The notes beneath the pieces were generated by a model, which saw only the letters and a list, made by a program, of their open reading frames with translations, was not told the origin of the DNA and searched no databases. A DNA stretch of 63,915 bases, the filler included, from Reclinomonas americana ATCC 50394 (taxonomy: Eukaryota), in assembly GCA_048213135.1 (NCBI GenBank). It is 5 parts of 4 records of this genome, joined end to end, with 100 filler letters (N's around TTAATTAATTAA, not from the genome) between each part and the next. Parts side by side here need not be neighbours in the genome. Positions count along the whole stretch, not along the records: positions 26,358 to 51,556 come from PS015353.1; 4 more parts are not named here. One strand, written 5' to 3'. Positions 1 to 63,915 of the stretch are shown here, one piece after another. How positions within the stretch are numbered: position 1 is the stretch's first letter; each line of letters opens with the position of its first letter. A program made the translations under genes and the position numbers.

Positions 1-87
1 GGGTATGAGAACGACTCGGGCTTCCCGCTCACCGAGGCCGATGGTGAGTGAGAGGGGAAAGGGGGATTAGAGGGCAGCTCTATGCTG

Positions 88-144
<57 letters not shown>

Positions 145-1310
145 CGTCTCTTTTTCTCTCCACTCTGTTCTCTCCCCCGTTTCTCTTCTGCGTAACGGAG
201 CACACTGGGTGACCACATACTGCACAGTTCCTGCACATGCGGTGGCAAAGTCAGAAGCGGCCGTCGTCGTCGTGATCGTGTCTCTCCTTTCTCTCCCGTT
301 TCTTTTCTGTGTCACGGACTGTTCGAGGACTTTTCTGTTCCTGCGGTGGCGAGTCTTTCTCTCCCTCTCCACTCTATATTCACTCTCTGTTGTGTTATGG
401 AGTGAACTGGGGCGCCACGGACTCCGCAGGCCCTGCAGTGGCAAAGTCAGAAACGGCCGTCGTCGTCGTCGTTATCGTGTCTCTCCTTTCTCTCCCTTTT
501 CCCCCCGTTACTTTGACTTTTCTGTTCCTGCGGTGGTAAGTCTCCCTCTCCACTCTATTCTCTCACCTTTTTCTCTTGTGTCATGGAGCGCAGTGGTCGA
601 CCACAGACGCCGCAGTCCCTGCAGTGGCGATTCAGAATCCGTCGCCTTCTCGTACGCTCTCCCCCTCCTTTCTTCCCCGTTTCTTTTCTGTGTCATGGAC
701 TGTGCTTGGATTTTTCTGTTCCTGCGGTGGCGAGTCTCCCTCTCCACTCTATCCTCTCTCTCCCTTCTTCCTCCCTCTCCTCCCTCTCTCCCTCCCTCCC
801 TCCCTCTCCCTCTTCCTCCCTCTCCCTCTCCCACTCACTCGCCCTCGATCGCAGCCATGGACTACCTCACGTTCCTCTCCACCGAGGGGCACGCCCGCGG
901 ACTGGCCGTCGGTCTGAAGAACACCAACGACCTGGCCACCAAGGCACAGGTGCTGCTCCCCCACCGTTCCTTGTTTCTCTCCCCTCCTCCTGCTCATTCC
1001 TCCTCCTCCACAGCCACTCATGGAATACGCTGTCGTCGAATCGTGTCTCCAGTACGACGAGTGCGACACGTATGACGCCTTCCTCGACCACGGCAAGCCG
1101 ATCTTTGCCTGTGAGGTATATGCATCCGGCGCTCCGATCTCCTTCTCGGCCCTCTCTCACCCACCTATCGTCATGATGCAGTACGCCGACAGCAGCTCGG
1201 CCGCTCCGCGTTTGCGCACCAAGGACTGCGCCGAGCCCTCCGTCAAGGGCTTCAGCCTGATCATCAAGCTGCAGGATCTGCACGCACCCGTGTGGGCCTG
1301 CCAGTACTGA
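1..1310 (+). CDS. Glycoside hydrolase family 114 (endo-alpha-1,4-polygalactosaminidase-like), 3' part; exons 1-43, 855-949, 1013-1116, 1182-1310
   Basis: Spliced translation GYENDSGFPLTEAD-AMDYLTFLSTEGHARGLAVGLKNTNDLATKAQ-PLMEYAVVESCLQYDECDTYDAFLDHGKPIFACE-YADS...WACQY* contains the GH114 motifs (GFPLT, HARGLAVGLKN, AVxExC..Y.EC, GKP.F..EY). All three introns are GT-AG and in phase. Confidence 0.85.
236..760. repeat. Three degenerate ~190 bp tandem units in the GH114 intron
   Basis: Blocks tgc(g/a)gtggc..tcagaa..ccgtcg and ttttctgttcctgcggtgg..agtct..ccctctccactctat recur at about 238-380, 434-560 and 619-755. Confidence 0.8.
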
Positions 1311-1342
1311 GACTCAAATGGACGTTGCCTTCCGTATGACTT

Positions 1343-1720
1343 TGCGGTGAAGATCGCAGTTCTCGAAGCTCCGAGAGCGAAGACGTGCACAGAAACCTGC
1401 TGTTTGTGTTGATATGGTTGGACTAGCTGCGTGTTTGTTGGTGAATTGTGTTGTTGCTGACACCACTTGGAATTCGAATTTGGCGTCAATTGCAAGCCGT
1501 TTCTCTTGCAGAAACGCCGACTATTTCTCGAGCCTGCTTCCGTGATGTCTCCTTACTCATGACGGTGATCATAATGCAGCTGTCTTGATGACCAAGTTCA
1601 ACCGTATCCAAAACATCAACACAAACACCAATCTTGAGGCAGCAGCAGGTTCCTTGTGTGTGTGTGTGCGTGCGCGCTCTCGGAGCTCCGAACAAGTCGA
1701 GAACTGCGATCTTCACCGCA
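1343..1720. mobile_element. Foldback/MITE-like element with long imperfect inverted arms
   Basis: 1343-1366 (tgcggtgaagatcgcagttctcga) is the perfect reverse complement of 1697-1720. 1367-1379 pairs with 1675-1687. The right arm has a close copy at 36866-36966. No clear TSD. Confidence 0.55.
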
Positions 1721-1870
1721 TAAGCGTGGTTGACCAGTGGATCTTTTGCTCATTGATCATCATGCAGCTGTGCTGCTCTTTGCTTCTAAATTCTTTGCTT
1801 TGTTTCTCTTCTTATGACCACCTGGTGTCACATCGCCCCATCACCTCACTGCCTTTTCCGTCTCTGCGTC

Positions 1871-4645
1871 ATGAGCGCACAACCTCCATCGGCGGCTCCG
1901 GCCCAGGGAGTGCCTCGACTGCCCGCTGACCCGCCCTCGCCAGACAACACCGACAGCGATCGCGAGGGCGCAGAGGGCGAGGGCGAGGACGAAGTGCCAA
2001 AGCCGGTGCGGGGCTGGGGCACTTGCGCCATGTCCGGTACACGCTGTCGCACAACACGCTCACTCTCTCTCCACGTATACACAGGAGGCACTCTCGCGTC
2101 AGTCAAGCCCACAACACATGCGCCGCTCGTCACAGTTCAACACGCGCGCCAACTCGCCGTTCCTCGGTGAGTCCATCCATGATTGTGCGCGCATCACTCT
2201 GTCTCTCACACACACACGCTGATTCAGATATGCGAATGGGCGACCACTCACGGCTTCCCATGCGCGCCGGCAGCCCCGGCGGCGACAGTCAGATGAGCAA
2301 CGATGACACGTCGTTGATTGGCTACGGCGTGCTCTCTCCACCGTCTCCCTCGGTGCCAGTGCTGCAGCCGCTTCAGCACGTCTCTCCCGGCTCGCCAGTG
2401 TCGACGGCGGCGGCGCGAGGCGGTGGCTCGCGAGCCGTGCGCGCCAGTGGTCTGTGGTAGTGTAGATTGCGTTCTGTAGGCGCTGTGCGGACGACTGATC
2501 ACTCGCCGCACGCAGTGACCGAGGATGGTTACAGTGGCGTGTCGTTGTTTCAGGATGCCAACAGCGTGTTTGGTGGGCGCTCGGTGAATGCTGCCACGCC
2601 GGCTGTGGGACGACCGTCCAGCGTTTCGTTGCAGTGTGTTGCTTTTGCGTCCACGACGCGATGCTCACGTCTTTGCTGCGTGCAGACTCAATGGGATCCA
2701 CGACTGCCTCCACCACGCACACCGTCGCCGCCTGCGTACTATCAGGAGTACACGCGTCTGTCGCCGGTGCAGCGGCATCAACCGGTGCGTCACTCGCCGC
2801 CACTGCCGTTGCAGCAACAGCAGCAGCAGCAGCAGCAGCCACACACGCTGCCGGCTGTTGGTCCGCCACCACGTCTGCCCGTACCGCCAGGCGCCTCCTT
2901 CATGTCGAATGGCCATACGAGAGGGGACTCTGGCAATCGCACGCCCGTGCAGCCGTTTGTGTCACCGTATGATCGCGTGAAGGGTGTCGAGGACGAGGAC
3001 GACATGCGGGTGACGGATGCTGGTGGCCACTTGCGTCGGCGCAGTAGCAGCGACGTGACAGCTGGTGGTGGTAAGAAGCAGCACGATGAGGAGGAGGACG
3101 CGGAGACGAAGCGCTCGCGTCGTCACCTTGAGTACATTGGCACCGATCACCCGGTGGAGAGACGCACGCTGCCGAGTGCACGCAAGCCGCCGCTGTTGCC
3201 CATTGACACACCGGGCGCCGAACTCGAGGAGAAGCTGCGCTCGTTGCGCAGCCCGACCTCCCCACAGCCGCGCTCGCCACCTGGTCGGCGGCGCAGCTGG
3301 AGTGCGCGGCAGAGTCGGTCGGGATCTCGTGCGGGCTCACGCACCGGCAACGAGACTGACGGCATGCCGACCCCCGGCGATGTGGAAGACAATCGCTCCG
3401 TGGTCAGCGACACGGCGGACCAGGCGGACGGCAAGACGCGCCGCAAGTCGTCCATGGTGGAGGTGGACGAGGACGACGACACAGCATCCAGCAACACCGA
3501 CAAGGCGCATCAGCGACTGCTACAGCTGCGCGAGATCAGCGGCAGTCCGCTCTCCTCGCCCGTCCACGGCCGCTCGTACTTGCGACCAATGGGCGACGGT
3601 GGTGTGGCGCCCCGACCGTCGAGGTGAGGCGGGAGGTGTAGGAGAATGAGGCTGTCTGTGTGCGTGTGTGTGTCTCACCCTTGTCTTGCTGGCAGACTGC
3701 AACCCATGTTTGAGTTGCCGGCTCCGACGGGCCGCCGCGTGACACTGCGCACGGCGCCGACCGACCTCGACGGCAAGAGCGGCAAGGCCTTTGACTTTGA
3801 CAGCGTGACACCCGGCAACGACCTGACGACCAACAGCTCCACACTCGGCTCCGGTCTCACACCGGACCGCGATCAGGCGCTGCGATATCTCCTGCTCGAG
3901 TTGCGCATTCGTTTGATTTCTTTTCTGTGTTTTTCTCGCTCTCTCTCTGTGCTCATGCGCCGCTCGTACAGGGACAAGCACATTGTGCGCATGTCCAGAC
4001 GGACGCGCTGCTGGCTGGCCGTGATCACAGGCATCGTGGCGGCGATCGTGTTACTCATAGTTTGTCACTCGGCACACAAATTCTCATCTGTCTGTGCTGA
4101 CGTTTTCCCCTCTCGTGCGCAGGTGGCCTTTATCATCTTTGTGTTTGCGTCGCGCCAGCTGTGGACAAGCTGGGTCATCACCGGCGGCCTGGTCGTGCAA
4201 GGTATGTTGGTGGAAATCCATCGGAGCGCCGACCAACCGACGCAATCGAACATATCTCTTTTTTCCTCGCTCTCTCTTCGATGCACACACACAGGCACGC
4301 AAGATAGCAATAGTAGGCACACGCTCTTCCCTCTCCTCCCCCCCACACACCATCTCTCTCGCGTTGCACACTGTGGTGGGATTTTCAGCGGTTCTCGTTG
4401 CATTTTGCCGCACATCGAATTTCCCCGCATCCCACAAGCGACAATGTGATCGGTCCGAGGGTGACCTGGCGCATGGCCGTCCTTNNNNNNNNNNNNNNNN
4501 NNNNNNNNNNNNNNNNNNNNNNNNNNNNNNNNNNNNNNNNNNNNNNNNNNNNNNNNNNNNNNNNNNNNNNNNNNNNNNNNNNNNNNNNNNNNNNNNNNNN
4601 NNNNNNNNNNNNNNNNNNNNNNNNNNNNNNNNNNNNNNNNNNNNN

Positions 4646-4684
<39 letters not shown>

Positions 4685-7030
4685 CGAAACTGGTGGCGTT
4701 CACCACTGGCCAGTGACGCGCGACCAGCAGCGTGCCCGTGTCACTGGAACTCGAGATGGAGTAGCCGTCGGTAAAGTTTAAACTGCAAAAGGAACGGGTG
4801 AGTGAGACGGTGCGTTAAAGGAGTGAGGAGTGCGTGTGGCGCACCTGGCAGCACTCCTCGTACTGAATCCGTCGCGGTACACATTGCTCGGAACAATGCC
4901 GGCGTTCATGGGGAAGTGGGAGGGTGCAATGCGCAGGAAACTCATGTCGGCGCCGGCATCGTTGTTGCTCAGTTGCAGGGCGTAGCCGGAGTTGTGGGTG
5001 CCTGCGTTGAGGGAAAAGAAGGGTGGGAAAGGGGAACAGAGGGAAAGGGAAAAGGGGGGAAAAAAGAAGGGGGGAAGGGAGAAGGGAGGAAGGGATAGGG
5101 AGAAGGCAACGCTCCCGAGGACACAGAGTGAAGAGATGATGCAGTGAACTCGGTCATTCGCTGCCTCGCAAGGAAAAATAGAGCACGGTCAGTTGCATGA
5201 ACCAAAGCGTGAAGCCAATCTTCTTATTGCCAGAGTGAAGAGTGAAGAGTGCAGAGCTAATGCAGCGCAAACTCAGAAATCCCATCTCCCGAGCCGTCAA
5301 GTAAAGAGGGTTGCAGAGAACCCAAGCTTCTGCCAACGCAGTCTCTTTTCTCGACCCTCAGAGTGAAGTCGGTGATTTCAGTCTTCCATCTGCACAATCC
5401 CTCCTTTCACCATCGCTCTCTCCTCTCAATCCCAAAGAGCAAAAAGACTTCGGCGAACCATCTCAGTCGAAAACAAGCTCTCTCTCCAATTTCCAAGAAG
5501 AGTCGTCGCGCAAGAGTACTCGCCAATCTCTCAAACAAATGCGTGAAGTGGAAAGGTTTTGCGAATGGTCTTCCCAACCTCACGAGTAGTACGAGCGAGG
5601 AGGATTGCGTCTCGCAACACGCTCTCCTCTCAATCCCACAGAGACTGTGCCGCACGAACTCTCTCTCTCTCCTCTTCTCCCTCTCATTCTTCGCTTTCCA
5701 AATCCAATAGGAGGCGTGGGGCGAGCGAACTCGACCTCCACACTCAAACAAATAGTGTCGTGCAGCCCCATCATTCGACAGAGTGCACCTACGGCCTACC
5801 CCTCTGTCCAAAGGACGTGCATTGGGGCCGAGATCCGTAGACAGCTGCTGCCTGCTTGAACGCAGCAAACTCCGACCAGGTAAGTATGAAAAGAGCAGCN
5901 NNNNNNNNNNNNNNNNNNNNNNNNNNNNNNNNNNNNNNNNNNNNNNNNNNNNNNNNNNNNNNNNNNNNNNNNNNNNNNNNNNNNNNNNNNNNNNNNNNNN
6001 NNNNNNNNNNNNNNNNNNNNNNNNNNNNNNNNNNNNNNNNNNNNNNNNNNNNNNNNNNNNNNNNNNNNNNNNNNNNNNNNNNNNNNNNNNNNNNNNNNNN
6101 NNNNNNNNNNNNNNNNNNNNNNNNNNNNNNNNNNNNNNNNNNNNNNNNNNNNNNNNNNNNNNNNNNNNNNNNNNNNNNNNNNNNNNNNNNNNNNNNNNNN
6201 NNNNNNNNNNNNNNNNNNNNNNNNNNNNNNNNNNNNNNNNNNNNNNNNNNNNNNNNNNNNNNNNNNNNNNNNNNNNNNNNNNNNNNNNNNNNNNNNNNNN
6301 NNNNNNNNNNNNNNNNNNNNNNNNNNNNNNNNNNNNNNNNNNNNNNNNNNNNNNNNNNNNNNNNNNNNNNNNNNNNNNNNNNNNNNNNNNNNNNNNNNNN
6401 NNNNNNNNNNNNNNNNNNNNNNNNNNNNNNNNNNNNNNNNNNNNNNNNNNNNNNNNNNNNNNNNNNNNNNNNNNNNNNNNNNNNNNNNNNNNNNNNNNNN
6501 NNNNNNNNNNNNNNNNNNNNNNNNNNNNNNNNNNNNNNNNNNNNNNNNNNNNNNNNNNNNNNNNNNNNNNCTCTCTCTCTCTCTCGATGAGGAGAGGCTG
6601 ACTCGCGCTGCTACTACAGCACCGTCCACTTCCTTCCCGGTCTCCACCGAGAGCGAGATCATTCTTGAGACCCTCATTGGCGGCGGTGTGCGCTTCAACG
6701 AGGACGTGACGGTGGCGACATCGCGCTTCAACTTTGGCATGGTCGACTCGCAGAGTGCCAGTGGTGGTGCGTCCATTCAAGCGTGCAGTCTTCCAGTGCT
6801 AGCTGACTCATCTGCGATCACGCGCACACTTGCACAGTCACCTTTACGCACGACAGCACCGGCTTGGTGATTCGCACCACCAATACCACCTCCAATGGTG
6901 ACATTTATTTGCGACCCAAGAGCCAGCGGCTGCTGCTGGACGGCCAGCTGTGCTACCTGGGCATGGCCGGGTCACCAGTTTCGTTGTTGACCACAGCACG
7001 GCATCTCTTGTGCGCGCGCTGACACCACTT

Positions 7031-7078
<48 letters not shown>

Positions 7079-10000
7079 TTCCTCTCCCTCTCACTCTCCC
7101 CATTCCCTCTCCCTCTCCCTTCCCCCTTTCCAGACGACACCCACTTGTTTGCAAGTGAGTGGCAACGGTACGCTGTCGCTGGAGCCCAAGATCGGCAACA
7201 GTATCTCCGCCGACACCAACAACTTTATCATCTCCAACACTGGTGGCATCACTCTCAAACCCGGCAAGTTGCGTTGCTGCCACAATCACGTGCTGGTGTT
7301 ATTTTTTCCCTGTCATGCTGACGAATTCCACAGTGGCATTCTCGACTTTGTCACCGACACGTGGAATGTGAACACGCGCGGTGGCGACTTTCGCATGCAG
7401 CAAACATCGACCAACTCGACATTCTACATTGCGCCTGGGTCGCGTAGACTCGTGGTCGAGGGTCGTTTGATTGCAGAGGACGGTGTGGATCTGCCGAGCG
7501 TGATCACCAACCAAGTTGCGTCGCTGTTCTATCTCGCGATTGTCAGCGTTTTTTACTCACCATCGCTTGGTGATGTCGACGCACAGGTCAGTGTGCGAGA
7601 CCCGTCGGCCAACCTTACGCTCACTACCGGCAGCAGCGGGCAAATCACACTGCAGGCCACCACACTAGCATTTGCGAACAGTTGCGATTCTTCTCAATCC
7701 GTGCGATGTCTGCGTCTCTCTCTCACTCTCACTCTCCCGAATTGCAGGCACGAGCTCGATTCGCACCGCGGGCGACGGCAGTCTCGTACTCACACCCTCC
7801 GCACCGTCCAACGAAGTGGTGATTGCTGGCACACTCAACGTGGCGAATTTGGTGGCCAGCAACTTCCAGACGGATTCGGTTCGCACGCTCTTCTCTTGTT
7901 CTGCTTGTGCATCGCCCTTATCTCACCTCTGCCCCCCTCTCACTTCTGTCCACAGCTGACCTCCAGCATGGGCAACCCACTCACACTGACCAGCTCCACT
8001 GGCACTCTGTTCTTTGTCGGCGACGAGTTGTTTGCGCAGAACACGGCCACGCAGTTCCGCATCCGCAATCAAGTCGGTGACATTGAGCTGCAACCGTTCT
8101 CCGGCGTGCTGCGGTCCGTGCTTTTGTGTTTTTCTCCCTGTCAACCCAACGCTCTTTTACTCATTGCGCTGTACCGCAGATTAACTGGCTCCACATTCCG
8201 CGGCAGCGCCACACTGACAGTGGCGTCGGCCAGTGGCTCAGTGGCCTTGGCGTCGTCCGCCCTCGCACAGCCAGTGCGCATTGTGTCGGGCGTGCTGCGT
8301 GGCGAGCCGCAGAGTTTGGTTTCCGCGCACTGTCACCCCATCCCAGTCGTCATGCATTCTACTCACTGGCATGTGTTTGGACAGGCGGCACCACCTTCCA
8401 GATTCAGACGGGCACCGAAGACATTCTCGTATCGCCCGGCTCCAACATTCTTCGGTGAGTATGCATTTCTGCGCCACGCCCCACTTATCCTGTTTTTCTC
8501 ACTCTGTGATCGACGCAGCATTGGTGCCACGACGGTGCGCGCCGAAACCACACTGCTGCTGACGTCGACCTCGAGCGACATTACCGTGCAGCCGGCAACC
8601 GGAGTGGCCGTCATCACGCAAGCTTCCGGAACGAACACGCTGCGACTGGCGGGCACGGCGCCACCGACTCTGTCGACCACTGGACCCGCTGCTTCGGTAC
8701 GTCACAACAGCTGGTGGGGTTGACTTGCTGTTTTGCTCACACGTACGCTGCACAGGGAGCGGGCTTGATTCTGTCGCCAGCCAATGGCAGCGTGCGCATC
8801 ACCGGCACCTCGAACACGCTGGACGTTAATCAGCGTGTTACGCTATCGGGGTCCGGTACCGGCACGGTGACGGTGGCGGCGGCCGGTGGCAGTCCGTCGG
8901 CCTCGCTCACCAACTCGTCACTCGCCTCCACAGCCGCCTCCTTTGCAATCAGCGTGACGGGCACACCCTCCAGCACGCTGACAGTCGCCCCCGCTGGCGT
9001 GTTCACCATGGCGGCGGGCACGGCATCCATTGTCACCGACACGGCGCGTGGTGGCGTCTTCCTCACCGACTCGGTCGGCCGTTTCGACCTCACCAAGTCG
9101 TTGCGTGTCTGTCATTATTTTGGAGGGAATGTGGGTTTCATTCGGCGCCAGCTAACAGCGGCATCGCACAGATCACTGCTGACGGACCAGAGCACCCTCA
9201 CTCTCGGTGTGGGCGCGAGTGCGGGCACGGTGCCGTCGGCGTCGGCCACCATCCAACTGGCGGCGGCGACCACCACTCTTTCGGCGGGCACGCTGCAAGT
9301 GAGCACGCTGGCGACCATCAATGGCAGCACCGGCACGCTGACCATCTCCGATGGCACCGGTGGCTTCACGCGCATGACCTCCACGTTGCGTGCCATGTTA
9401 TCAAGCACAACTCTTGTTCATTCATCGTGAACTCACTCGATCGATGCAGGCTGATCCAATCGTCACCGTCACACCTGTCGCTGCAGGGCACAGGCACAGG
9501 AGTTGCGTTCATGCCTCTGCAAGTGCTCATCGACAACCTGTGCTCATTCCGTCATCATTATACAGAAAGTGCGCTCTTTGAGCTCCTTCTCCGTGACCGC
9601 TCCGAACGGCACCACGGATGCCATGACATTCGACACTGGCACCGCGACAACCACGTGGACCATGGGCACCACTGCTACGCAGTTGCAGTGGTATGACTGG
9701 GCGAGTTGCGTGCACATGCAGCGTCTCTCTGTTCTCCTCTTGACCCCGCAATCTGACCGTCGTCGCATCACAGCCGGTGTCGCTCGCATGGACATGTCGC
9801 TGAGCAGCAATGGCAATCTGCAAGTTCGAGGCATTGTGCGTCGCCGTTTGGCTGCTCCTCACTCCAATCTGCACGACACTAATTGACACCATGCCAAATG
9901 TCGCAGGTCACCATGTCATCTCGCCGTTTCAAGACCAACATCACACCGATTGACACCAACATTGCGCTGGATCGCATCCTCAGCCTGCAGGGTGTGCAGT

Positions 10001-10517
10001 ACGACCGCACTGTTGCGTCTGCCCACCGCATGCGCGGATGTGTATCCCTTGTTTCTTGGCTGACGACTGCATGTTTGTGTGCTCGGTAGGACGTGGCAAA
10101 CACGCGTCGGTGGACGGGTCTCATTGCCGAGGACGTACTGAACATTGTTCCGGAGGTGCGTTGCCAAGCACGCACTCCATGTTTGCACGCTGTCTCTCAC
10201 TCACTGTTTTTTTGCGTCGCCAGGTGGTCATGGTGGAGGACGGCCAGGTGCAAGCCATTGCGTACCAGGAGCTCGTTCCGTTCCTGATTGAGAGCGTCAA
10301 GGCGCTGAAATCGGAGCTCGACGCCTCGAAGAGCCGCATCCAGGAACTGGAGGATCTCGTACGACAACCGCCACCACCGTGCCAACTGAACGATCAGTCG
10401 GCACCACAGCCGGCCGATGCCGGTGTGGACACGGCGAGCTTGTTGGTGGTGATCCGCGACATGGCGGCGAGGTTACAGAGGTTGGAGAACGAAAAAACGG
10501 CATCGAATGGCCGATAA
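1871..10517 (+). CDS. Large multi-exon predicted type II membrane protein: disordered Pro/Ser/Arg-rich N-terminus, one TM helix, Ser/Thr/Gly beta-rich tail-fibre-like shaft, C-terminal Peptidase S74 (ICA) domain and coiled coil
   Basis: More than 25 in-phase GT-AG introns. TM segment WLAVITGIVAAIVLLI-VAFIIFVFA at ~4012-4150. C-terminus VTMSSRRFKTNITPIDTNIALDRILSLQGVQYDRT-DVANTRRWTGLIAEDVLNIVPE-VVMVEDGQVQAIAYQELVPFLIESVKALKSELDASKSRIQELE matches the S74 pattern (SxxxxK..I, G.IAE/Q....PE.V, Y......L.E..K.L). The start codon and the exons around the gaps are less certain. Confidence 0.8.
4691..5001 (-). CDS. Two exons (5001-4845, 4782-4691) that probably belong to the 1871-10517 gene, on a reversed contig
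   Basis: Translate to THNSGYALQLSNNDAGADMSFLRIAPSHF...SLNFTDGYSISSSSDTGTLLVARHWPVVNAT. The second exon ends in phase 1 before a (CT)n intron, matching the (CT)n start at 6571 and the phase-1 exon at 6620. Confidence 0.65.
5713..5887 (-). ncRNA. U1: U1 spliceosomal snRNA
   Basis: Minus strand starts AUACUUACCUGG. SL1 is GCUGC-[GUUCAAGCAG]-GCAGC. SL2 is CUACGG..GCCCC-[AAUGCAC...]-GGGGU..CCGUAG. SL3 is GUGCA..UGCAC. Helix H is GUCG/CGAC, followed by an Sm-like site AUUUGUUUG and SL4 capped by UUCG. Length ~175 nt. Confidence 0.9.
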
Positions 10518-10715
10518 GAGAACGTCGATGTCGCCGCCGCCGCCGCCCGCAGCGAGCGTGCTTGTAACTGTAAAATGAATCACTTGTTTTGTTGTTGTTA
10601 CTCGTATTTTCCATGTTTCCTTTTTTACGAACGACCCCTACTCCTTTCTTCCCACCCAGTGGCGCGGCGACGCACGCACACAGACACACACACGTACGCT
10701 CGTTTTGCCCACGTC

Positions 10716-12481
10716 TCAGCGGCGAGCACCTTCGGCACCACCAGCGCCCTCTGCGGCAGCGGCCTGCTGTTCGGCCTGCTCCGCCTCGATGCGGCTCACC
10801 GCCTGCGACACCTCCTCCTCCGTCAGGTAGCGGATCGGTGCATTCGGGTACATCACCGCCACCTCGACATTCTTCGAGCCGCTCTCCACCACCTCGAGCA
10901 GCGTGCGAATGGACAGCATCACTGCGTCGTCGCCAGATGGCGGCTCCGTGTAGTGCTTCTCCAAAAACTCGCGGCACGTCTTCTCGCCGCGACCAATTGC
11001 ATTCGCCTATGCGCACAGAGGTTGTGAGTACGCATGCCTACTCACCAACTCCAGACCACCACAGCGGCGAATTGCCCACCTTCCACGCCGAAAAGGCACC
11101 CGACGGCTCCGTCGTGTACAATCGTGGAGTGCCGTCCGAGTCGAAGCCAGCCACCAGATTGGACACACCTGGTGGGCGGTGAGCAAAGAAGGAGAAGATG
11201 GAGATAGAGATAGATCACTTGAGAACGCACCAAAGGGCCGCACGCCACCACTCTGCGTGTATCGCTGCTGCACCTTGGCAATGTGACGAGTAATGTAGTC
11301 GACCGACACGGCGTCCTCGAATGTCAGGCGGAACGACTGGCACTCCANNNNNNNNNNNNNNNNNNNNNNNNNNNNNNNNNNNNNNNNNNNNNNNNNNNNN
11401 NNNNNNNNNNNNNNNNNNNNNNNNNNNNNNNNNNNNNNNNNNNNNNNNNNNNNNNNNNNNNNNNNNNNNNNNNNNNNNNNNNNNNNNNNNNNNNNNNNNN
11501 NNNNNNNNNNNNNNNNNNNNNNNNNNNNNNNNNNNNNNNNNNNNNNNNNNNNNNNNNNNNNNNNNNNNNNNNNNNNNNNNNNNNNNNNNNNNNNNNNNNN
11601 NNNNNNNNNNNNNNNNNNNNNNNNNNNNNNNNNNNNNNNNNNNNNNNNNNNNNNNNNNNNNNNNNNNNNNNNNNNNNNNNNNNNNNNNNNNNNNNNNNNN
11701 NNNNNNNNNNNNNNNNNNNNNNNNNNNNNNNNNNNNNNNNNNNNNNNNNNNNNNNNNNNNNNNNNNNNNNNNNNNNNNNNNNNNNNNNNNNNNNNNNNNN
11801 NNNNNNNNNNNNNNNNNNNNNNNNNNNNNNNNNNNNNNNNNNNNNNNNNNNNNNNNNNNNNNNNNNNNNNNNNNNNNNNNNNNNNNNNNNNNNNNNNNNN
11901 NNNNNNNNNNNNNNNNNNNNNNNNNNNNNNNNNNNNNNNNNNNNNNNNNNNNNNNNNNNNNNNNNNNNNNNNNNNNNNNNNNNNNNNNNNNNNNNNNNNN
12001 NNNNNNNNNNNNNNNNNNNNNNNNNNNNNNNNNNNNNNNNNNNNNNNNNNNNNNNNNNNNNNNNNNNNNNNNNNNNNNNNNNNNNNNNNNNNNNNNNNNN
12101 NNNNNNNNNNNNNNNNNNNNNNNNNNNNNNNNNNNNNNNNNNNNNNNNNNNNNNNNNNNNNNNNNNNNNNNNNNGACCAAGGTCAACACAAAGAGACTGC
12201 TTGCTGGTGTCTTGCGTGCCTCGCATAGAGAAGCAAGAATGGGAGGAAAAAGTCGAGGGTGGGCGAGAGCGAGAGTGCGCGACGAGGCACGATAGAAGTT
12301 TCCACGGAGGAAACAGGCGGAGTGGCTCTTCGTGAGCGTCGTCAGAGGGATGGAGAAAGAATTAAAGAAAGAAAGAAAGAAAGAAAGCAAGAGAGAGAGA
12401 GAGAGAGATAGAAGAGAAGACATGAGAAGATGAAAGTACACAACGGAGAACGAGAGCTCGAGTCGTCTTACGTGCGTCCTA

Positions 12482-12517
<36 letters not shown>

Positions 12518-13860
12518 TGACCAGGCGTACGATGTTTCAAGTTCCATACCCCTGTTATTGACACTGTGTTCGTCGCGCTGACAGATAGAAAAGTGAGAAG
12601 ATGAGAACAGAAAGAGAAGGCGAGGCAGTCTCTGTTTTCTTGCATTGCTGGTTCTGGCTTGTCAAGAAAAGGACAGTGTGGAGAACAGTTTCCGTCGAGT
12701 CTCTCGCTCTCTCTCTCTCTCTCCATGCAGGAGATGAAAGATGAGAACTCGGGGCAACTGGTCTTGTGTCACTCTCACTCCATTCACTCGCGACAAAGTA
12801 ACACACAAACAACAAAGAATGAACGCACGCAAGACAGCTGCCTGTCACTCTCCTTCGCTTGCAAGCCGAGCAAGACAGGAGAATGAAACCGCACGAGGCA
12901 GGCATTCTCACTCTGAGAAAGAAGTACGCGACACGCGACAAAAGAGTGAACCTCTACCTCTCATGCGGGACCGGCAAAGCGCCAACGACAGCACATCAAA
13001 GCACACGAAGCAGACATTCTCACTCTGAGAAAGAAGCACGAGACCAGTGATGAAAGCATGAACATGTGCGTGCCGGCAACACGCCAATGACAGCACATCA
13101 ACGCAAACAAGGCAAGCATACTTCAGCTGAGAGACAAGCAACAAGCTTCCGACAAAAGAATGAGAAAAGAAGACCACTTGCTTCTCTCTCTCCCTCTCCC
13201 GAGAGACAAGCAACTCTGTGGAGGAAAGGCACCCTTTCTCTCACTCCCTTCCCTCTCTTCCCTCTCGAGACAACTAACCAGCAAATGCAATCGCCACATG
13301 CTCATCAAGCACACAGATCTTGCGCACAGTGCGCGACTCCTGCAGCTTGGCAGTGCTCTTGCGCTCCACAGCCAACACCTTCACACACACACAAACAAGT
13401 AAGGCAAGGGAATTCTCACTCTCACTCACACTCTCTCTTTTCGAGCAATGCTCACCACAACATCAGTGCCGCGCACTCCAACTGCTGTTGAGCCTTTCCG
13501 CACAGCCTCAGAGGCATACTCCACCTACGCGCGCACGCACAAGACAAGTGTTGAGTGGCGAGTGTGTGTGTGTTTTGCGCGCCAACATGACCATCTCTCT
13601 CTGCTCGCCCTCTCAGACACACACGCGCGCTCTTGTGTGCGATGATGCACGCACCTGGAACAAGTGTCCGTCGGGGGAGAAGACTGTCAACGCGCGATCG
13701 TACCTGTGTGTGTGCACAAAGAAGATGAGTGTGATGAATCCTCTCACACACGACAACATGCACAAAGTGACAACATGCAGCATGCGCGCGACATAGAGAG
13801 GCATAGCAAGAGAGAAGAGAGGGGGAGGGGAAGGGGGGCGCGGGCTGTGCACCTGGACAT
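10716..13860 (-). CDS. PSMA7: 20S proteasome subunit alpha type-7 (alpha4)
   Basis: Spliced [63 protein letters not shown]...[39 protein letters not shown]...SAWK-ANAIGR. One part is lost in the gap. Confidence 0.96.
12902..13130. repeat. Degenerate ~110 bp duplication in the long PSMA7 intron
   Basis: cattctcactctgagaaagaag occurs at ~12903 and ~13015; gccaa(c/t)gacagcacatcaa occurs at ~12980 and ~13083. Confidence 0.7.
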
Positions 13861-13951
13861 GTTTGTTGTGAGCCAATTTGAGTGGGTGACAATCTGCACC
13901 GTAGACAATCGACTCGCGCGTTTCCAGAGCGTTTTCTCTTTTCCTTTGCCA
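13861..13951. promoter_or_regulatory. Very short putative bidirectional promoter between PSMA7 and GAS8
   Basis: Divergent ATGs at 13860 (-) and 13952 (+), 91 bp apart, with a CCAAT at 13873-13877. Confidence 0.55.
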
Positions 13952-16405
13952 ATGGTGAGTGACCGTTTTGTTTCTCTCTCTCACACACAGATTCACTGTG
14001 GATGGCTCACTGTTGTTCCTCCTCCTCGTCGTGCACAGTCGGGAAAGAAAGGAAAGAAGGGATCGCGACCGTCATCAGGCGCCGCCAGTGCAGGTAACGC
14101 TTTGTCACTCATATGCGCGCGCACTTTCTGAGTCTTCTCTCTCTTCCGCTGCTTTGTGTTTGTCTTTCTTCTCTCTCCACCTATGGCGCCTCCTTTCCTC
14201 TTCCTCTCCCCTGCATTCATTCACAGTTTTCTTTTCTCGTGCTTTTCTTGTCTCTCATTCATTCTCTCCCTCTCTTCCCACTCCTCCTCCTCCCACCCTC
14301 TTCCTCTTCCCTACGGTCCTCCATCACTTTCCCCTTACTTGCTTTTCTTGTCTCTCACAAGGCCTTCTCTCTCTCTCTCCTTTCAATCCTCCTCTTCACT
14401 CCCTAGATCTCTCCATCTCTTTCTCTCTCCCTTACGTCGCCTCTGCCTTCATTTCCCGTCTCTCACTCCTTCTCTCTCTCAGCTGCTGGCGGAGACGGTG
14501 CCGGCGGCGNNNNNNNNNNNNNNNNNNNNAGGACATGGTGCAAAAGCTGCAGCTGGCGCTGCGTGCGATTGCCGACAAGCTCGCCGACGAGCAACGAGAA
14601 CGCAACTATTTCCAACTGGAGCGCGACAAGGTGACCTCGTTCTGGGAGATCACCAAGCGCGAGAAGGAGGAGATGGCGGCCAAGCTGCGGAGTACAGAGA
14701 GGGCGCTGGAGGAGAGCGAGGAGCGGCATCAGGTCGAGTTGAAGATTTACAAACAAAAGGTGTGTGTCCATTCCTAATCCCTTTCCCTCCGCTGTCTCCC
14801 TTTCCACTGACGCACTCGCACACAGGTGCGCCACCTGCTGTACGAGCACAAGCTGGCGGTGGATCAGATGAAGCTGGACGGCGAGACGGCGTTGAAGCTC
14901 ACCGAGGACGCGCACCGAGCACGTGAGGGCGAACTCAAGCGCGAGAAGCGCGACAGCCGTGTGACAGTCAAGGAGCAGGAGCTGAATCACGAGCGCATGG
15001 TGCGCAAGCAGCGCCAGGATCACGACAAGGCCGTCACCAAGCTGCGAGAGGGTGAGTGAGATAGGCGCCTGGACCGCCTTCACCGTTTGGCTGATTGCGT
15101 GCGTTCGANNNNNNNNNNNNNNNNNNNNNNNNNNNNNNNNNNNNNNNNNNNNNNNNNNNNNNNNNNNNNNNNNNNNNNNNNNNNNNNNNNNNNNNNNNNN
15201 NNNNNNNNNNNNNNNNNNNNNNNNNNNNNNNNNNNNNNNNNNNNNNNNNNNNNNNNNNNNNNNNNNNNNNNNNNNNNNNNNNNNNNNNNNNNNNNNNNNN
15301 NNNNNNNNNNNNNNNNNNNNNNNNNNNNNNNNNNNNNNNNNNNNNNNNNNNNNNNNNNNNNNNNNNNNNNNNNNNNNNNNNNNNNNNNNNNNNNNNNNNN
15401 NNNNNNNNNNNNNNNNNNNNNNNNNNNNNNNNNNNNNNNNNNNNNNNNNNNNNNNNNNNNNNNNNNNNNNNNNNNNNNNNNNNNNNNNNNNNNNNNNNNN
15501 NNNNNNNNNNNNNNNNNNNNNNNNNNNNNNNNNNNNNNNNNNNNNNNNNNNNNNNNNNNNNNNNNNNNNNNNNNNNNNNNNNNNNNNNNNNNNNNNNNNN
15601 NNNNNNNNNNNNNNNNNNNNNNNNNNNNNNNNNNNNNNNNNNNNNNNNNNNNNNNNNNNNNNNNNNNNNNNNNNNNNNNNNNNNNNNNNNNNNNNNNNNN
15701 NNNNNNNNNNNNNNNNNNNNNNNNNNNNNNNNNNNNNNNNNNNNNNNNNNNNNNNNNNNNNNNNNNNNNNNNNNNNNNNNNNNNNNNNNNNNNNNNNNNN
15801 NNNNNNNNNNNNNNNNNNNNNNNNNNNNNNNNNNNNNNNNNNNNNNNNNNNNNNNNNNNNNNNNNNNNNNNNNNNNNNNNNNNNNNNNNNNNNNNNNNNN
15901 NNNNNNNNNNNNNNNNNNNNNNNNNNNNNNNNNNNNNNNNNNNNNNNNNNNNNNNNNNNNNNNNNNNNNNNNNNNNNNNNNNNNNNNNNNNNNNNNNNNN
16001 NNNNNNNNNNNNNNNNNNNNNNNNNNNNNNNNNNNNNNNNNNNNNNNNNNNNNNNNNNNNNNNNNNNNNNNNNNNNNNNNNNNNNNNNNNCGCGAGCGAC
16101 AGAAGAGAGTTGATCGAGAGGAATCACTCACTTTCATGCAGGTGCTGCATGCCGCCAATCTCGATCCGAGTGTGGTCGGTGCCGTGACACAAAAGCTGGA
16201 CGACGTGCTGGAGGAGAAGAATGCCGAAATTGGCGACCTCACCGAGCGCCTGGCGCAAGTCACCAAGGCCCACAACGACGTGATTCGTGTGTACGAGGAG
16301 AAGCTCAGGCAAAGCGGCATCCCCATCGAAGACCTCGGCTTCCGACCGCTCATCGCCCGCAATGTCCAACTGGGCGAGGGTCCGGCCGGCCTGGTCACCG
16401 GATGA
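13952..16405 (+). CDS. GAS8: Growth arrest-specific 8 / dynein regulatory complex subunit 4 (trypanin)
   Basis: M-SGKKGKKG...[22 protein letters not shown]...[22 protein letters not shown]...[29 protein letters not shown]. The middle lies in a gap. Confidence 0.95.
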
Positions 16406-16573
16406 GCACCTTACTTGCCCGCACACATGTACAAGCATCACAAAGAGGGAACAGTGAATGAGCACAAACAGGAAAACACACACACATCGAACCCAGTGTT
16501 TCAATTTCATCATTTGTGGGAACGCGGTGGGAGGGGGAGGGGAGAAGGGGGAAAGAAGTCAGTTAAGAAGCCC

Positions 16574-17641
16574 TCAAGCGTTCATCTGGTACACCTGTGG
16601 AGACGGAGAAGAGTGAGTGAAAGGGAAGGAGAGAGGAGGAAAGTGAGAAAGCGCAACGATCATGTCGGTGATCTCCGAGTAGTCGTACGTCGGCTGCGCG
16701 TAGTTCGGATCGTTGATGTACACGGTCTTGTAGTTGGTCGAGTCGACGCCTGCTCGCATGTATACAGTCAGCAGCAACCAGAGGACGAGCAGAGGACCAC
16801 GACTGCCTCACCAATGACGAGCACAAAGTGGTGATTGTTGCGCACGTGTGCCAGGTACACCTTGCCCGTCAGCAAGCCGTGCAGCACCTCCGCCGGGTCC
16901 GTCGGCTTCTGGTTCTCACCGAGGAACTTGATGTGCGGGTTGATGCGCTCGGGCGAGTCCAGCACCAGGTTGTTGCAGTCGTCTGTGCGGGCAGTGTGAG
17001 AGACATGCAAGTAACGGGTAAAGCAGGCTGTGACGTACTTCCGATGCACTGCGATTACGAGTGAGCACACGACAGTGATGAGAGCAGAGGAGGTGGTGTG
17101 GGGAGAGGGGAAGCACACCTTGTATCCCTTGTTGTTGATCAACCACGTGTTCAGCGTTCCTGCAAGCACACAAGTGAGCAAGATGCAATGATTCCCAGTC
17201 ATCGACATTGAGAGCGTATGAGTTGAGGGAGAAAAAGAACCTGGATTGACCGCGAGCGAGGGAGAGTTCGGCAGAGTGTAGTTCCATCCTTGCAGTCCCA
17301 TGGAGAGCGCAGACATGGCGCATCCCTCTGTGTGTGAGGGAGGCAAAGAGTGAGTGATTGAGTGTGCGTGAGAGAGTCATGACACTCGCGCGCGCACGTG
17401 CCTTGGCAGATCGTGGAGTCGCCACCCATCTTGTTGTTGCCCCACGAGGGATCCTGTTGAGTGAGCGCGTGTGAGTGCGTGTGTGTGAGAGAAGAGTAAG
17501 AAGAGAGCGAGGAGAGAGTGATTGCGCAACGCATTGCTTGTAGATGGGGTACTGGCGCGGGATGATTGGTGAGGCCAGTGCGCAGAGGGCGGCAGAGAGA
17601 GCGAGAGCCGCGAGGAGCGGGAGAAGAACGCGTGGTGCCAT
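16574..17641 (-). CDS. Secreted Peptidase C39-like (papain-fold) protein
   Basis: Signal peptide MAPRVLLPLLAALALSAALCALA, then YKQC-DPSWG...TICQ-EGCAMSALSM...NPG-TLNTWL...HHFVLVIG...YINDPNY, giving the Q..W..GC / H / DP catalytic pattern. Confidence 0.75.
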
Positions 17642-17776
17642 TGCGTGCGATTGGGTTGGACAGGACGATGATGGAAGTTCTGAAGTCTGGATCGCCTCGC
17701 CCGGTGGCTTTGGGCTCTGTGCTGTCTCTACGTTTGGCCTGACCCTTGAGGTTTCCGTTAAGCATCTTCCATTGTA

Positions 17777-18107
17777 CGGCAAGAACCTTCTCTGTGTCCA
17801 CCCTTGTTGCTTCACATGATCCTGCAGCTGGAAAGGCGAGGGTTCAGGATCTTCCCTCGCTTTGACCCGTGCACCCGTCATCTTCGAACCCTTGCATCTC
17901 AGACTCTTGACTCTTGCATTTATGATTCATGACCCTTGCAGGGACGCCAAGGGGGTCAAGGTGTTCTGCGCCCTCACGTTGCACCCGTCATCTTCGAACC
18001 CTTGCATCCCAGACTCTTGACTCTTGCCCGGCAAGAACCTGCCCCGTCCACCCTCGCTCCGTTCACCGTCGACTCTTTCTCCGTCCATCTATGATACATG
18101 ATCCTTG
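17777..18107. repeat. Mosaic direct repeats upstream of the C39-like gene
   Basis: The 47 bp gcacccgtcatcttcgaacccttgcatc(t/c)cagactcttgactcttgc occurs at 17871 and 17981; cggcaagaacct..gtccaccct occurs at 17777 and 18029. Confidence 0.7.
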
Positions 18108-18697
18108 TCGGGTTCCGTTGGACAAACGCCTGCTCTCCACCCTCCCTTGCCCTTTCCAACCTTGCACCATAAAAGGTCAAGGTTGGTTACCTCCCGACCT
18201 GTTCACGTCTCACATCCACAACGCACGCTGGCCACTGTACTGTACAACAGAAAAAATAAACCTCCAGCCTGCCTGGCCACACCTGCTCACCGCTNNNNNN
18301 NNNNNNNNNNNNNNCAGCTCCATCAGTTCGCGCTGCATCTCCTCGTTGCGTGCACCACCATTCTGTGTTGTTGCGATTTAGATAAGGTCTCATTCCCTTT
18401 CTCTTGCACACCAATCGCTTCCACAAGCCCCATTCGCTCTCGCTCTCTCTCTCTCTCTCGCTTCCCCCTGTTTCCCTCTCCCCCACTCGCTCTCCCACTT
18501 TCCTCTTCCCACTTTCCCACTGTCTCTCTTCTTCTTGCTCCCCTCTCTTCCCCCATCGCACCTCTGCAGTGCCGAGAGCATGTCGATCGGCCATGCCAGG
18601 CGTCGCCGCCGACATGCCACCGGACGGAGGCGACATCATGGCGGGCGCTGTGGAGACTCCACACGTCCTCACTGTCATTCATACGGCAAAGTCAGTG

Positions 18698-20536
18698 TCA
18701 ATTCACACAAGAGAATGCATGGACTTCAGCGACGCAACTGTGCATCAATCGTCCGTTCTGGTAGAACAACTGCTCGGTCTGTCCGTCGGGCCACGTGAAA
18801 GTGCCAAAGCCGTGGCGCAGTCCGTCTTGCCAGTAGCCGACATACGTGCCGCCGGTGACCAGTGTCTCCTTGCCAGAGCCCTGACGCAACCCGGCGATGA
18901 ACTGGCGGGAGAAAACGGATCGCAAGCGCGGATTGATGGCGTCGCCATCCTTGCGTGCAATCGCCAGGCTGACGGCCAGGAAATCGGGATCTTCGCCAGC
19001 GGCGCCTGTGACGATCGGGGGTCAAAGAAGGCAAAGAAGAAATTCACGAGGGGAGAAGAAAACGCACCCACACCCCCGGCAGTGCCCCGCGGCAGAGCAT
19101 CGACGGCCACCTGGTGCAACTCCATCGCCGCCATGTGTGTGGCCACGCCACCAACGCCCGTGACACCTACGGCAGAGTGAGACTCTCTCTTCTCGATAAC
19201 ATGGCGAGACTCATGAAGTATGCTCACCGCCTGCACCGGCCAGCGACGACGGACCAGAGGTGGGTGCCGATGGTGCCGGTGGCCGATCGCCAAACACCCA
19301 GCGACCCATACTAATCTCGCCTTCGTACTTGTCGCCGTTCGGCTGCACCACTTGACCCTTGAAGAGACCGTGATGCCACGTGCCGGCCCACACCTCACCG
19401 TTCTTGAGGAGCATGGATCCCTGCTCGAAATCGCATGAGCAATTTGCGCGATTTGGAAAGCAGGAGGGGAGTGTGCACGCAACTTCGGCCTCCCAGATAA
19501 TGTCCTTTTTCCACGCACCGCGGAATGTGTCACCGTCGGAGTTGGTGTATGTGCCCTCGCCCTCCATCCAACCATTTTCCCACTCGCCATAGTACCGTCC
19601 CGTTTCGTACTCACCGTCGCCAGTGCCGTGGCGATTTCTGTGGATGATGGGGAGGTCAGCAACAAAGGCAATATTCGCAGAGGGAGGGAGGGAGAGACAA
19701 ACCCATCGCGCCATGTGCCCTCGTAGATGGTGGTCCCGTCGGCGCGCTTCAGCACGCCCTGTCCGTGCGGCACCTTGATTGTGCACAAAAAGTAACGACG
19801 CTGGTTCTCCTGACCCTCGGGACCGCCGTCCGTCAGGAAAACTGCGACGAGAAGCGAAAGGGTGAGCGATTCAGCTCTCAAACGTTTCGCTGTTGCTCTC
19901 TCTGACGCTCGCTGTTGCTCACTCTGACGCTCGCTGTTGCTAACTCTGACGCTCGCTGTTGCTCACTCTGACGCTCGCTGATGCTCTCTGACGCTCGCTG
20001 CTGCTCACTCTGACGCTCGCTGTTGCTCACTCTGACGCTCGCTGTTGCTCACTCTGACGCTCGCTGTTGCTCACTCTGACGCTCGCTGTTGCTCACTCTG
20101 ACGCTCGCTGTTGCTCACTCTGACGCTCGCTGTTGCTCACTCTGACGCTCACTGTTGCTCACTCTGACGCTCGCTGTTCCTCACTCTGACGCTCGCTGTT
20201 GCTCTCTCTGACGCTCGCTGTTGCTCTCTCTATCGCTCGCTGTTGCTCTCTCTCTCTCTCGCTCTCCTTCTTCATTCTCTGCCCTCCTTTGTCTTTTCCC
20301 CACAACCACACCTTCCGTATCACGTAGCGAGTCCAACCACGTTCCCTCGCGCTCAGAGTCATCAATCAGCGCCGCCGACGACGCACCACCGCTCGTGCCC
20401 GCCGTGGACGGGCGACCCGTCGACGTATCCCACACGTGACGCGCACCGGATTCCCACACTCGCACGCCGCCCTCGTACACCAGGCGTGTTTGGTATTGCC
20501 CGTAGGGATCTGTGGCCAAAGAGTGAGTGCGGGAGA

Positions 20537-20573
<37 letters not shown>

Positions 20574-21407
20574 TGAAGAGGAAGCAAGACATCGACAATC
20601 GTTGAACACACCGATCCGAAGCAAGGAAAAGAGTCGAAGACCGACAAGGTGGAGACAGTACAAGATGAGCAAGTTACACATCAATGACAAGGCGTGAGCA
20701 AAGAGAAGCGCCATTCGCCCACATGATTGGCAAGGAAGAAGGAGGAGCACAGAGGGAGAGAGAGAGAGAAAGAGTGAAGGGAAACAAGTCACGTATCGAT
20801 GACAAAGTGTGAGTGAGACGACGTGCAACAGACGCCCATCGCTCGATTACGTGAGCGCCTGGAGAAACAAAGAGAGAGGATGTGCAAGTCACGCATCGAT
20901 GACCAAACCGTACGCGAAGAGGACGCCCTTCGCTCGAGTGCGTGGACTCCTCGATGCAAGAATAGAAGGCAGAAAGAGAGAAAAGCGAGACAGAGAGAGA
21001 GAGAGAGAGTGACAGAAGAAAGCAATCAAACATCAACGATCGAGGACTAACGTGAACGCACCCATCGACTGAGTACATGCATAGCACGAGAAGAAGATCG
21101 CACACTCTCACAGAGAGAGCGCATCATGAGTGAATTAACGACGACCGTCCACTCTCATCTCCACAAATCCACACTCTCTCCCAACCTCTCTCTCACATTC
21201 CCTCTCCCTCTACATTCCCCTTTCCCTCCACACTCTCCACCCTCTTCTATGCTCACCAGGGATCTTCAGAATGAGCGCCGACGACGAATGATAAAACGGA
21301 TCATTCATCGACACATATCGCGTGTGACAGTGCCCGCGCCACCACACAAACGGCATCTCCGTGTTGGGATAACGCACAGACGTGCGACCGGCACCTCCTC
21401 CGCTCAT
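18698..21407 (-). CDS. MORN-repeat protein (both ends uncertain)
   Basis: Exons encode PHGQGVLKRADGTTIYEGTWRDG, RHGTGDGEYETGRYYGEWENGWMEGEGTYTNSDGDTFRGAW and GGTYVGYWQDGLRHGFGTFTWPDG. Candidate first exon is 21407-21257. Confidence 0.75.
19887..20250. repeat. 22-bp minisatellite (tctgacgctcgctgttgctcac), about 16 copies, intronic
   Basis: Directly visible head-to-tail units with no spacers. Confidence 0.95.
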
Positions 21408-21749
21408 GATTGAATGTTATGTGGCCGAAGTAAGAGTGGACAGATGTGCTCGCAAGGTGTTCCCGCCAGAACAAGGTTGCATGGTGATGCCGAGATCATT
21501 ACAATGGCGTCTGAGGAAGGCGAAGAGCTGGAGAGCAGAATGGCGAATAGCAGCGACCATGAAAGCTTACGGATGGCGTGTGGGACGAGGTTACGTTAGA
21601 GTATCGCAATTTCACGCCGTAACCCTTCACATTACCGGACTTGTGCATTGCCAAAGGTGACTTAATCCCCTCGTCGCTGCCTTCTGCTGCTGTGGTGGCT
21701 TATCTGTTTTGTGGTGTGTGTTTCAGGTTGTCCCCTCACTTGCGACAAG

Positions 21750-22929
21750 ATGAGCCTTGCGTCCAACGGAGATCGTGTGCTTGCGCCCACGGAAGATGAC
21801 ATTCAGCGCTTGATGGCGTGCCAGGTGCACATTGGTGCCAAGAAGTGCGAGTCGCAGATGGCCCGCTACATCTGGAACCAGCGTGCCGACAGTGCGTAGC
21901 TTTGTGAGAGAGAGTGTGTGTGACATGGTGAGCGACATGCACATGACATGTGCGCCTCCCTCCCCCCGTTCCACCACGCAGGCGCCAACATCATCCACCT
22001 CGGCCGCACGTGGGAGAAGCTGATGCTCGCTGCCCGCATCATTGTGTCGATTGAGGTTTGTTTGATGAAGAGAGAAGGGGCGAAGAGCGAGAGTCATGTC
22101 CACTCAACACACGCACACACAGAACCCGGCTGATGTGTGTGCGATTGCCGCCGGCACTTGGGGCCAGCGCGCCGTGCTCAAGTTCTCGCACTACACTGGT
22201 GCCAGCAAGTGCGTCTCACTCCACCCTCTCTTCATTCAGCAATCTCTCATCACTCTTCTCTCTTCAGCTTGGCTGGTCGCTTCACCCCTGGTACCTTCAC
22301 CAACCAGATCCAGAAGCGCTTCGCTGAGCCGCGCCTGATCATTGTGACCAACCCGAAGATGGACCACCAGGCCATTCTCGAGGCGGCCTACATGAACATC
22401 CCGGTCATTGCCTTCTGCGACAGTGACTCGCCGATGGAGTACGTCGATGTGGCCATCCCGTGCAACAACAAGGCCAAGAACTCGGTCGGTATCCTCTACT
22501 GGTTCCTGACCCGCGAGGTCCTCCGCCTGCGCGGCGGTGTCTCCCGCGCCATCCCGTGGGACGTCAAGGTAACGAGATGATGATGAAGAGTCTTCTCCTC
22601 TCTTTGCTTTTGTCTCACAGCAGTGTTGCAGGCCGATCTCTTCTTCTACCGTGATCCGGAAGAGGTGGAGAAGGCTCAGGCTGAGGCCGAGGGTGCCGCC
22701 GCCGCCGCCGGCTTCGAGGAGGTCGACGCTCACGCTCTTGTCGGTTCGTCTTTCTTTACACATCCTCGAAAGGTGATCGTCAACCGTCTGACTTCTCTCT
22801 GTTGACGTAGATGCTAGCGCGTACGCTGGCAGCAGCGACTGGGCTGATGCCTCGAACACCTGGGAGGGCTCTGCTGGCCAGTACCAGGCCCCGGCTGGTT
22901 TCGACACCGCCACCCCGGAGGGCTACTAA
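21750..22929 (+). CDS. RPSA: 40S ribosomal protein SA (uS2)
   Basis: [16 protein letters not shown]...[25 protein letters not shown]...[14 protein letters not shown]...DVAIPCNNK...[10 protein letters not shown] and an acidic Trp-containing tail. Five coding introns plus a probable 5' UTR intron. Confidence 0.97.
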
Positions 22930-23200
22930 ACTCTCCACCCCTTCCTGTTATCCGTTAACCGTCTCTTTGCACGCGGGCGACACCTTTGCTGCTGCACGTT
23001 CTCGACTGATTATCTCTCTGGTTTGCGTGCGCTCGTGAGTGGAGTGGATAAATGACAACCTTGCACGACAAAAACGACAAAGGGGAGGGTCTGGTTTGGG
23101 AAAACATGCCTGATGAGAAGCAGAAGAAGAAGAGAGGAGAGTCCTTGCGTGAAAGCTGTCCTGTCGCGTTTCAATCACTTTTCATTGTGTTGTTGGAGAG

Positions 23201-23525
23201 ATGCCAAAGAAGTCCAAGTCAAAAAAGGAGGAGGAGGTGGTGGAGCAGGAGGATGAACCTGTAGTAGAGGAGGAGAAGAAGAAGAGCAAGAAGCACAAGA
23301 AGAAGGAAAAGGCCGACGACGAGTTGGAGGCCGAAGAGATGTTGGAGAAGCTGAAGAAGGAAGAGGAGGATGCAGAGATGGCGGAGGAGGAGCAGGCAAA
23401 GGAGAGGCCAGACATGACGCCAGAGGAGAAGAAGCTGATGCGGAAGGAGTTTATGAAGAAGCGCGACCAGCTGCGCAAGAGTTGCGTCATCTCCTCCACG
23501 ATCTTGATTGCGTGGCGATGACTGA

Positions 23526-23560
<35 letters not shown>

Positions 23561-24253
23561 AGAGGAGGAGGCTGGAGGCGATCCGGGAGGACGAGGAGGA
23601 AAAGGAGAAGGAAAAGGAAAAGGAGGGCGAGGGCGAGGGCGACAAGGAGGGCGATGAGGATGAGCGGGAGCAGAAACGACGAAAGCGATGTTGCGTCTTG
23701 TCACATACACGTGTGTGCGTGCATGCCGCTCACTGTCGTGTGCCGATGTAGTGGAGGCCTCGGTGCAGTACGTGCTGCAGTGGAAGACCGCACGGGCGTC
23801 GTGGAAGTTCAACAAGTTGCTGCAGGTGCTTTGCTTGCGCCATGTGCACATTCACATCATCGACTCGTCGGGGCGCCCCCGTTGTTTTCTTACTGGCCGA
23901 TTGCGTGCGTGTGAGCAGAAGGAGTTGGTGAAGCATCTGTATGACAAGCATGTGCTGGGCAAGAGCGACTTTGCGGTGGCGCTGGAGTATCTGGCGTCGA
24001 TGCAGGGCGTGGCTCGACAGGTTGTGTGCATGTCGTGTGTGTGCAGAGGTGCTTGGTGCGTGGTGCTGATTGAGAGTGTGGGTGTGCTTGTATCCAGAGG
24101 TTGCTGCAGGATGCATCGGCGGCGGCAGGCCGGTATTCCAAGGCGAAGAAGGAGGGCTCGGACAAGTTGAACAAGGACGATCGGGTCATTGGGAAGAGGG
24201 CCAAGTTGATTGTGTCGTGCTTGTCGGCGCCGGCGGTGTCGGTGGGGCGGTAG
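23201..24253 (+). CDS. WKF-domain (DUF2373, C7orf50-like) nucleolar protein
   Basis: Lys/Glu-rich N-terminus, then QYVLQWKTARASWKFNKLLQ-KELVKHLYDKHVL...FAVALEYLASMQGVARQ-RLLQDA...RAKLI. Confidence 0.8.
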
Positions 24254-25460
24254 TTGAGGGAGTATAGGTTATGCATTCTCCAAACGGGTACTCTGTGGGC
24301 TCTGCTTAGAGGGGAATGGACAGCAGCGGCGGGACGGCTCTCTTCATCAGGTGTTCGAATGAGGCGGCTGCTGATTCAGCCGGAGATATCACGGTTCTCA
24401 TCTCGAGGAGAGGCTCCTGTCCTTGCTGTTTGACTCTCGACAGGTCACCCCACGACTCAGTCGTTGCACCCTGTGACTTTCCTCTCTGCTCTTCACGCAT
24501 CTGTATCCTGCTCGTGAAATACAAGCTTCAGAAAACCAACGTATGCTCGACTTTCGTGCGCCTGTTCTCGCCTTCGTAGTGGCATCTGCAATTATCACTA
24601 CCGTCCAGCTAGTTAGGTCGCATGCGCGTGAAATATTAGTTGGCGGACTTGCAACTTCGCAAATAAGAAGTCCTGTTTCGTCACCCACACACACNNNNNN
24701 NNNNNNNNNNNNNNNNNNNNNNNNNNNNNNNNNNNNNNNNNNNNNNNNNNNNNNNNNNNNNNNNNNNNNNNNNNNNNNNNNNNNNNNNNNNNNNNNNNNN
24801 NNNNNNNNNNNNNNNNNNNNNNNNNNNNNNNNNNNNNNNNNNNNNNNNNNNNNNNNNNNNNNNNNNNNNNNNNNNNNNNNNNNNNNNNNNNNNNNNNNNN
24901 NNNNNNNNNNNNNNNNNNNNNNNNNNNNNNNNNNNNNNNNNNNNNNNNNNNNNNNNNNNNNNNNNNNNNNNNNNNNNNNNNNNNNNNNNNNNNNNNNNNN
25001 NNNNNNNNNNNNNNNNNNNNNNNNNNNNNNNNNNNNNNNNNNNNNNNNNNNNNNNNNNNNNNNNNNNNNNNNNNNNNNNNNNNNNNNNNNNNNNNNNNNN
25101 NNNNNNNNNNNNNNNNNNNNNNNNNNNNNNNNNNNNNNNNNNNNNNNNNNNNNNNNNNNNNNNNNNNNNNNNNNNNNNNNNNNNNNNNNNNNNNNNNNNN
25201 NNNNNNNNNNNNNNNNNNNNNNNNNNNNNNNNNNNNNNNNNNNNNNNNNNNNNNNNNNNNNNNNNNNNNNNNNNNNNNNNNNNNNNNNNNNNNNNNNNNN
25301 NNNNNNNNNNNNNNNNNNNNNNNNNNNNNNNNNNNNNNNNNNNNNNNNNNNNNNNNNNNNNNNNNNNNNNNNNNNNNNNNNNNNNNNNNNNTACTGCAGT
25401 GCCGACTGTGCAAGGAGTGAGGCACGTAAGGAAAGAGACAAAGAGGAGAGGGAGTCAGAC

Positions 25461-26257
25461 CTTGGGTGAGAAGCAGCTCTTGCCGCAGTTGGGGGACAAG
25501 CCGATCGCTTGCCTCCAGTCGCGCAGCGAGGTCGTCCTTGTCTTGCAGGGCAACAGACAACTGTTGGACGACAGTGGAAAGCTGAGAAGCGATTTGGTCT
25601 CGTTCAGCTTGCAGTTGTTGTGCGTGGTGATCCGAAATCGCCAGTTGTTGACGGGTGGTGGAGAGCTCAGTCTGGAGTTGACTCACGGTAGTGCGTTCAA
25701 CTTGCAGCTGTGACTCGGTAGCAGCCAGTTGTTGACGGGTGGTAGAAAGTTGAACGGTGACGGCATCGTGCTGCTGTCGAGCAGTCTGGAGTTGCGTGGC
25801 AATCTGGTCGCGTTCTGTTCGCAGCTGTGCGTCGAGCTCGGCAAGGCGTGCAGTTGATGACTGATCGGGGACTACGACTGCTGCTGAAGCGGACGGCGGC
25901 GTTGACGGCCCGGCGAGTGCGCGGACTGATTGCTGGCGGGGTGTCGCCGCGGTGTCGGTGCTAAGTCCGGAACTGAAAACTGCAGAGACAACGGGTGTGA
26001 GAAACCAAATCAAAATTGGAACGTAAGTGGACGTACCTACCTCGAACAGTGTAGTCGAAACTCCCACTTATTATGTGCTGACCATCGGGCGAGACGGCCA
26101 CAGACCACACTTCATTGGTGTGCCCCTGTAACCGTCGCACTTTCTTGCCCGTCGCCAGTGACCACACTCGCACTGCGTTGCCGCCGCTGACAATGTGCTG
26201 GCCGTCGGGAGTGACAGCGACACCAGACACTCTGTGGTTACCTTCAAATCGTCGCAC
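25461..26257 (-). CDS. WD40-repeat plus coiled-coil protein, partial
   Basis: VAVTPDGQHIVSGG..VRVWSLATGKKVRRLQGHTNEVWSVAVSPDGQHIISGSFDYTVR spliced to a Gln-rich coiled coil (ERDQIA x2, LSTTRQQLA x2). Flanked by gaps. Confidence 0.75.
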
Positions 26258-26301
26258 NNNNNNNNNNNNNNNNNNNNNNNNNNNNNNNNNNNNNNNNNNN
26301 N

Positions 26302-26313
26302 TTAATTAATTAA
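26302..26313. other. Artificial six-frame-stop linker (assembly spacer)
   Basis: TTAATTAATTAA flanked by N runs. Confidence 0.95.
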
Positions 26314-26357
26314 NNNNNNNNNNNNNNNNNNNNNNNNNNNNNNNNNNNNNNNNNNNN

Positions 26358-27080
26358 CTGAAGGCGCATGCGCACACTAACTGGGTGTGCTCTATCGCCA
26401 TCACCCCCGATGGTCACCACATTGTTAGCGGCGGTGGAGACAACACCGTTCGAGTGTGGTTGCTGGCGAGCGGCGAGGAAGTGCGACGGTTAGAGGGACA
26501 CACTGGATGGGTGCAGTCTGTTGCTGTTACTCCCGATGGTCGACACATTGTTAGCGGGGGCTGGGACAACACCGTGCGAGTGTGGTCACTGGCAAGTGGA
26601 GAAGAGATTCGCCGACTGGAGGGACACACTGACTGGGTGTCGTCTGTCACCGTCACCTCCGATGGCCAGCATGTCGTGAGTGGGAGCGGAGACGGCACAA
26701 TTTGGGTGTGGTCTCTGGCAAGTGGCGAGGAGGTGCGACGGTTGGATGAACACACTGGATGGGTGTCGTCTGTGGCCGTCTCTCCCAATGGTCAGCACAT
26801 TGTGAGTGCGGGTGGCGAAGACAAGACCNNNNNNNNNNNNNNNNNNNNNNNNNNNNNNNNNNNNNNNNNNNNNNNNNNNNNNNNNNNNNNNNNNNNNNNN
26901 NNNNNNNNNNNNNNNNNNNNNNNNNNNNNNNNNNNNNNNNNNNNNNNNNNCGCTGCGCGGTCGGCCACGCGGGCCGTGCAGGAGATGCAGGAGGACAAGG
27001 AAAATTCGCGATGCCTTCCCGAGCTGGTTCTGCGCTGTTTCATCGTTGAGGATGCCGAGGTCGTCCTTTTTCGGTGCTGA
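26358..27080 (+). CDS. WD40 family paralog A (partial) with shared C-terminal motif
   Basis: Four 42-aa units of the type GHTGWVxSVAVTPDGxHIVSG..D.TVRVWSLASGEEVRRLE, then ARSATRAVQEMQ..SRCLPELVLRCFIVEDAEVVLFRC*. Confidence 0.8.
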   Translation: MKAHAHTNWVCSIAITPDGHHIVSGGGDNTVRVWLLASGEEVRRLEGHTGWVQSVAVTPDGRHIVSGGWDNTVRVWSLASGEEIRRLEGHTDWVSSVTVTSDGQHVVSGSGDGTIWVWSLASGEEVRRLDEHTGWVSSVAVSPNGQHIVSAGGEDKTXXXXXXXXXXXXXXXXXXXXXXXXXXXXXXXXXXXXXXXXXAARSATRAVQEMQEDKENSRCLPELVLRCFIVEDAEVVLFRC

Positions 27081-29092
27081 GAAGGTGAGTCGAAGGGAGG
27101 GAGAGCGGTGGCTGCTGGTGATTGTGTGTTGTTTTCGTGTCGTACGAGAGAGAGTGGGTGATCATGCGGGATGCAGGTGGGGGAAGAGAGGACGACAGGG
27201 GAAAGAGATGTCGTTGTTGATGGTGCATAATTGTTCTCTGTGATTGTTGCCCTTTCATGTGAATGTGATTGTGCGGGCGTGAAGCATGTCTCCCTCTGTG
27301 TGCGTGTCTCTTTCTCACCTCAGTTTGTGTGTGCAAGTGCGATGAATCACTTGGTAGTCTGTTGTGTCTATTTTGTGTTTGTTGTGCGTGCATCTTCAGT
27401 CGTGCATATATGTGCCTCAGGAGAGCGGGTCACCGATGTTTGTTTTCTCGCGTCTTGTTTTGCTCCACCACTCTGAGTCCGATCGTGCACGCACGCCGCG
27501 GACATTATCATTCCAGTTCTGAAGAATGCATGTCATTCCGTTCCCCCTTTCTCTGTCCCGTGCCAAACCTCTCTCTTTCTCCGCCGTCTCCCTCCTTTGT
27601 GCGCTTATCTGCTTCGCCAGTCATCCACCCCTCCTTGCCGTACACGCTCGAGGCCGAACATGCTGGTCCGCTCACCGTGTTACGATTTCCATCCTGCCAG
27701 TCCATCATGGTGAGCTTCCCGATGCCGAAGTGTGTGAGATTGCCTGACTGCATGCTGATTCTTCTCTCCCTCTCCCTTGCAGGATGGTTGTGTGAGCGTC
27801 CCTTGGCTTGCTTCTTGACAAACGCGTGTTGGTATCAAGTGCTGAGCGGTGTGTTGTCAGTGAGACAGAGCAGATATCTCTCTCCACGTCCTCCATTCTT
27901 TGTTCACAGCGCACCGGCATGCAGAGACCATGGAAAGCATGTCGTGGCGATGGCAGGCGTGATGTGCATTGCCCGTTGTCGACCGTCACCTCACTCACTC
28001 AGCTCCCCACTTGCATCCCACCATGCACTCAGCAGTTGTGTGGCCCTGTTCTTCGTGATCTCTCTTTCCTTCTTCCCTCCACTCACCTCAATTATGCAGG
28101 CCGTGCATGTCATGGAGAGCGTGGATTAGTGGGTGTACACATGTGTGTCGTGATGTGCGATGGATGGCCTGGTCGGTGCATCGTTTTTAATCCCGGCTGG
28201 CAAGTCGGAGCGGATCGATGATGTACGCTTCTTGGTTGCTGCTGTCACCGCCAAGTAATGATGGTGGTGGCCACGGGAGACTGCAGACACATGCTCGGCC
28301 TTCAACCTACGGTGCGTGAGTGTTCTGCATCTGCGTTGAGGAGCAAGTTGATGAGACTCGGAGATCGACTGACTCAATTCTGTGTGTGCCATGAACAGAG
28401 GCGTGCTGGCAAGTGGTTGGCCACTGGCATGACGTCGACGGCACGTGGTTCCGTGCCTCACAGTATCTGCATGAGACGATTCACTGACTGACTGTGAGTG
28501 TGATTGAAGTCACGAGGCATTGATTGTGACTGGGTGAAGGGGAGGCGAGTCTCACGACACGGCTGCCTCTTCCACCGCTGTGCTGCTGTGCTGGTCGCTG
28601 CTCTAGATCTCCTGTCTCATGTGGCTCTTTTTCTTCATTGTCTCACCTCAACTTCGCTGTGGGCCGATCCGAGGAGGCGTGAGGTTTCGATGACCCGCTG
28701 CTCATTGGATTCTCGAGTGTGCCGTGGCATCAGCACAGCTGGACCACAACTGCGTATCCAAGCAGACCGACATGCCAGTCCTCGTTGAGAGATAATGCAG
28801 GTCAGTCGAAAGGCAATGTTGCTGAACAGCAGCACGGTGCAGTGGAGCGCCACCTCGAGCCACCACCACCTTGCATGTCCGTTCTGTCGATTTCTCATCG
28901 ACGAGTCCCATGTCGGTCTTCGAAAGCCCGCACGCATCATGGGAGTCACATCGTTCACACACTACGCATGCTGTGTGGGGTACTGGCTGCAGCCTGGCGA
29001 GGGATGGACGACGTCTCAGACCAAGGCGGAAGAAGAAAGGCGGGAAACGGCGACAATCCCGAGCGAGCAAATCACACACACACACACGGGGA

Positions 29093-30288
29093 ATGGCAAC
29101 AAAGGTGTGAATGTGTGCGCACTTTTGCGTGGTTGGTGTCTGTGTGTGCATTCGTGTGCTTGTGTGTGTGTGCGGCTGCTGTTCTCTCTCTCTCTCTCTC
29201 TCTCTGTGTGCGCGCCTCACTGCGAGAGATCGGCACAGAGCATTCAGAGTCTCGCAGTAGTGGGATCCGTCACCATTACTCCCGACAGCAAGCACATTGT
29301 TGGTGGGTGTGACGACGGCACTATCCGGGTGTGGTCTCTGGCGAGTGGGGAAGAAGAGCGACAACTGAAGAGCCTCGCTGATGTGGTGTTCTCTGTCGCC
29401 ATCACTCCCAACGGTGAGCAAGTTGTGAGTGGCAGCTCCGACAACACAGTGTGTGTGTGGTCTCTGGCGAGTGGCAAGCTGGTGCGACGACTGGTGGGAC
29501 ACACCAATGCGGTGATGTCTGTCGCCATCACCCCCGATGGTCAGCACATTGTCAGCGGCAGTGCCGACAACACATTACGGGTGTGTCCACTTGTAAGTGG
29601 GGAAGAGGTGCAGCGACTGATGGGACACACTGGATGGGTATTCTCTGTCGCTGTCACTCCGGATAATCTGCACATTGTTAGTGGGAGCGAGGACAACACC
29701 GTGCGAGTGTGGTCCTTGAATAGCGGTGAGGTGGTGCGACGGTTGGAAGGAAACGCTGGATGGGTGTACTCTGTGGCCGTCGCTCCCGACGGTCAGGACG
29801 TGGTGAGTTGCAGCCACAACACTTTGCGGGTGTGGTCACTGACGACTGGAGAAGAGGTGCGGCGGTTGGAGGGACACTCTGGATGGGTACAGTCTCTGGT
29901 TGTCACTCCCGACGGTCAGCATGTCGTGAGTGGGAGCGGAGACAGCACCGTGCGGGTGTGGTCTCTGGCGAGTGGCGAGGAAGTGCGACGATTGGAGGGA
30001 CATGAAGGATGGGTTTCGTCCGTGGCCGTCTCTCCCGATGGTCAGCACATTGTGAGTGCCGGTGGCGACGACGAGACCATTCGAGTGTGGTCCACGCCAC
30101 GTGGCCTTGCCTGCCTCGAACTCGATGCCGCGCGCTCGGCCACGCGGGCTGTGCAGGAGATGCAGGAGGGGGAAGAAGGAGTTTATTCGCGCTGTTTGCC
30201 AGAGCTGGTTCTGCGCTGTTTCATCGTCGAGGATGCCGAGGTCGTCCTTTTCCGGCGCCTTGTCGATCCCAGCGCTAGCCGTTTGTAA
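29093..30288 (+). CDS. WD40 family paralog B (7 repeats plus C-terminal motif)
   Basis: Probable MATK micro-exon, one intron, then seven WD units and ELDAARSATRAVQEMQ...LPELVLRCFIVEDAEVVLFRR. Confidence 0.85.
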
Positions 30289-30683
30289 GAAAAACGGCAC
30301 CTGCGATGTACGTGCACGTGTATCCCCCACCTGCTTTGTCGGTATTTCCTGTGTGTATCGAATGTAAGCCAACACAGCTGAAACGCAGCCGTAATCCCCC
30401 AGTCAGGTGTGGTATCATCACGAACAAGAACTCAGAACGCAACCACATTTATAATATGACGCTGTGACCAATGTCCACAATCCCTTGCCCACAGTGACCT
30501 TGGCACACCAACAGCTTTGTAGATCAGAACACCATCTCCAGTGGAGGCTGAGTTGGGCACAAGTGTAACGCCGCTGCGCCCGCGCATGCGCAACGTGATC
30601 GTCAGCCGCAGAGAGGCAGGAAACACGTGTCCTGCGTTGTCACTCTCTCAGTCCTGTCACACAACAAGCCACAAGAGAGCGCC

Positions 30684-31878
30684 ATGACGACGAAGGTGCG
30701 TGTGTCGACATCCGCGTACGTCTCTCCTGCTTCCCTCCTTGCTCTCTCTCTCTCTCTCTCTCTCTTCCTTGTCTGTCTTCTCCCTCCTCTTGCCTCACCG
30801 TGAGCAATCCGTCGACTCAGGTCTTGGAGGGCCACACTGCTATGGTGTGGTCTGTCGCCGTCACTCCGGACAGCAAGCACGCTGTGAGTGGAAGCTGGGA
30901 TCAGACCATTCGTGTGTGGTCGCTGGAGAGTGGGGAGGAGATGCGACGGTTTGAGGGACACGCAGGCTGGGTGCTCTGTGTCGCCGTCACTCCCGACGGC
31001 CTGCACGTTGTGAGTGGAAGCAATGATAGAACAATCCGTGTGTGGTCACTGGCGACAGGAGAAGAAGTGCAGCGGCTGGAGGGACACACCTCGGCAGTTC
31101 CGCAGTCGTGGTCACTCCCGATGGGCAGCACATTGTGAGTGGCAGTGGGGACTGCACAGTGCGGGTGTGGTCTCTGGCGAGTGGCGAAGAGGTGCAACGG
31201 TTCGAGAAGCTCACGAACGGGTTGCACTCTGTCACCGCCACTCCCGATGGTCAGCTCATGGTGTGCGGGAGTGTGGACGAGACAGTGTTGCTATGGTCAC
31301 TGGCAAGTGGAGAAGAGGTGCGACGACTGAACGGGCGTGCTGGGGCGGTACATTCTGTCGCCGTCACTCCCGACAGTCAGCGCATTGTGATTGGGGATGA
31401 TTGTGGTACAGTTTGGGTGTTCTCTTTTGCGAGCGGCGAGGAAGTGCGACGGCTGGAGGGGCACTCGGGCGGAGTGTGGTCAGTCGCCGTCTCTCGCGAC
31501 GGCCAGCACGTCGTGAGTGGGGGTCAGGACTGCACCATGCGGGTGTGGTCCGTGGCGAGCGGCAAGGAGGTGCATCGGTTAGAAGGACACGCTCACTGGG
31601 TGCCGTCTGTCGTCGTAACTCCCGATGGACAGCACATTGTGAGTGCGGGTGGCAATGACACGACGGTGCGAGTGTGGTCCACGCCCCTCCGATTCGTCCG
31701 CGTCGAGCTCGACTGTGCGCGCTCGGCCATGCGGGCTGTGCAGGAGATGTTGCAGGTCGGCGCCGAGGGGGAACGAGATTCACGTTGCCTTCCCGAGCTC
31801 GTGCTGCGCTGCTTCATTGTCGAGGACGCCGAGGTCGTGGTGCATCGAAGGGCCGTTGACGCCAATGTGTTCTGGTGA
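30684..31878 (+). pseudogene. WD40 family paralog C (7 repeats), frameshifted near 31097
   Basis: MTTK micro-exon plus intron. The frame changes by a 1-nt deletion in gcagttccgcagtc (ORFs 30800-31138 and 31042-31878). Could be a sequencing error. Confidence 0.65.
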
Positions 31879-32570
31879 GAGCACGACGCTTAGTAGCTGT
31901 CGACATGTCTTACTTGTTCTGCGTGCACTGAATGTAAGCCCCAGCGGATTGACATTGCAGAGGAGGGCACAGCTGCATTGGAGAGACCCCTCTTTTTGTG
32001 TGGATGAAAGGCGAGAGAGGTCGAGATAATCATCGAACGCATGACAGTGCCGTCTGTTTTGTCTGGCATGAGGCAGGCATTTCTGTTCAGAGCCGACTTC
32101 ATGCACGGCCATCCAAATAGCAAAAGAGAACACACATGCTCACCCGCGCGGGCAGGGGCGGGGCGATGATGCTTGATATTCAACATCAACCGCATGGCCG
32201 TACGTATGAACAGGCGCAACAGCAACAAAGGCGTGTGCACGCGTGTATCTCACTTGCTTCTCTCTTACCTCCATCTCATCCCTCTTGCCTCCCTCTTGCA
32301 TCCTTCTTGCTTCCCTCTCTTCCTTCTTGTCCTCCTCTCTACCTTCTACCCTCCCTCTCTTCCTATTTGCCTCTCTCCATTCTACCCTCCCTCTCTTCTT
32401 TCTTGCCTCCCTCTCTTCCCTCTTGCCTCTCTCTCTTCCCCCTTCCCTCTCTTCCTTCCTACCGCCCTCTCTTTTGTCTTCCTCTCTCCATTTTTGCATC
32501 CTTCTCTTCCTTCTGCCCTCCTTTTCTTCCTTCTTTCCCCCCTCCCTTCCTTTCACGCTTCTCGAGAATT

Positions 32571-35500
32571 TCAGGATTCATTGCTCACCGATTCCTCCGT
32601 CGATGACACCCGCTCCGACAGCTCGACGTCGGTGGGTGACGGAGTTTTAGCAGCAGGTGGTGTCGCCTTAGCAGCAGCCACCGTGGTCACCACACAGCCA
32701 GCGAGAACCTGCCCAATCAACGCGTCCGTCAGAATTTTAAACGAAAGACANNNNNNNNNNNNNNNNNNNNNNNNNNNNNNNNNNNNNNNNNNNNNNNNNN
32801 NNNNNNNNNNNNNNNNNNNNNNNNNNNNNNNNNNNNNNNNNNNNNNNNNNNNNNNNNNNNNNNNNNNNNNNNNNNNNNNNNNNNNNNNNNNNNNNNNNNN
32901 NNNNNNNNNNNNNNNNNNNNNNNNNNNNNNNNNNNNNNNNNNNNNNNNNNNNNNNNNNNNNNNNNNNNNNNNNNNNNNNNNNNNNNNNNNNNNNNNNNNN
33001 NNNNNNNNNNNNNNNNNNNNNNNNNNNNNNNNNNNNNNNNNNNNNNNNNNNNNNNNNNNNNNNNNNNNNNNNNNNNNNNNNNNNNNNNNNNNNNNNNNNN
33101 NNNNNNNNNNNNNNNNNNNNNTATCTACCGCTTGCAGATTGCCCTTGTCGTGGTTGCTCGAGGCCGGTGCCGATCCACCGCAGGGGGTCTGATGTGTGCG
33201 CCAAGCGCCGGGTCAGTTTGACGCACTCATCATCGTCGATTCCTTCCTTTACAGCTGTTCTCGTGGCTGGTGGAGCCCGGCGCACTCGCTCTTGTGGCGT
33301 ACCTTGCAATCGGTCCAGGGCTGCTGGGGTGAGTCGAAAAAACCACACTCTATCGTGCGTACTTGCAATCGCATCTCATCGGTGGTGTGTTACTTTTTTG
33401 GCAGGCACACGTCGATTGCGTTTGTGTTGCGCTATTTGAGCACGGTTCTTGGTGCGTCCGCTCCACACTGCCTTCGTCACATGCGCATCGATCTCATTCG
33501 CTGGCTACCTCGACAGTCTCTGTGTGCTTTCTGCTGGAGCCCATTATTGGATCGCTCATCGGATACGCTCTCGGACAAGTTGCAGGTACGTGGCAAAGCA
33601 GCGGAGAGTTGCCGCAATGCTGCTACGTTGTACTCAGCAGCCTGTATGCAGCGCCTGGTTGGATGACCTGGGCCGGATTTCCGCTGGTGAGCGACGAGCG
33701 GTGANNNNNNNNNNNNNNNNNNNNNNNNNNNNNNNNNNNNNNNNNNNNNNNNNNNNNNNNNNNNNNNNNNNNNNNNNNNNNNNNNNNNNNNNNNNNNNNN
33801 NNNNNNNNNNNNNNNNNNNNNNNNNNNNNNNNNNNNNNNNNNNNNNNNNNNNNNNNNNNNNNNNNNNNNNNNNNNNNNNNNNNNNNNNNNNNNNNNNNNN
33901 NNNNNNNNNNNNNNNNNNNNNNNNNNNNNNNNNNNNNNNNNNNNNNNNNNNNNNNNNNNNNNNNNNNNNNNNNNNNNNNNNNNNNNNNNNNNNNNNNNNN
34001 NNNNNNNNNNNNNNTCGCGAGTCAGACCAAGCAAAAACAACATTCTCCAGCGGTCAACTCCTTTTTCGACTCCCTCTTTCTTTTCCATGCGATTCGGCAC
34101 CTCTTGTCCTCCGCACTTTCTCTTTCTCTCTTTCCTTTCCCCTGTCTCTGCCACAGAATTCCTGCCTCCAACCTACAACCTCTCCGATCCCCTCCCCTCC
34201 CCCTGTGCTCAATCTCCTGACGCATTTTCCAACTTTCGGTCTCGCTGTTCCCATCTTCTTCCCATTTCCTCCCGCCGCCTTTCTCCAACCTGTGCCCCCA
34301 TCTCTCCCTCTCTTCGCCCACTTCTTCTCCCAACACCTGTCTCCAACCTACGACTTCTTCGCTCCCTCCTCCTGCCCATTCTCCTGACGCATTTTTCCAA
34401 CTTACGGTCCCGCCTGCCCATCTTCCTCTTCTCTTTTTTGCCCTTCCCCCCTCCCACCGTTCCCACTCTTCTCCATCCCCTCTCTCCCTTCCCTTCCACC
34501 CCCGCCTACTCACAGGAACACCGCGGACGACAGCACCACCGGGAAGGAGAAAATATACACCGGCGTAAATGCCCTCAGCGACCGACCAAGCTCAAGATAC
34601 ACTGCGCCGCGTACGCATGAGCATACCACATACTTCCGTGCCTTCCGAACGACACGCACCGAGAAACGCCAAGGCGCCAACGACAGCAACCTGTCCACCG
34701 ACTAGTGAGCTGCTGTCTCATCGCAACGAAACACACGCAAACTCACCAGATCGCCGACCGCAGAGACCTGCACGCAGCGCGGCTCGTGTGAGACAAGGAA
34801 GAACACTAGCAATCGCAGAATGCACACACGCAACTTGATCGCCAGCGTCACCAGAGCCCGAGGGAGAAAAAAACGGCTCCGCAACGAGCACAGCAATACC
34901 ACCAAAACCTGGTTTGCGTGATGAGTAAACGCCGGAAGCGACTCTCTTCTGCTGTCTCGCTCCCTCACCGACGAGCGCTCCAATCACCTCGCCCTTGGAC
35001 ACCGGCTGACACTTGACAAAGGACCACACCACGGCGAACAGCGGCGTCGTGCTGACCTGCTGCAGGTGAGCGAGCGACTTCACGGAGACACAGACAACTA
35101 CATTTCTCATGCCTCTCATATCGCTCTCTCACAAGGTTCTGTTCTGACCTCTCTCTGTCGCATGCATACCTCATTTCTCACCATTCTATTGACCTCAATA
35201 TTCCTCTTCTCTTTATCCGTCCAATCCTTTCCCACTCTCCACGCAAAACTCCCTCCCGTGCTCTGCTTTTCTTCCCTCCTTCCTTTCACCATTCAATAGT
35301 CCCCATTGACTCGTTTCTTCTCTACTCCCTCGTCATCGCCCGTCTCTTTGCTCTCTCACCATTCGTTCCTCCATCTGTCTCATTCTCTCCCAGTCTCCGC
35401 TCCCTTCTCTTGCTCCGTTGTCCTTCATGCCTCGCTGCCCTCCATTCTTCTCGCATCGTTGTTTTTGTCATTCTCCCTTAGTCCTCACTGTCACTTCCCC

Positions 35501-36752
35501 TTTTCCCCCACTCTCCTCACAAAGCTCCCTCCCTTGCTCTGCTCCCATCTCAATCACTCCTCATCATTCGATTGCCTCCGTGTTACCACTCTTCCTCCAC
35601 GCTCCTTGTTCCTCGAGCATCTCCTTCCTGCCACGTTGCCCTCCATTCTTCTCGCATCGCTGCTTTTGTCATTCTCCCCTTCCGACATCACCATGCCCTC
35701 GCTTACCTCCTTGCTCCCTCTTCCTCGTCCATCTCTCTCCTCGCCACCACTGCTCTACACAATGCTCGTTTCCCTCCCTCCTCATTCCTCGCCATTCTTG
35801 CCCTTGTCACTCTCTTGCCGTCCCTCTCCCTTCCCACTGCTCTTACCATTCCCTCCATCACCATGCTTCTCCTCTTGCTCTGCTCTCCTCGCCGTTGTTC
35901 TTGTATCGTTGCACTTCTCTCATTCTCCCTCCGTTCTCGCCATTCTCTCATACCTCCTCTTGCTTCCTTGCTCCCTTATCTCTCTCCTCCTTTCCCACTC
36001 TCCTGACCGTGCTCCCTCACCATGCTCGCTTCCCTCCCTCCTCATTCCTCACCACTCTTCTTGTATCGTTGCCCTCGTCACTCTCCATCTCTTATCTCCT
36101 TTCCCACTCTCTTCCTTCATTTCTCTGCCCCTTTTCCCACTGCTCCCTTCTCTTGCTCTGCTCTCCTTGTTGCCCTTTTCCCCTCCCTTCCCCCTTCTCA
36201 CCCCTTCCCCCACGCAACAAACAACAACGAATGCGCCATACTCGTCAAATCCAAACTCCAAATCCACGTCGCAAAATGCACACCCAGCGCCACTCCACAC
36301 GTCACCATCACACACACATTCCGCACCGTCCACACCGCCACCACATCACCAACAGCTCTCTCCGCGCTCCTCTCACTGTCAGAGGTCGAGCGCAGACCAT
36401 CGTCACGCGCAATCAACTCCTCCCCGTCATCATCATCATCATCATCATTGTTTGCAGCAGAATCACCAACAGTGTCACTCCTCCTCCTCCTCCTCGTTGT
36501 AGCTGTTACTGTTGTTGTTGGTGTTGTTGCAGGTCGTGAGCGTGCACGATGAATCGCCTGCCACACAAACAAAGGCAACAGCAGCATGGCGTGCGCCGAC
36601 TGACGCCACCCCGCACGCAGCACTGGAGAGTGCGGGAGATAGTCATCGGCCAGCACGCGCAGTGCGGCGGCAGCGGAGCTCACGGCAACAATGGCCACAG
36701 CCAGAGTGAGCCACACAAAGGTCGTCAGGAGGCATGGCTTCGAGGCATCCAT
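32571..36752 (-). CDS. EamA/DMT superfamily transporter
   Basis: LAVAIVAVSSAA..P.LRAGWRQ...GVALGVHFATWIWSLDLTSMAHSLLF-VSTTPLF...VSAVGDL-VAVVGALAFL-VYLELGRSLR..., plus the exons at 33138-33686 and a last exon VLAGCVVTT...VSNES*. Confidence 0.85.
33138..33686 (+). CDS. Five internal exons of the EamA gene on a reversed contig
   Basis: LPLSWLLEAG..QG-LFSWLV...YLAIGPGLLG-HTSIAFVLRYLSTVL-VSVCFLLEPIIGSLIGYALG..-PGWMTWAGFPL. Entry phase 2 and exit phase 0 match the flanking minus-strand exons. Confidence 0.85.
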
Positions 36753-36865
36753 GCCACGATCAAATATATTTGATGGAATATGAATGAAATGGGCACGGAA
36801 AAGGCATGAAAAGGGAAAACTGGCACACTTTGATTCAAGAATATCATTCACCAACACAACAACTA

Positions 36866-36966
36866 TCTTGATGACCAAGTCCAACCGTACTCAAAACATC
36901 AACACAGACACCAATCTTGAGGCAGCAGCAGCGTGCCCCGAACAAGTCGAAAACTGCGATCTTCAT
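36866..36966 (+). repeat. Dispersed copy of the 1583-1716 element arm
   Basis: tcttgatgaccaagt.caaccgta..caaaacatcaacaca.acaccaatcttgaggcagcagcag...ccgaacaagtcga.aactgcgatcttca is shared between the two sites. Confidence 0.85.
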
Positions 36967-37352
36967 GATCAAGCAGATTTGACGCACTTGCATAGACGCA
37001 TGGCGTTTTCTGCGATCGTACACGGCACCTCGAATTCGGGAAAAGGAGAGGGCCAGGCAAACGAAGCAAGACGGGTCTGGATTCGTGGAGCATCCAAGGC
37101 GGTGGTGATGTGAAAGCAAGAGACCTTGTCGTGTTGTTGTTGGTGAGGTTCACGTGGTACGCGCAGTTGCTGTTGTCATTGTTGTCGTAGCAGTGATAAC
37201 AAAACAATCTGCTCCTCTACCCTCCCACCCCCGATCCGGTCAGGATGAAAGGGGCATGAATTGATCATGAAAAGCAGCAGCACCTTATTTCAAGCTTAAT
37301 AACAGTCCAACGCCCGCCCCTTCCCCCTTCGCCCCCTTTCCCCTTTCCCCCC

Positions 37353-40017
37353 TCACACCCCCGATCCGATCAGCGGCAGTCCAGCGCACGCGCGACACAT
37401 GCAGCACTCCACACAACCGGCGTCGCCATCGCCGCAGCCGCACGCACTGCCTGGCGCGCGTTCTGCCGCTCCTGCATCGCGCGCCACGACGCATGCTTCA
37501 CCGTACCCAGTGCACTGACCACAAAAGAGGCACACGCGACATTGGTCCACCTCGAACGCGTGCGGACCGAATCCGTCGTCGGTGGCGGGACAGCCGACGC
37601 CAACATTGTCTGGTGCACAGCTCGGTGAGCCACTGAAGCAACATACGCGCCAGGACTCACAAATAAACACACCAGCTCCGGCCGGCGCAGGTTCCTCACG
37701 ATCGGCGGCCACGACAGGCGGTGCAGCAGGTGCCTCTGCCGCCGCCACCTCACCTTCGCCTCCTCTCGCATCGTCGTAGTCGATCGGGGAGAGTTGATCT
37801 GGTGCAACAAACCATCCGCAGCTCGGCCGGCACGCCGCACACCCATGCAATGTGTGCAATCCGGCGCCAGGCTGCACACACACAATAAGCCATGACACGA
37901 TTCAACCACCTCTTTCCCCTGTTTGTTCACCTCATCCATCTCCACGCCAATCTGTCCGGCCAGCGGACTATCGCCCGGCTCACAAATGTGCCTCACGGCT
38001 GGGAGACGAGCGCGCGGCAGTCAGCGAAACCTGTCAGCGTGCGCCGAGAGAGTGTACATACGCACTGCCGGTGAACGACGAAATCGGGTTGCCGATGCAG
38101 TCGAACGCCGACGGTTCCACCACCACTCGCTGACCCACACGGACACGCCCAGCTTCCGGAACGACTTCGTCCGCGCTGTGCACCGACAAAAAGCTGTCAG
38201 AGAAATCGGCAAAATCGCAGCACAAAATATTGTGCGTGTCGACGCAACTATTTTTCGCTGTCGACGGCACGCTGGTGCGCGCAGAGCGAGTGGGTAACAG
38301 ACGCGTGAGAGTAAAAGAGAGGCGTGCACACACCAGCAGCGCTTCCTCTTCCTCGACATGCGGAGCCTCGATCGGCTCGATTCGGGGTGCTGGCTGGTGC
38401 TCAATGCTGAAAAAGCTGCCGATATCCTGCAGCCAGGCACACACGTGAGTTGCGCACCCATGCGACCAGCTGCGGTCACAGACACAACACGCAACTGCAA
38501 CAGCTTCGGCCTCGAGCAACTCCAATCGGGCGTTGCAGCAGTATACAAAAGGCAGAGTGATTTCGTCCAGGGGGTTGCACGCAAACGGGTAACTCTCCTC
38601 TTCGCCGACGCTGATATAATTGTGCAACACCTGCCGCGCACGATAAGATCGCCTCCATGAAGTGGATCTGCGGGTGGCAAGAACGCACCTTGACGTGCAG
38701 GCCGTCGTCGAGAACCAAACACGCGAGTGAGATGATACCGTCTTCACCTACAAATTGACTGCCGACTTCAAAGTCGCTCGACGCCCGCTTCAGCCGATCT
38801 GGTGTTGACACAATCGTTCAGAAAGAGGAGCGAGAAAAATACACACTGATACCTCAGTGTCATCGCACCTCGGTAGAATGACAGCGACCGAAAGTCGGGC
38901 TCTGCGCGGCGAGCAGGCCGTTGCCTGAACTGTGCACTGCAGCACACTCCAATGCCAGCGTTCCATTCGGCAGCCAGCGGAACCACCTGAGATGAGACAA
39001 GCTACGCGGTAAGCTCCCGTGCCGACACAGACTCAAGAGACGCGAGACTTGACCGTAAAGTCCACGCGATATACGAGCGACGAGTCCGCAAGCGGCACCG
39101 ACACGAGGGAGAACTGTGTCATCGTTAGCGCCGTCAGCATGACAAACAAGAAGCGAATCAACCACCCCGACCACCACCCAGCTCACCGACCCGAGCGGAT
39201 CGCTGCTCTCAAACGAACGCACTCCCGACGACTCCATGACCACATCTGCAATGCCAAACGGTAGTGGGACTGCGTCTTCTTCCGCCAGCGGTGGCAGTGG
39301 TGGCGGCGGTGGGGGAGGGGGAGGGGGAGGAGGAGGAGAAGCAGGAGGTCTCGCCGGCTGCTCATCGACTGCAGCAGGCGGGGGCGCGACAGGCGGAGCA
39401 GCGGGTGGTGGGTGTGCCGCAGCCGCAGCCACAGCCACAGCTCGTGCAACTTCTGCGATCAACTCTTCCATGGCAAAGTTGACGACAACCTGCGCACATG
39501 CACGCACGTGTGAGGCCATGGGAGGAGACAAGAGCGAGGGCAAGAGCAGGGAGGTGAAATGCAGATATTTTCGCACTCTGCCTTGCTCTCTCTCTCTCTC
39601 GCTCATGCATTCCACGCAAGCTTGTCATGCTCGGGTACCATGCTATGCACTAGTAATCACACGGTGGCAAGCGCACACACGCGCGCACACACAGACACAG
39701 GGAGAGAGAACGAGAGAGAGGAAGGAAGAGGGAGAACGTGTGTGTGTGAGTGTGAGTGTGTGAGAGAGTCTCTTTCCGCACCGTGTCGCCCATGGGCGCG
39801 CGGCACACCGGGCACAGTTGCTGAGCCACCGCTCTGTGGCGCAGCAAGTCCACGCACATGGAGCATCTGCGGTGAAGCGAGGGTGAAAACTTCGTGTCTC
39901 GAGAAGTGGTCGTGTGTGCTTCAACGCGTCCGCGAGACGAAACAGTGAGTGTCCACATCCAAGAGCCATTGGTCTCCTCTGTGCGTCGTACGACTCTCTG
40001 CACACGGCGCACTCCAT
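37353..40017 (-). CDS. RING-finger protein with Pro-rich linker and C-terminal MYCBP2/Highwire-like Cys-rich motif
   Basis: MECAVCRESYDAQRRPMALGCGHSL-CSMCVDLL...CPVCR (RING-HC). C-terminus HAFEVDQCRVCLFCGQCTGYGEAC...RAPGSACGCGDGDAGCVECCMCRACA. Middle exons are approximate. Confidence 0.75.
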
Positions 40018-40138
40018 TTCGTTGCCAACAGAAGTGTGATGTGATGTGCAAAATTGGGAGGACGTGGATGATGCGGACACACTGCGCGCCTGGCGGCGGA
40101 CGTACACAGCAAAGGTATATGTGTTTTACAAGGTGCCA

Positions 40139-43100
40139 TTATGCCTCCATGAGCTGCCGAAGTCGCTCCATCTGCTCGCGCACGGCCAGCAACTCTTTCT
40201 CGACGCGCCGCTGAACTTCGGTCTCCAGTTGCTCAGCGATGCGTCGTCGTTCCTCCGCCAGCTGCTCCGCAACCGCCGCAGCAGCTCGTCTCCTTTCCTC
40301 CGCAAGCCGGTCTTCAACCTCCGCAGCAGCTCGTCGTCTTTCCTCCGCAAGCCGCTCTTCAGCTTGGTTTCTTTCCTCAGCCAGCCGCTCTTCGACCTCC
40401 GCAGCAGCCCGTCTCCTCTCCTCCACCAGCCGCTCTTCAACTTCCGCAGCAGCCTGCCGCCTCTCCTCCGCCAACCGCTCCTCAAACACCGCTCGATTCC
40501 TCTCAATGAGCGCCTGCTGTTCGCGGACGGCCTCCACGAGCAGCGCCACCACCGGGCCGTACTCGACCTTCTTGAACCTTTCACCGCGCACAGCTTGTAG
40601 CTCCGATACCAGTTCTGGGAAGTGCTCCTCGAGCTCCTGTGCGATAAAGCCAACAGATGGCGATCCAACAGGCTTGCCAAAGAGACGAGACACCTGCCCG
40701 CAGACCACAAAAAGTGAGTGCTCGAATCATCTCGAGCGTGGCACTTCCACGAACACCGCACCTCATTCCACTCGTATCGGTGGCCACTGAGACGCAGAGT
40801 CAGGCCCAATGCATTCTCAATCGGACGAATGTTGGCCTTCAATCGTACGTCAGACATGGAGTTGTCGAGCGCCACCGTGTGCACATTCGAATCTCCGGTC
40901 TTGAACACCAACTGCGTACACGCGACAACGACAAAAGAGTTAGTTCACGGACAAGTAGACACAGAAAATTGTTAAAGTGTAATGCGACGAGCACGCAACA
41001 TGGCCACTGTCGAAGAATAGCGCGGCATCATTCGTGGCCGGATCGTCGACATCTGCTGCCGCCGTGGCCTTCAGATAGAGCGCGGTGGTCGACATGCCTC
41101 CATTGGCGAGAACTGTCTCGCCTTCGATGCTGCCCATTGTTGTGAAGCTGCCGGCGCTCACCAGGCCGAACGAGCTCACGGTACCAGATTTGACTGATCC
41201 AATCGTTGTCACGCTACCGCCAGTGATTAGGCCGCTAGCAATCACCGTCGAACCGGTGCTAATGGTGCCTGCTTGCATGCTGCCGGCGGTCGTCACACTG
41301 CCGCCAGTGATCAGTCCGCCGGCAATCACAGTCGAGCCAGTGCTGATGGTGCCGGCTTGCATGCTTCCCGTGGTGGTGAAACTTCCAGCGCTCACCAACC
41401 CGAATGAGCTCACAGTACCCGACTGCATGCTCCCTGCCGTCGTCACGCTGCCGCCAGTGATCAAACCACCGGCAATCACAGTCGAGCCGGTGCTGATCGC
41501 GCCAGCTTGCATGCTGCCCGTGGTGGTGAAACTTCCAGCGCTCACCAAGCCGAATGAGCTCACAGTGCCAGACTGCATGCTGCCTGCCGTCGTCACGCTG
41601 CCGCCGGTGATCAAGCCGCCAGCCGTCACAGTCGAGCCAGTGCTGATGGTGCCGGCTTGCATGCTTCCCGTGGTGGTGAAGCTTCCAGCGCTCACCAACC
41701 CGAATGAACTCACAGTGCCGGACTGCAGATAACCAGCCGTCGTCACGCTGCCGCCGGTGATCAAGCCGCCGGCCGTCACAGTCGAGCCAGTGCTGATCGT
41801 GCCAGCTTGCATGCTGCCCGTCGTCGTGAGACTGCCTCCGCTGACCAAGCCGAACGAGCTCACAGTGCCGGACTGCAGGTAACCAGCCGTCGTCACACTG
41901 CCGCCAGTGATCAAGCCACCGGCTGTCACAGTCGAGCCGGTGCTGATCGTCCCTGCTTCCATGCTTCCCGTGGTGGTGAAGCTACCAGCACTGACCAGAC
42001 CAAACGAGCTTACAGTGCCAGACTGCATGCTGCCAGCCGTCGTCACGCTGCCTCCAGTGATCAAGCCGCCGGCAATAACCGTCGAACCGGTGCTGATCGT
42101 GCCAGCCTGCATGCTTCCCGTGGTGGTGAAACTTCCGGCACTGACCAGACCGAATGAGCTCACAGTGGCAGACTGCAGATAACCAGCAGTCGTCACACTG
42201 CCGCCAGTGATCAAGCCGCCGGCAACAACCGTCGAGCCGGTGCTGATCGTACCGGCTTGCATGCTGCCAGTCGTCGTCACACTGCCGCCGCTGATCAGTC
42301 CGAACGAGCTCACAGTACCCGACTGGAGATAACCCGCCGTCGTCACGCTGCCACCAGTAATCAAGCCACCAGCCGTCACAGTCGAGCCGGTGCTGATCGT
42401 GCCTGCTTGCATGCTTCCCGCGGTGGTGAAGCTTCCAGCGCTGACCAAACCGAACGAACTCACAGTACCAGACTGGAGGTAACCAGCCGTCGTCACGCTG
42501 CCGCCGGTGATCAAGCCGCCGGCAACAACCGTCGACCCAGTGCTGATGGTGCCTGCTTGCATGCTTCCCGTGGTGGAGAAGCTACCGGCACTGACCAGGC
42601 CGAATGAGCTCACAGTGCCCGACTGCATGCTGCCTGCTGTCGTCACACTGCCGCCAGTAATCAAGCCGCCGGCTGTAACAGTCGAGCCAGTGCTGATCGT
42701 GCCAGCTTGCATGCTACCCGTCGTCGTGAGACTGCCTCCGCTCACCAACCCGAACGAGCTCACAGTGCCGGACTGCAGGTAACCAGCCGTCGTCACACTG
42801 CCGCCAGTGATCAGTCCGCCGGCCGTCACAGTCGAGCCGGTGCTGATGGTGCCAGCCTGCATGCTTCCCGTGGTGGTGAAGCTACCTGCGCTGACCAGAC
42901 CAAACGAGCTCACAGTGCCAGACTGCAGATAACCCGCCGTTGTCACACTGCCACCAGTGATCAAGCCACTGGCGATCACAGTCGAGCCAGTGCTGATGGT
43001 CCCGGCTTGCACGCTACCAGTCGTCGTCACACTGCCTCCGCTGACCAGACCGAACGAGCTCACAGTGCCCGACTGCATGCTACCCGCCGTCGTCACACTG

Positions 43101-46100
43101 CCGCCGGTGATCAAGCCACCGGCAATCACCGTCGAGCCGGTGCTAATCGTGCCAGCTTGCATGCTTCCCGTGGTGGTGAAGCTACCGGCGCTCACCAACC
43201 CGAATGAGCTCACAGTGCCCGACTGCATACTGCCTGCCGTCGTCACGCTGCCGCCAGTGATCAAGCCGCCAGCAACAACCGTCGAGCCGGTGCTGATCGT
43301 GCCCGCTTCCATACTGCCAATCGTCGTCACACTGCCGCCGCTAATCAGTCCGAACGAGCTCACAGTGCCCGACTGGAGATAACCTGCCGTCGTCACGCTG
43401 CCACCAGTAATCAAGCCACCAGCTGTAACAGTCGACCCAGTGCTGATGGTGCCGGCTTGCAAGCTTCCCATGGTGGTGAAGCTTCCGGCACTGACCAGAC
43501 CAAACGAGCTCACAGTGCCCGACTGCATACTGCCCGCCGTTGTCACACTGCCACCAGTGATCAAGCCGCCGGCAACAACCGTCGAGCCAGTGCTGATGGT
43601 GCCAGCCTGCATGCTGCCCGTGGTGGTGAAGCTTCCAGCGCTGACCAGACCGAATGAGCTCACAGTGCCCGACTGCATGCTACCCGCCGTCGTCACGCTG
43701 CCACCAGTGATCAAACCGCCGGCCGTCACAGTCGAGCCAGTGCTGATCGTGCCGGCTTGCACGCTGCCAGTCGTCGTCACACTGCCTCCGCTGACCAGAC
43801 CGAACGAGCTCACAGTGCCCGACTGCAGATAACCAGCTGTCGTCACGCTGCCACCAGTGATCAAGCCGCTGGCGATCACAGTCGATCCAGTGCTGATGGT
43901 GCCTGCTTGCATGCTGCCCGTGGTGGTGAAGCTACCGGCACTGACAAGACCGAATGAGCTCACAGTGCCAGATTGCATGCTGCCCGCCGTTGTCACACTG
44001 CCACCAGTGATCAAACCGCCGGCAATAACCGTCGAACCGGTGCTGATCGTGCCGGCTTCCATACTGCCGATCGTCGTCACACTGCCTCCGCTCACCAAGC
44101 CGAACGAGCTCACAGTACCCGACTGCATGCTGCCAGTCGTCGTCACACTGCCGCCGCTGATCAGTCCGAACGAGCTCACAGTGCCAGATTGTAGATAACC
44201 AGCAGTCGTCACACTACCACCAGTGATCAGTCCGCCGGCCGTCACAGTCGAGCCAGTGCTGATCGTGCCGGCTTGCATGCTGCCAGTCGTCGTCACACTG
44301 CCTCCGCTGACCAAACCGAACGAGCTCACAGTGCCAGACTGCATACTGCCTGCCGTCGTCACGCTGCCACCAGTGATCAAGCCGCTGGCGATCACAGTCG
44401 ACCCAGTGCTGATGGTGCCCGCTTCCATGCTTCCCGTGGTGGTGAAGCTTCCGGCACTCACCAGGCCGAACGAGCTCACAGTGCCGGACTGAAGGTAACC
44501 AGCCGTCGTCACACTGCCACCAGTGATCAGTCCGCCGGCCGTCACAGTCGAGCCAGTGCTGATCGTACCGGCTTGCATGCTGCCAGTCGTCGTCACACTG
44601 CCGCCGCTGATCAGTCCGAACGAGCTCACAGTGCCCGACTGAATGCTGCCAGCCGTCGTCACACTGCCACCAGTGATCAAGCCGCCAGCCGTCACAGTCG
44701 AGCCGGTGCTGATGGTGCCAGCCTGCATGCTTCCCGTGGTGGTGAAGCTACCTGCGCTGACCAGACCAAACGAGCTCACAGTGCCAGACTGAAGGTAACC
44801 AGCCGTCGTCACACTGCCGCCGGTGATCAAGCCACCGGCTGTCACAGTCGAGCCGGTGCTGATCGTGCCGGCTTGCATGCTACCCGTCGTCGTGAGACTG
44901 CCTCCGCTGACCAACCCGAACGAGCTCACAGTGCCAGACTGCAGATAACCAGCCGTCGTCACACTGCCGCCAGTGATCAAGCCGCCGGCAACAACCGTCG
45001 AACCGGTGCTGATCGTGCCCGCTTGCATGCTGCCCGTGGTGGTGAAGCTACCTGCGCTCACCAATCCGAACGAGCTCACAGTGCCGGACTGCAGATAACC
45101 AGCAGTCGTCACACTACCGCCAGTGATCAAGCCACCGGCAACAACCGTCGAGCCGGTGCTGAAGGTGCCAGCCTGCATGCTGCCTGTGGTGGTGAAACTT
45201 CCAGCGCTGACCAAACCGAACGAGCTCACAGTGCCGGACTGCAGATAACCAGCCGTCGTCACGCTGCCGCCGGTGATCAAGCCGCCAGCCGTCACAGTCG
45301 AGCCAGTGCTGATCGTGCCGGCTTGCATGCTTCCCGTGGTGGTGAAGCTTCCAGCGCTCACCAACCCGAATGAGCTAACAGTGCCAGACTGCATACTGCC
45401 TGCCGTCGTCACACTGCCGCCGGTGATCAAGCCACCGGCAACAACCGTCGAGCCGGTGCTGATGGTGCCCGCTTGCATGCTGCCCGTCGTCGTCAAACTG
45501 CCGCCACTCACCAGACCGAACGAGCTCACAGTACCCGACTGCATGCTGCCTGCCGTCGTCACGCTGCCGCCGGTGATCAAGCCACCAGCTGTAACAGTCG
45601 AGCCGGTGCTGATCGTGCCAGCCTGCATGCTACCCGTGGTGGTGAAGCTTCCGGCACTGACCAAACCGAACGAGCTCACAGTACCCGACTGGAGGTAACC
45701 AGCCGTCGTCACGCTGCCGCCAGTGATCAAGCCGCCGGCTGTAACAGTCGAGCCGGTGCTGATCGTGCCGGCTTGCATGCTGCCCGTGGTGGTGAAGCTT
45801 CCAGCGCTGACCAGGCCGAATGAGCTCACAGTGCCAGACTGCATGCTGCCTGCCGTCGTCACACTGCCGCCGGTGATCAGACCGCCGGCTGTAACAGTCG
45901 AGCCGGTGCTGATCGTGCCGGCTTGCACGCTGCCCGTCGTCGTGAAACTGCCTCCGCTCACCAACCCGAATGAGCTCACAGTGCCCGACTGCAGATAACC
46001 AGCTGTCGTCACGCTGCCACCAGTGATCAAGCCGCTGGCGATCACAGTCGATCCAGTGCTGATGGTGCCCGCTTGCATGCTGCCCGTCGTCGTCAAACTG

Positions 46101-49100
46101 CCTCCGCTCACCAAGCCGAACGAGCTCACAGTGCCCGACTGGAGGTAACCCGCCGTCGTCACGCTGCCGCCAGTGATCAAACCGCCGGCCGTCACAGTCG
46201 AGCCAGTGCTGATCGTGCCAGCTTGCATGCTGCCCGTGGTGGTGAAGCTTCCAGCGCTGACCAGGCCGAATGAGCTCACAGTGCCAGACTGCATGCTGCC
46301 TGCCGTCGTCACACTGCCGCCGGTGATCAGACCGCCGGCAATCACCGTCGAACCGGTGCTGATCGTACCGGCTTGCATGCTTNNNNNNNNNNNNNNNNNN
46401 NNNNNNNNNNNNNNNNNNNNNNNNNNNNNNNNNNNNNNNNNNNNNNNNNNNNNNNNNNNNNNNNNNNNNNNNNNNNNNNNNNNNNNNNNNNNNNNNNNNN
46501 NNNNNNNNNNNNNNNNNNNNNNNNNNNNNNNNNNNNNNNNNNNNNNNNNNNNNNNNNNNNNNNNNNNNNNNNNNNNNNNNNNNNNNNNNNNNNNNNNNNN
46601 NNNNNNNNNNNNNNNNNNNNNNNNNNNNNNNNNNNNNNNNNNNNNNNNNNNNNNNNNNNNNNNNNNNNNNNNNNNNNNNNNNNNNNNNNNNNNNNNNNNN
46701 NNNNNNNNNNNNNNNNNNNNNNNNNNNNNNNNNNNNNNNNNNNNNNNNNNNNNNNNNNNNNNNNNNNNNNNNNNNNNNNNNNNNNNNNNNNNNNNNNNNN
46801 NNNNNNNNNNNNNNNNNNNNNNNNNNNNNNNNNNNNNNNNNNNNNNNNNNNNNNNNNNNNNNNNNNNNNNNNNNNNNNNNNNNNNNNNNNNNNNNNNNNN
46901 NNNNNNNNNNNNNNNNNNNNNNNNNNNNNNNNNNNNNNNNNNNNNNNNNNNNNNNNNNNNNNNNNNNNNNNNNNNNNNNNNNNNNNNNNNNNNNNNNNNN
47001 NNNNNNNNNNNNNNNNNNNNNNNNNNNNNNNNNNNNNNNNNNNNNNNNNNNNNNNNNNNNNNNNNNNNNNNNNNNNNNNNNNNNNNNNNNNNNNNNNNNN
47101 NNNNNNNNNNNNNNNNNNNNNNNNNNNNNNNNNNNNNNNNNNNNNNNNNNNNNNNNNNNNNNNNNNNNNNNNNNNNNNNNNNNNNNNNNNNNNNNNNNNN
47201 NNNNNNNNNNNNNNNNNNNNNNNNNNNNNNNNNNNNNNNNNNNNNNNNNNNNNNNNNNNNNNNNNNNNNNNNNNNNNNNNNNNNNNNNNNNNNNNNNNNN
47301 NAACCCGAACGAGCTCACAGTACCCGACTGGAGATAACCAGCCGTCGTCACGCTGCCGCCGGTGATCAAGCCACTAGCTGTAACAGTCGAACCGGTGCTG
47401 ATCGTGCCCGCCTGCATGCTGCCCGTCGTCGTGAGACTGCCGCCGCTGACCAAGCCGAACGAGCTTACAGTACCCGACTGGAGATAACCAGCCGTCGTCA
47501 CACTGCCGCCGGTGATCAAGCCACCGGCTGTCACAGTCGAGCCGGTGCTGATCGTGCCGGCTTGCATGCTACCAGTGGTGGTGAAACTGCCTCCGCTCAC
47601 CAACCCGAACGAGCTCACAGTGCCGGACTGCATGCTGCCTGCCGTCGTCACGCTGCCACCAGTGATCAAGCCACCAGCTGTAACAGTCGAGCCAGTGCTG
47701 ATCGTGCCGGCTTGCATGCTTCCCGTGGTGGTAAAACTTCCAGCGCTCACCAATCCGAACGAGCTCACAGTGCCAGACTGCATGCTGCCTGCCGTCGTCA
47801 CACTGCCGCCAGTGATCAAACCGCCGGCAACAACCGTCGAGCCAGTGCTGATGGTACCAGCCTGCATGCTGCCAGTCGTCGTCACACTGCCTCCGCTCAC
47901 CAACCCGAATGAGCTCACAGTGCCGGACTGCATACTGCCTGCCGTCGTCACACTGCCGCCAGTGATCAAACCGCCGGCAGCAACCGTCGAGCCGGTGCTG
48001 ATCGTGCCCGCTTGCATGCTGCCCGTCGTCGTGAGACTGCCTCCGCTCACCAATCCGAACGAGCTCACAGTGCCAGACTGCAGATAACCCGCCGTCGTGA
48101 CGCTGCCGCCAGTAATCAAANNNNNNNNNNNNNNNNNNNNCCCGTCGTCGTCACGCTGCCGCCGCTGACCAAACCGAACGAGCTCACAGTACCCGACTGC
48201 AGATAACCAGACGTCGTCACACTGCCGCCAGTAATCAAACCGCCGGCCGTCACAGTCGAGCCAGTGCTGATGGTGCCTGCTTGCATGCTGCCCGTCGTCG
48301 TGAGACTGCCGCCACTCACCAGACCGAACGAGCTCACAGTGCCAGACTGCAGATAACCAGCAGTCGTCACACTACCACCAGTGATCAAGCCGCCAGCCGT
48401 CACAGTCGAGCCAGTGCTGATGGTGCCGGCTTGCATGCTTCCCGTGGTGGTGAAGCTTCCAGCGCTGACCAGACCGAATGAGCTCACAGTGCTCGACTGA
48501 AGGTAACCAGCAGTTGTCACACTGCCGCCAGTGATCAAGCCACCGGCAACAACCGTCGAACCGGTGCTGATGGTGCCGGCTTGCATGCTTCCCGTGGTGG
48601 TGAGACTGCCTCCGCTCACCAATCCGAACGAACTCACAGTGCCAGACTGCATGCTGCCTGCCGTCGTCACGCTGCCGCCGGTGATCAAGCCACCAGCTGT
48701 AACAGTCGCACCGGTGCTGATCGTGCCCGCCTGCATGCTTCCCGTGGTGGTGAAGCTTCCAGCGCTGACCAGACCAAACGAGCTCACAGTGCCCGACTGC
48801 ATACTGCCTGCCGTCGTCACGCTGCCGCCAGTAATCAAACCGCCGGCAACAACCGTCGAGCCGGTGCTGATCGTGCCGGCTTGCATGCTGCCAGTCGTCG
48901 TCACACTGCCTCCGCTGACCAAGCCGAACGAGCTCACAGTACCCGACTGGAGATAACCAGCAGTCGTCACACTGCCGCCAGTGATCAGGCCGCCGGCCGT
49001 CACAGTCGACCCAGTGCTGATCGTGCCTGCTTGCATGCTGCCCGTGGTGGTGAAGCTACCTGCGCTGACCAGACCAAACGAGCTCACAGTGCCAGACTGC

Positions 49101-51520
49101 AGATAACCAGCCGTCGTCACACTGCCACCAGTGATCAAGCCGCCAGCAACAACCGTCGAGCCGGTGCTGATCGTGCCAGCCTGCATGCTTCCCGTGGTGG
49201 TGAAGCTACCGGCACTGACCAGGCCGAATGAGCTCACAGTGCCTGACTGCACATAACCAGCAGTCGTCACGCTGCCGCCAGTAATCAACCCGCCGGCAAT
49301 CACCGTCGAGCCGGTGCTGATCGTGCCAGCTTGCATGCTGCCGGTTGTCGTCACACTGCCGCCGCTGACCAGACCGAACGAGCTCACAGTGCCCGACTGC
49401 ACGCTACCGGTCGTCGTCACACTGCCGCCAGTGATCAAGCCAGCTGCTGCGACTGTGCCTGCTGTTGTGAAACTGCCTCCAGTTGCGAGACCAGTGACAA
49501 CGAGATCTCCTTCGATACGCACTGGCGAAGTCGACGCCGCTGGAATGCGCAGACGGACTACGCCATCCACAATCATTTGTATCTCGCTGCCCGACGACGC
49601 ATCGCCTGTAGTAACATTCGCACACAGTCAGCGACTGATCAGCAAGGACAAAGTACCGGCACAATGAGCATCGCTCGTACCTCCAACAGCAAAGATTCCC
49701 GTGTCGCCGTCTTGCGAGAACGAGAAGCCGGCATTGCTATTGTCGCTAGTTGGTGCACCCTTGCCAGCGCGCACGCCACCGACAGCATGCACAGTTGACG
49801 ACGGGTTCGTCACGCCAAAACCAACGAAACCAGTAGCTGCGCGGACCACCTGCACCAATACAAAAGTGAGCACTCCATCAAACGACCGCACGTGAGTCAA
49901 AAACACAAACCATGCGATTCGTCTGTAATACAACGTCTCCAAAGCCATCGGCCAGACTCAGATCTCCAGCGCCGCTTACGCTGACAAAATCACGAGTGAA
50001 TAGTCGGAGAGTGGTGGAGCCTGCAGTCACCAGGCGGAGGACATCCAGGCCGTGGCTCAGCAACACCAGGTCGCCCACAGTGGCATCTGCACATGCAAGA
50101 GTAACAGGATTTAGCATTCATGTGTCCGTGACCGTGTTGTAGATGCAGCGCGCGAGAACACAACTGTCAACAAAGAGGCCAGTTGGTGTTGTCGTGTCGA
50201 GTGAAAATCCGANNNNNNNNNNNNNNNNNNNNNNNNNNNNNNNNNNNNNNNNNNNNNNNNNNNNNNNNNNNNNNNNNNNNNNNNNNNNNNNNNNNNNNNN
50301 NNNNNNNNNNNNNNNNNNNNNNNNNNNNNNNNNNNNNNNNNNNNNNNNNNNNNNNNNNNNNNNNNNNNNNNNNNNNNNNNNNNNNNNNNNNNNNNNNNNN
50401 NNNNNNNNNNNNNNNNNNNNNNNNNNNNNNNNNNNNNNNNNNNNNNNNNNNNNNNNNNNNNNNNNNNNNNNNNNNNNNNNNNNNNNNNNNNNNNNNNNNN
50501 NNNNNNNNNNNNNNNNNNNNNNNNNNNNNNNNNNNNNNNNNNNNNNNNNNNNNNNNNNNNNNNNNNNNNNNNNNNNNNNNNNNNNNNNNNNNNNNNNNNN
50601 NNNNNNNNNNNNNNNNNNNNNNNNNNNNNNNNNNNNNNNNNNNNNNNNNNNNNNNNNNNNNNNNNNNNNNNNNNNNNNNNNNNNNNNNNNNNNNNNNNNN
50701 NNNNNNNNNNNNNNNNNNNNNNNNNNNNNNNNNNNNNNNNNNNNNNNNNNNNNNNNNNNNNNNNNNNNNNNNNNNNNNNNNNNNNNNNNNNNNNNNNNNN
50801 NNNNNNNNNNNNNNNNNNNNNNNNNNNNNNNNNNNNNNNNNNNNNNNNNNNNNNNNNNNNNNNNNNNNNNNNNNNNNNNNNNNNNNNNNNNNNNNNNNNN
50901 NNNNNNNNNNNNNNNNNNNNNNNNNNNNNNNNNNNNNNNNNNNNNNNNNNNNNNNNNNNNNNNNNNNNNNNNNNNNNNNNNNNNNNNNNNNNNNNNNNNN
51001 NNNNNNNNNNNNNNNNNNNNNNNNNNNNNNNNNNNNNNNNNNNNNNNNNNNNNNNNNNNNNNNNNNNNNNNNNNNNNNNNNNNNNNNNNNNNNNNNNNNN
51101 NNNNCGTCGAAGTGCGCTCCAAATGGTGGAGGAGCGCCAGGGCGCGCACGAATGCCACCTCTCACGGACAAGGAGACTCGTGACGCGTTGGAGGTCAGCG
51201 AACTCGACGGATTGCTGTCAACAGGCGCATCAGCAAGAGCCCCGAGAGCATGAGCAGTGTGTAAGAGTGGCAGTATCAGTGGACGTACCCGATTACGATG
51301 CCATCCGTGAACGCATTGGTGGGATTCAGTCGCAAAGCATTGTCGGCAACTGCGTCCACATTAGGGTCGTAGACGTTGGCGGTGAGGCGGAGCGGGTTGC
51401 CAAACTGCAGCGATCGTGTAGTCAGCGACACGAACGAGCCGTTCATCGCAACACCGCCGCCGTCTTGAATGAGCAGGCGATTGGTGCCATTGGTGAACAG
51501 AGAAACGTCGTTGGAGTCTC
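40139..51520 (-). CDS. Giant tail-fibre-like protein: fibre motifs, about 50 x 50-aa Gly/Ser/Thr repeats, Peptidase S74 (ICA) domain, coiled coil; 5' end missing
   Basis: N-side motifs DVSLFTNGTNRLLIQDGG, GFVGFGVTNPSSTVHAVGGVRAGKGAP..GFSFSQDGDTGIF. C-terminus MSDVRLKANIRPIENAL...LSGHRYEWNE-...VGFIAQELEEHFPELVSE...KKVEYGPVVALLVEAVREQQ. GT-AG introns at 40694-40761, 40912-40999, ~49606-49655 and further upstream. Confidence 0.88.
40240..40485 (-). repeat. ~45-bp coding repeat EERLAEERRRAAAEV in the C-terminal coiled coil
   Basis: About 5-6 units in ORF 40139-40708. Confidence 0.85.
41130..49440 (-). repeat. 150-bp coding tandem repeat (MQAGTISTGSTVTAGGLITGGSVTTAG[YL/SM]QSGTVSSFGLVS[AG]GS[FLV]TTTGS)
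   Basis: 150-bp periodicity with an open frame throughout the sequenced parts. About 48 units are sequenced, with two gaps and one 66-bp short unit near 44125-44190. Confidence 0.97.
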
Positions 51521-51600
51521 CTGCAAGGCGGGCACGTAGTTGGCTGATTGTGTCACNNNNNNNNNNNNNNNNNNNNNNNNNNNNNNNNNNNNNNNNNNNN

Positions 51601-51612
51601 TTAATTAATTAA
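51601..51612. other. Artificial six-frame-stop linker
   Basis: TTAATTAATTAA within N runs. Confidence 0.95.
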
Positions 51613-51684
51613 NNNNNNNNNNNNNNNNNNNNNNNNNNNNNNNNNNNNNNNNNNNNTCTCTCTCTTCTTTCTTCTTCTTCTTCT

Positions 51685-51737
<53 letters not shown>

Positions 51738-51812
51738 TTCTCCCTTCTCCCTCCCTTTCCCTTTTTCTCCTCCCTTTCCCCTTCTGTGCCCCCTCTCACC
51801 CCCTTCCCACAG

Positions 51813-54207
51813 GGCGCCCGTGACAACTCGGGCTCCCGCGGCGGCGGCTCGACTAACTCTGGCAGTGCCCTGCCCGCCCCCGTCGGTCTCGGCCGTGGTG
51901 GCGGCGGCGGTGGTGGTGGCGGCCTGATTGCCCCTCCGGGGCCAATGATGCGCGGCCCCCCGCCTCCCAATGTCGGACAAGCGTCTCTCTTGGCTCCGCC
52001 ACCGATCGTTGCGTCTCTTGTTTGGGGTGGCGCCGCGTTCTTCTCCTTGCGTATCTCACTTGCGTCTTGTGGTTCTCGCCGTCAGCGCCCGGGTCCGCCG
52101 CCTGCTGGTTTGTCATGCTCGCATTTCTCTAGTTCACTGTTGCCTCGCTCTGTTCTCAACTCCCTCTCCCCCCCCATAGTGGGACGCGGAGGTGGAGAAC
52201 CGCTCATGGACGGACGGCCGTATGTGCCCGCTGGTGCCGGTCCTATGATGCACGCCCACGACGGCAGTGGGCCGGCTGGTGGTGGCCTCATGCCGCCGCC
52301 TCCCATGAAGCCAATGCCGCCACCGCAGCCGCGCGATGCTGACGGCTTCCAGCAGGGCGGGCGAATGATGGCACCGATGCCACCGCCACCCGGCCGTCGC
52401 CCTGACCCGGTGCGTTTATTCTTCTCCATTGTTCATTATCGCGTCGTTGTTGGTATAACTCATGCGCCTTCAATTTCATATAGCACGGTGAGGGTGGTGG
52501 CTATTTGCTGCAGCAACCGCCGCCACAGCAGCACCAGCAGCAACAGCCTCCGCCCGGACAAATGATGCCGCAGCACGTGGACGCTGGCTTTGGCGGAGGT
52601 GCGCATCGCATGCCGCAAGCCCCGATGCCCATGCAGCCGCCGCCAATGCAGCAGCAGCCACCACCGCAGCAGCAGCAGGGGTGGGGACCGCAGTCCATGC
52701 AGGCTCCGCCGCACCCGCAGATGCAGCAGCGACCGATGCCGCCGGGTGCACCGCCACCGCAGCAGCAGCAGCAGCAGCAACCACCGCAGTTTATGCAACA
52801 AGCACCGATGCCACCGCCACAGCAGCAGCAACAGCAGCCACAAGGATACTTCCCTGGTGGACCGCAGCAGCAGCAGCCCCAAGCGCAGCAGCCAATGATG
52901 ATGATGCAGGGTTANNNNNNNNNNNNNNNNNNNNNNNNNNNNNNNNNNNNNNNNNNNNNNNNNNNNNNNNNNNNNNNNNNNNNNNNNNNNNNNNNNNNNN
53001 NNNNNNNNNNNNNNNNNNNNNNNNNNNNNNNNNNNNNNNNNNNNNNNNNNNNNNNNNNNNNNNNNNNNNNNNNNNNNNNNNNNNNNNNNNNNNNNNNNNN
53101 NNNNNNNNNNNNNNNNNNNNNNNNNNNNNNNNNNNNNNNNNNNNNNNNNNNNNNNNNNNNNNNNNNNNNNNNNNNNNNNNNNNNNNNNNNNNNNNNNNNN
53201 NNNNNNNNNNNNNNNNNNNNNNNNNNNNNNNNNNNNNNNNNNNNNNNNNNNNNNNNNNNNNNNNNNNNNNNNNNNNNNNNNNNNNNNNNNNNNNNNNNNN
53301 NNNNNNNNNNNNNNNNNNNNNNNNNNNNNNNNNNNNNNNNNNNNNNNNNNNNNNNNNNNNNNNNNNNNNNNNNNNNNNNNNNNNNNNNNNNNNNNNNNNN
53401 NNNNNNNNNNNNNNNNNNNNNNNNNNNNNNNNNNNNNNNNNNNNNNNNNNNNNNNNNNNNNNNNNNNNNNNNNNNNNNNNNNNNNNNNNNNNNNNNNNNN
53501 NNNNNNNNNNNNNNNNNNNNNNNNNNNNNNNNNNNNNNNNNNNNNNNNNNNNNNNNNNNNNNNNNNNNNNNNNNNNNNNNNNNNNNNNNNNNNNNNNNNN
53601 NNNNNNNNNNNNNNNNNNNNNNNNNNNNNNNNNNNNNNNNNNNNNNNNNNNNNNNNNNNNNNNNNNNNNNNNNNNNNNNNNNNNNNNNNNNNNNNNNNNN
53701 NNNNNNNNNNNNNNNNNNNNNNNNNNNNNNNNNNNNNNNNNNNNNNNNNNNNNNNNNNNNNNNNNNNNNNCGGGCAGCCGCAAATGCACCAGCAGCCGCC
53801 GCCACAGCAGCAGCCACCGCAGCAGTTTATGCAAGGAGGCGGGTACTATGGCCAGCAGGGGCAGCAGATGCAGCCCATGGTTCCGCAACAGCAGCAGCCG
53901 GCAATGGCGATGCAAGGACAAGCGCCGGTGAACGCGACTGGTGTTCGACTGCCGCCGGGTTGGAGCGAGTACGAGGACGATGAGCGTCGCAAGTACTACT
54001 TCAATCCGACCACCAATGAGACGACGTGGAGCTACCCGCCAAACACGATGCAGGGTGGCATGCCGCAGCAGCAGCAGCANNNNNNNNNNNNNNNNNNNNN
54101 NNNNNNNNNNNNNNNNNNNNNNNTTAATTAATTAANNNNNNNNNNNNNNNNNNNNNNNNNNNNNNNNNNNNNNNNNNNNGCAACCCCAGCAGCACCAACA
54201 TCCGCAC

Positions 54208-54239
<32 letters not shown>

Positions 54240-54708
54240 GCAGATGCACATGTACGGACAGCAGCCGCCGCCCCAGCAGCAGCAGCAGCAGCAGCAGCAG
54301 CCGCAACAACAGCAGCATATGATGATGCAACATCACCATCAGCAACAGCAGCAGCAGCAACCACCGCAACAGCAGCAGTTCTTTGGGGCGCACGGACAGC
54401 CGGCGTTTGCGGCAGGTGCCGGGTATGCACAGGTTTGTGTAATGTCGCTTGGCGATACTACTGCTTGCAGCCACTTAATGTGTATGTGTGTGTTTGTGTG
54501 TGCGCGTGCGCAGGGTTGGGGCGGTGGTCCGGGTGGTGGTGGCCTGTTGGCGCCGCCGACACAGCAGCCGATGGCGGTGGCACCCGCCGCGGCGGCTGCC
54601 GAGGCACCGCTGCCACACGGATGGGCGCAGCACGCTGCTGAGGACGGACAGCGCTATTTCTACAACATTTACACGCAGCAGACCTCGTGGGATCGCCCGA
54701 CCGCGTAA
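51813..54708 (+). CDS. Pro/Gln/Met-rich protein with two WW domains, 5' truncated, spanning gaps
   Basis: LPPGWSEYEDDERRKYYFNPTTNETTWSYP and LPHGWAQHAAEDGQRYFYNIYTQQTSWDRP. PolyQ is present on both sides of the 54124 linker. Confidence 0.8.
54124..54135. other. Artificial six-frame-stop linker
   Basis: TTAATTAATTAA within N runs. Confidence 0.95.
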
Positions 54709-54971
54709 AAAGTTTGTCCTCGCTGACTTGACTGATTCAAGCGATGTGAAGCAGCGCATTGAAGACAGTTGTTGTTTCTCGTTTTACACATGCAGCCGCT
54801 TCAATACATACCAATGAGGACAGAAAGAGAGAAAAGAGAGAGCACGGGAAACAAGTGCCTCGAGAGCGGCAACACGCTGCACCACCCACACACTCCACGA
54901 AACAAGCTGAAAAGAGAAGGGAAAAAAAGAGGGTCGACAAAAATGGTGACGAGTCATGCCGCAACAACCAT

Positions 54972-55142
54972 TTAGTATGGCATGTCCGTCTGAGGTCGTG
55001 GCTGCGCACCGCTCTGTGATGTTAAACATCGGTTGGTCAGACATGAGCACGGTCATCGAATCAGCGGTCAAGTCTTTTCTCCTTTAGTGTACGTGTGCTC
55101 AGTCTGAGATGCTGTCTGTCTGTCTGTCTTACTATCATTTGT

Positions 55143-55177
<35 letters not shown>

Positions 55178-58100
55178 TATTCAATGTGTGCGGTGTTTTG
55201 AGTCATTCTATTTGTCTCCGCGTGTCGGTCAGTCCACGAGCGCTGGCTTCTGCCAGTCTAGTCTGTCCGTTTTCGTTTCGACCTGTCTCTTTCTTTCTTC
55301 TCTCTCTCTCTCTCTTTCTTTCTCTCTCCTTCCCTTCTCTCTTTCACACACGTACTTTGTCGTGAGCGATTTCGTCAGTTTGCTTGTCTGCCTCTTCTTC
55401 TATCATTCTCCGTCAGTGTTGTTTGTCTCTTCCTCCTTCCCATTTCTCTCTCGCACGCACAATGTCTGCGTCACTCCGTTCGTTTTCCTGTCTGTTTGTT
55501 TGCCTCATCTCTTCTCTCGTTCTATCACAGTAATTGCTTGTGTCTCTCTCCCTCCCTTCTCTCTCTGTCTTTCACGCTCAACGTGTGCCGAGGCTGTTGC
55601 CTCGTCCTCCCTTCTCCCTCTTCCTCCCTTAACCTGCCACGCAACTGGAGCATACACAGCAGCCGCCGTCGGAGCCGCTTGTGGCACCATGGTCTCTCCA
55701 CGGTAAGGCGGCCGTACATTGCCACCTGCAGCCGGCGCACCTCCAACCGGGCCGTAAATGATGCTCGAATCGTAAGCCACTGTTTGTGCGCACAAATGAG
55801 AATGCTTGTCTCCGCGCTTCGCCTCTTCTACTACCGCGCACCTTGCTCCAACTCGTCGTCGGGGTCCACCTCGTCGTCGTCGTTGGCCAGGCCATTCTGC
55901 TTGAGGTAGGCCTGCTTGCGCTCGTACTCGTCGAGAGCCAGTGACTTGCGCACACTGTGGCATGCACAGAGCGTGTGTGAGTCGAAATGAGTCGAATGTC
56001 CCCTTCCTCTCCATCTCCCTCCTTGGCATCGTACGCAACGCGCCGGGCAAATCAGGAATCATGTACTTCAGCAGCACGTTGATGGCGATGAGAGCATGCT
56101 CAATGATGATGAATGCCAGTCGTCGATCAAAGTTCGACACGTTGTTCTCGTCGATCTTGAAGTAGTTGACAAACAGTGTCGACGAGGTGAAGCAGATAAT
56201 GCCCGACGTGGTGACAATGGCCACAAACACAATGGCCTCCAGCACTTGCTGCCAGGTGCCTGTACGACAGATGATGATGAGCACACGACAACAGCCTTCT
56301 CCATTTCGGCCCACTCTCGCACGCACCAATATCCTCAGCGCCACGAGCCTCCGGTCGCTGGCAGTTCTTCATCAACTTGATGGCATCGACACGAATTTCG
56401 ACCACATTGTTGAACAGCGACAGCGTGGGGCCGAACGGGAAAGCCGGAGCGAACTACGTACGGAGAGAGCGAGGTGAGTTCAACGACTTCATGAAGCTCG
56501 CACTGCATCCCCCGCTCCGCTCACCATCATCATGTGACCGAATTGCACGCCTACCGACACAAAACACGAAACGGGCAAGTTAGAATCACACAATTTCTTG
56601 TTTTCTTCTGTCGAGCAGCAGCAGCTTGCTACGCAACACATCTCCAAGTAGTCCTCAAACGGTGTCTCGTACATGCTCATCTTGGACTCCTCCTCCCACT
56701 TGGGCAGAATGCCGCCGTCGCCAGTCGCCTTCTTGGCACGACGACGCTCCAGCCAGAAGCACAACTTCTTCTTCAGGTAACTGCGGTGATGAATGAACAT
56801 GAGAAACAGCGTGGGTAAGGTTACCGCAAGAGGCGGACGCAACGGAATGGACAGCTCGAGAATGTTGCCGACGACTTGCTTCAGCAGCAAGATGACGAGC
56901 AACTGGTTGAACATTTCGCGGATCTTGGTCTGCACGACATCAAGAAGACACAATGAGAGACTTGCCCTTCAAGATTTGTGTCGGAAAAACGGGGAGTGGC
57001 GCAACTGTCGAGTCACCGAGGGTGGTGAGGAAGGCAAGGAAGAAGAGCGCAATGTAGCTGCTGACGGCTTGGAAGAAGAAGGTCTTGAGAATGAGCGAAT
57101 CCTCGTATTCCGTGTCCGTGCGATGGTTCTCTGTGAGATGAAACCATTGTTTTTGAGTCACACATACCACATAGAAGTGAGAAGAGAGGCTCTCCACTCA
57201 CCGAGATTGGTGAGAATGCGAGCCACCACCTTGTAAATCTGGAGGCCGAAACGAGTGAGTCTGCAGCATTCGCCCCCCTTCTAATGCCCACAGGATAGAC
57301 GACGCAACGACACCGCTGATAATCACAATGGCGGCGATCAGCACCGAGAATCCAATACTCTCCCAGAACGGCAGCTTCTGGTTCGGGCTAATGATGGGAT
57401 CCTTGATGCGGCTCTCGCGCCACAGCATGATGAACACGACGGCAATGATAACACCGGCGCACTGGTACCCCATTTCCGTGAGCACCCCAGAAACAGCAAG
57501 CAAGACGTGCCCACCAGCAGCAACACACCATCAACAGCACCACGGGGAATGTGCACAGGAAACGGCGCCAGCGGGCCGTTGTCGGGAAGTAGCGCTCGTA
57601 GTAGACGCCGTTGATGTTGCGCACACGCACCGGCACCTGCAGTTCGTAAATGTTCCGATCCGGAATGATGACGACCTTGCGCTTGACGGACTGGAACGAA
57701 TCGCGGACGCGTTCCTGTGTGTGTACATACATTGCGTTCAGCACGATGCTCCAGATACGCGTGCAACACAACCCTTCCGCACAACACGAACCGTCTCCTC
57801 AAAGTCAGTCATGCCCCACTGTGCGGCCAGTGTGTTGAGATTGCGCTTGGAGAGCTCGTTCCAAATGGTTCCTGCGGCGAGTCAAAACATGAGCATACAA
57901 ACAGTCCACTGCCTGCTCTGCAAAGTCGTCGACAGTACCACGCACCCCACAAAATCATAAACAGTGTGTAAATCGGCGTGAGCACATTGTCCCACTGATA
58001 CTGGCCGTCGGGATCGCGCCGTGAGACACCGAAAATGCCCACAATGAGACCCAGAATGGCCGGCAGAATCAGTGCTTGCGTGTAGTGGCCGACCCAGGCA

Positions 58101-60154
58101 AAGTACATGGCGATCTTTTCGCCTGCACACGACATGAACACGGTCAGCCATCATAGGGCGCAAAGCGGAGGTAAGAATATACGACGAAACCGTAGTAGCG
58201 GCGAATGCGATCCAGCGGCTGACGCGAAAACAGTTTCTTCATGGACGCCCAGTCGGCCTCCAGATTGTTCTTCTCCGTGCGCTCGTGCAGCGGGAAGAAC
58301 TTGACCAGCAATCCGTTCTTCACCATGCTGCGGAACTCTGTTGATCACGCAAGGAAGTGAGTGACATGTGTGTGTGTGCACCAAGACAATGGGATGTCCA
58401 AAAAACGCACTGAAGCCGCAGCCGCGGAGCGCGCTCACGTCGCCCTCGCGTCCACTCGAGCTCTTGGAGGTGAGGATGCGGTAAATCAGGCGCTGGCCTG
58501 AGTGTGTATGTCGAGTCATGTCAATGCCACATTCTGGAGGAGAGGGGAAAAGCATGTCACACAGCACGCCGACGCAACGAGTCGACGGTCCGAAGCGGCG
58601 GTGATTGTTGCGATCCTCCATTCTGTACTCGTCGGCCTTCTTCAGCTCAAAAGGCTGGAAACCACCACGCGTGGTCTCCATGACAATCTTCAGCTTGTCG
58701 GCGAATTGCTCGAGTACGCGATCCGAGGCGCCGACTGCGCAAGAGGGCAAGGTGAGCGAAGTGCGTGGATAGGTGTTCAAAAAGAGTGCTCACCAAGGAG
58801 GAACAGCTCGTCATTGTCGGCACTGTACTGCTGCGACACATCGAGACCGGCATCGCGCATGCGCATGCGGTAGTTGTTGAGCGCTTCCGGGAGGTCGGCC
58901 TTGGCACTGCCCTTTACGCGGGGGTGCTCTGTGGATGGGGGAAAGGGAGAGAGAGAGAGACGTGAGGAAGGGAGGAGGTGGAGGAGGACAGAACGGCAAG
59001 AGCCACAGAAGGCGACAAGAGAGGCACGTGGTGGATAATAACCAGAGAGAGAGAGAGAGAGAGGTGCGAAAGAATGGGTGGATGTAGAGAAGAAAGCCGT
59101 GAGAGGGGGAGGCACACACACGCACAAATACACACATGCACGCGCAGCGAGAGAGAGGGAGAGAGAATACAGGATGGCATCCATCCATTACAAAGTAGTC
59201 ATGACACACAAACCTGGGTTTGGAAACACCAGCGCATAATCCGGAATGAAGTTGATGTCTTCGCGGTGGCGACCAGCGCCCTGCAAGATCACCATGTGAG
59301 CGAGAGGGAGGGAGAGAATGACGGATCGCACGTGACAGCCAACAGGACGCATGAGAGGGTGTGCAGGTGTCACACTCAGTGTGTTTGATCGAGAGAGGAA
59401 GAGAAGGAGGGTGCGAGAGAGAGGAGAGAGAGAGAGTACATGACATCACAAATCGCGTGAGTCTATCAACAAAGGCCGCACGAGTGGGTGCTGGTGCGAC
59501 TCCCTGTGTGCCTCTGCGCGGGCGAGAGCTCTCTCATTCTCTCCTTCTCTCAGTGCTTGTGTGCGTGTGGAAGAGCGTTTGCTTTCGCGACTCGCGTGTT
59601 ACGGGGGGAATAGTCTCCATCTCTCCCCTTCTCTCTCTCTCTCTTCCCAAGCACGCCACTCTCTTCACAGAAGTGCGTGATATCGCGACTCGCGTGCGTT
59701 CGGAGAAACAAGTTGCACCAGTGTCTCTCTCTCTCACACACACACACACAACATGCACAACTCCGCGCGCGCGCGCAAAAGAGAGAGAGAGTGTCATGCA
59801 CATTCACACGCCATGACACAAAGAAGAAGACGGGGGAAAACCCAGCATAAACAGAAAGCAGGAAATGGCCGCCCGCGCGCGTGTGCGTGTACGCGCTCGT
59901 GTGCACGTTCTCACTCTTTGCGTCTCACACACACGCACGCACATGCACACAAACACCATCAAGCAACACACACGCATGAACTGCACAAGAGAGAGTTGCG
60001 CGCGCCATGACACACAACAAACTGACCGACTCGCTCACAACACAAACACACACAAGAAGAGCACACGCAGAGAAGAACACACTGTGTGTGTGAGAGAGAA
60101 AGAGAGAGAGAGAGACGCAACAGTGGGCGACGCAGGAGGCGCGGCCGACGCCAT
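54972..60154 (-). CDS. Anoctamin/TMEM16 Ca-activated channel/scramblase (5' end uncertain, 59295 or 60154)
   Basis: FFPLHE...QPLDRIRRYYG-EKIAMYFAW, ENHRTDTEYEDSLILKTFFFQ, FEDYLEM, FPFGPTLSLFNNVVEIRVDAIKL..CQRP...AEDIG-TWQQVL, FIIIEH. Confidence 0.93.
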
Positions 60155-60601
60155 GAATGAGACTAGAGAATTCCGCGGTCCGTCTGACCGACTGGCGGAG
60201 CTTGGCTCATGCATTGACTGGGCTTTCAGTGGAATTTGACAGGAGCACCGCGTCACACACAGTTCACAGTGCACACTGTCGTTTCTTTCGCTGACTACAC
60301 CACCGAGTAGCCGCTTTCACGCCGTTGAAGACGCACCAAACTTTTGCGCGTGACATGGCCCAGAAGTCTCGCACACACGCCAACCGCCCAAGCAAGACTT
60401 TGGAAGCAAATCACGACATCAAACAAACAGTTTCCTCCTCTCCAGCGCAAGGCGATTCACGTGGTGTGCAGTGCGCGCAGAAGCGCCGCAACGATCATGC
60501 GCGGTGGTGTCCGTGGACAGGCACGGACAGAGCGAGCGCGTATGTCCCTCGCGGCTATTTCCGTCCATCCCGCGCGTTTTTGTTTTTGTGTTGTGTAAAC
60601 C

Positions 60602-61218
60602 ATGAGCGACGACGGTCACACAGCGGCAATGGACGCAGATGCAGCTGAGCAGCAGCAGCCGGCGGTGGTTGAGGAGGCGGGGAATGTGGAGGACGGGGGC
60701 GCGGACATTTCGGTGCCTGCTGTTGTGCAAGAGGCAGAGGCAGAGGAGGAGGATGTGGTGGTGCCGCCGATTTGGGAGCAGCGACGTGAGATTCGCCGCT
60801 TGATTGCGTTTACGCAGATGGAGGTGTGAGCGAGAAGAAAGTGTGTGTGTGTGTTTGAGGTGGTTGTCATGTCGGTTCATTACGCACTCTTCTCCGCGCG
60901 CCCCTCTCTTGTCTTGTCTCGTTGTGTCTCTCTCTCTGCCTATGTACATGTGCCTCTCCTGTCTGTCTTGCTTGTGTGCATGGGAGTTGTCTTTTTATTG
61001 TTGCGTCACTTTTACTGTCCGCGCGCGCGTGTTTGTGTGTTCCTCTCTCTCTCTCTGTGTGTGCGTGTTTCTCTCTGCCAGGTTGTCTCATGTGTTTTGT
61101 TTTGTGTTTTTGCAGATTGGCGCCAAGTGGTTTGTGCTTGACATCAAGTGGTGGCGCCGATTCAAGAACTATGTAATGTACGATCGCGGAGACGCCGATG
61201 AGACGGAGCCCTATTATG
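60602..61218 (+). CDS. Ubiquitin-specific protease (USP4/11/15-like), N-terminal DUSP domain, truncated
   Basis: Acidic N-terminus, then EQRREIRRL...ME-IGAKWFVLDIKWWRRFKNYVMYD, matching the DUSP G..W.....WW..W..YV pattern. Confidence 0.65.
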
Positions 61219-61467
61219 GTACACACACCTCCCATACTCCCACTCTCACCCTCACTCTCACTCTCACACAGACAGTTGCTCTCTCTTTTCTCGTGACTGG
61301 ACAGCTTCTCTCTCGTCCTCTTGTTTCCGCTCTTGTTTCTTGCTCCCACACGCCATTTGATTGAATTGCTTGTCTCGTCTCACTCTCTCTCTCTCATTCT
61401 CTCTCTTTCTCTCTCTCTCTCTCNNNNNNNNNNNNNNNNNNNNNNNNNNNNNNNNNNNNNNNNNNNN

Positions 61468-61479
61468 TTAATTAATTAA
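61468..61479. other. Artificial six-frame-stop linker
   Basis: TTAATTAATTAA within N runs; the genes on either side (USP 5' part, NOG2 3' part) are unrelated. Confidence 0.95.
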
Positions 61480-61523
61480 NNNNNNNNNNNNNNNNNNNNN
61501 NNNNNNNNNNNNNNNNNNNNNNN

Positions 61524-63126
61524 CTCCATCTCGGTCGGCTTCATCGGCTACCCCAACGTCGGCAAGAGCTCCATCATCAACACCCTGGTCAAGAAGCGCG
61601 CCTGCTCCGTGGCACCCATTCCCGGTCAGACCAAGGTGAGCAGTTGACAAGTGCCATTATTTCTCGCTCTTCCCCTTCGCCCCCTCAGACTTTTTTTCCT
61701 TTTTCATTCCCAGATCTGGCAGTACGTGTCGCTCTTTGGCCGCGTGTACCTGATCGATTGCCCCGGTGTGGTGCATCCGAGTGCCGACTCGTCTGACTCG
61801 GACTGCGTGCTGCGCTCGGTCGTGCGTGTGGAGGACCTTGCGGAGCCGGAGCAATACGTGGAGGATGTGATGCGACGTGTGCAACCGCAGCATTTGAAGC
61901 GCACGTACGGCATTGCGGACTACACCGACCACGTTGACTTCCTCGAGCAGTACGCCGTGCAATCAGGACGCCTGCTGAAGGCGGGCGAGCCAGACGTGCC
62001 GACGGCTGCCAAGATGATGCTGTACGACTGGCAGCGCGGTCGTCTGCCGTGGTTCGTGCCGCCGCCCAAGCGCGAGGGCGACGAGGCTTTTGCCACGGCC
62101 GGTGCCGACGGGGATGATGGCGAGGTGGAGTACGACGAGGACGGCAAGCGAATCAAGGGCACCAAGAAGCGCACGACACGGACCAAGGACGGCGAGGCGA
62201 TTTTGCCGCAGCTGCGACAGAACTTTGCGGGTCTGCGGCCGATGGCGGCCATGGAGAACGAGGTCGATCCCGATCCGGAGGATGCTGACGAGGGGTGAGT
62301 GTGAGTGTGTGTGTGCGTGCGTGTATCGAGTCCAGTTGTGATGTTGACGTGCCTCCGTCTGCGTGCCAGTGATGACCTCATTGACTCGGCCAAGGACGAG
62401 AGCATGTACGAGGCGGTGATGAGCGAGGCCCCGGTGGAGGGCTTGTTGGAGGATGCCACGAGGCGAGGAGTGGAAGAGCGACTTCAGCGCGGCGAGGAGG
62501 ACGACGAGGACGCAGAAGAAGAAGACGAGGAGGAGGAGGAGGATGAGGAGAAGGAGCAGGGCAGCCGGAGATCGAACAAGAAGAAGGAGGTGCCAATGGC
62601 GGTGGAAGATGAGGAGGCGGAGGACTCGGAGAGCGACGTGGAGTGGGACGCTGTCATGCGCAGCGCTGCAGCGCTGTCCGACGGCGCACCGTTGCCAGGA
62701 GCCAGCACCGTGCAGAATGGCTCTGAGCATCATGCGGCAGACCACCACGATGACGATGACGAGGACGACGACGAGGCGGAGGAGATGGAGGCCGACTTGG
62801 TGGAGCGCGACGAGGCGCGATCCGCTCGCCGCGCCCGTGCCACCCCCGCCGAGGCCAAGATGGAGGCCAAGAAGCAGCGTCGACGCATGCGCAAGGGCAT
62901 CAAGCGCGAGCTGGCGCGTATCGAGGAGGCTGAAGAAGACGAGGAAGACGACGAAGAGGCTGCAGTGGTGGCAGTGGAGGAGCCGAAGGCAAAGGCAACG
63001 CCCAAGTCGAAGCAGAAGAAGTCCACCGGTGGCAAGAAGGCCACTGCCAGCGCGGCAGTGGCCAGCGGCAGCGGCAAGAAGCGACGAAAGATTGGGGCTG
63101 CCAAGTTTGTTGTGACGTCGGAGTAA
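61524..63126 (+). CDS. NOG2: Nucleolar GTP-binding protein 2, 3' part
   Basis: [41 protein letters not shown]...YLIDCPGVV...[10 protein letters not shown]...[20 protein letters not shown], then an acidic/basic tail. Confidence 0.95.
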
Positions 63127-63199
63127 AGTCTGTCCTCGCACGTTTGTGTCCTCCCGCATTTTTTCCGCCGAAAGACAAAGATAAGAGAGAGGGTTTGCC

Positions 63200-63915
63200 A
63201 TGAGTGAGGCCGCAGGATCAGCAGATTACACAGTGGAGGAGCTGCGCGGGGACTTGGAAGAAGGTGCCACTTGCCTCTGTGAGAGAGTGTGAGCGTGTGT
63301 TGTTGTTGTCTCACTCTCAACACAAACAGCATTGGGTTACATCAAAAGTCGCGAGTATCGCGATGCTGCAGACACATTCCAGTCTCTCATTGTGCTCTCG
63401 TTGCGTATGTGTGTGTGAGAGAGAAAGGTGCAAAGTTCTCATTGCTTCTCTCACAGCAAGGATCTCTTTGGTGATGAGGAGAGTGTGCATCTGGCGGAGC
63501 TGTACTATGGATATGCGAATGCGACCATGCTGGAGGCGGAGAACTCGGAGACTGCGTTGTGGACAGGAGGTTGAGTGTGCAACACAAAGAGAAGAGAGAG
63601 AGAGAGAGGAGGGAGGGAGAGAGATAGAGAAAGAGGACACAGAAGGGGAACAGGAAGAGGGGAGAGGAAGAAAGAAACGCCAGCAACTGGGCTTTCTGTT
63701 CCTCGCTGCTCAATCGCTTGTCTCTCTCCTTCCTTCCTTCTCTCTCTCTCTCTCATGCCAGGCGTCGGCAAAGGCGGCGAAGATGGCGATGACGACGAGG
63801 AGGAAGACGATCCGTTCGAGTCGTCGTGGATGGTGCTGGAGATTGCTCGTCGATCCCTGGAGCGTGCCCTCGGCATCCCGTCGACTGCGGGAGAGACAGA
63901 GGAGGCGGGTGAAGC
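63200..63915 (+). CDS. NASP/Sim3/Hif1-like SHNi-TPR histone chaperone, 5' part
   Basis: Spliced ...REYRDAADTFQ...LFGDEESVHLAELYYGYANATMLEAE...acidic insert...DDPFESSWMVLEIAR, the interrupted-TPR pattern. Confidence 0.7.

Follow-up and report, generated by a model that had tools for sequence, protein, structure and literature searches.

The S74/ICA domain is well understood in phage fibres and in MYRF. MYRF is described as a type II protein that combines an ICA with one transmembrane (TM) helix and self-cleaves only as a trimer; it has a Ser-Lys dyad, whose two residues lie five apart both there (MyRF S587/K592) and in endoNF (S911/K916) (PMC8326128). The domain has also been linked to giant extracellular glycofibrils of alveolates: in the accessible part of a preprint (bioRxiv 10.1101/2025.09.30.679562), the TLP-12 glycofibril candidates are described as a Ser/Thr/Gly-rich repeat shaft with a C-terminal ICA that, in the authors' proposal, makes three chains fold as a triple beta-helix. 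The term S74 likewise occurs in papers on cryptophyte polinton-like viruses (PLVs), Heterosigma viruses and Ostreococcus viruses.

Here we analyse a locus of Reclinomonas americana ATCC 50394 (assembly GCA_048213135.1) at positions 1871-10517 of the window, i.e. the whole stretch of 63,915 nucleotides, filler included, along which all positions are counted. The locus is predicted to encode a Thr/Ser/Gly-rich shaft of ~850 residues, with an intact S74/ICA domain at its end. The domain is distributed over three plus-strand exons. The first (9907-10011) carries the predicted cleavage Ser and, five residues on, the Lys (SSRRFK), which is the spacing of MyRF S587/K592 and endoNF S911/K916. It matches PF13884 with 33.3 bits (cut-off 22, E 6e-08) over profile positions 1-29, the match beginning at the first S of SSRRFK (profile position 1), and the ORF around it (9883-10089) scores 32.9 bits. 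It also matches the PHROG tail-fibre families 1980 and 5668 (E 1.5e-05), and PF13884 is present in all of its three best named Atlas clusters. The second exon (10090-10155; GLIAEDV...PE) scores 12.5 bits at profile positions 37-55, which is sub-threshold alone and collinear with the first. The third (10224-10517) contains LIESVKAL, two helices and the stop codon (10515-10517), and matches the C-terminal ends of PHROG tailspike/tail-fibre families (e.g. 717-754 of 763 in phrog_4636; 1244-1284 of 1291 in phrog_11011). An AF2 monomer prediction of this last exon places the helices at 14-47 (pLDDT ~95) and 70-94, with a mean pLDDT of 74.3. PDB sequence searches gave no match for ORF 9883-10086 and four for the last exon, all with E>=0.33 and none an ICA protein; a comparison of the last exon with longer proteins retained none of 307 candidates at E<=10. 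The fibre with an intramolecular chaperone proposed by an earlier, sequence-only reading is thus supported by profile matches collinear over three exons, a conserved Ser/Lys dyad and C-terminal helices downstream.

The shaft (6620-9835, plus strand) precedes this domain. Its exons are best-guess splice models: 6620-6766, 6838-6977, 7134-7267, 7334-7514, 7587-7680, 7748-7878, 7956-8125, 8180-8313, 8385-8454, 8519-8696, 8756-9106, 9152-9415, 9487-9539 (doubtful), 9583-9704 and 9774-9835. Some of these predicted boundaries are uncertain. For the first exon, acceptors at 6592 and 6595 were considered and discarded in favour of 6620 (phase 1, score 3.48, CTGAC at -19). In the final model the shaft comprises 847 residues, with 15.7% T, 12.6% S and 10.3% G, and 12 of its 32 prolines occur in the pattern [ILVFM]-x-[ILVFM]-x-P (2.33 expected; none of 1000 shuffles attained 12). 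This excess agrees with the strand-like, Thr/Ser/Gly-rich region with recurring Pro turns that had been noticed initially. N-x-S/T sequons are not enriched over shuffled sequences (12 vs 11.2), and the best periodicity score, 0.22 at lag 2, hardly differs from the highest shuffled value (0.216). A Pfam scan of 14 shaft exons gave no family at cut-off, and a PHROG scan of 11 shaft exons returned no phage tail family, the one weak match having no assigned function (E 0.021). A search of ORF 7023-8720 against 1.84 billion representatives gave no match at E<=0.001, with a sensitivity lowered by the intron-coded stretches included in the query. For the long exon 8756-9106, single-sequence AF2 of the exon alone yielded a pLDDT of 43.9, too low to define a fold, and a complex prediction with three copies scored 0.00 and 0.00, which is evidence neither way. 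The same exon reached a best score of 0.88 in the ESM Atlas, where the bacterial S-layer, haemagglutinin and autotransporter clusters are to be read as leads only, and none of 8000 candidates scored when it was compared with longer proteins.

Upstream, eight plus-strand exons (1871-4201) separated by GT-AG introns of 48-79 nt are predicted to encode 581 disordered residues followed by one hydrophobic helix. The first exon (1871-2005) starts with an ATG at 1871 and contributes 45 codons before a donor GTGCGG at 2006, the model translation being stop-free; exons 2-5 (2085-2166, 2228-2449, 2516-2637 and 2686-3623; introns of 61, 66 and 48 nt) encode disordered, Ser/Pro/Arg-rich sequence, and exon 6 (3696-3899, donor GTTGCG at 3900) the end of the presumed cytosolic region. 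The composition of the 581 residues (12.0% S, 12.0% P, 10.5% R) agrees with the disordered Ser/Arg/Pro-rich N-terminus described earlier, whose length had been overestimated at about 650 residues. Exon 7 (3972-4059) encodes a basic juxtamembrane segment (K, H, R, R, R, R) and residues 1-16 of the helix (WLAVITGIVAAIVLLI), and exon 8 (4123-4201) its last nine residues (VAFIIFVFA) and 17 more. The helix is 25 residues long and is, as had been noted, the only one: its Kyte-Doolittle 19-mer value is 3.27, the next best window of the whole model reaching 1.54. Positive charge is heavier on its N-terminal side (K, H and four R) than on its C-terminal side (one R). A single helix with this charge bias and no N-terminal signal peptide, as judged from the Kyte-Doolittle profile and a charge count, is the configuration of a type II signal anchor. 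Pfam scans of ORFs 2461-3627 and 3628-4449 found no family at cut-off, exons 1-4 being covered only as far as these ORFs extend. RRxS occurs five times in the tail (0.76 in shuffles; one of 1000 shuffles attained five), and this excess is the sole basis of the idea of a signalling tail.

Over both halves of the locus 24 introns were modelled, of which 16 are obligatory, i.e. do not allow read-through, and eight can be read through in frame. When the halves are treated as one gene, the model has 27 introns. A stop-free path with canonical splice sites leads through 26 exons. The initial claim of more than 25 introns, two of them within S74, therefore stands for the latter two (10012-10089 and 10156-10223, both obligatory), the total being 24 in the two halves or 27 in the one-gene model. 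A branch-like motif, CT[GCA]A[CT], is found at -8 to -50 in 23 of the 24 modelled introns, compared to 24% of shuffled intron tails; this motif served as a check only and played no part in model building. Coding scores are uniformly positive in exons (0.2-0.73 per codon) and negative in introns, these scores not being independent of the gene, since its own exons and introns served to train the codon and splice models. Splice-path runs at a low intron penalty, or lacking the codon model, produced read-through or micro-exon artefacts and were set aside.

The large number of spliceosomal introns argues that the gene is a resident, intron-rich, cellular one, as do its housekeeping neighbours, among them proteasome, MORN and WD40 genes. 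No viral gene was seen among the 34 neighbouring ORFs scanned. Of the 120 matches listed for a neighbouring GTPase exon, none exceeds 58% identity, and the organism and close kin are therefore absent from the protein collection searched; an S74-like tblastn match at 62639-62728 is weak, lies inside a GTPase gene and was put down to chance. The window holds a second S74 gene, on the minus strand, in which a 50-residue unit is repeated almost perfectly and an 11-residue sub-period is also seen (lags 11, 22 and 50).

The two halves are separated by two assembly gaps, at 4485-4645 (161 N; unique sequence on the left flank, (GA)20 on the right) and 5900-6570 (671 N; (CT)7 on the right flank), 832 N in total, with a contig of 1.25 kb between them. 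This contig has no plus-strand coding signal and its candidate exons are on the minus strand, so that a single continuous plus-strand gene from 1871 to 10517 is not confirmed. Exon X1 (4845-5001, minus) has an acceptor scoring 6.6 after ~100 nt of polypyrimidine, in phase 1, and a phase-2 donor (GTGCGC). Its coding score is 0.48 per codon, and the highest-scoring 30-codon stretch of both contig strands (0.64) lies within it. Exon X2 (4691-4782, minus; 0.45 per codon) has an acceptor scoring 5.89 and a phase-1 donor (GTTTCG at 4690, 4.47). Both exons score within the exon range given above and were absent from the training set, as was the candidate exon B1 discussed below. The X1-X2 intron is 62 nt long, with CTCAC at -21 and -17, while no branch-like motif is found within 60 nt of the X1 acceptor.

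The middle contig is probably mis-oriented in the scaffold because X1 and X2, once the contig is flipped, splice in frame to the first fibre exon; the two exons would then be the proximal end of the shaft. Indeed, the phase-1 donor of X2 matches the acceptor at 6620, with the phase, score and CTGAC motif given above. The splice-path model favoured the flipped over the given orientation at three intron penalties (216.7 vs 201.4, 188.7 vs 163.8 and 164.7 vs 134.3), and the pyrimidine bias of the sense strand also favours the minus strand for this contig. Flipping it also turns its (TC)n end towards gap 2, so that the CT/GA microsatellite ends share one gap. An exact 32-nt search of metagenome contigs with X1 gave no match. 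Tblastn of X1, X2 and the proximal shaft against the 5' exons of the paralogue found nothing significant (best E 0.04), and tblastn of the shaft against 1700-5899 gave a best E of 8.5.

Whether the two halves form one gene hinges on a TM-fibre junction that spans both gaps and the 1.25-kb contig, the latter probably mis-oriented; the junction is predicted from phases and splice scores. We hold it evenly balanced, as the preferred reading, that the tail/TM half and the fibre half are one gene, in which exon 8 would splice from a phase-1 donor to X1, removing an intron no shorter than 1.3 kb. In favour of this join, the donor at 4202 (GTATGT, score 2.51) and the X1 acceptor share phase 1; read-through past exon 8 to the stop at 4447-4449 is intron-like (-0.24 per codon); the local alternative intron, from 4202 or 4206 to 4294, has no branch-like motif; and no signal-peptide-like first exon was found upstream of X1. 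Against it, the intron would have to be far longer than the 43-156 nt of the gene's other 26 introns, a branch-like motif is missing from the 60 nt next to its X1 acceptor, and it would use the weaker of two donors, the phase-2 donor at 4206 (GTTGGT) scoring 5.17, and skip an acceptor at 4295 (score 4.64). These skipped sites would suit two adjacent genes, a reading that we consider possible though rather doubtful. The upstream gene (1871 to ~4307, 628 aa) would then encode a tail-anchored protein, a disordered cytosolic region with a C-terminal helix, and would end four codons past an intron of 89 nt (donor 4206, acceptor 4295) in a terminal mini-exon (4295-4307, plus strand) followed by TAG. 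Both sites are on par with the accepted ones, an 89-nt intron is of the usual size here, and the helix would lie 22 residues from the C-terminus. The downstream gene would encode a 1,019-aa fibre with an ICA, through X1, X2 and the shaft, starting in a gap or, with the contig flipped, at an ATG at 5774 in B1 (5660-5774, minus; 38 codons), the phase-1 donor of which (5.37) is compatible with X1 and lies 658 nt upstream of it. The distance from stop to ATG, ~465 nt when the gap is counted as sized in the assembly, is in keeping with a genome where the stop of the fibre gene is ~200 nt from the end of a proteasome-coding ORF (10719-11006). However, the 4206-4294 intron would be without the CT[GCA]A[CT] motif that 23 of the 24 modelled introns have, this model too calls for a long intron (658 nt), and the coding score of B1 (0.268 per codon) is ambiguous, being no better than that of GA-repeat ORFs on the same contig (0.27-0.30); as an internal exon B1 would have an acceptor scoring -1.34. 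B1 also has no hydrophobic or signal-peptide-like segment, so that a fibre starting there would have no recognisable secretion signal and its Thr/Ser-rich shaft would stay cytosolic. We know of no cytosolic ICA protein other than MYRF.

The neighbourhood of helix and fibre would be uninformative if 5' exons encoding a signal peptide were hidden in either gap, or if the middle contig came from another fibre paralogue. The 832 N of the gaps leave room for such exons, the record is stitched elsewhere by N44-TTAATTAATTAA-N44 linkers, and a second S74 fibre gene is indeed present in the window. We nevertheless find this explanation improbable: the stated size of gap 1 is just 161 nt, the junction of X2 with 6620 is consistent in its phase, its splice scores, the branch motif and the flanking microsatellites, and the window contains no further copy of the contig. 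A locus that does not work, whether a gene copy in decay or a chimera created by the assembly, with frames open through GC-rich composition, is in our view very improbable. GC-rich DNA does yield long open frames in wrong frames, and a third of the modelled introns (8 of 24) can be read in frame; yet the 26-exon path is stop-free with canonical sites, the independent motif check holds for 23 of 24 introns, the S74 domain keeps its dyad and its profile match, and the signs of the coding scores separate exons from introns throughout.

With the exons, domain, dyad, helix and phases established as above, we infer the join, surface display, trimerisation and cleavage as follows for the one-gene model. 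Its product would be a single membrane protein of type II orientation, 1,604 residues long, with a disordered, probably phosphorylated cytosolic tail of 581 aa and one signal-anchor helix, a topology that the single hydrophobic peak and the basic residues N-terminal of it support. The fibre would stand out from the membrane, its C-terminal tip farthest away, i.e. with the polarity of a phage fibre, the membrane replacing the virion. By analogy with phage endosialidase, tail fibres and MYRF, the C-terminal ICA and helices would put three chains in register and the shaft would fold as a trimer, after which the ICA would cleave itself at the Ser of SSRRFK, freeing a fragment of ~150 residues. The absence of sequon enrichment in the shaft speaks against this explanation as a whole, and the shaft fold draws no support from single-sequence AF2. 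The sequence-only reading had proposed a type II protein with the reverse of the MYRF order: the phases fit once the contig is flipped and the read-through looks non-coding, whereas a two-gene solution with ordinary splice scores also exists, and the type II reading therefore stands only if the join between the TM exon and the fibre is real. We give somewhat less than an even chance to the complete proposal, namely a type II TM protein with a trimeric shaft ectodomain that would be folded and trimmed by a phage-type ICA in the secretory pathway, an N-terminal signal anchor holding the shaft at the cell surface and a phosphorylatable cytosolic tail of 581 residues. If true, it would be a receptor- or adhesin-like architecture that is not known to have been described for the S74 domain; the fusion to an anchor and a long cytosolic tail would show how ICA fibres attach to the cell and suggest that they could signal inwards.

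Compared with phage endosialidases, tailspikes and tail fibres, the protein would share a C-terminal S74 domain with its Ser/Lys dyad, a beta-rich shaft, N-terminal attachment and a distal C-terminus. Unlike them, it is encoded by a cellular gene with ~25 spliceosomal introns, its shaft matches no phage tail family (11 exons, PHROG), and whatever attachment it has would rely on a membrane helix instead of a virion-binding domain. It has the S74 domain in common with giant virus and algal PLV proteins, and one of the three best Atlas clusters of the first S74 exon is mostly Nucleocytoviricota (score 0.85), but the gene, unlike theirs, is filled with introns and sits among housekeeping genes. 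Like MYRF, it would be a eukaryotic ICA protein of type II orientation with one TM helix and a Ser-Lys dyad. In MYRF, however, the ICA is N-terminal of the TM helix, whereas here the only helix (3972-4201) is upstream of the S74 exons (9907-10514) and the ICA far C-terminal; MYRF has an Ndt80-type DNA-binding domain, while none was found at the Pfam cut-off in ORFs 2461-3627 and 3628-4449; and cleavage would release the chaperone only, unlike in MYRF.

No description of a membrane-anchored eukaryotic S74 fibre was found among the open-licence full texts searched. The initial view that the architecture is undescribed nonetheless holds only in part, since eukaryotic proteins with a repeat shaft and a C-terminal ICA are already reported in bioRxiv 10.1101/2025.09.30.679562, in the accessible text of which the words 'transmembrane', 'anchor' and 'signal peptide' occur zero times each. 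With TLP-12, compared by description and not by sequence, the product shares its nature as a eukaryotic cellular protein with a long Ser/Thr/Gly-rich shaft and a C-terminal ICA. As far as the accessible text describes it, the TLP-12 shaft is made of tandem GSxxSx7 dodecapeptide repeats and reaches ~20,000 residues, whereas the present shaft has ~850 residues, is split by many introns and shows neither the dodecapeptide nor any periodicity beyond lag 2; the second, minus-strand S74 gene is closer to the TLP-12 class than this one. Unlike TLP-12 in that text, the product may also carry an N-terminal membrane anchor and a cytosolic tail. A compact, intron-rich gene with a non-repetitive shaft would represent a second kind of ICA fibre in eukaryotes, and a tractable one; a fibre with a C-terminal ICA being already in print for eukaryotes, the membrane anchor alone would be new.

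The S74 (ICA) end of the putative gene at 1871-10517 is real: exon 9907-10011 has a Pfam PF13884 match of 33.3 bits (cut-off 22) that begins at the first Ser of SSRRFK, the predicted cleavage site, and exon 10090-10155 (GLIAEDV...PE) brings a further 12.5 bits over profile positions 37-55. The last exon, 10224-10514, with the sequence LIESVKAL, has its matches at the very C-termini of tailspike and tail-fibre families in PHROG; the arrangement is collinear in phrog_11011, where exon 9907-10011 aligns at positions 1180-1210 and the last exon at 1244-1284 of 1291. Among named ESM Atlas clusters, the three that score best for exon 9907-10011 all carry PF13884 (0.84-0.88, leads only). The first Ser and the Lys of SSRRFK, five residues apart, are the counterpart of the S587/K592 dyad of MyRF and the S911/K916 dyad of endoNF, as these are given in the relevant passages of PMC8326128. 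In the last exon, AF2 predicts two long helices (residues 14-47 and 70-94), in line with the statement in the same passages that ICA trimerization is driven by a C-terminal triple coiled coil. The domain is interrupted by two introns, 10012-10089 and 10156-10223, each of them obligatory: there is a stop inside one and the other shifts the frame, hence neither can be read through.

The shaft that precedes this domain was modelled as 15 exons between 6620 and 9835, with several boundaries being best guesses and exon 9487-9539 doubtful. Its composition is dominated by T (15.7%), S (12.6%) and G (10.3%). The recurring 'I.L.P' turn proposed in the sequence-only reading is real: the motif [ILVFM]-x-[ILVFM]-x-P accommodates 12 of the 32 shaft prolines against 2.33 expected, a number reached in none of 1000 shuffles. 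No periodic repeat was found in this shaft. Likewise, none of the 14 shaft exons scanned reached a Pfam family cut-off, one of 11 gave a weak PHROG match (to a family of unknown function), and a 566-residue read-through open frame had no match among 1.84 billion representatives. A fold is shown neither by single-sequence AF2 (pLDDT 43.9) nor by the ESM Atlas look-alikes, which are bacterial beta-solenoid surface proteins with scores below 0.9.

In the upstream half, the ATG at 1871 opens a stop-free translation over eight exons (1871-4201) separated by seven introns of 48-79 nt. It begins with a tail of 581 residues rich in S (12.0%), P (12.0%) and R (10.5%), in which RRxS occurs five times (0.76 in shuffles, with 1 shuffle in 1000 reaching five) and [RK][RK]x[ST] seven times (1.75 in shuffles, 0 in 1000). 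The tail is followed by a 25-residue hydrophobic helix divided over exons 7 and 8, which is the sole hydrophobic peak of the whole model (3.27; next best 1.54). Because the basic residues lie on the N-terminal side of the helix, the natural reading of the sequence is a type II or tail-anchored orientation.

Exon 8 ends at 4201, and the first shaft exon is reached only after a gap of 161 N (4485-4645), a contig of 1,254 nt (4646-5899) and a second gap of 671 N (5900-6570). No convincing plus-strand coding signal was found in this contig, and its two best 30-codon windows on either strand correspond to two minus-strand exons bounded by canonical sites: X1 (5001 to 4845; acceptor 6.6, after about 100 nt of polypyrimidine) and X2 (4782 to 4691; acceptor 5.89, donor GTTTCG 4.47), separated by a 62-nt intron with CTCAC. 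Their coding scores (0.48 and 0.45) fall in the range spanned by the accepted exons (0.2-0.73); the training set of both the codon model and the splice model was the gene itself, X1 and X2 excepted. When the contig is flipped, X2, whose donor is in phase 1, can be joined to an acceptor of the same phase at 6620 (score 3.48, CTGAC at -19), the contig's (TC)n end faces one gap together with the (CT)n beginning of the following contig, and the local pyrimidine bias becomes that of the introns of the gene. The splice-path model favours the flipped contig at all three intron penalties tried. Given the minus-strand exons, the phase-compatible junctions and the matching CT/GA microsatellite ends, the contig is probably mis-oriented in the scaffold, X1 and X2 then being the proximal part of the shaft.

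Note that the introns of this gene (43-156 nt) have recognizable signals: GTTGCG provides 6 of 24 donors, CT[GCA]A[CT] is located 13-46 nt before the acceptor in 23 of the 24 introns, and pyrimidines prevail on the sense strand (mean 0.613), (CT)n being frequent. These donor, branch-like and pyrimidine signals would be useful for gene finding in the Reclinomonas americana genome.

The weak point of the one-gene claim is the join between the membrane half and the fibre. If the phase-1 donor of exon 8 at 4202 is spliced to the phase-1 acceptor of X1, a single gene with 27 introns encodes a product of 1,604 residues, a reading to which we give an even chance. In its favour, read-through past exon 8 is intron-like (-0.24 per codon), and CT[GCA]A[CT], a motif that 23 of the 24 modelled introns and 24% of shuffled tails contain, is missing from the nearest alternative intron (4202 or 4206 to 4294). 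Furthermore, no signal-peptide-like first exon was found upstream of X1, so that the helix would be the only route of the fibre into the secretory pathway. Against it, the intron before X1 must be at least 1.3 kb, which is unusually long. Two genes, one encoding a tail-anchored protein of 628 residues and the other a fibre protein of 1,019 residues, are a possible though not a probable arrangement: the donor at 4206 (5.17), which outscores that at 4202 (2.51), can pair with an acceptor at 4295 (4.64) over an intron of 89 nt, after which the frame closes within four codons. The fibre could then start with B1, an ATG-initiated minus-strand exon (5774 to 5660) with a phase-1 donor of 5.37, but its coding score (0.268) is ambiguous and the intron before X1 is again unusually long (658 nt). 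No branch-like motif is present within 60 nt of the X1 acceptor. That exons are hidden or the contig is misplaced appears improbable to us, and a dead locus, with 23 of the modelled introns carrying the branch-like motif, very improbable.

The sequence-only reading, which described a receptor-like S74 fibre with a cytoplasmic tail, a membrane helix, a fibre and a chaperone, was largely right. The fibre is a real, resident, intron-rich gene; its receptor-like membrane anchor is an even bet. By analogy with the families named above, the C-terminal ICA domains and helices would trimerize and template a trimeric shaft, and cleavage before the first Ser of SSRRFK would shed about 150 residues. In the one-gene reading, the mature fibre would be kept on the membrane by its N-terminal signal anchor with the new C-terminus distal, which would place the ICA domain on the opposite side of the membrane from that of MYRF and give the protein the polarity of a phage fibre. 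The cytosolic tail, rich in basophilic kinase-type motifs, could, speculatively, couple the fibre to regulation.

The neighbouring genes are ordinary cellular ones. The adjoining open frames have proteasome, MORN and WD40 matches (and a GAS-like match under its cut-off), and no viral gene was seen among 34 neighbouring open frames scanned. The window is draft eukaryotic assembly with 22 N runs, in which exons are GC-rich and the GT-AG introns short. Four N44-TTAATTAATTAA-N44 linkers (26258-26357, 51557-51656, 54080-54179 and 61424-61523) are all-frame stop spacers, which makes the record an artificial concatenation of separate scaffolds; synteny across these four points should not be trusted. 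Beyond the last linker, a gene for a nucleolar GTPase 2 (NOG2/GNL2-type; 61524-63123, plus) has an exon whose best relatives, spread over fungi, insects, plants and haptophytes alike, are 48-58% identical (120 best matches; 5.8 billion protein clusters), which indicates that the organism and its near kin are absent from that collection and that the lineage is poorly sampled. Elsewhere, poly-Gln and Pro/Gly/Met-rich open frames occur on the plus strand at 54136-54705 and 51657-52562, one of which contains, by eye, a WW-domain-like stretch.

The window holds another S74 fibre gene (40140-51556, minus), whose 5' end meets the linker at 51557. Its open frame exceeds 1,813 residues (46381-40943), with more past a gap, and is built of near-identical 50-residue Gly/Ser/Thr repeats (identity 0.895 at lag 50; sub-periods 11 and 22), followed by S74 (PF13884, 27.4 and 18.7 bits on two exons) and a long Glu/Arg/Ala-rich helical tail. 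The domain of each gene is interrupted by a phase-0 intron at one shared position (40694-40761, minus; 10012-10089, plus), which lies a few residues past the conserved Tyr and ahead of the G-[LF]-I-A motif; the second S74 intron is found only in the gene at 1871-10517. The common position suggests that the two are paralogues that separated long ago within this lineage.

With phage S74 proteins, the gene at 1871-10517 has the domain in common but not the shaft. MYRF shares both the S74 domain and the membrane helix, in reversed order; in the N-terminal open frames no family, and hence no Ndt80 domain, reached its Pfam cut-off. We found no paper describing a eukaryotic S74 fibre with a membrane anchor in the open-licence full-text literature. 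The closest published class, as far as it is described in the text of bioRxiv 10.1101/2025.09.30.679562, is that of the TLP-12 candidates, a set of about 150 GSxxSx7-repeat proteins found in six alveolate species or strains; the analysed example has an ICA domain at its C-terminus. For these proteins, the authors propose a fibril in the form of a glycosylated triple beta-helix, the anchoring of which is not discussed in that text. On this description, the other S74 gene resembles the TLP-12-type alveolate proteins of the CryoSeek preprint, whereas the gene at 1871-10517 does not. Cellular fibres with a C-terminal ICA domain are already in print, and this gene is a variant of that kind.

Follow-up and report, generated by a model that had tools for sequence, protein, structure and literature searches.

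The locus analysed here raises the question of whether a giant gene of phage-tail-fibre type in DNA of Reclinomonas americana ATCC 50394 belongs to the cell or to a virus, and whether it is still in use. The gene was located at 40139-51556 on the minus strand of the window, the whole analysed stretch of 63,915 nt. Its multiple exons encode, in order, two collar modules, a shaft of 50-residue G/S/T repeats, a Peptidase_S74 domain and a charged helical tail, with the stop codon at 40141-40139. Our analysis suggests that it is probably a cellular gene that was acquired horizontally, has long been resident and encodes a trimeric, self-cleaving fibre. It would have been acquired anciently from a virus or a bacterium and would now be a nuclear gene for a giant phage-tail-fibre-type protein, so that a fibre of viral or bacterial origin appears to have been turned into an ordinary host gene.

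The window consists of five pieces separated by linkers of the form 44N+TTAATTAATTAA+44N. One of these linkers (51557-51656) borders the fibre gene upstream, where the gene extends to the last base of its piece (51556), and the 5' end and start codon are therefore absent. Three N gaps (46383-47301, 48121-48140 and 50213-51104) lie within the gene, and the reading frames fail to join across the first two, both in the repeat exon. The product of more than 3,000 residues claimed in the original prediction therefore stands as about 3,026 resolved codons in segments that are each separately open and lack the 5' end, rather than as one continuous frame. Over 41000-46382, the coding frame displayed no stop in 1,794 codons, against 16-153 stops in the other five frames. 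The parts of the gene, with splicing inferred from the sequence, are as follows.

51289..51556, minus strand: exon piece furthest upstream, an open frame of about 90 codons that includes LFTNGTNRL and reaches the piece border; no match to Pfam or PHROG
51215..51288, minus strand: predicted intron, 74 nt, GTACGT..CAG; its removal fuses '..TDGIVIG' with 'GNPSSS..', giving the fibre collar motif
51105..51214, minus strand: partial exon for the first collar module (..GGIRARPGAP..), truncated at the N gap 50213-51104
50087..50212, minus strand: predicted intron, 3' part only, with stops in all frames, a pyrimidine-rich end and a CAG acceptor at 50087; 5' part in the N gap
49911..50086, minus strand: exon, 58 codons plus 2 bases
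49850..49910, minus strand: predicted intron, 61 nt, GTTTGT..CAG; donor hexamer identical to that of the RPSA intron 22056-22122
49681..49849, minus strand: exon of 56 codons that encodes the second collar module (GFVGFGVTNP .. GGVRAGKGAP .. GFSFSQDGDTGIF), with PHROG matches
49606..49680, minus strand: predicted intron, 75 nt, GTACGA..CAG, holding an in-frame stop
41000..49605, minus strand: giant exon, in which about 49 resolved repeat copies (150 nt or 50 residues each) stand between a short unique start and 45 unique codons
40912..40999, minus strand: predicted intron, 88 nt, GTTGCG..CAG, containing a branch-like site, CTAAC; the unspliced frame hits a stop at 40942-40940
40762..40911, minus strand: exon, 50 codons, final 19 stalk residues and N-half of S74
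40837..40854, minus strand: SDVRLK with predicted catalytic Ser (40854-40852) and Lys +5 (40839-40837), aligned with S-D-x-x-x-K of S74 proteins
40694..40761, minus strand: predicted intron, 68 nt, GTGCGG..CAG, phase 0, dividing the S74 domain; profile coordinates abut across it
40139..40693, minus strand: last exon (184 codons and the stop), holding the C-half of S74 (GFIAQE..FPELV..VALLVEAV) followed by an E/R/A-rich helix of about 120 residues
40250..40492, minus strand: tandem repeat (TRF) of 45 nt (15 residues), 5.7 copies, within the helical tail

The PF13884 search proposed in the original prediction matched both halves of the S74 domain. The N-half (exon 40762..40911) aligned with profile positions 1-33 (E 1.1e-5, 26 bits, cut-off 22) and the C-half in the last exon with positions 41-57 (E 2.1e-3, 18.7 bits). 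With our own S74 HMM, built from seven S74 proteins, the two halves matched positions 2-34 (E 1.3e-5) and 38-96 (E 7.7e-17), respectively. The 50-codon exon and the last exon matched phrog_5668 at 1452-1496 and 1498-1552; these matches are collinear and abutting, therefore the intervening 68-nt GT..AG stretch must be spliced out. This predicted intron sits in S74 at a point where the phage profiles run uninterrupted. That introns flank and split the S74 region, as had been claimed, agrees with the predicted 88-nt and 68-nt GT..CAG introns and with the profile boundaries (1496|1498 in PHROG, 34|38 in our HMM).

The SDVRLK motif with its Ser/Lys(+5) spacing, GFIAQE..FPELV and a charged helical tail reaching the stop were all present as described before. 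SDVRLK aligned with S-D-x-x-x-K in the seven S74 proteins; its S, D and K(+5) were intact, as was the Gly in GFIAQ. According to the available text of PMC3742443, the MYRF residues equivalent to the S74 Ser, Asp and Lys and the GFIAQ Gly are essential, and the Ser/Lys dyad acts in self-cleavage of the S74 domain. By analogy, cleavage is expected directly before the Ser of SDVRLK.

All the other motifs named in the original prediction were also found on the minus strand, including LFTNGTNRL (51.5 kb), GGIRARPGAP (51.1 kb), GFVGFGVTNP and GGVRAGKGAP..GFSFSQDGDTGIF (49.7-49.8 kb). Both GGxRA motifs of the claimed duplicate GG(I/V)RAxxGAP..GFS were detected; the second GFS was not seen because an N gap starts there. 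The second collar exon (49681..49849) matched phrog_33377 (E 3e-7) and phrog_14570 (E 3e-4), and the collar motif G-x-VG-x-G..P..L-x-V-x-G was common to the fibre gene and three of the five S74 protein matches compared. The last exon matched 19 PHROG families of tail-fibre type (best E 4.9e-13) and 15 phage records (41-47% identity). The description as an S74-terminated, phage-fibre-like giant gene is borne out.

The order of shaft, S-D-x-x-x-K, GFIAQE..PELV and C-terminal helix is the same as in phage tailspikes and tail fibres that carry a chaperone at the C-terminus, such as K1F endosialidase and the tail fibres of cyanophages and Vibrio phages. K1F endosialidase is the example cited in the available text of PMC3742443 for an S74 domain that acts as a chaperone and then cleaves itself. 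However, the fibre gene differs from these phage genes in being located in eukaryotic DNA, with at least six predicted spliceosomal-type introns and cellular neighbours. Its shaft, with at least 2,553 repeat residues, greatly exceeds theirs in length and is nearly uncharged, its tail after S74 is longer by about 120 E/R/A-rich residues, and no baseplate-attachment domain was recognised in the gene, whose N-terminus is missing.

The shaft is built from a 50-residue G/S/T unit, of which about 49 copies are resolved (2,553 residues, nearly without charge; TRF period 150, matches 82-86%), and the unit contains an 11-residue sub-period. The 42 clean units were 92% identical as protein and 84% as DNA, with 16 of the 50 columns variable. 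Their pN was 0.049 compared with a pS of 0.46 (pN/pS about 0.1), and dN/dS was 0.07; strong purifying selection maintains the repeat units. In BLASTP, the best shaft matches were the metagenomic fibre proteins P0006 (1,964 residues; 35%, composition-adjusted E 3e-47) and P0019 (1,693 residues; 34%, E 3e-24), and the alignments matched up the 11-residue G..G sub-repeat. P0019 bears S74, ending in PF13884 like the fibre gene, while P0006 shows no S74. The repeat units of both differ from those of the fibre gene in being shorter, charged (D, N, E) and without the 50-residue super-repeat. Their N-terminus is unlike that of the fibre gene, and their contigs reach up to 182 kb.

Residence in eukaryotic DNA, as proposed before, is supported by GT-AG introns, host-like GC3, the C3HC4-type neighbour and the finding of no viral hallmark family among the scanned ORFs of the window. 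The neighbour, an intron-bearing C3HC4-type (RING) gene, is 121 nt away, exactly the distance given originally. Since 34015-46382 contains no N, the S74 end, 36 repeats and the C3HC4-type gene share one contig. The five fully resolved fibre-gene introns (74, 61, 75, 88 and 68 nt; donors GTACGT, GTTTGT, GTACGA, GTTGCG and GTGCGG, respectively) all have the form GT..CAG and restore the frame, and the 3' part of a sixth was also found. They resemble in type the four introns of the ribosomal-protein SA gene (RPSA) elsewhere in the window (90, 67, 59 and 63 nt; donors GTGCGT, GTTTGT, GTGCGT and GTAACG; CAG acceptors). GC3 was 0.46-0.72 in the fibre exons and 0.64-0.90 in the WD40, anoctamin and RPSA genes. 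Each of the five pieces contained (CT)n/(GA)n microsatellites, with three sites on the piece that carries the fibre gene. Composition and surroundings of the gene agree with the rest of the genome, that of a GC-rich microbial eukaryote. The overall interpretation offered originally is partly supported: it holds for an S74 phage-fibre-like gene in eukaryotic DNA that is not of MYRF type, with hair, adhesin, prey-capture or extrusome roles as conjecture.

It is unlikely, in our assessment, that the gene is instead the attachment fibre of an endogenous viral element, whether of polinton-like or virophage type or an inserted giant virus, with introns that a nuclear virus tolerated or that were gained once it had integrated. 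Giant viruses, too, commonly carry WD40 and RING genes, phage tail fibres are the nearest cultured relatives of the S74 half, and the top shaft matches are metagenome proteins whose contigs reach up to 182-310 kb. S74 fibres of polinton-like viruses and giant viruses are already published: the available text of PMC12220804 describes modular fibres of up to 3.9k residues with a C-terminal S74 as ubiquitous among the polinton-like viruses of most groups of eukaryotes, and that of PMC13620141 reports S74 as enriched in giant-virus genomic islands. S74-ended giant fibres are common in such protist-integrated viruses and islands, and these fibres are likewise very large, repeat-built and found in protist assemblies. 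However, the viral genes are intron-free and located beside capsid and replication genes in the available text of PMC12220804, which mentions just group I introns for such viruses, whereas the fibre gene has at least six predicted spliceosomal introns of the RPSA type. Viral S74 fibres use laminin-G, collagen, adenovirus-fibre and phage-tail-repeat modules, and no such Pfam module was found in the fibre gene. Unlike the viral genes, it had no viral neighbours in the window: no capsid, packaging ATPase, polymerase or integrase family was detected in Pfam scans covering 128 ORFs out of the 178 that have 110 aa or more and lie beyond the repeat, where 50 ORFs had been set aside by eye and some small-virus capsids are without a Pfam model. 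A scan of a viral contig collection gave no relative. GC3 and microsatellites like those of the other pieces, and a second S74 gene adjoining a proteasome subunit exon, also argue against a virus.

The gene might also be a silent relic of a single transfer, intact in its resolved parts and yet unexpressed, or broken in the gaps or in the missing 5' end. The three N gaps, the frame that cannot be traced over two of them and the lack of a close relative (the best match among 1.84 billion representative proteins was only 36% identical) point in this direction. We regard it as distinctly unlikely, as about 3,026 codons are open within their segments, the repeat units carry the low pN/pS and dN/dS given above, all five resolved introns retain GT..CAG with the frame restored, and the predicted catalytic Ser, Asp and Lys are unbroken.

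To our knowledge, MYRF/MrfA is the only case in which a cellular use of the S74 (ICA) domain has been characterised in eukaryotes. It shares with the fibre gene the Ser/Lys dyad, with trimer-dependent self-cleavage (PMC3742443, available text), whereas the fibre gene has a shaft in place of a DNA-binding domain N-terminal to the predicted cleavage site. A MYRF-like factor was ruled out, in line with the original prediction: the resolved exons contain no NDT80 domain, and no hydrophobic or transmembrane segment follows S74, no 19-residue window up to the complete C-terminus exceeding 0.86.

For a long-resident cellular fibre gene, phage endosialidases and MYRF suggest how the product may be made. 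Three chains would come together at the C-terminal S74 domain, which would nucleate folding of the beta-structured shaft towards the N-terminus. After trimer formation, the Ser, with Lys +5 as base, would cut just before SDVRLK and free a chaperone-plus-helix piece of about 215 residues. The product would be a stable, hydroxyl-rich, nearly uncharged fibre on the order of 0.1 micrometre. Our guess is that it lies outside the cell or belongs to a surface or projectile structure.

The shaft of a real cellular gene could also be a monomeric beta-solenoid of bactofilin or FapA type, with S74 merely a self-cleaving module, which we consider quite improbable. Modelled as a monomer with AlphaFold2, 300 residues of the shaft gave an all-beta, periodic structure (pTM 0.54), and a FapA beta-solenoid family was found at E 1e-4 or better in five of the 20 best shaft matches. 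Several single-chain beta-solenoids were among the weak Foldseek rows, and bactofilin clusters were among Atlas look-alikes, as a lead only. However, confidence of the model was low (pLDDT 49.8), Foldseek with it gave no match at E 1e-3 or better, S74 domains act in trimers only according to the available text of PMC3742443, and the S74-terminated P0019 matches the shaft. That the gene derives from contaminating bacterial or phage DNA, or from a chimeric assembly, is very improbable, for although the assembly is fragmented and gapped and the nearest named relatives are three Patescibacteria MAG loci (36-49%) and phage tail fibres (41-47%), predicted spliceosomal-type introns break conserved domains, no N separates the gene from the intron-bearing C3HC4-type gene, and GC3 is host-like.

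The concatenated window, the missing 5' end, the N gaps and the second S74 gene were absent from the original prediction. The second S74 gene is divergent and intron-bearing, is located on a different piece from the fibre gene and ends 200 nt from the proteasome subunit exon, with no N in between. Its presence suggests a small gene family.

A multi-exon gene ending in a Peptidase_S74 domain (the fibre gene) was found on the minus strand of the window, within the second of the joined parts (piece 2). Its exons and introns were read on this strand and then checked, giving the following arrangement:

51556-51289, minus strand, exon piece
51288-51215, minus strand, intron of 74 nt (GTACGT..CAG)
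51214-51105, minus strand, exon piece
51104-50213, N gap of 892 nt
50212-50087, minus strand, intron end
50086-49911, minus strand, exon
49910-49850, minus strand, intron of 61 nt (GTTTGT..CAG)
49849-49681, minus strand, exon of 56 codons
49680-49606, minus strand, intron of 75 nt (GTACGA..CAG) with an in-frame stop inside
49605-41000, minus strand, giant exon, interrupted by N at 48140-48121 and 47301-46383
40999-40912, minus strand, intron of 88 nt (GTTGCG..CAG)
40911-40762, minus strand, exon of 50 codons
40761-40694, minus strand, intron of 68 nt (GTGCGG..CAG)
40693-40139, minus strand, last exon including the stop

Removal of each resolved intron took out stops or a frame shift and restored the frame, and about 3,026 codons were resolved. 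The three segments of the giant exon were each open, and their frames did not connect across the N gaps, which is expected for gaps of estimated size; one continuous ORF is putative. The original prediction of an intron-containing giant gene of the phage-tail-fibre type was confirmed, subject to the 5' truncation, the N gaps and the concatenated window.

The window contained 7,220 N in 22 runs. Four N blocks (26258-26357, 51557-51656, 54080-54179 and 61424-61523) were each composed of 44 N, TTAATTAATTAA and another 44 N, the TTAATTAATTAA blocks being six-frame stop linkers. The presence of these linkers indicates that the window consists of five separate assembly pieces, and adjacency across them is artificial:

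1-26257, piece 1
26358-51556, piece 2
51657-54079, third piece
54180-61423, fourth piece
61524-63915, fifth piece

The fibre gene lies at the end of piece 2, therefore the proline-rich and (GA)n DNA beyond 51657 is not its upstream neighbour. Since piece 2 ends at 51556, the 5' end of the gene is cut off.

The S74 halves of the fibre gene were scored exon by exon, unspliced. The 50-codon exon matched PF13884 (profile 1-33, E 1.1e-5, 26 bits against a cut-off of 22), which places it in the family and bears out the S74 assignment made earlier for the C-terminus. The last exon aligned to profile positions 41-57 (E 2.1e-3) with 18.7 bits, under the cut-off of 22. An HMM of our own, built from seven S74 proteins retrieved in this analysis, detected both halves (profile 2-34, E 1.3e-5; profile 38-96, E 7.7e-17). 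Seven PHROG families matched the 50-codon exon and 19 the last exon, nearly all of them annotated as tail fibre, long-tail-fibre distal subunit or baseplate wedge; in the tail fibre family phrog_5668 the two exons were collinear (positions 1452-1496 and 1498-1552). The predicted Ser/Lys(+5) dyad was intact: S-D-V-R-L-K (40854-40837) fits S-D-x-x-x-K and fell in the same columns as in the seven S74 proteins. A role for this dyad in the S74 domain has been described, and the accessible text on MYRF and phage endosialidases names the Ser, Asp, Lys at +5 and Gly of GFIAQ as residues that are conserved or have a catalytic role (PMC3742443). The fibre gene carries all four.

The S74 domain was followed by an E/R/A-rich tail of about 120 residues. 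Within it, 5.7 copies of a 15-residue E/R/A-rich repeat (45-nt period by TRF) were observed at 40250-40492 on the minus strand. A 15-residue period would suit a classical heptad coil less well than it would a right-handed trimeric coiled coil or a single stable helix. The C-terminus was complete and no hydrophobic segment was found after S74, the top 19-residue Kyte-Doolittle mean being 0.86; there is therefore no membrane anchor there. In this respect the fibre gene differs from MYRF and MrfA, cellular transcription factors with an S74 (ICA) domain, which have a transmembrane segment after the ICA. The latter also have an NDT80/PhoG-type domain, whereas Pfam found none in the resolved exons of the fibre gene, which leave the 5' end and the 892-nt gap uncovered.

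Directly N-terminal to S74 was a repetitive shaft preceded by collar motifs, the arrangement of a tail fibre. TRF reported a 150-nt period with 82-86% matches in four stretches of 19.3, 15.1, 5.5 and 8.7 copies, the rows of which overlap slightly. A pattern search gave 46 unit starts, 42 of clean 50-residue units and four irregular (28, 40, 72 and 100 residues), and 16 of the 50 columns of the unit were variable. Over 861 unit pairs, protein identity was 92% and DNA identity 84%, with pN 0.049, pS 0.46 and dN/dS of about 0.07. The low pN relative to pS indicates that the units are old copies kept by selection on the protein; they are neither recent duplicates nor an assembler artefact. Such a shaft is unusual, with strong selection on each of 50 positions and synonymous sites near saturation.

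The 2,553 resolved shaft residues were 61% G, S and T (G 22%, T 20%, S 19%), with D, E, R and K together below 1%, and C and W absent. An 11-residue sub-period was seen in the glycine and hydrophobic positions (autocorrelation 0.60 and 0.69, respectively). No Pfam family fitted the shaft. The AlphaFold2 monomer model of 300 shaft residues had a pLDDT of 49.8 and, being of low confidence, was not counted as evidence for a fold; Foldseek of this model against the PDB returned no matches at E 1e-3 or better. As a rough inference, assuming a rise of about 0.5 nm per 11-residue sub-repeat per chain, the fibre would be about 0.1 micrometre long, and other fibre folds would give 50-200 nm.

Searched with the shaft, a set of 1.84 billion representative proteins gave 358 matches at E 1e-3 or better; 60 of these reached 1e-10 and four reached 1e-30. 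No self-like or close relative was among them, and the best match (P0006, a metagenomic fibre protein of 1,964 residues) was 36% identical. Composition-adjusted BLASTP with the shaft gave 35% identity for P0006 (E 3e-47) and 34% for P0019, a metagenomic fibre protein of 1,693 residues (E 3e-24), and the G..G sub-repeats of the shaft were in register in both alignments. Among the best 20 shaft matches, Pfam identified PF13884 in one (P0019), a FapA beta-solenoid in five, a weak T7 tail-fibre N-domain in three and no family in nine; a few of the 20 (RCC1, MAM) were repeat proteins that are clearly unrelated. The top matches came from metagenomes and are encoded on contigs as long as 182-310 kb. 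The Atlas look-alikes were clusters of viral hypothetical proteins, bactofilin-like proteins and Chlorophyta fragments, with a low recognition (1236), and serve as leads only.

With the S74 half, a word-indexed protein search kept five of 522 candidates at 42-56% identity. The same search kept none of 419 candidates for the 92-residue exon and none of 29 for the 56-residue exon. Three scans of viral contigs yielded no relative, none of 54 pattern matches in metagenome contigs was confirmed, and neither the shaft nor the two S74 exons had a meaningful sequence match in the PDB. When the collar exon was compared with phages by tblastn, a single weak record (E 1e-2) was returned, and the 56-codon exon matched phrog_33377 (E 3e-7) and a second PHROG family (E 3e-4), both with no assigned function. 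The collar motif G-x-VG-x-G..P..L-x-V-x-G occurred in six of 158 fetched proteins, including three of the five S74 proteins found with the S74 half. The likeness of the N-side motifs to fibre proteins, which had been proposed earlier, therefore held at the level of the motif only; the 56- and 92-residue exons found nothing when used directly as queries.

The surroundings of the fibre gene were examined for host or viral character. No N occurred in 34015-46382, therefore 36 repeats, the S74 end and a C3HC4-type gene are on one contig. The ATG of the latter (40017) lies 121 nt downstream of the fibre stop on the same strand (minus) with no N between, in agreement with the spacing claimed earlier. 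From its Cys/His spacing (39866-40017), which is split by a 77-nt GT..AG intron, this gene reads by eye as a putative RING finger; it extends to about 38860 through another intron, which is filled with (CA)n/(CT)n, and an Ala/Pro-rich exon. Pfam gave no match for two of its exon fragments, one of which was queried in the wrong frame. A gap of 121 nt is unusual in this otherwise gene-poor stretch.

Of 178 ORFs outside the repeat that reach 110 residues or more, 128 were searched with Pfam; the other 50 were set aside by eye as overlapping frames. The matches were WD40, MORN, anoctamin, proteasome, Ribosomal_S2, WKF and GH114, and the WD40, C3HC4-type, proteasome, RPSA and anoctamin neighbours in the window are genes with introns. 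The RPSA gene (ribosomal protein SA; piece 1, 21666-22660, plus strand) contained introns of 90, 67, 59 and 63 nt with donors GTGCGT, GTTTGT, GTGCGT and GTAACG, and all acceptors were CAG. Judged by these features, its introns are of the same class as those of the fibre gene. GC3 was 0.46-0.72 in the fibre exons, 0.64-0.68 in the WD40 genes, 0.69-0.79 in anoctamin and 0.90 in RPSA. (CT)n/(GA)n tracts of at least six units occurred at 31 sites on all five pieces, three of them on piece 2.

These results suggest that the fibre gene is probably a nuclear gene, acquired horizontally and long resident, that encodes a self-cleaving and probably trimeric fibre, whose mechanism would follow by homology from characterised S74 domains. 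The main rival explanation, that it belongs to an endogenous virus, appears improbable. In polinton-like viruses of most eukaryotic groups a C-terminal S74 is ubiquitous on modular fibres of up to 3.9k residues, and the introns mentioned for such viruses in the accessible text are group I only (PMC12220804). Giant-virus islands are enriched in adhesion genes, S74 among them, according to excerpts of a further study that cites a Chlorella secretome study for a role of this domain in surface adhesion (PMC13620141). No virion, capsid, packaging ATPase, polymerase, integrase or replication family was matched by Pfam in the 128 of 178 ORFs, with the piece ending at 51556. Within this scope the fibre gene was not located beside virion genes in a phage or virus genome, and the capsid, ATPase, polymerase and integrase of an endogenous polinton-like-virus or giant-virus element were not detected in the window.

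A second multi-exon fibre-like gene was identified on piece 1 (about 7100-10517, plus strand), which ends in S74 (SSRRFK) and a helical tail. Its exon 9907-10011 matched PF13884 (profile 1-29, E 6e-8, 33 bits), and our HMM matched at profile 2-38 (E 1.8e-5) and 64-101 (E 5.5e-6); no further S74 was found by this HMM in the window. Two introns interrupt the domain:

10012-10089, plus strand, first intron inside S74
10156-10223, plus strand, second intron inside S74

The stop of the second gene is 200 nt from a C-terminal proteasome subunit exon (PF00227, E 1.2e-5) with no N between. Alignment indicated that its S74 subtype differs from that of the fibre gene. However, the first S74 introns of both genes are in phase 0 and within one or two residues of each other, which could reflect a shared ancestral intron or coincidence. 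A candidate arrangement of two S74 genes 30 kb apart on one chromosome stretch was rejected, as a linker separates their pieces.

To our knowledge, S74 occurs in two settings, the fibres of phages, giant viruses and polinton-like viruses, and one cellular family, MYRF. MYRF kept only the trimerise-and-cleave switch of S74. No report of a spliced, non-MYRF cellular S74 fibre gene was found in the literature searches, and the accessible part of one study mentions S74 only alongside NDT80 domains (PMC13294678). A broader reading of the probable nuclear fibre gene, which we put forward tentatively, is that a free-living eukaryote adopted S74-chaperoned phage-type fibres for its own cellular use, now forming a small family of genes. 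This would be a second domestication of S74, structural in kind and independent of that in MYRF. An old acquisition would have been followed by duplication into two divergent members, to which the nearly equal position of the first S74 intron may point. In this reading the self-cleaving chaperone would serve the cell in building an uncharged, hydroxyl-rich trimeric filament of about 0.1 micrometre, and the filament may contribute to a surface hair, a scale, an adhesive thread, an ejectile organelle or a similar structure of the cell. A spliced host gene that keeps the whole fibre would show that an entire structural module of viral type can be taken over by eukaryotes, and the gene would be a defined candidate for protist surface or ejectile filaments lacking known proteins.

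No Rfam matches, tRNAs or telomere-like repeats were found in the window. The RPSA gene provides a useful reference for the codon bias and splice signals of the host, and an Atlas look-up of its exon gave Eukaryota and no narrower group. On piece 2 (28789-31875, plus strand) there was a large gene, or more than one, of WD40 repeats, with seven or more repeats in a 499-residue open stretch and more downstream. The (CT)n/(GA)n tracts often closely preceded an open frame, as at 7036, ahead of the second fibre gene. CAG/CTG-type trinucleotide runs at 52504-52911 and 54132-54705 gave poly-Q, poly-A or Cys/Gly-rich translations in several frames.
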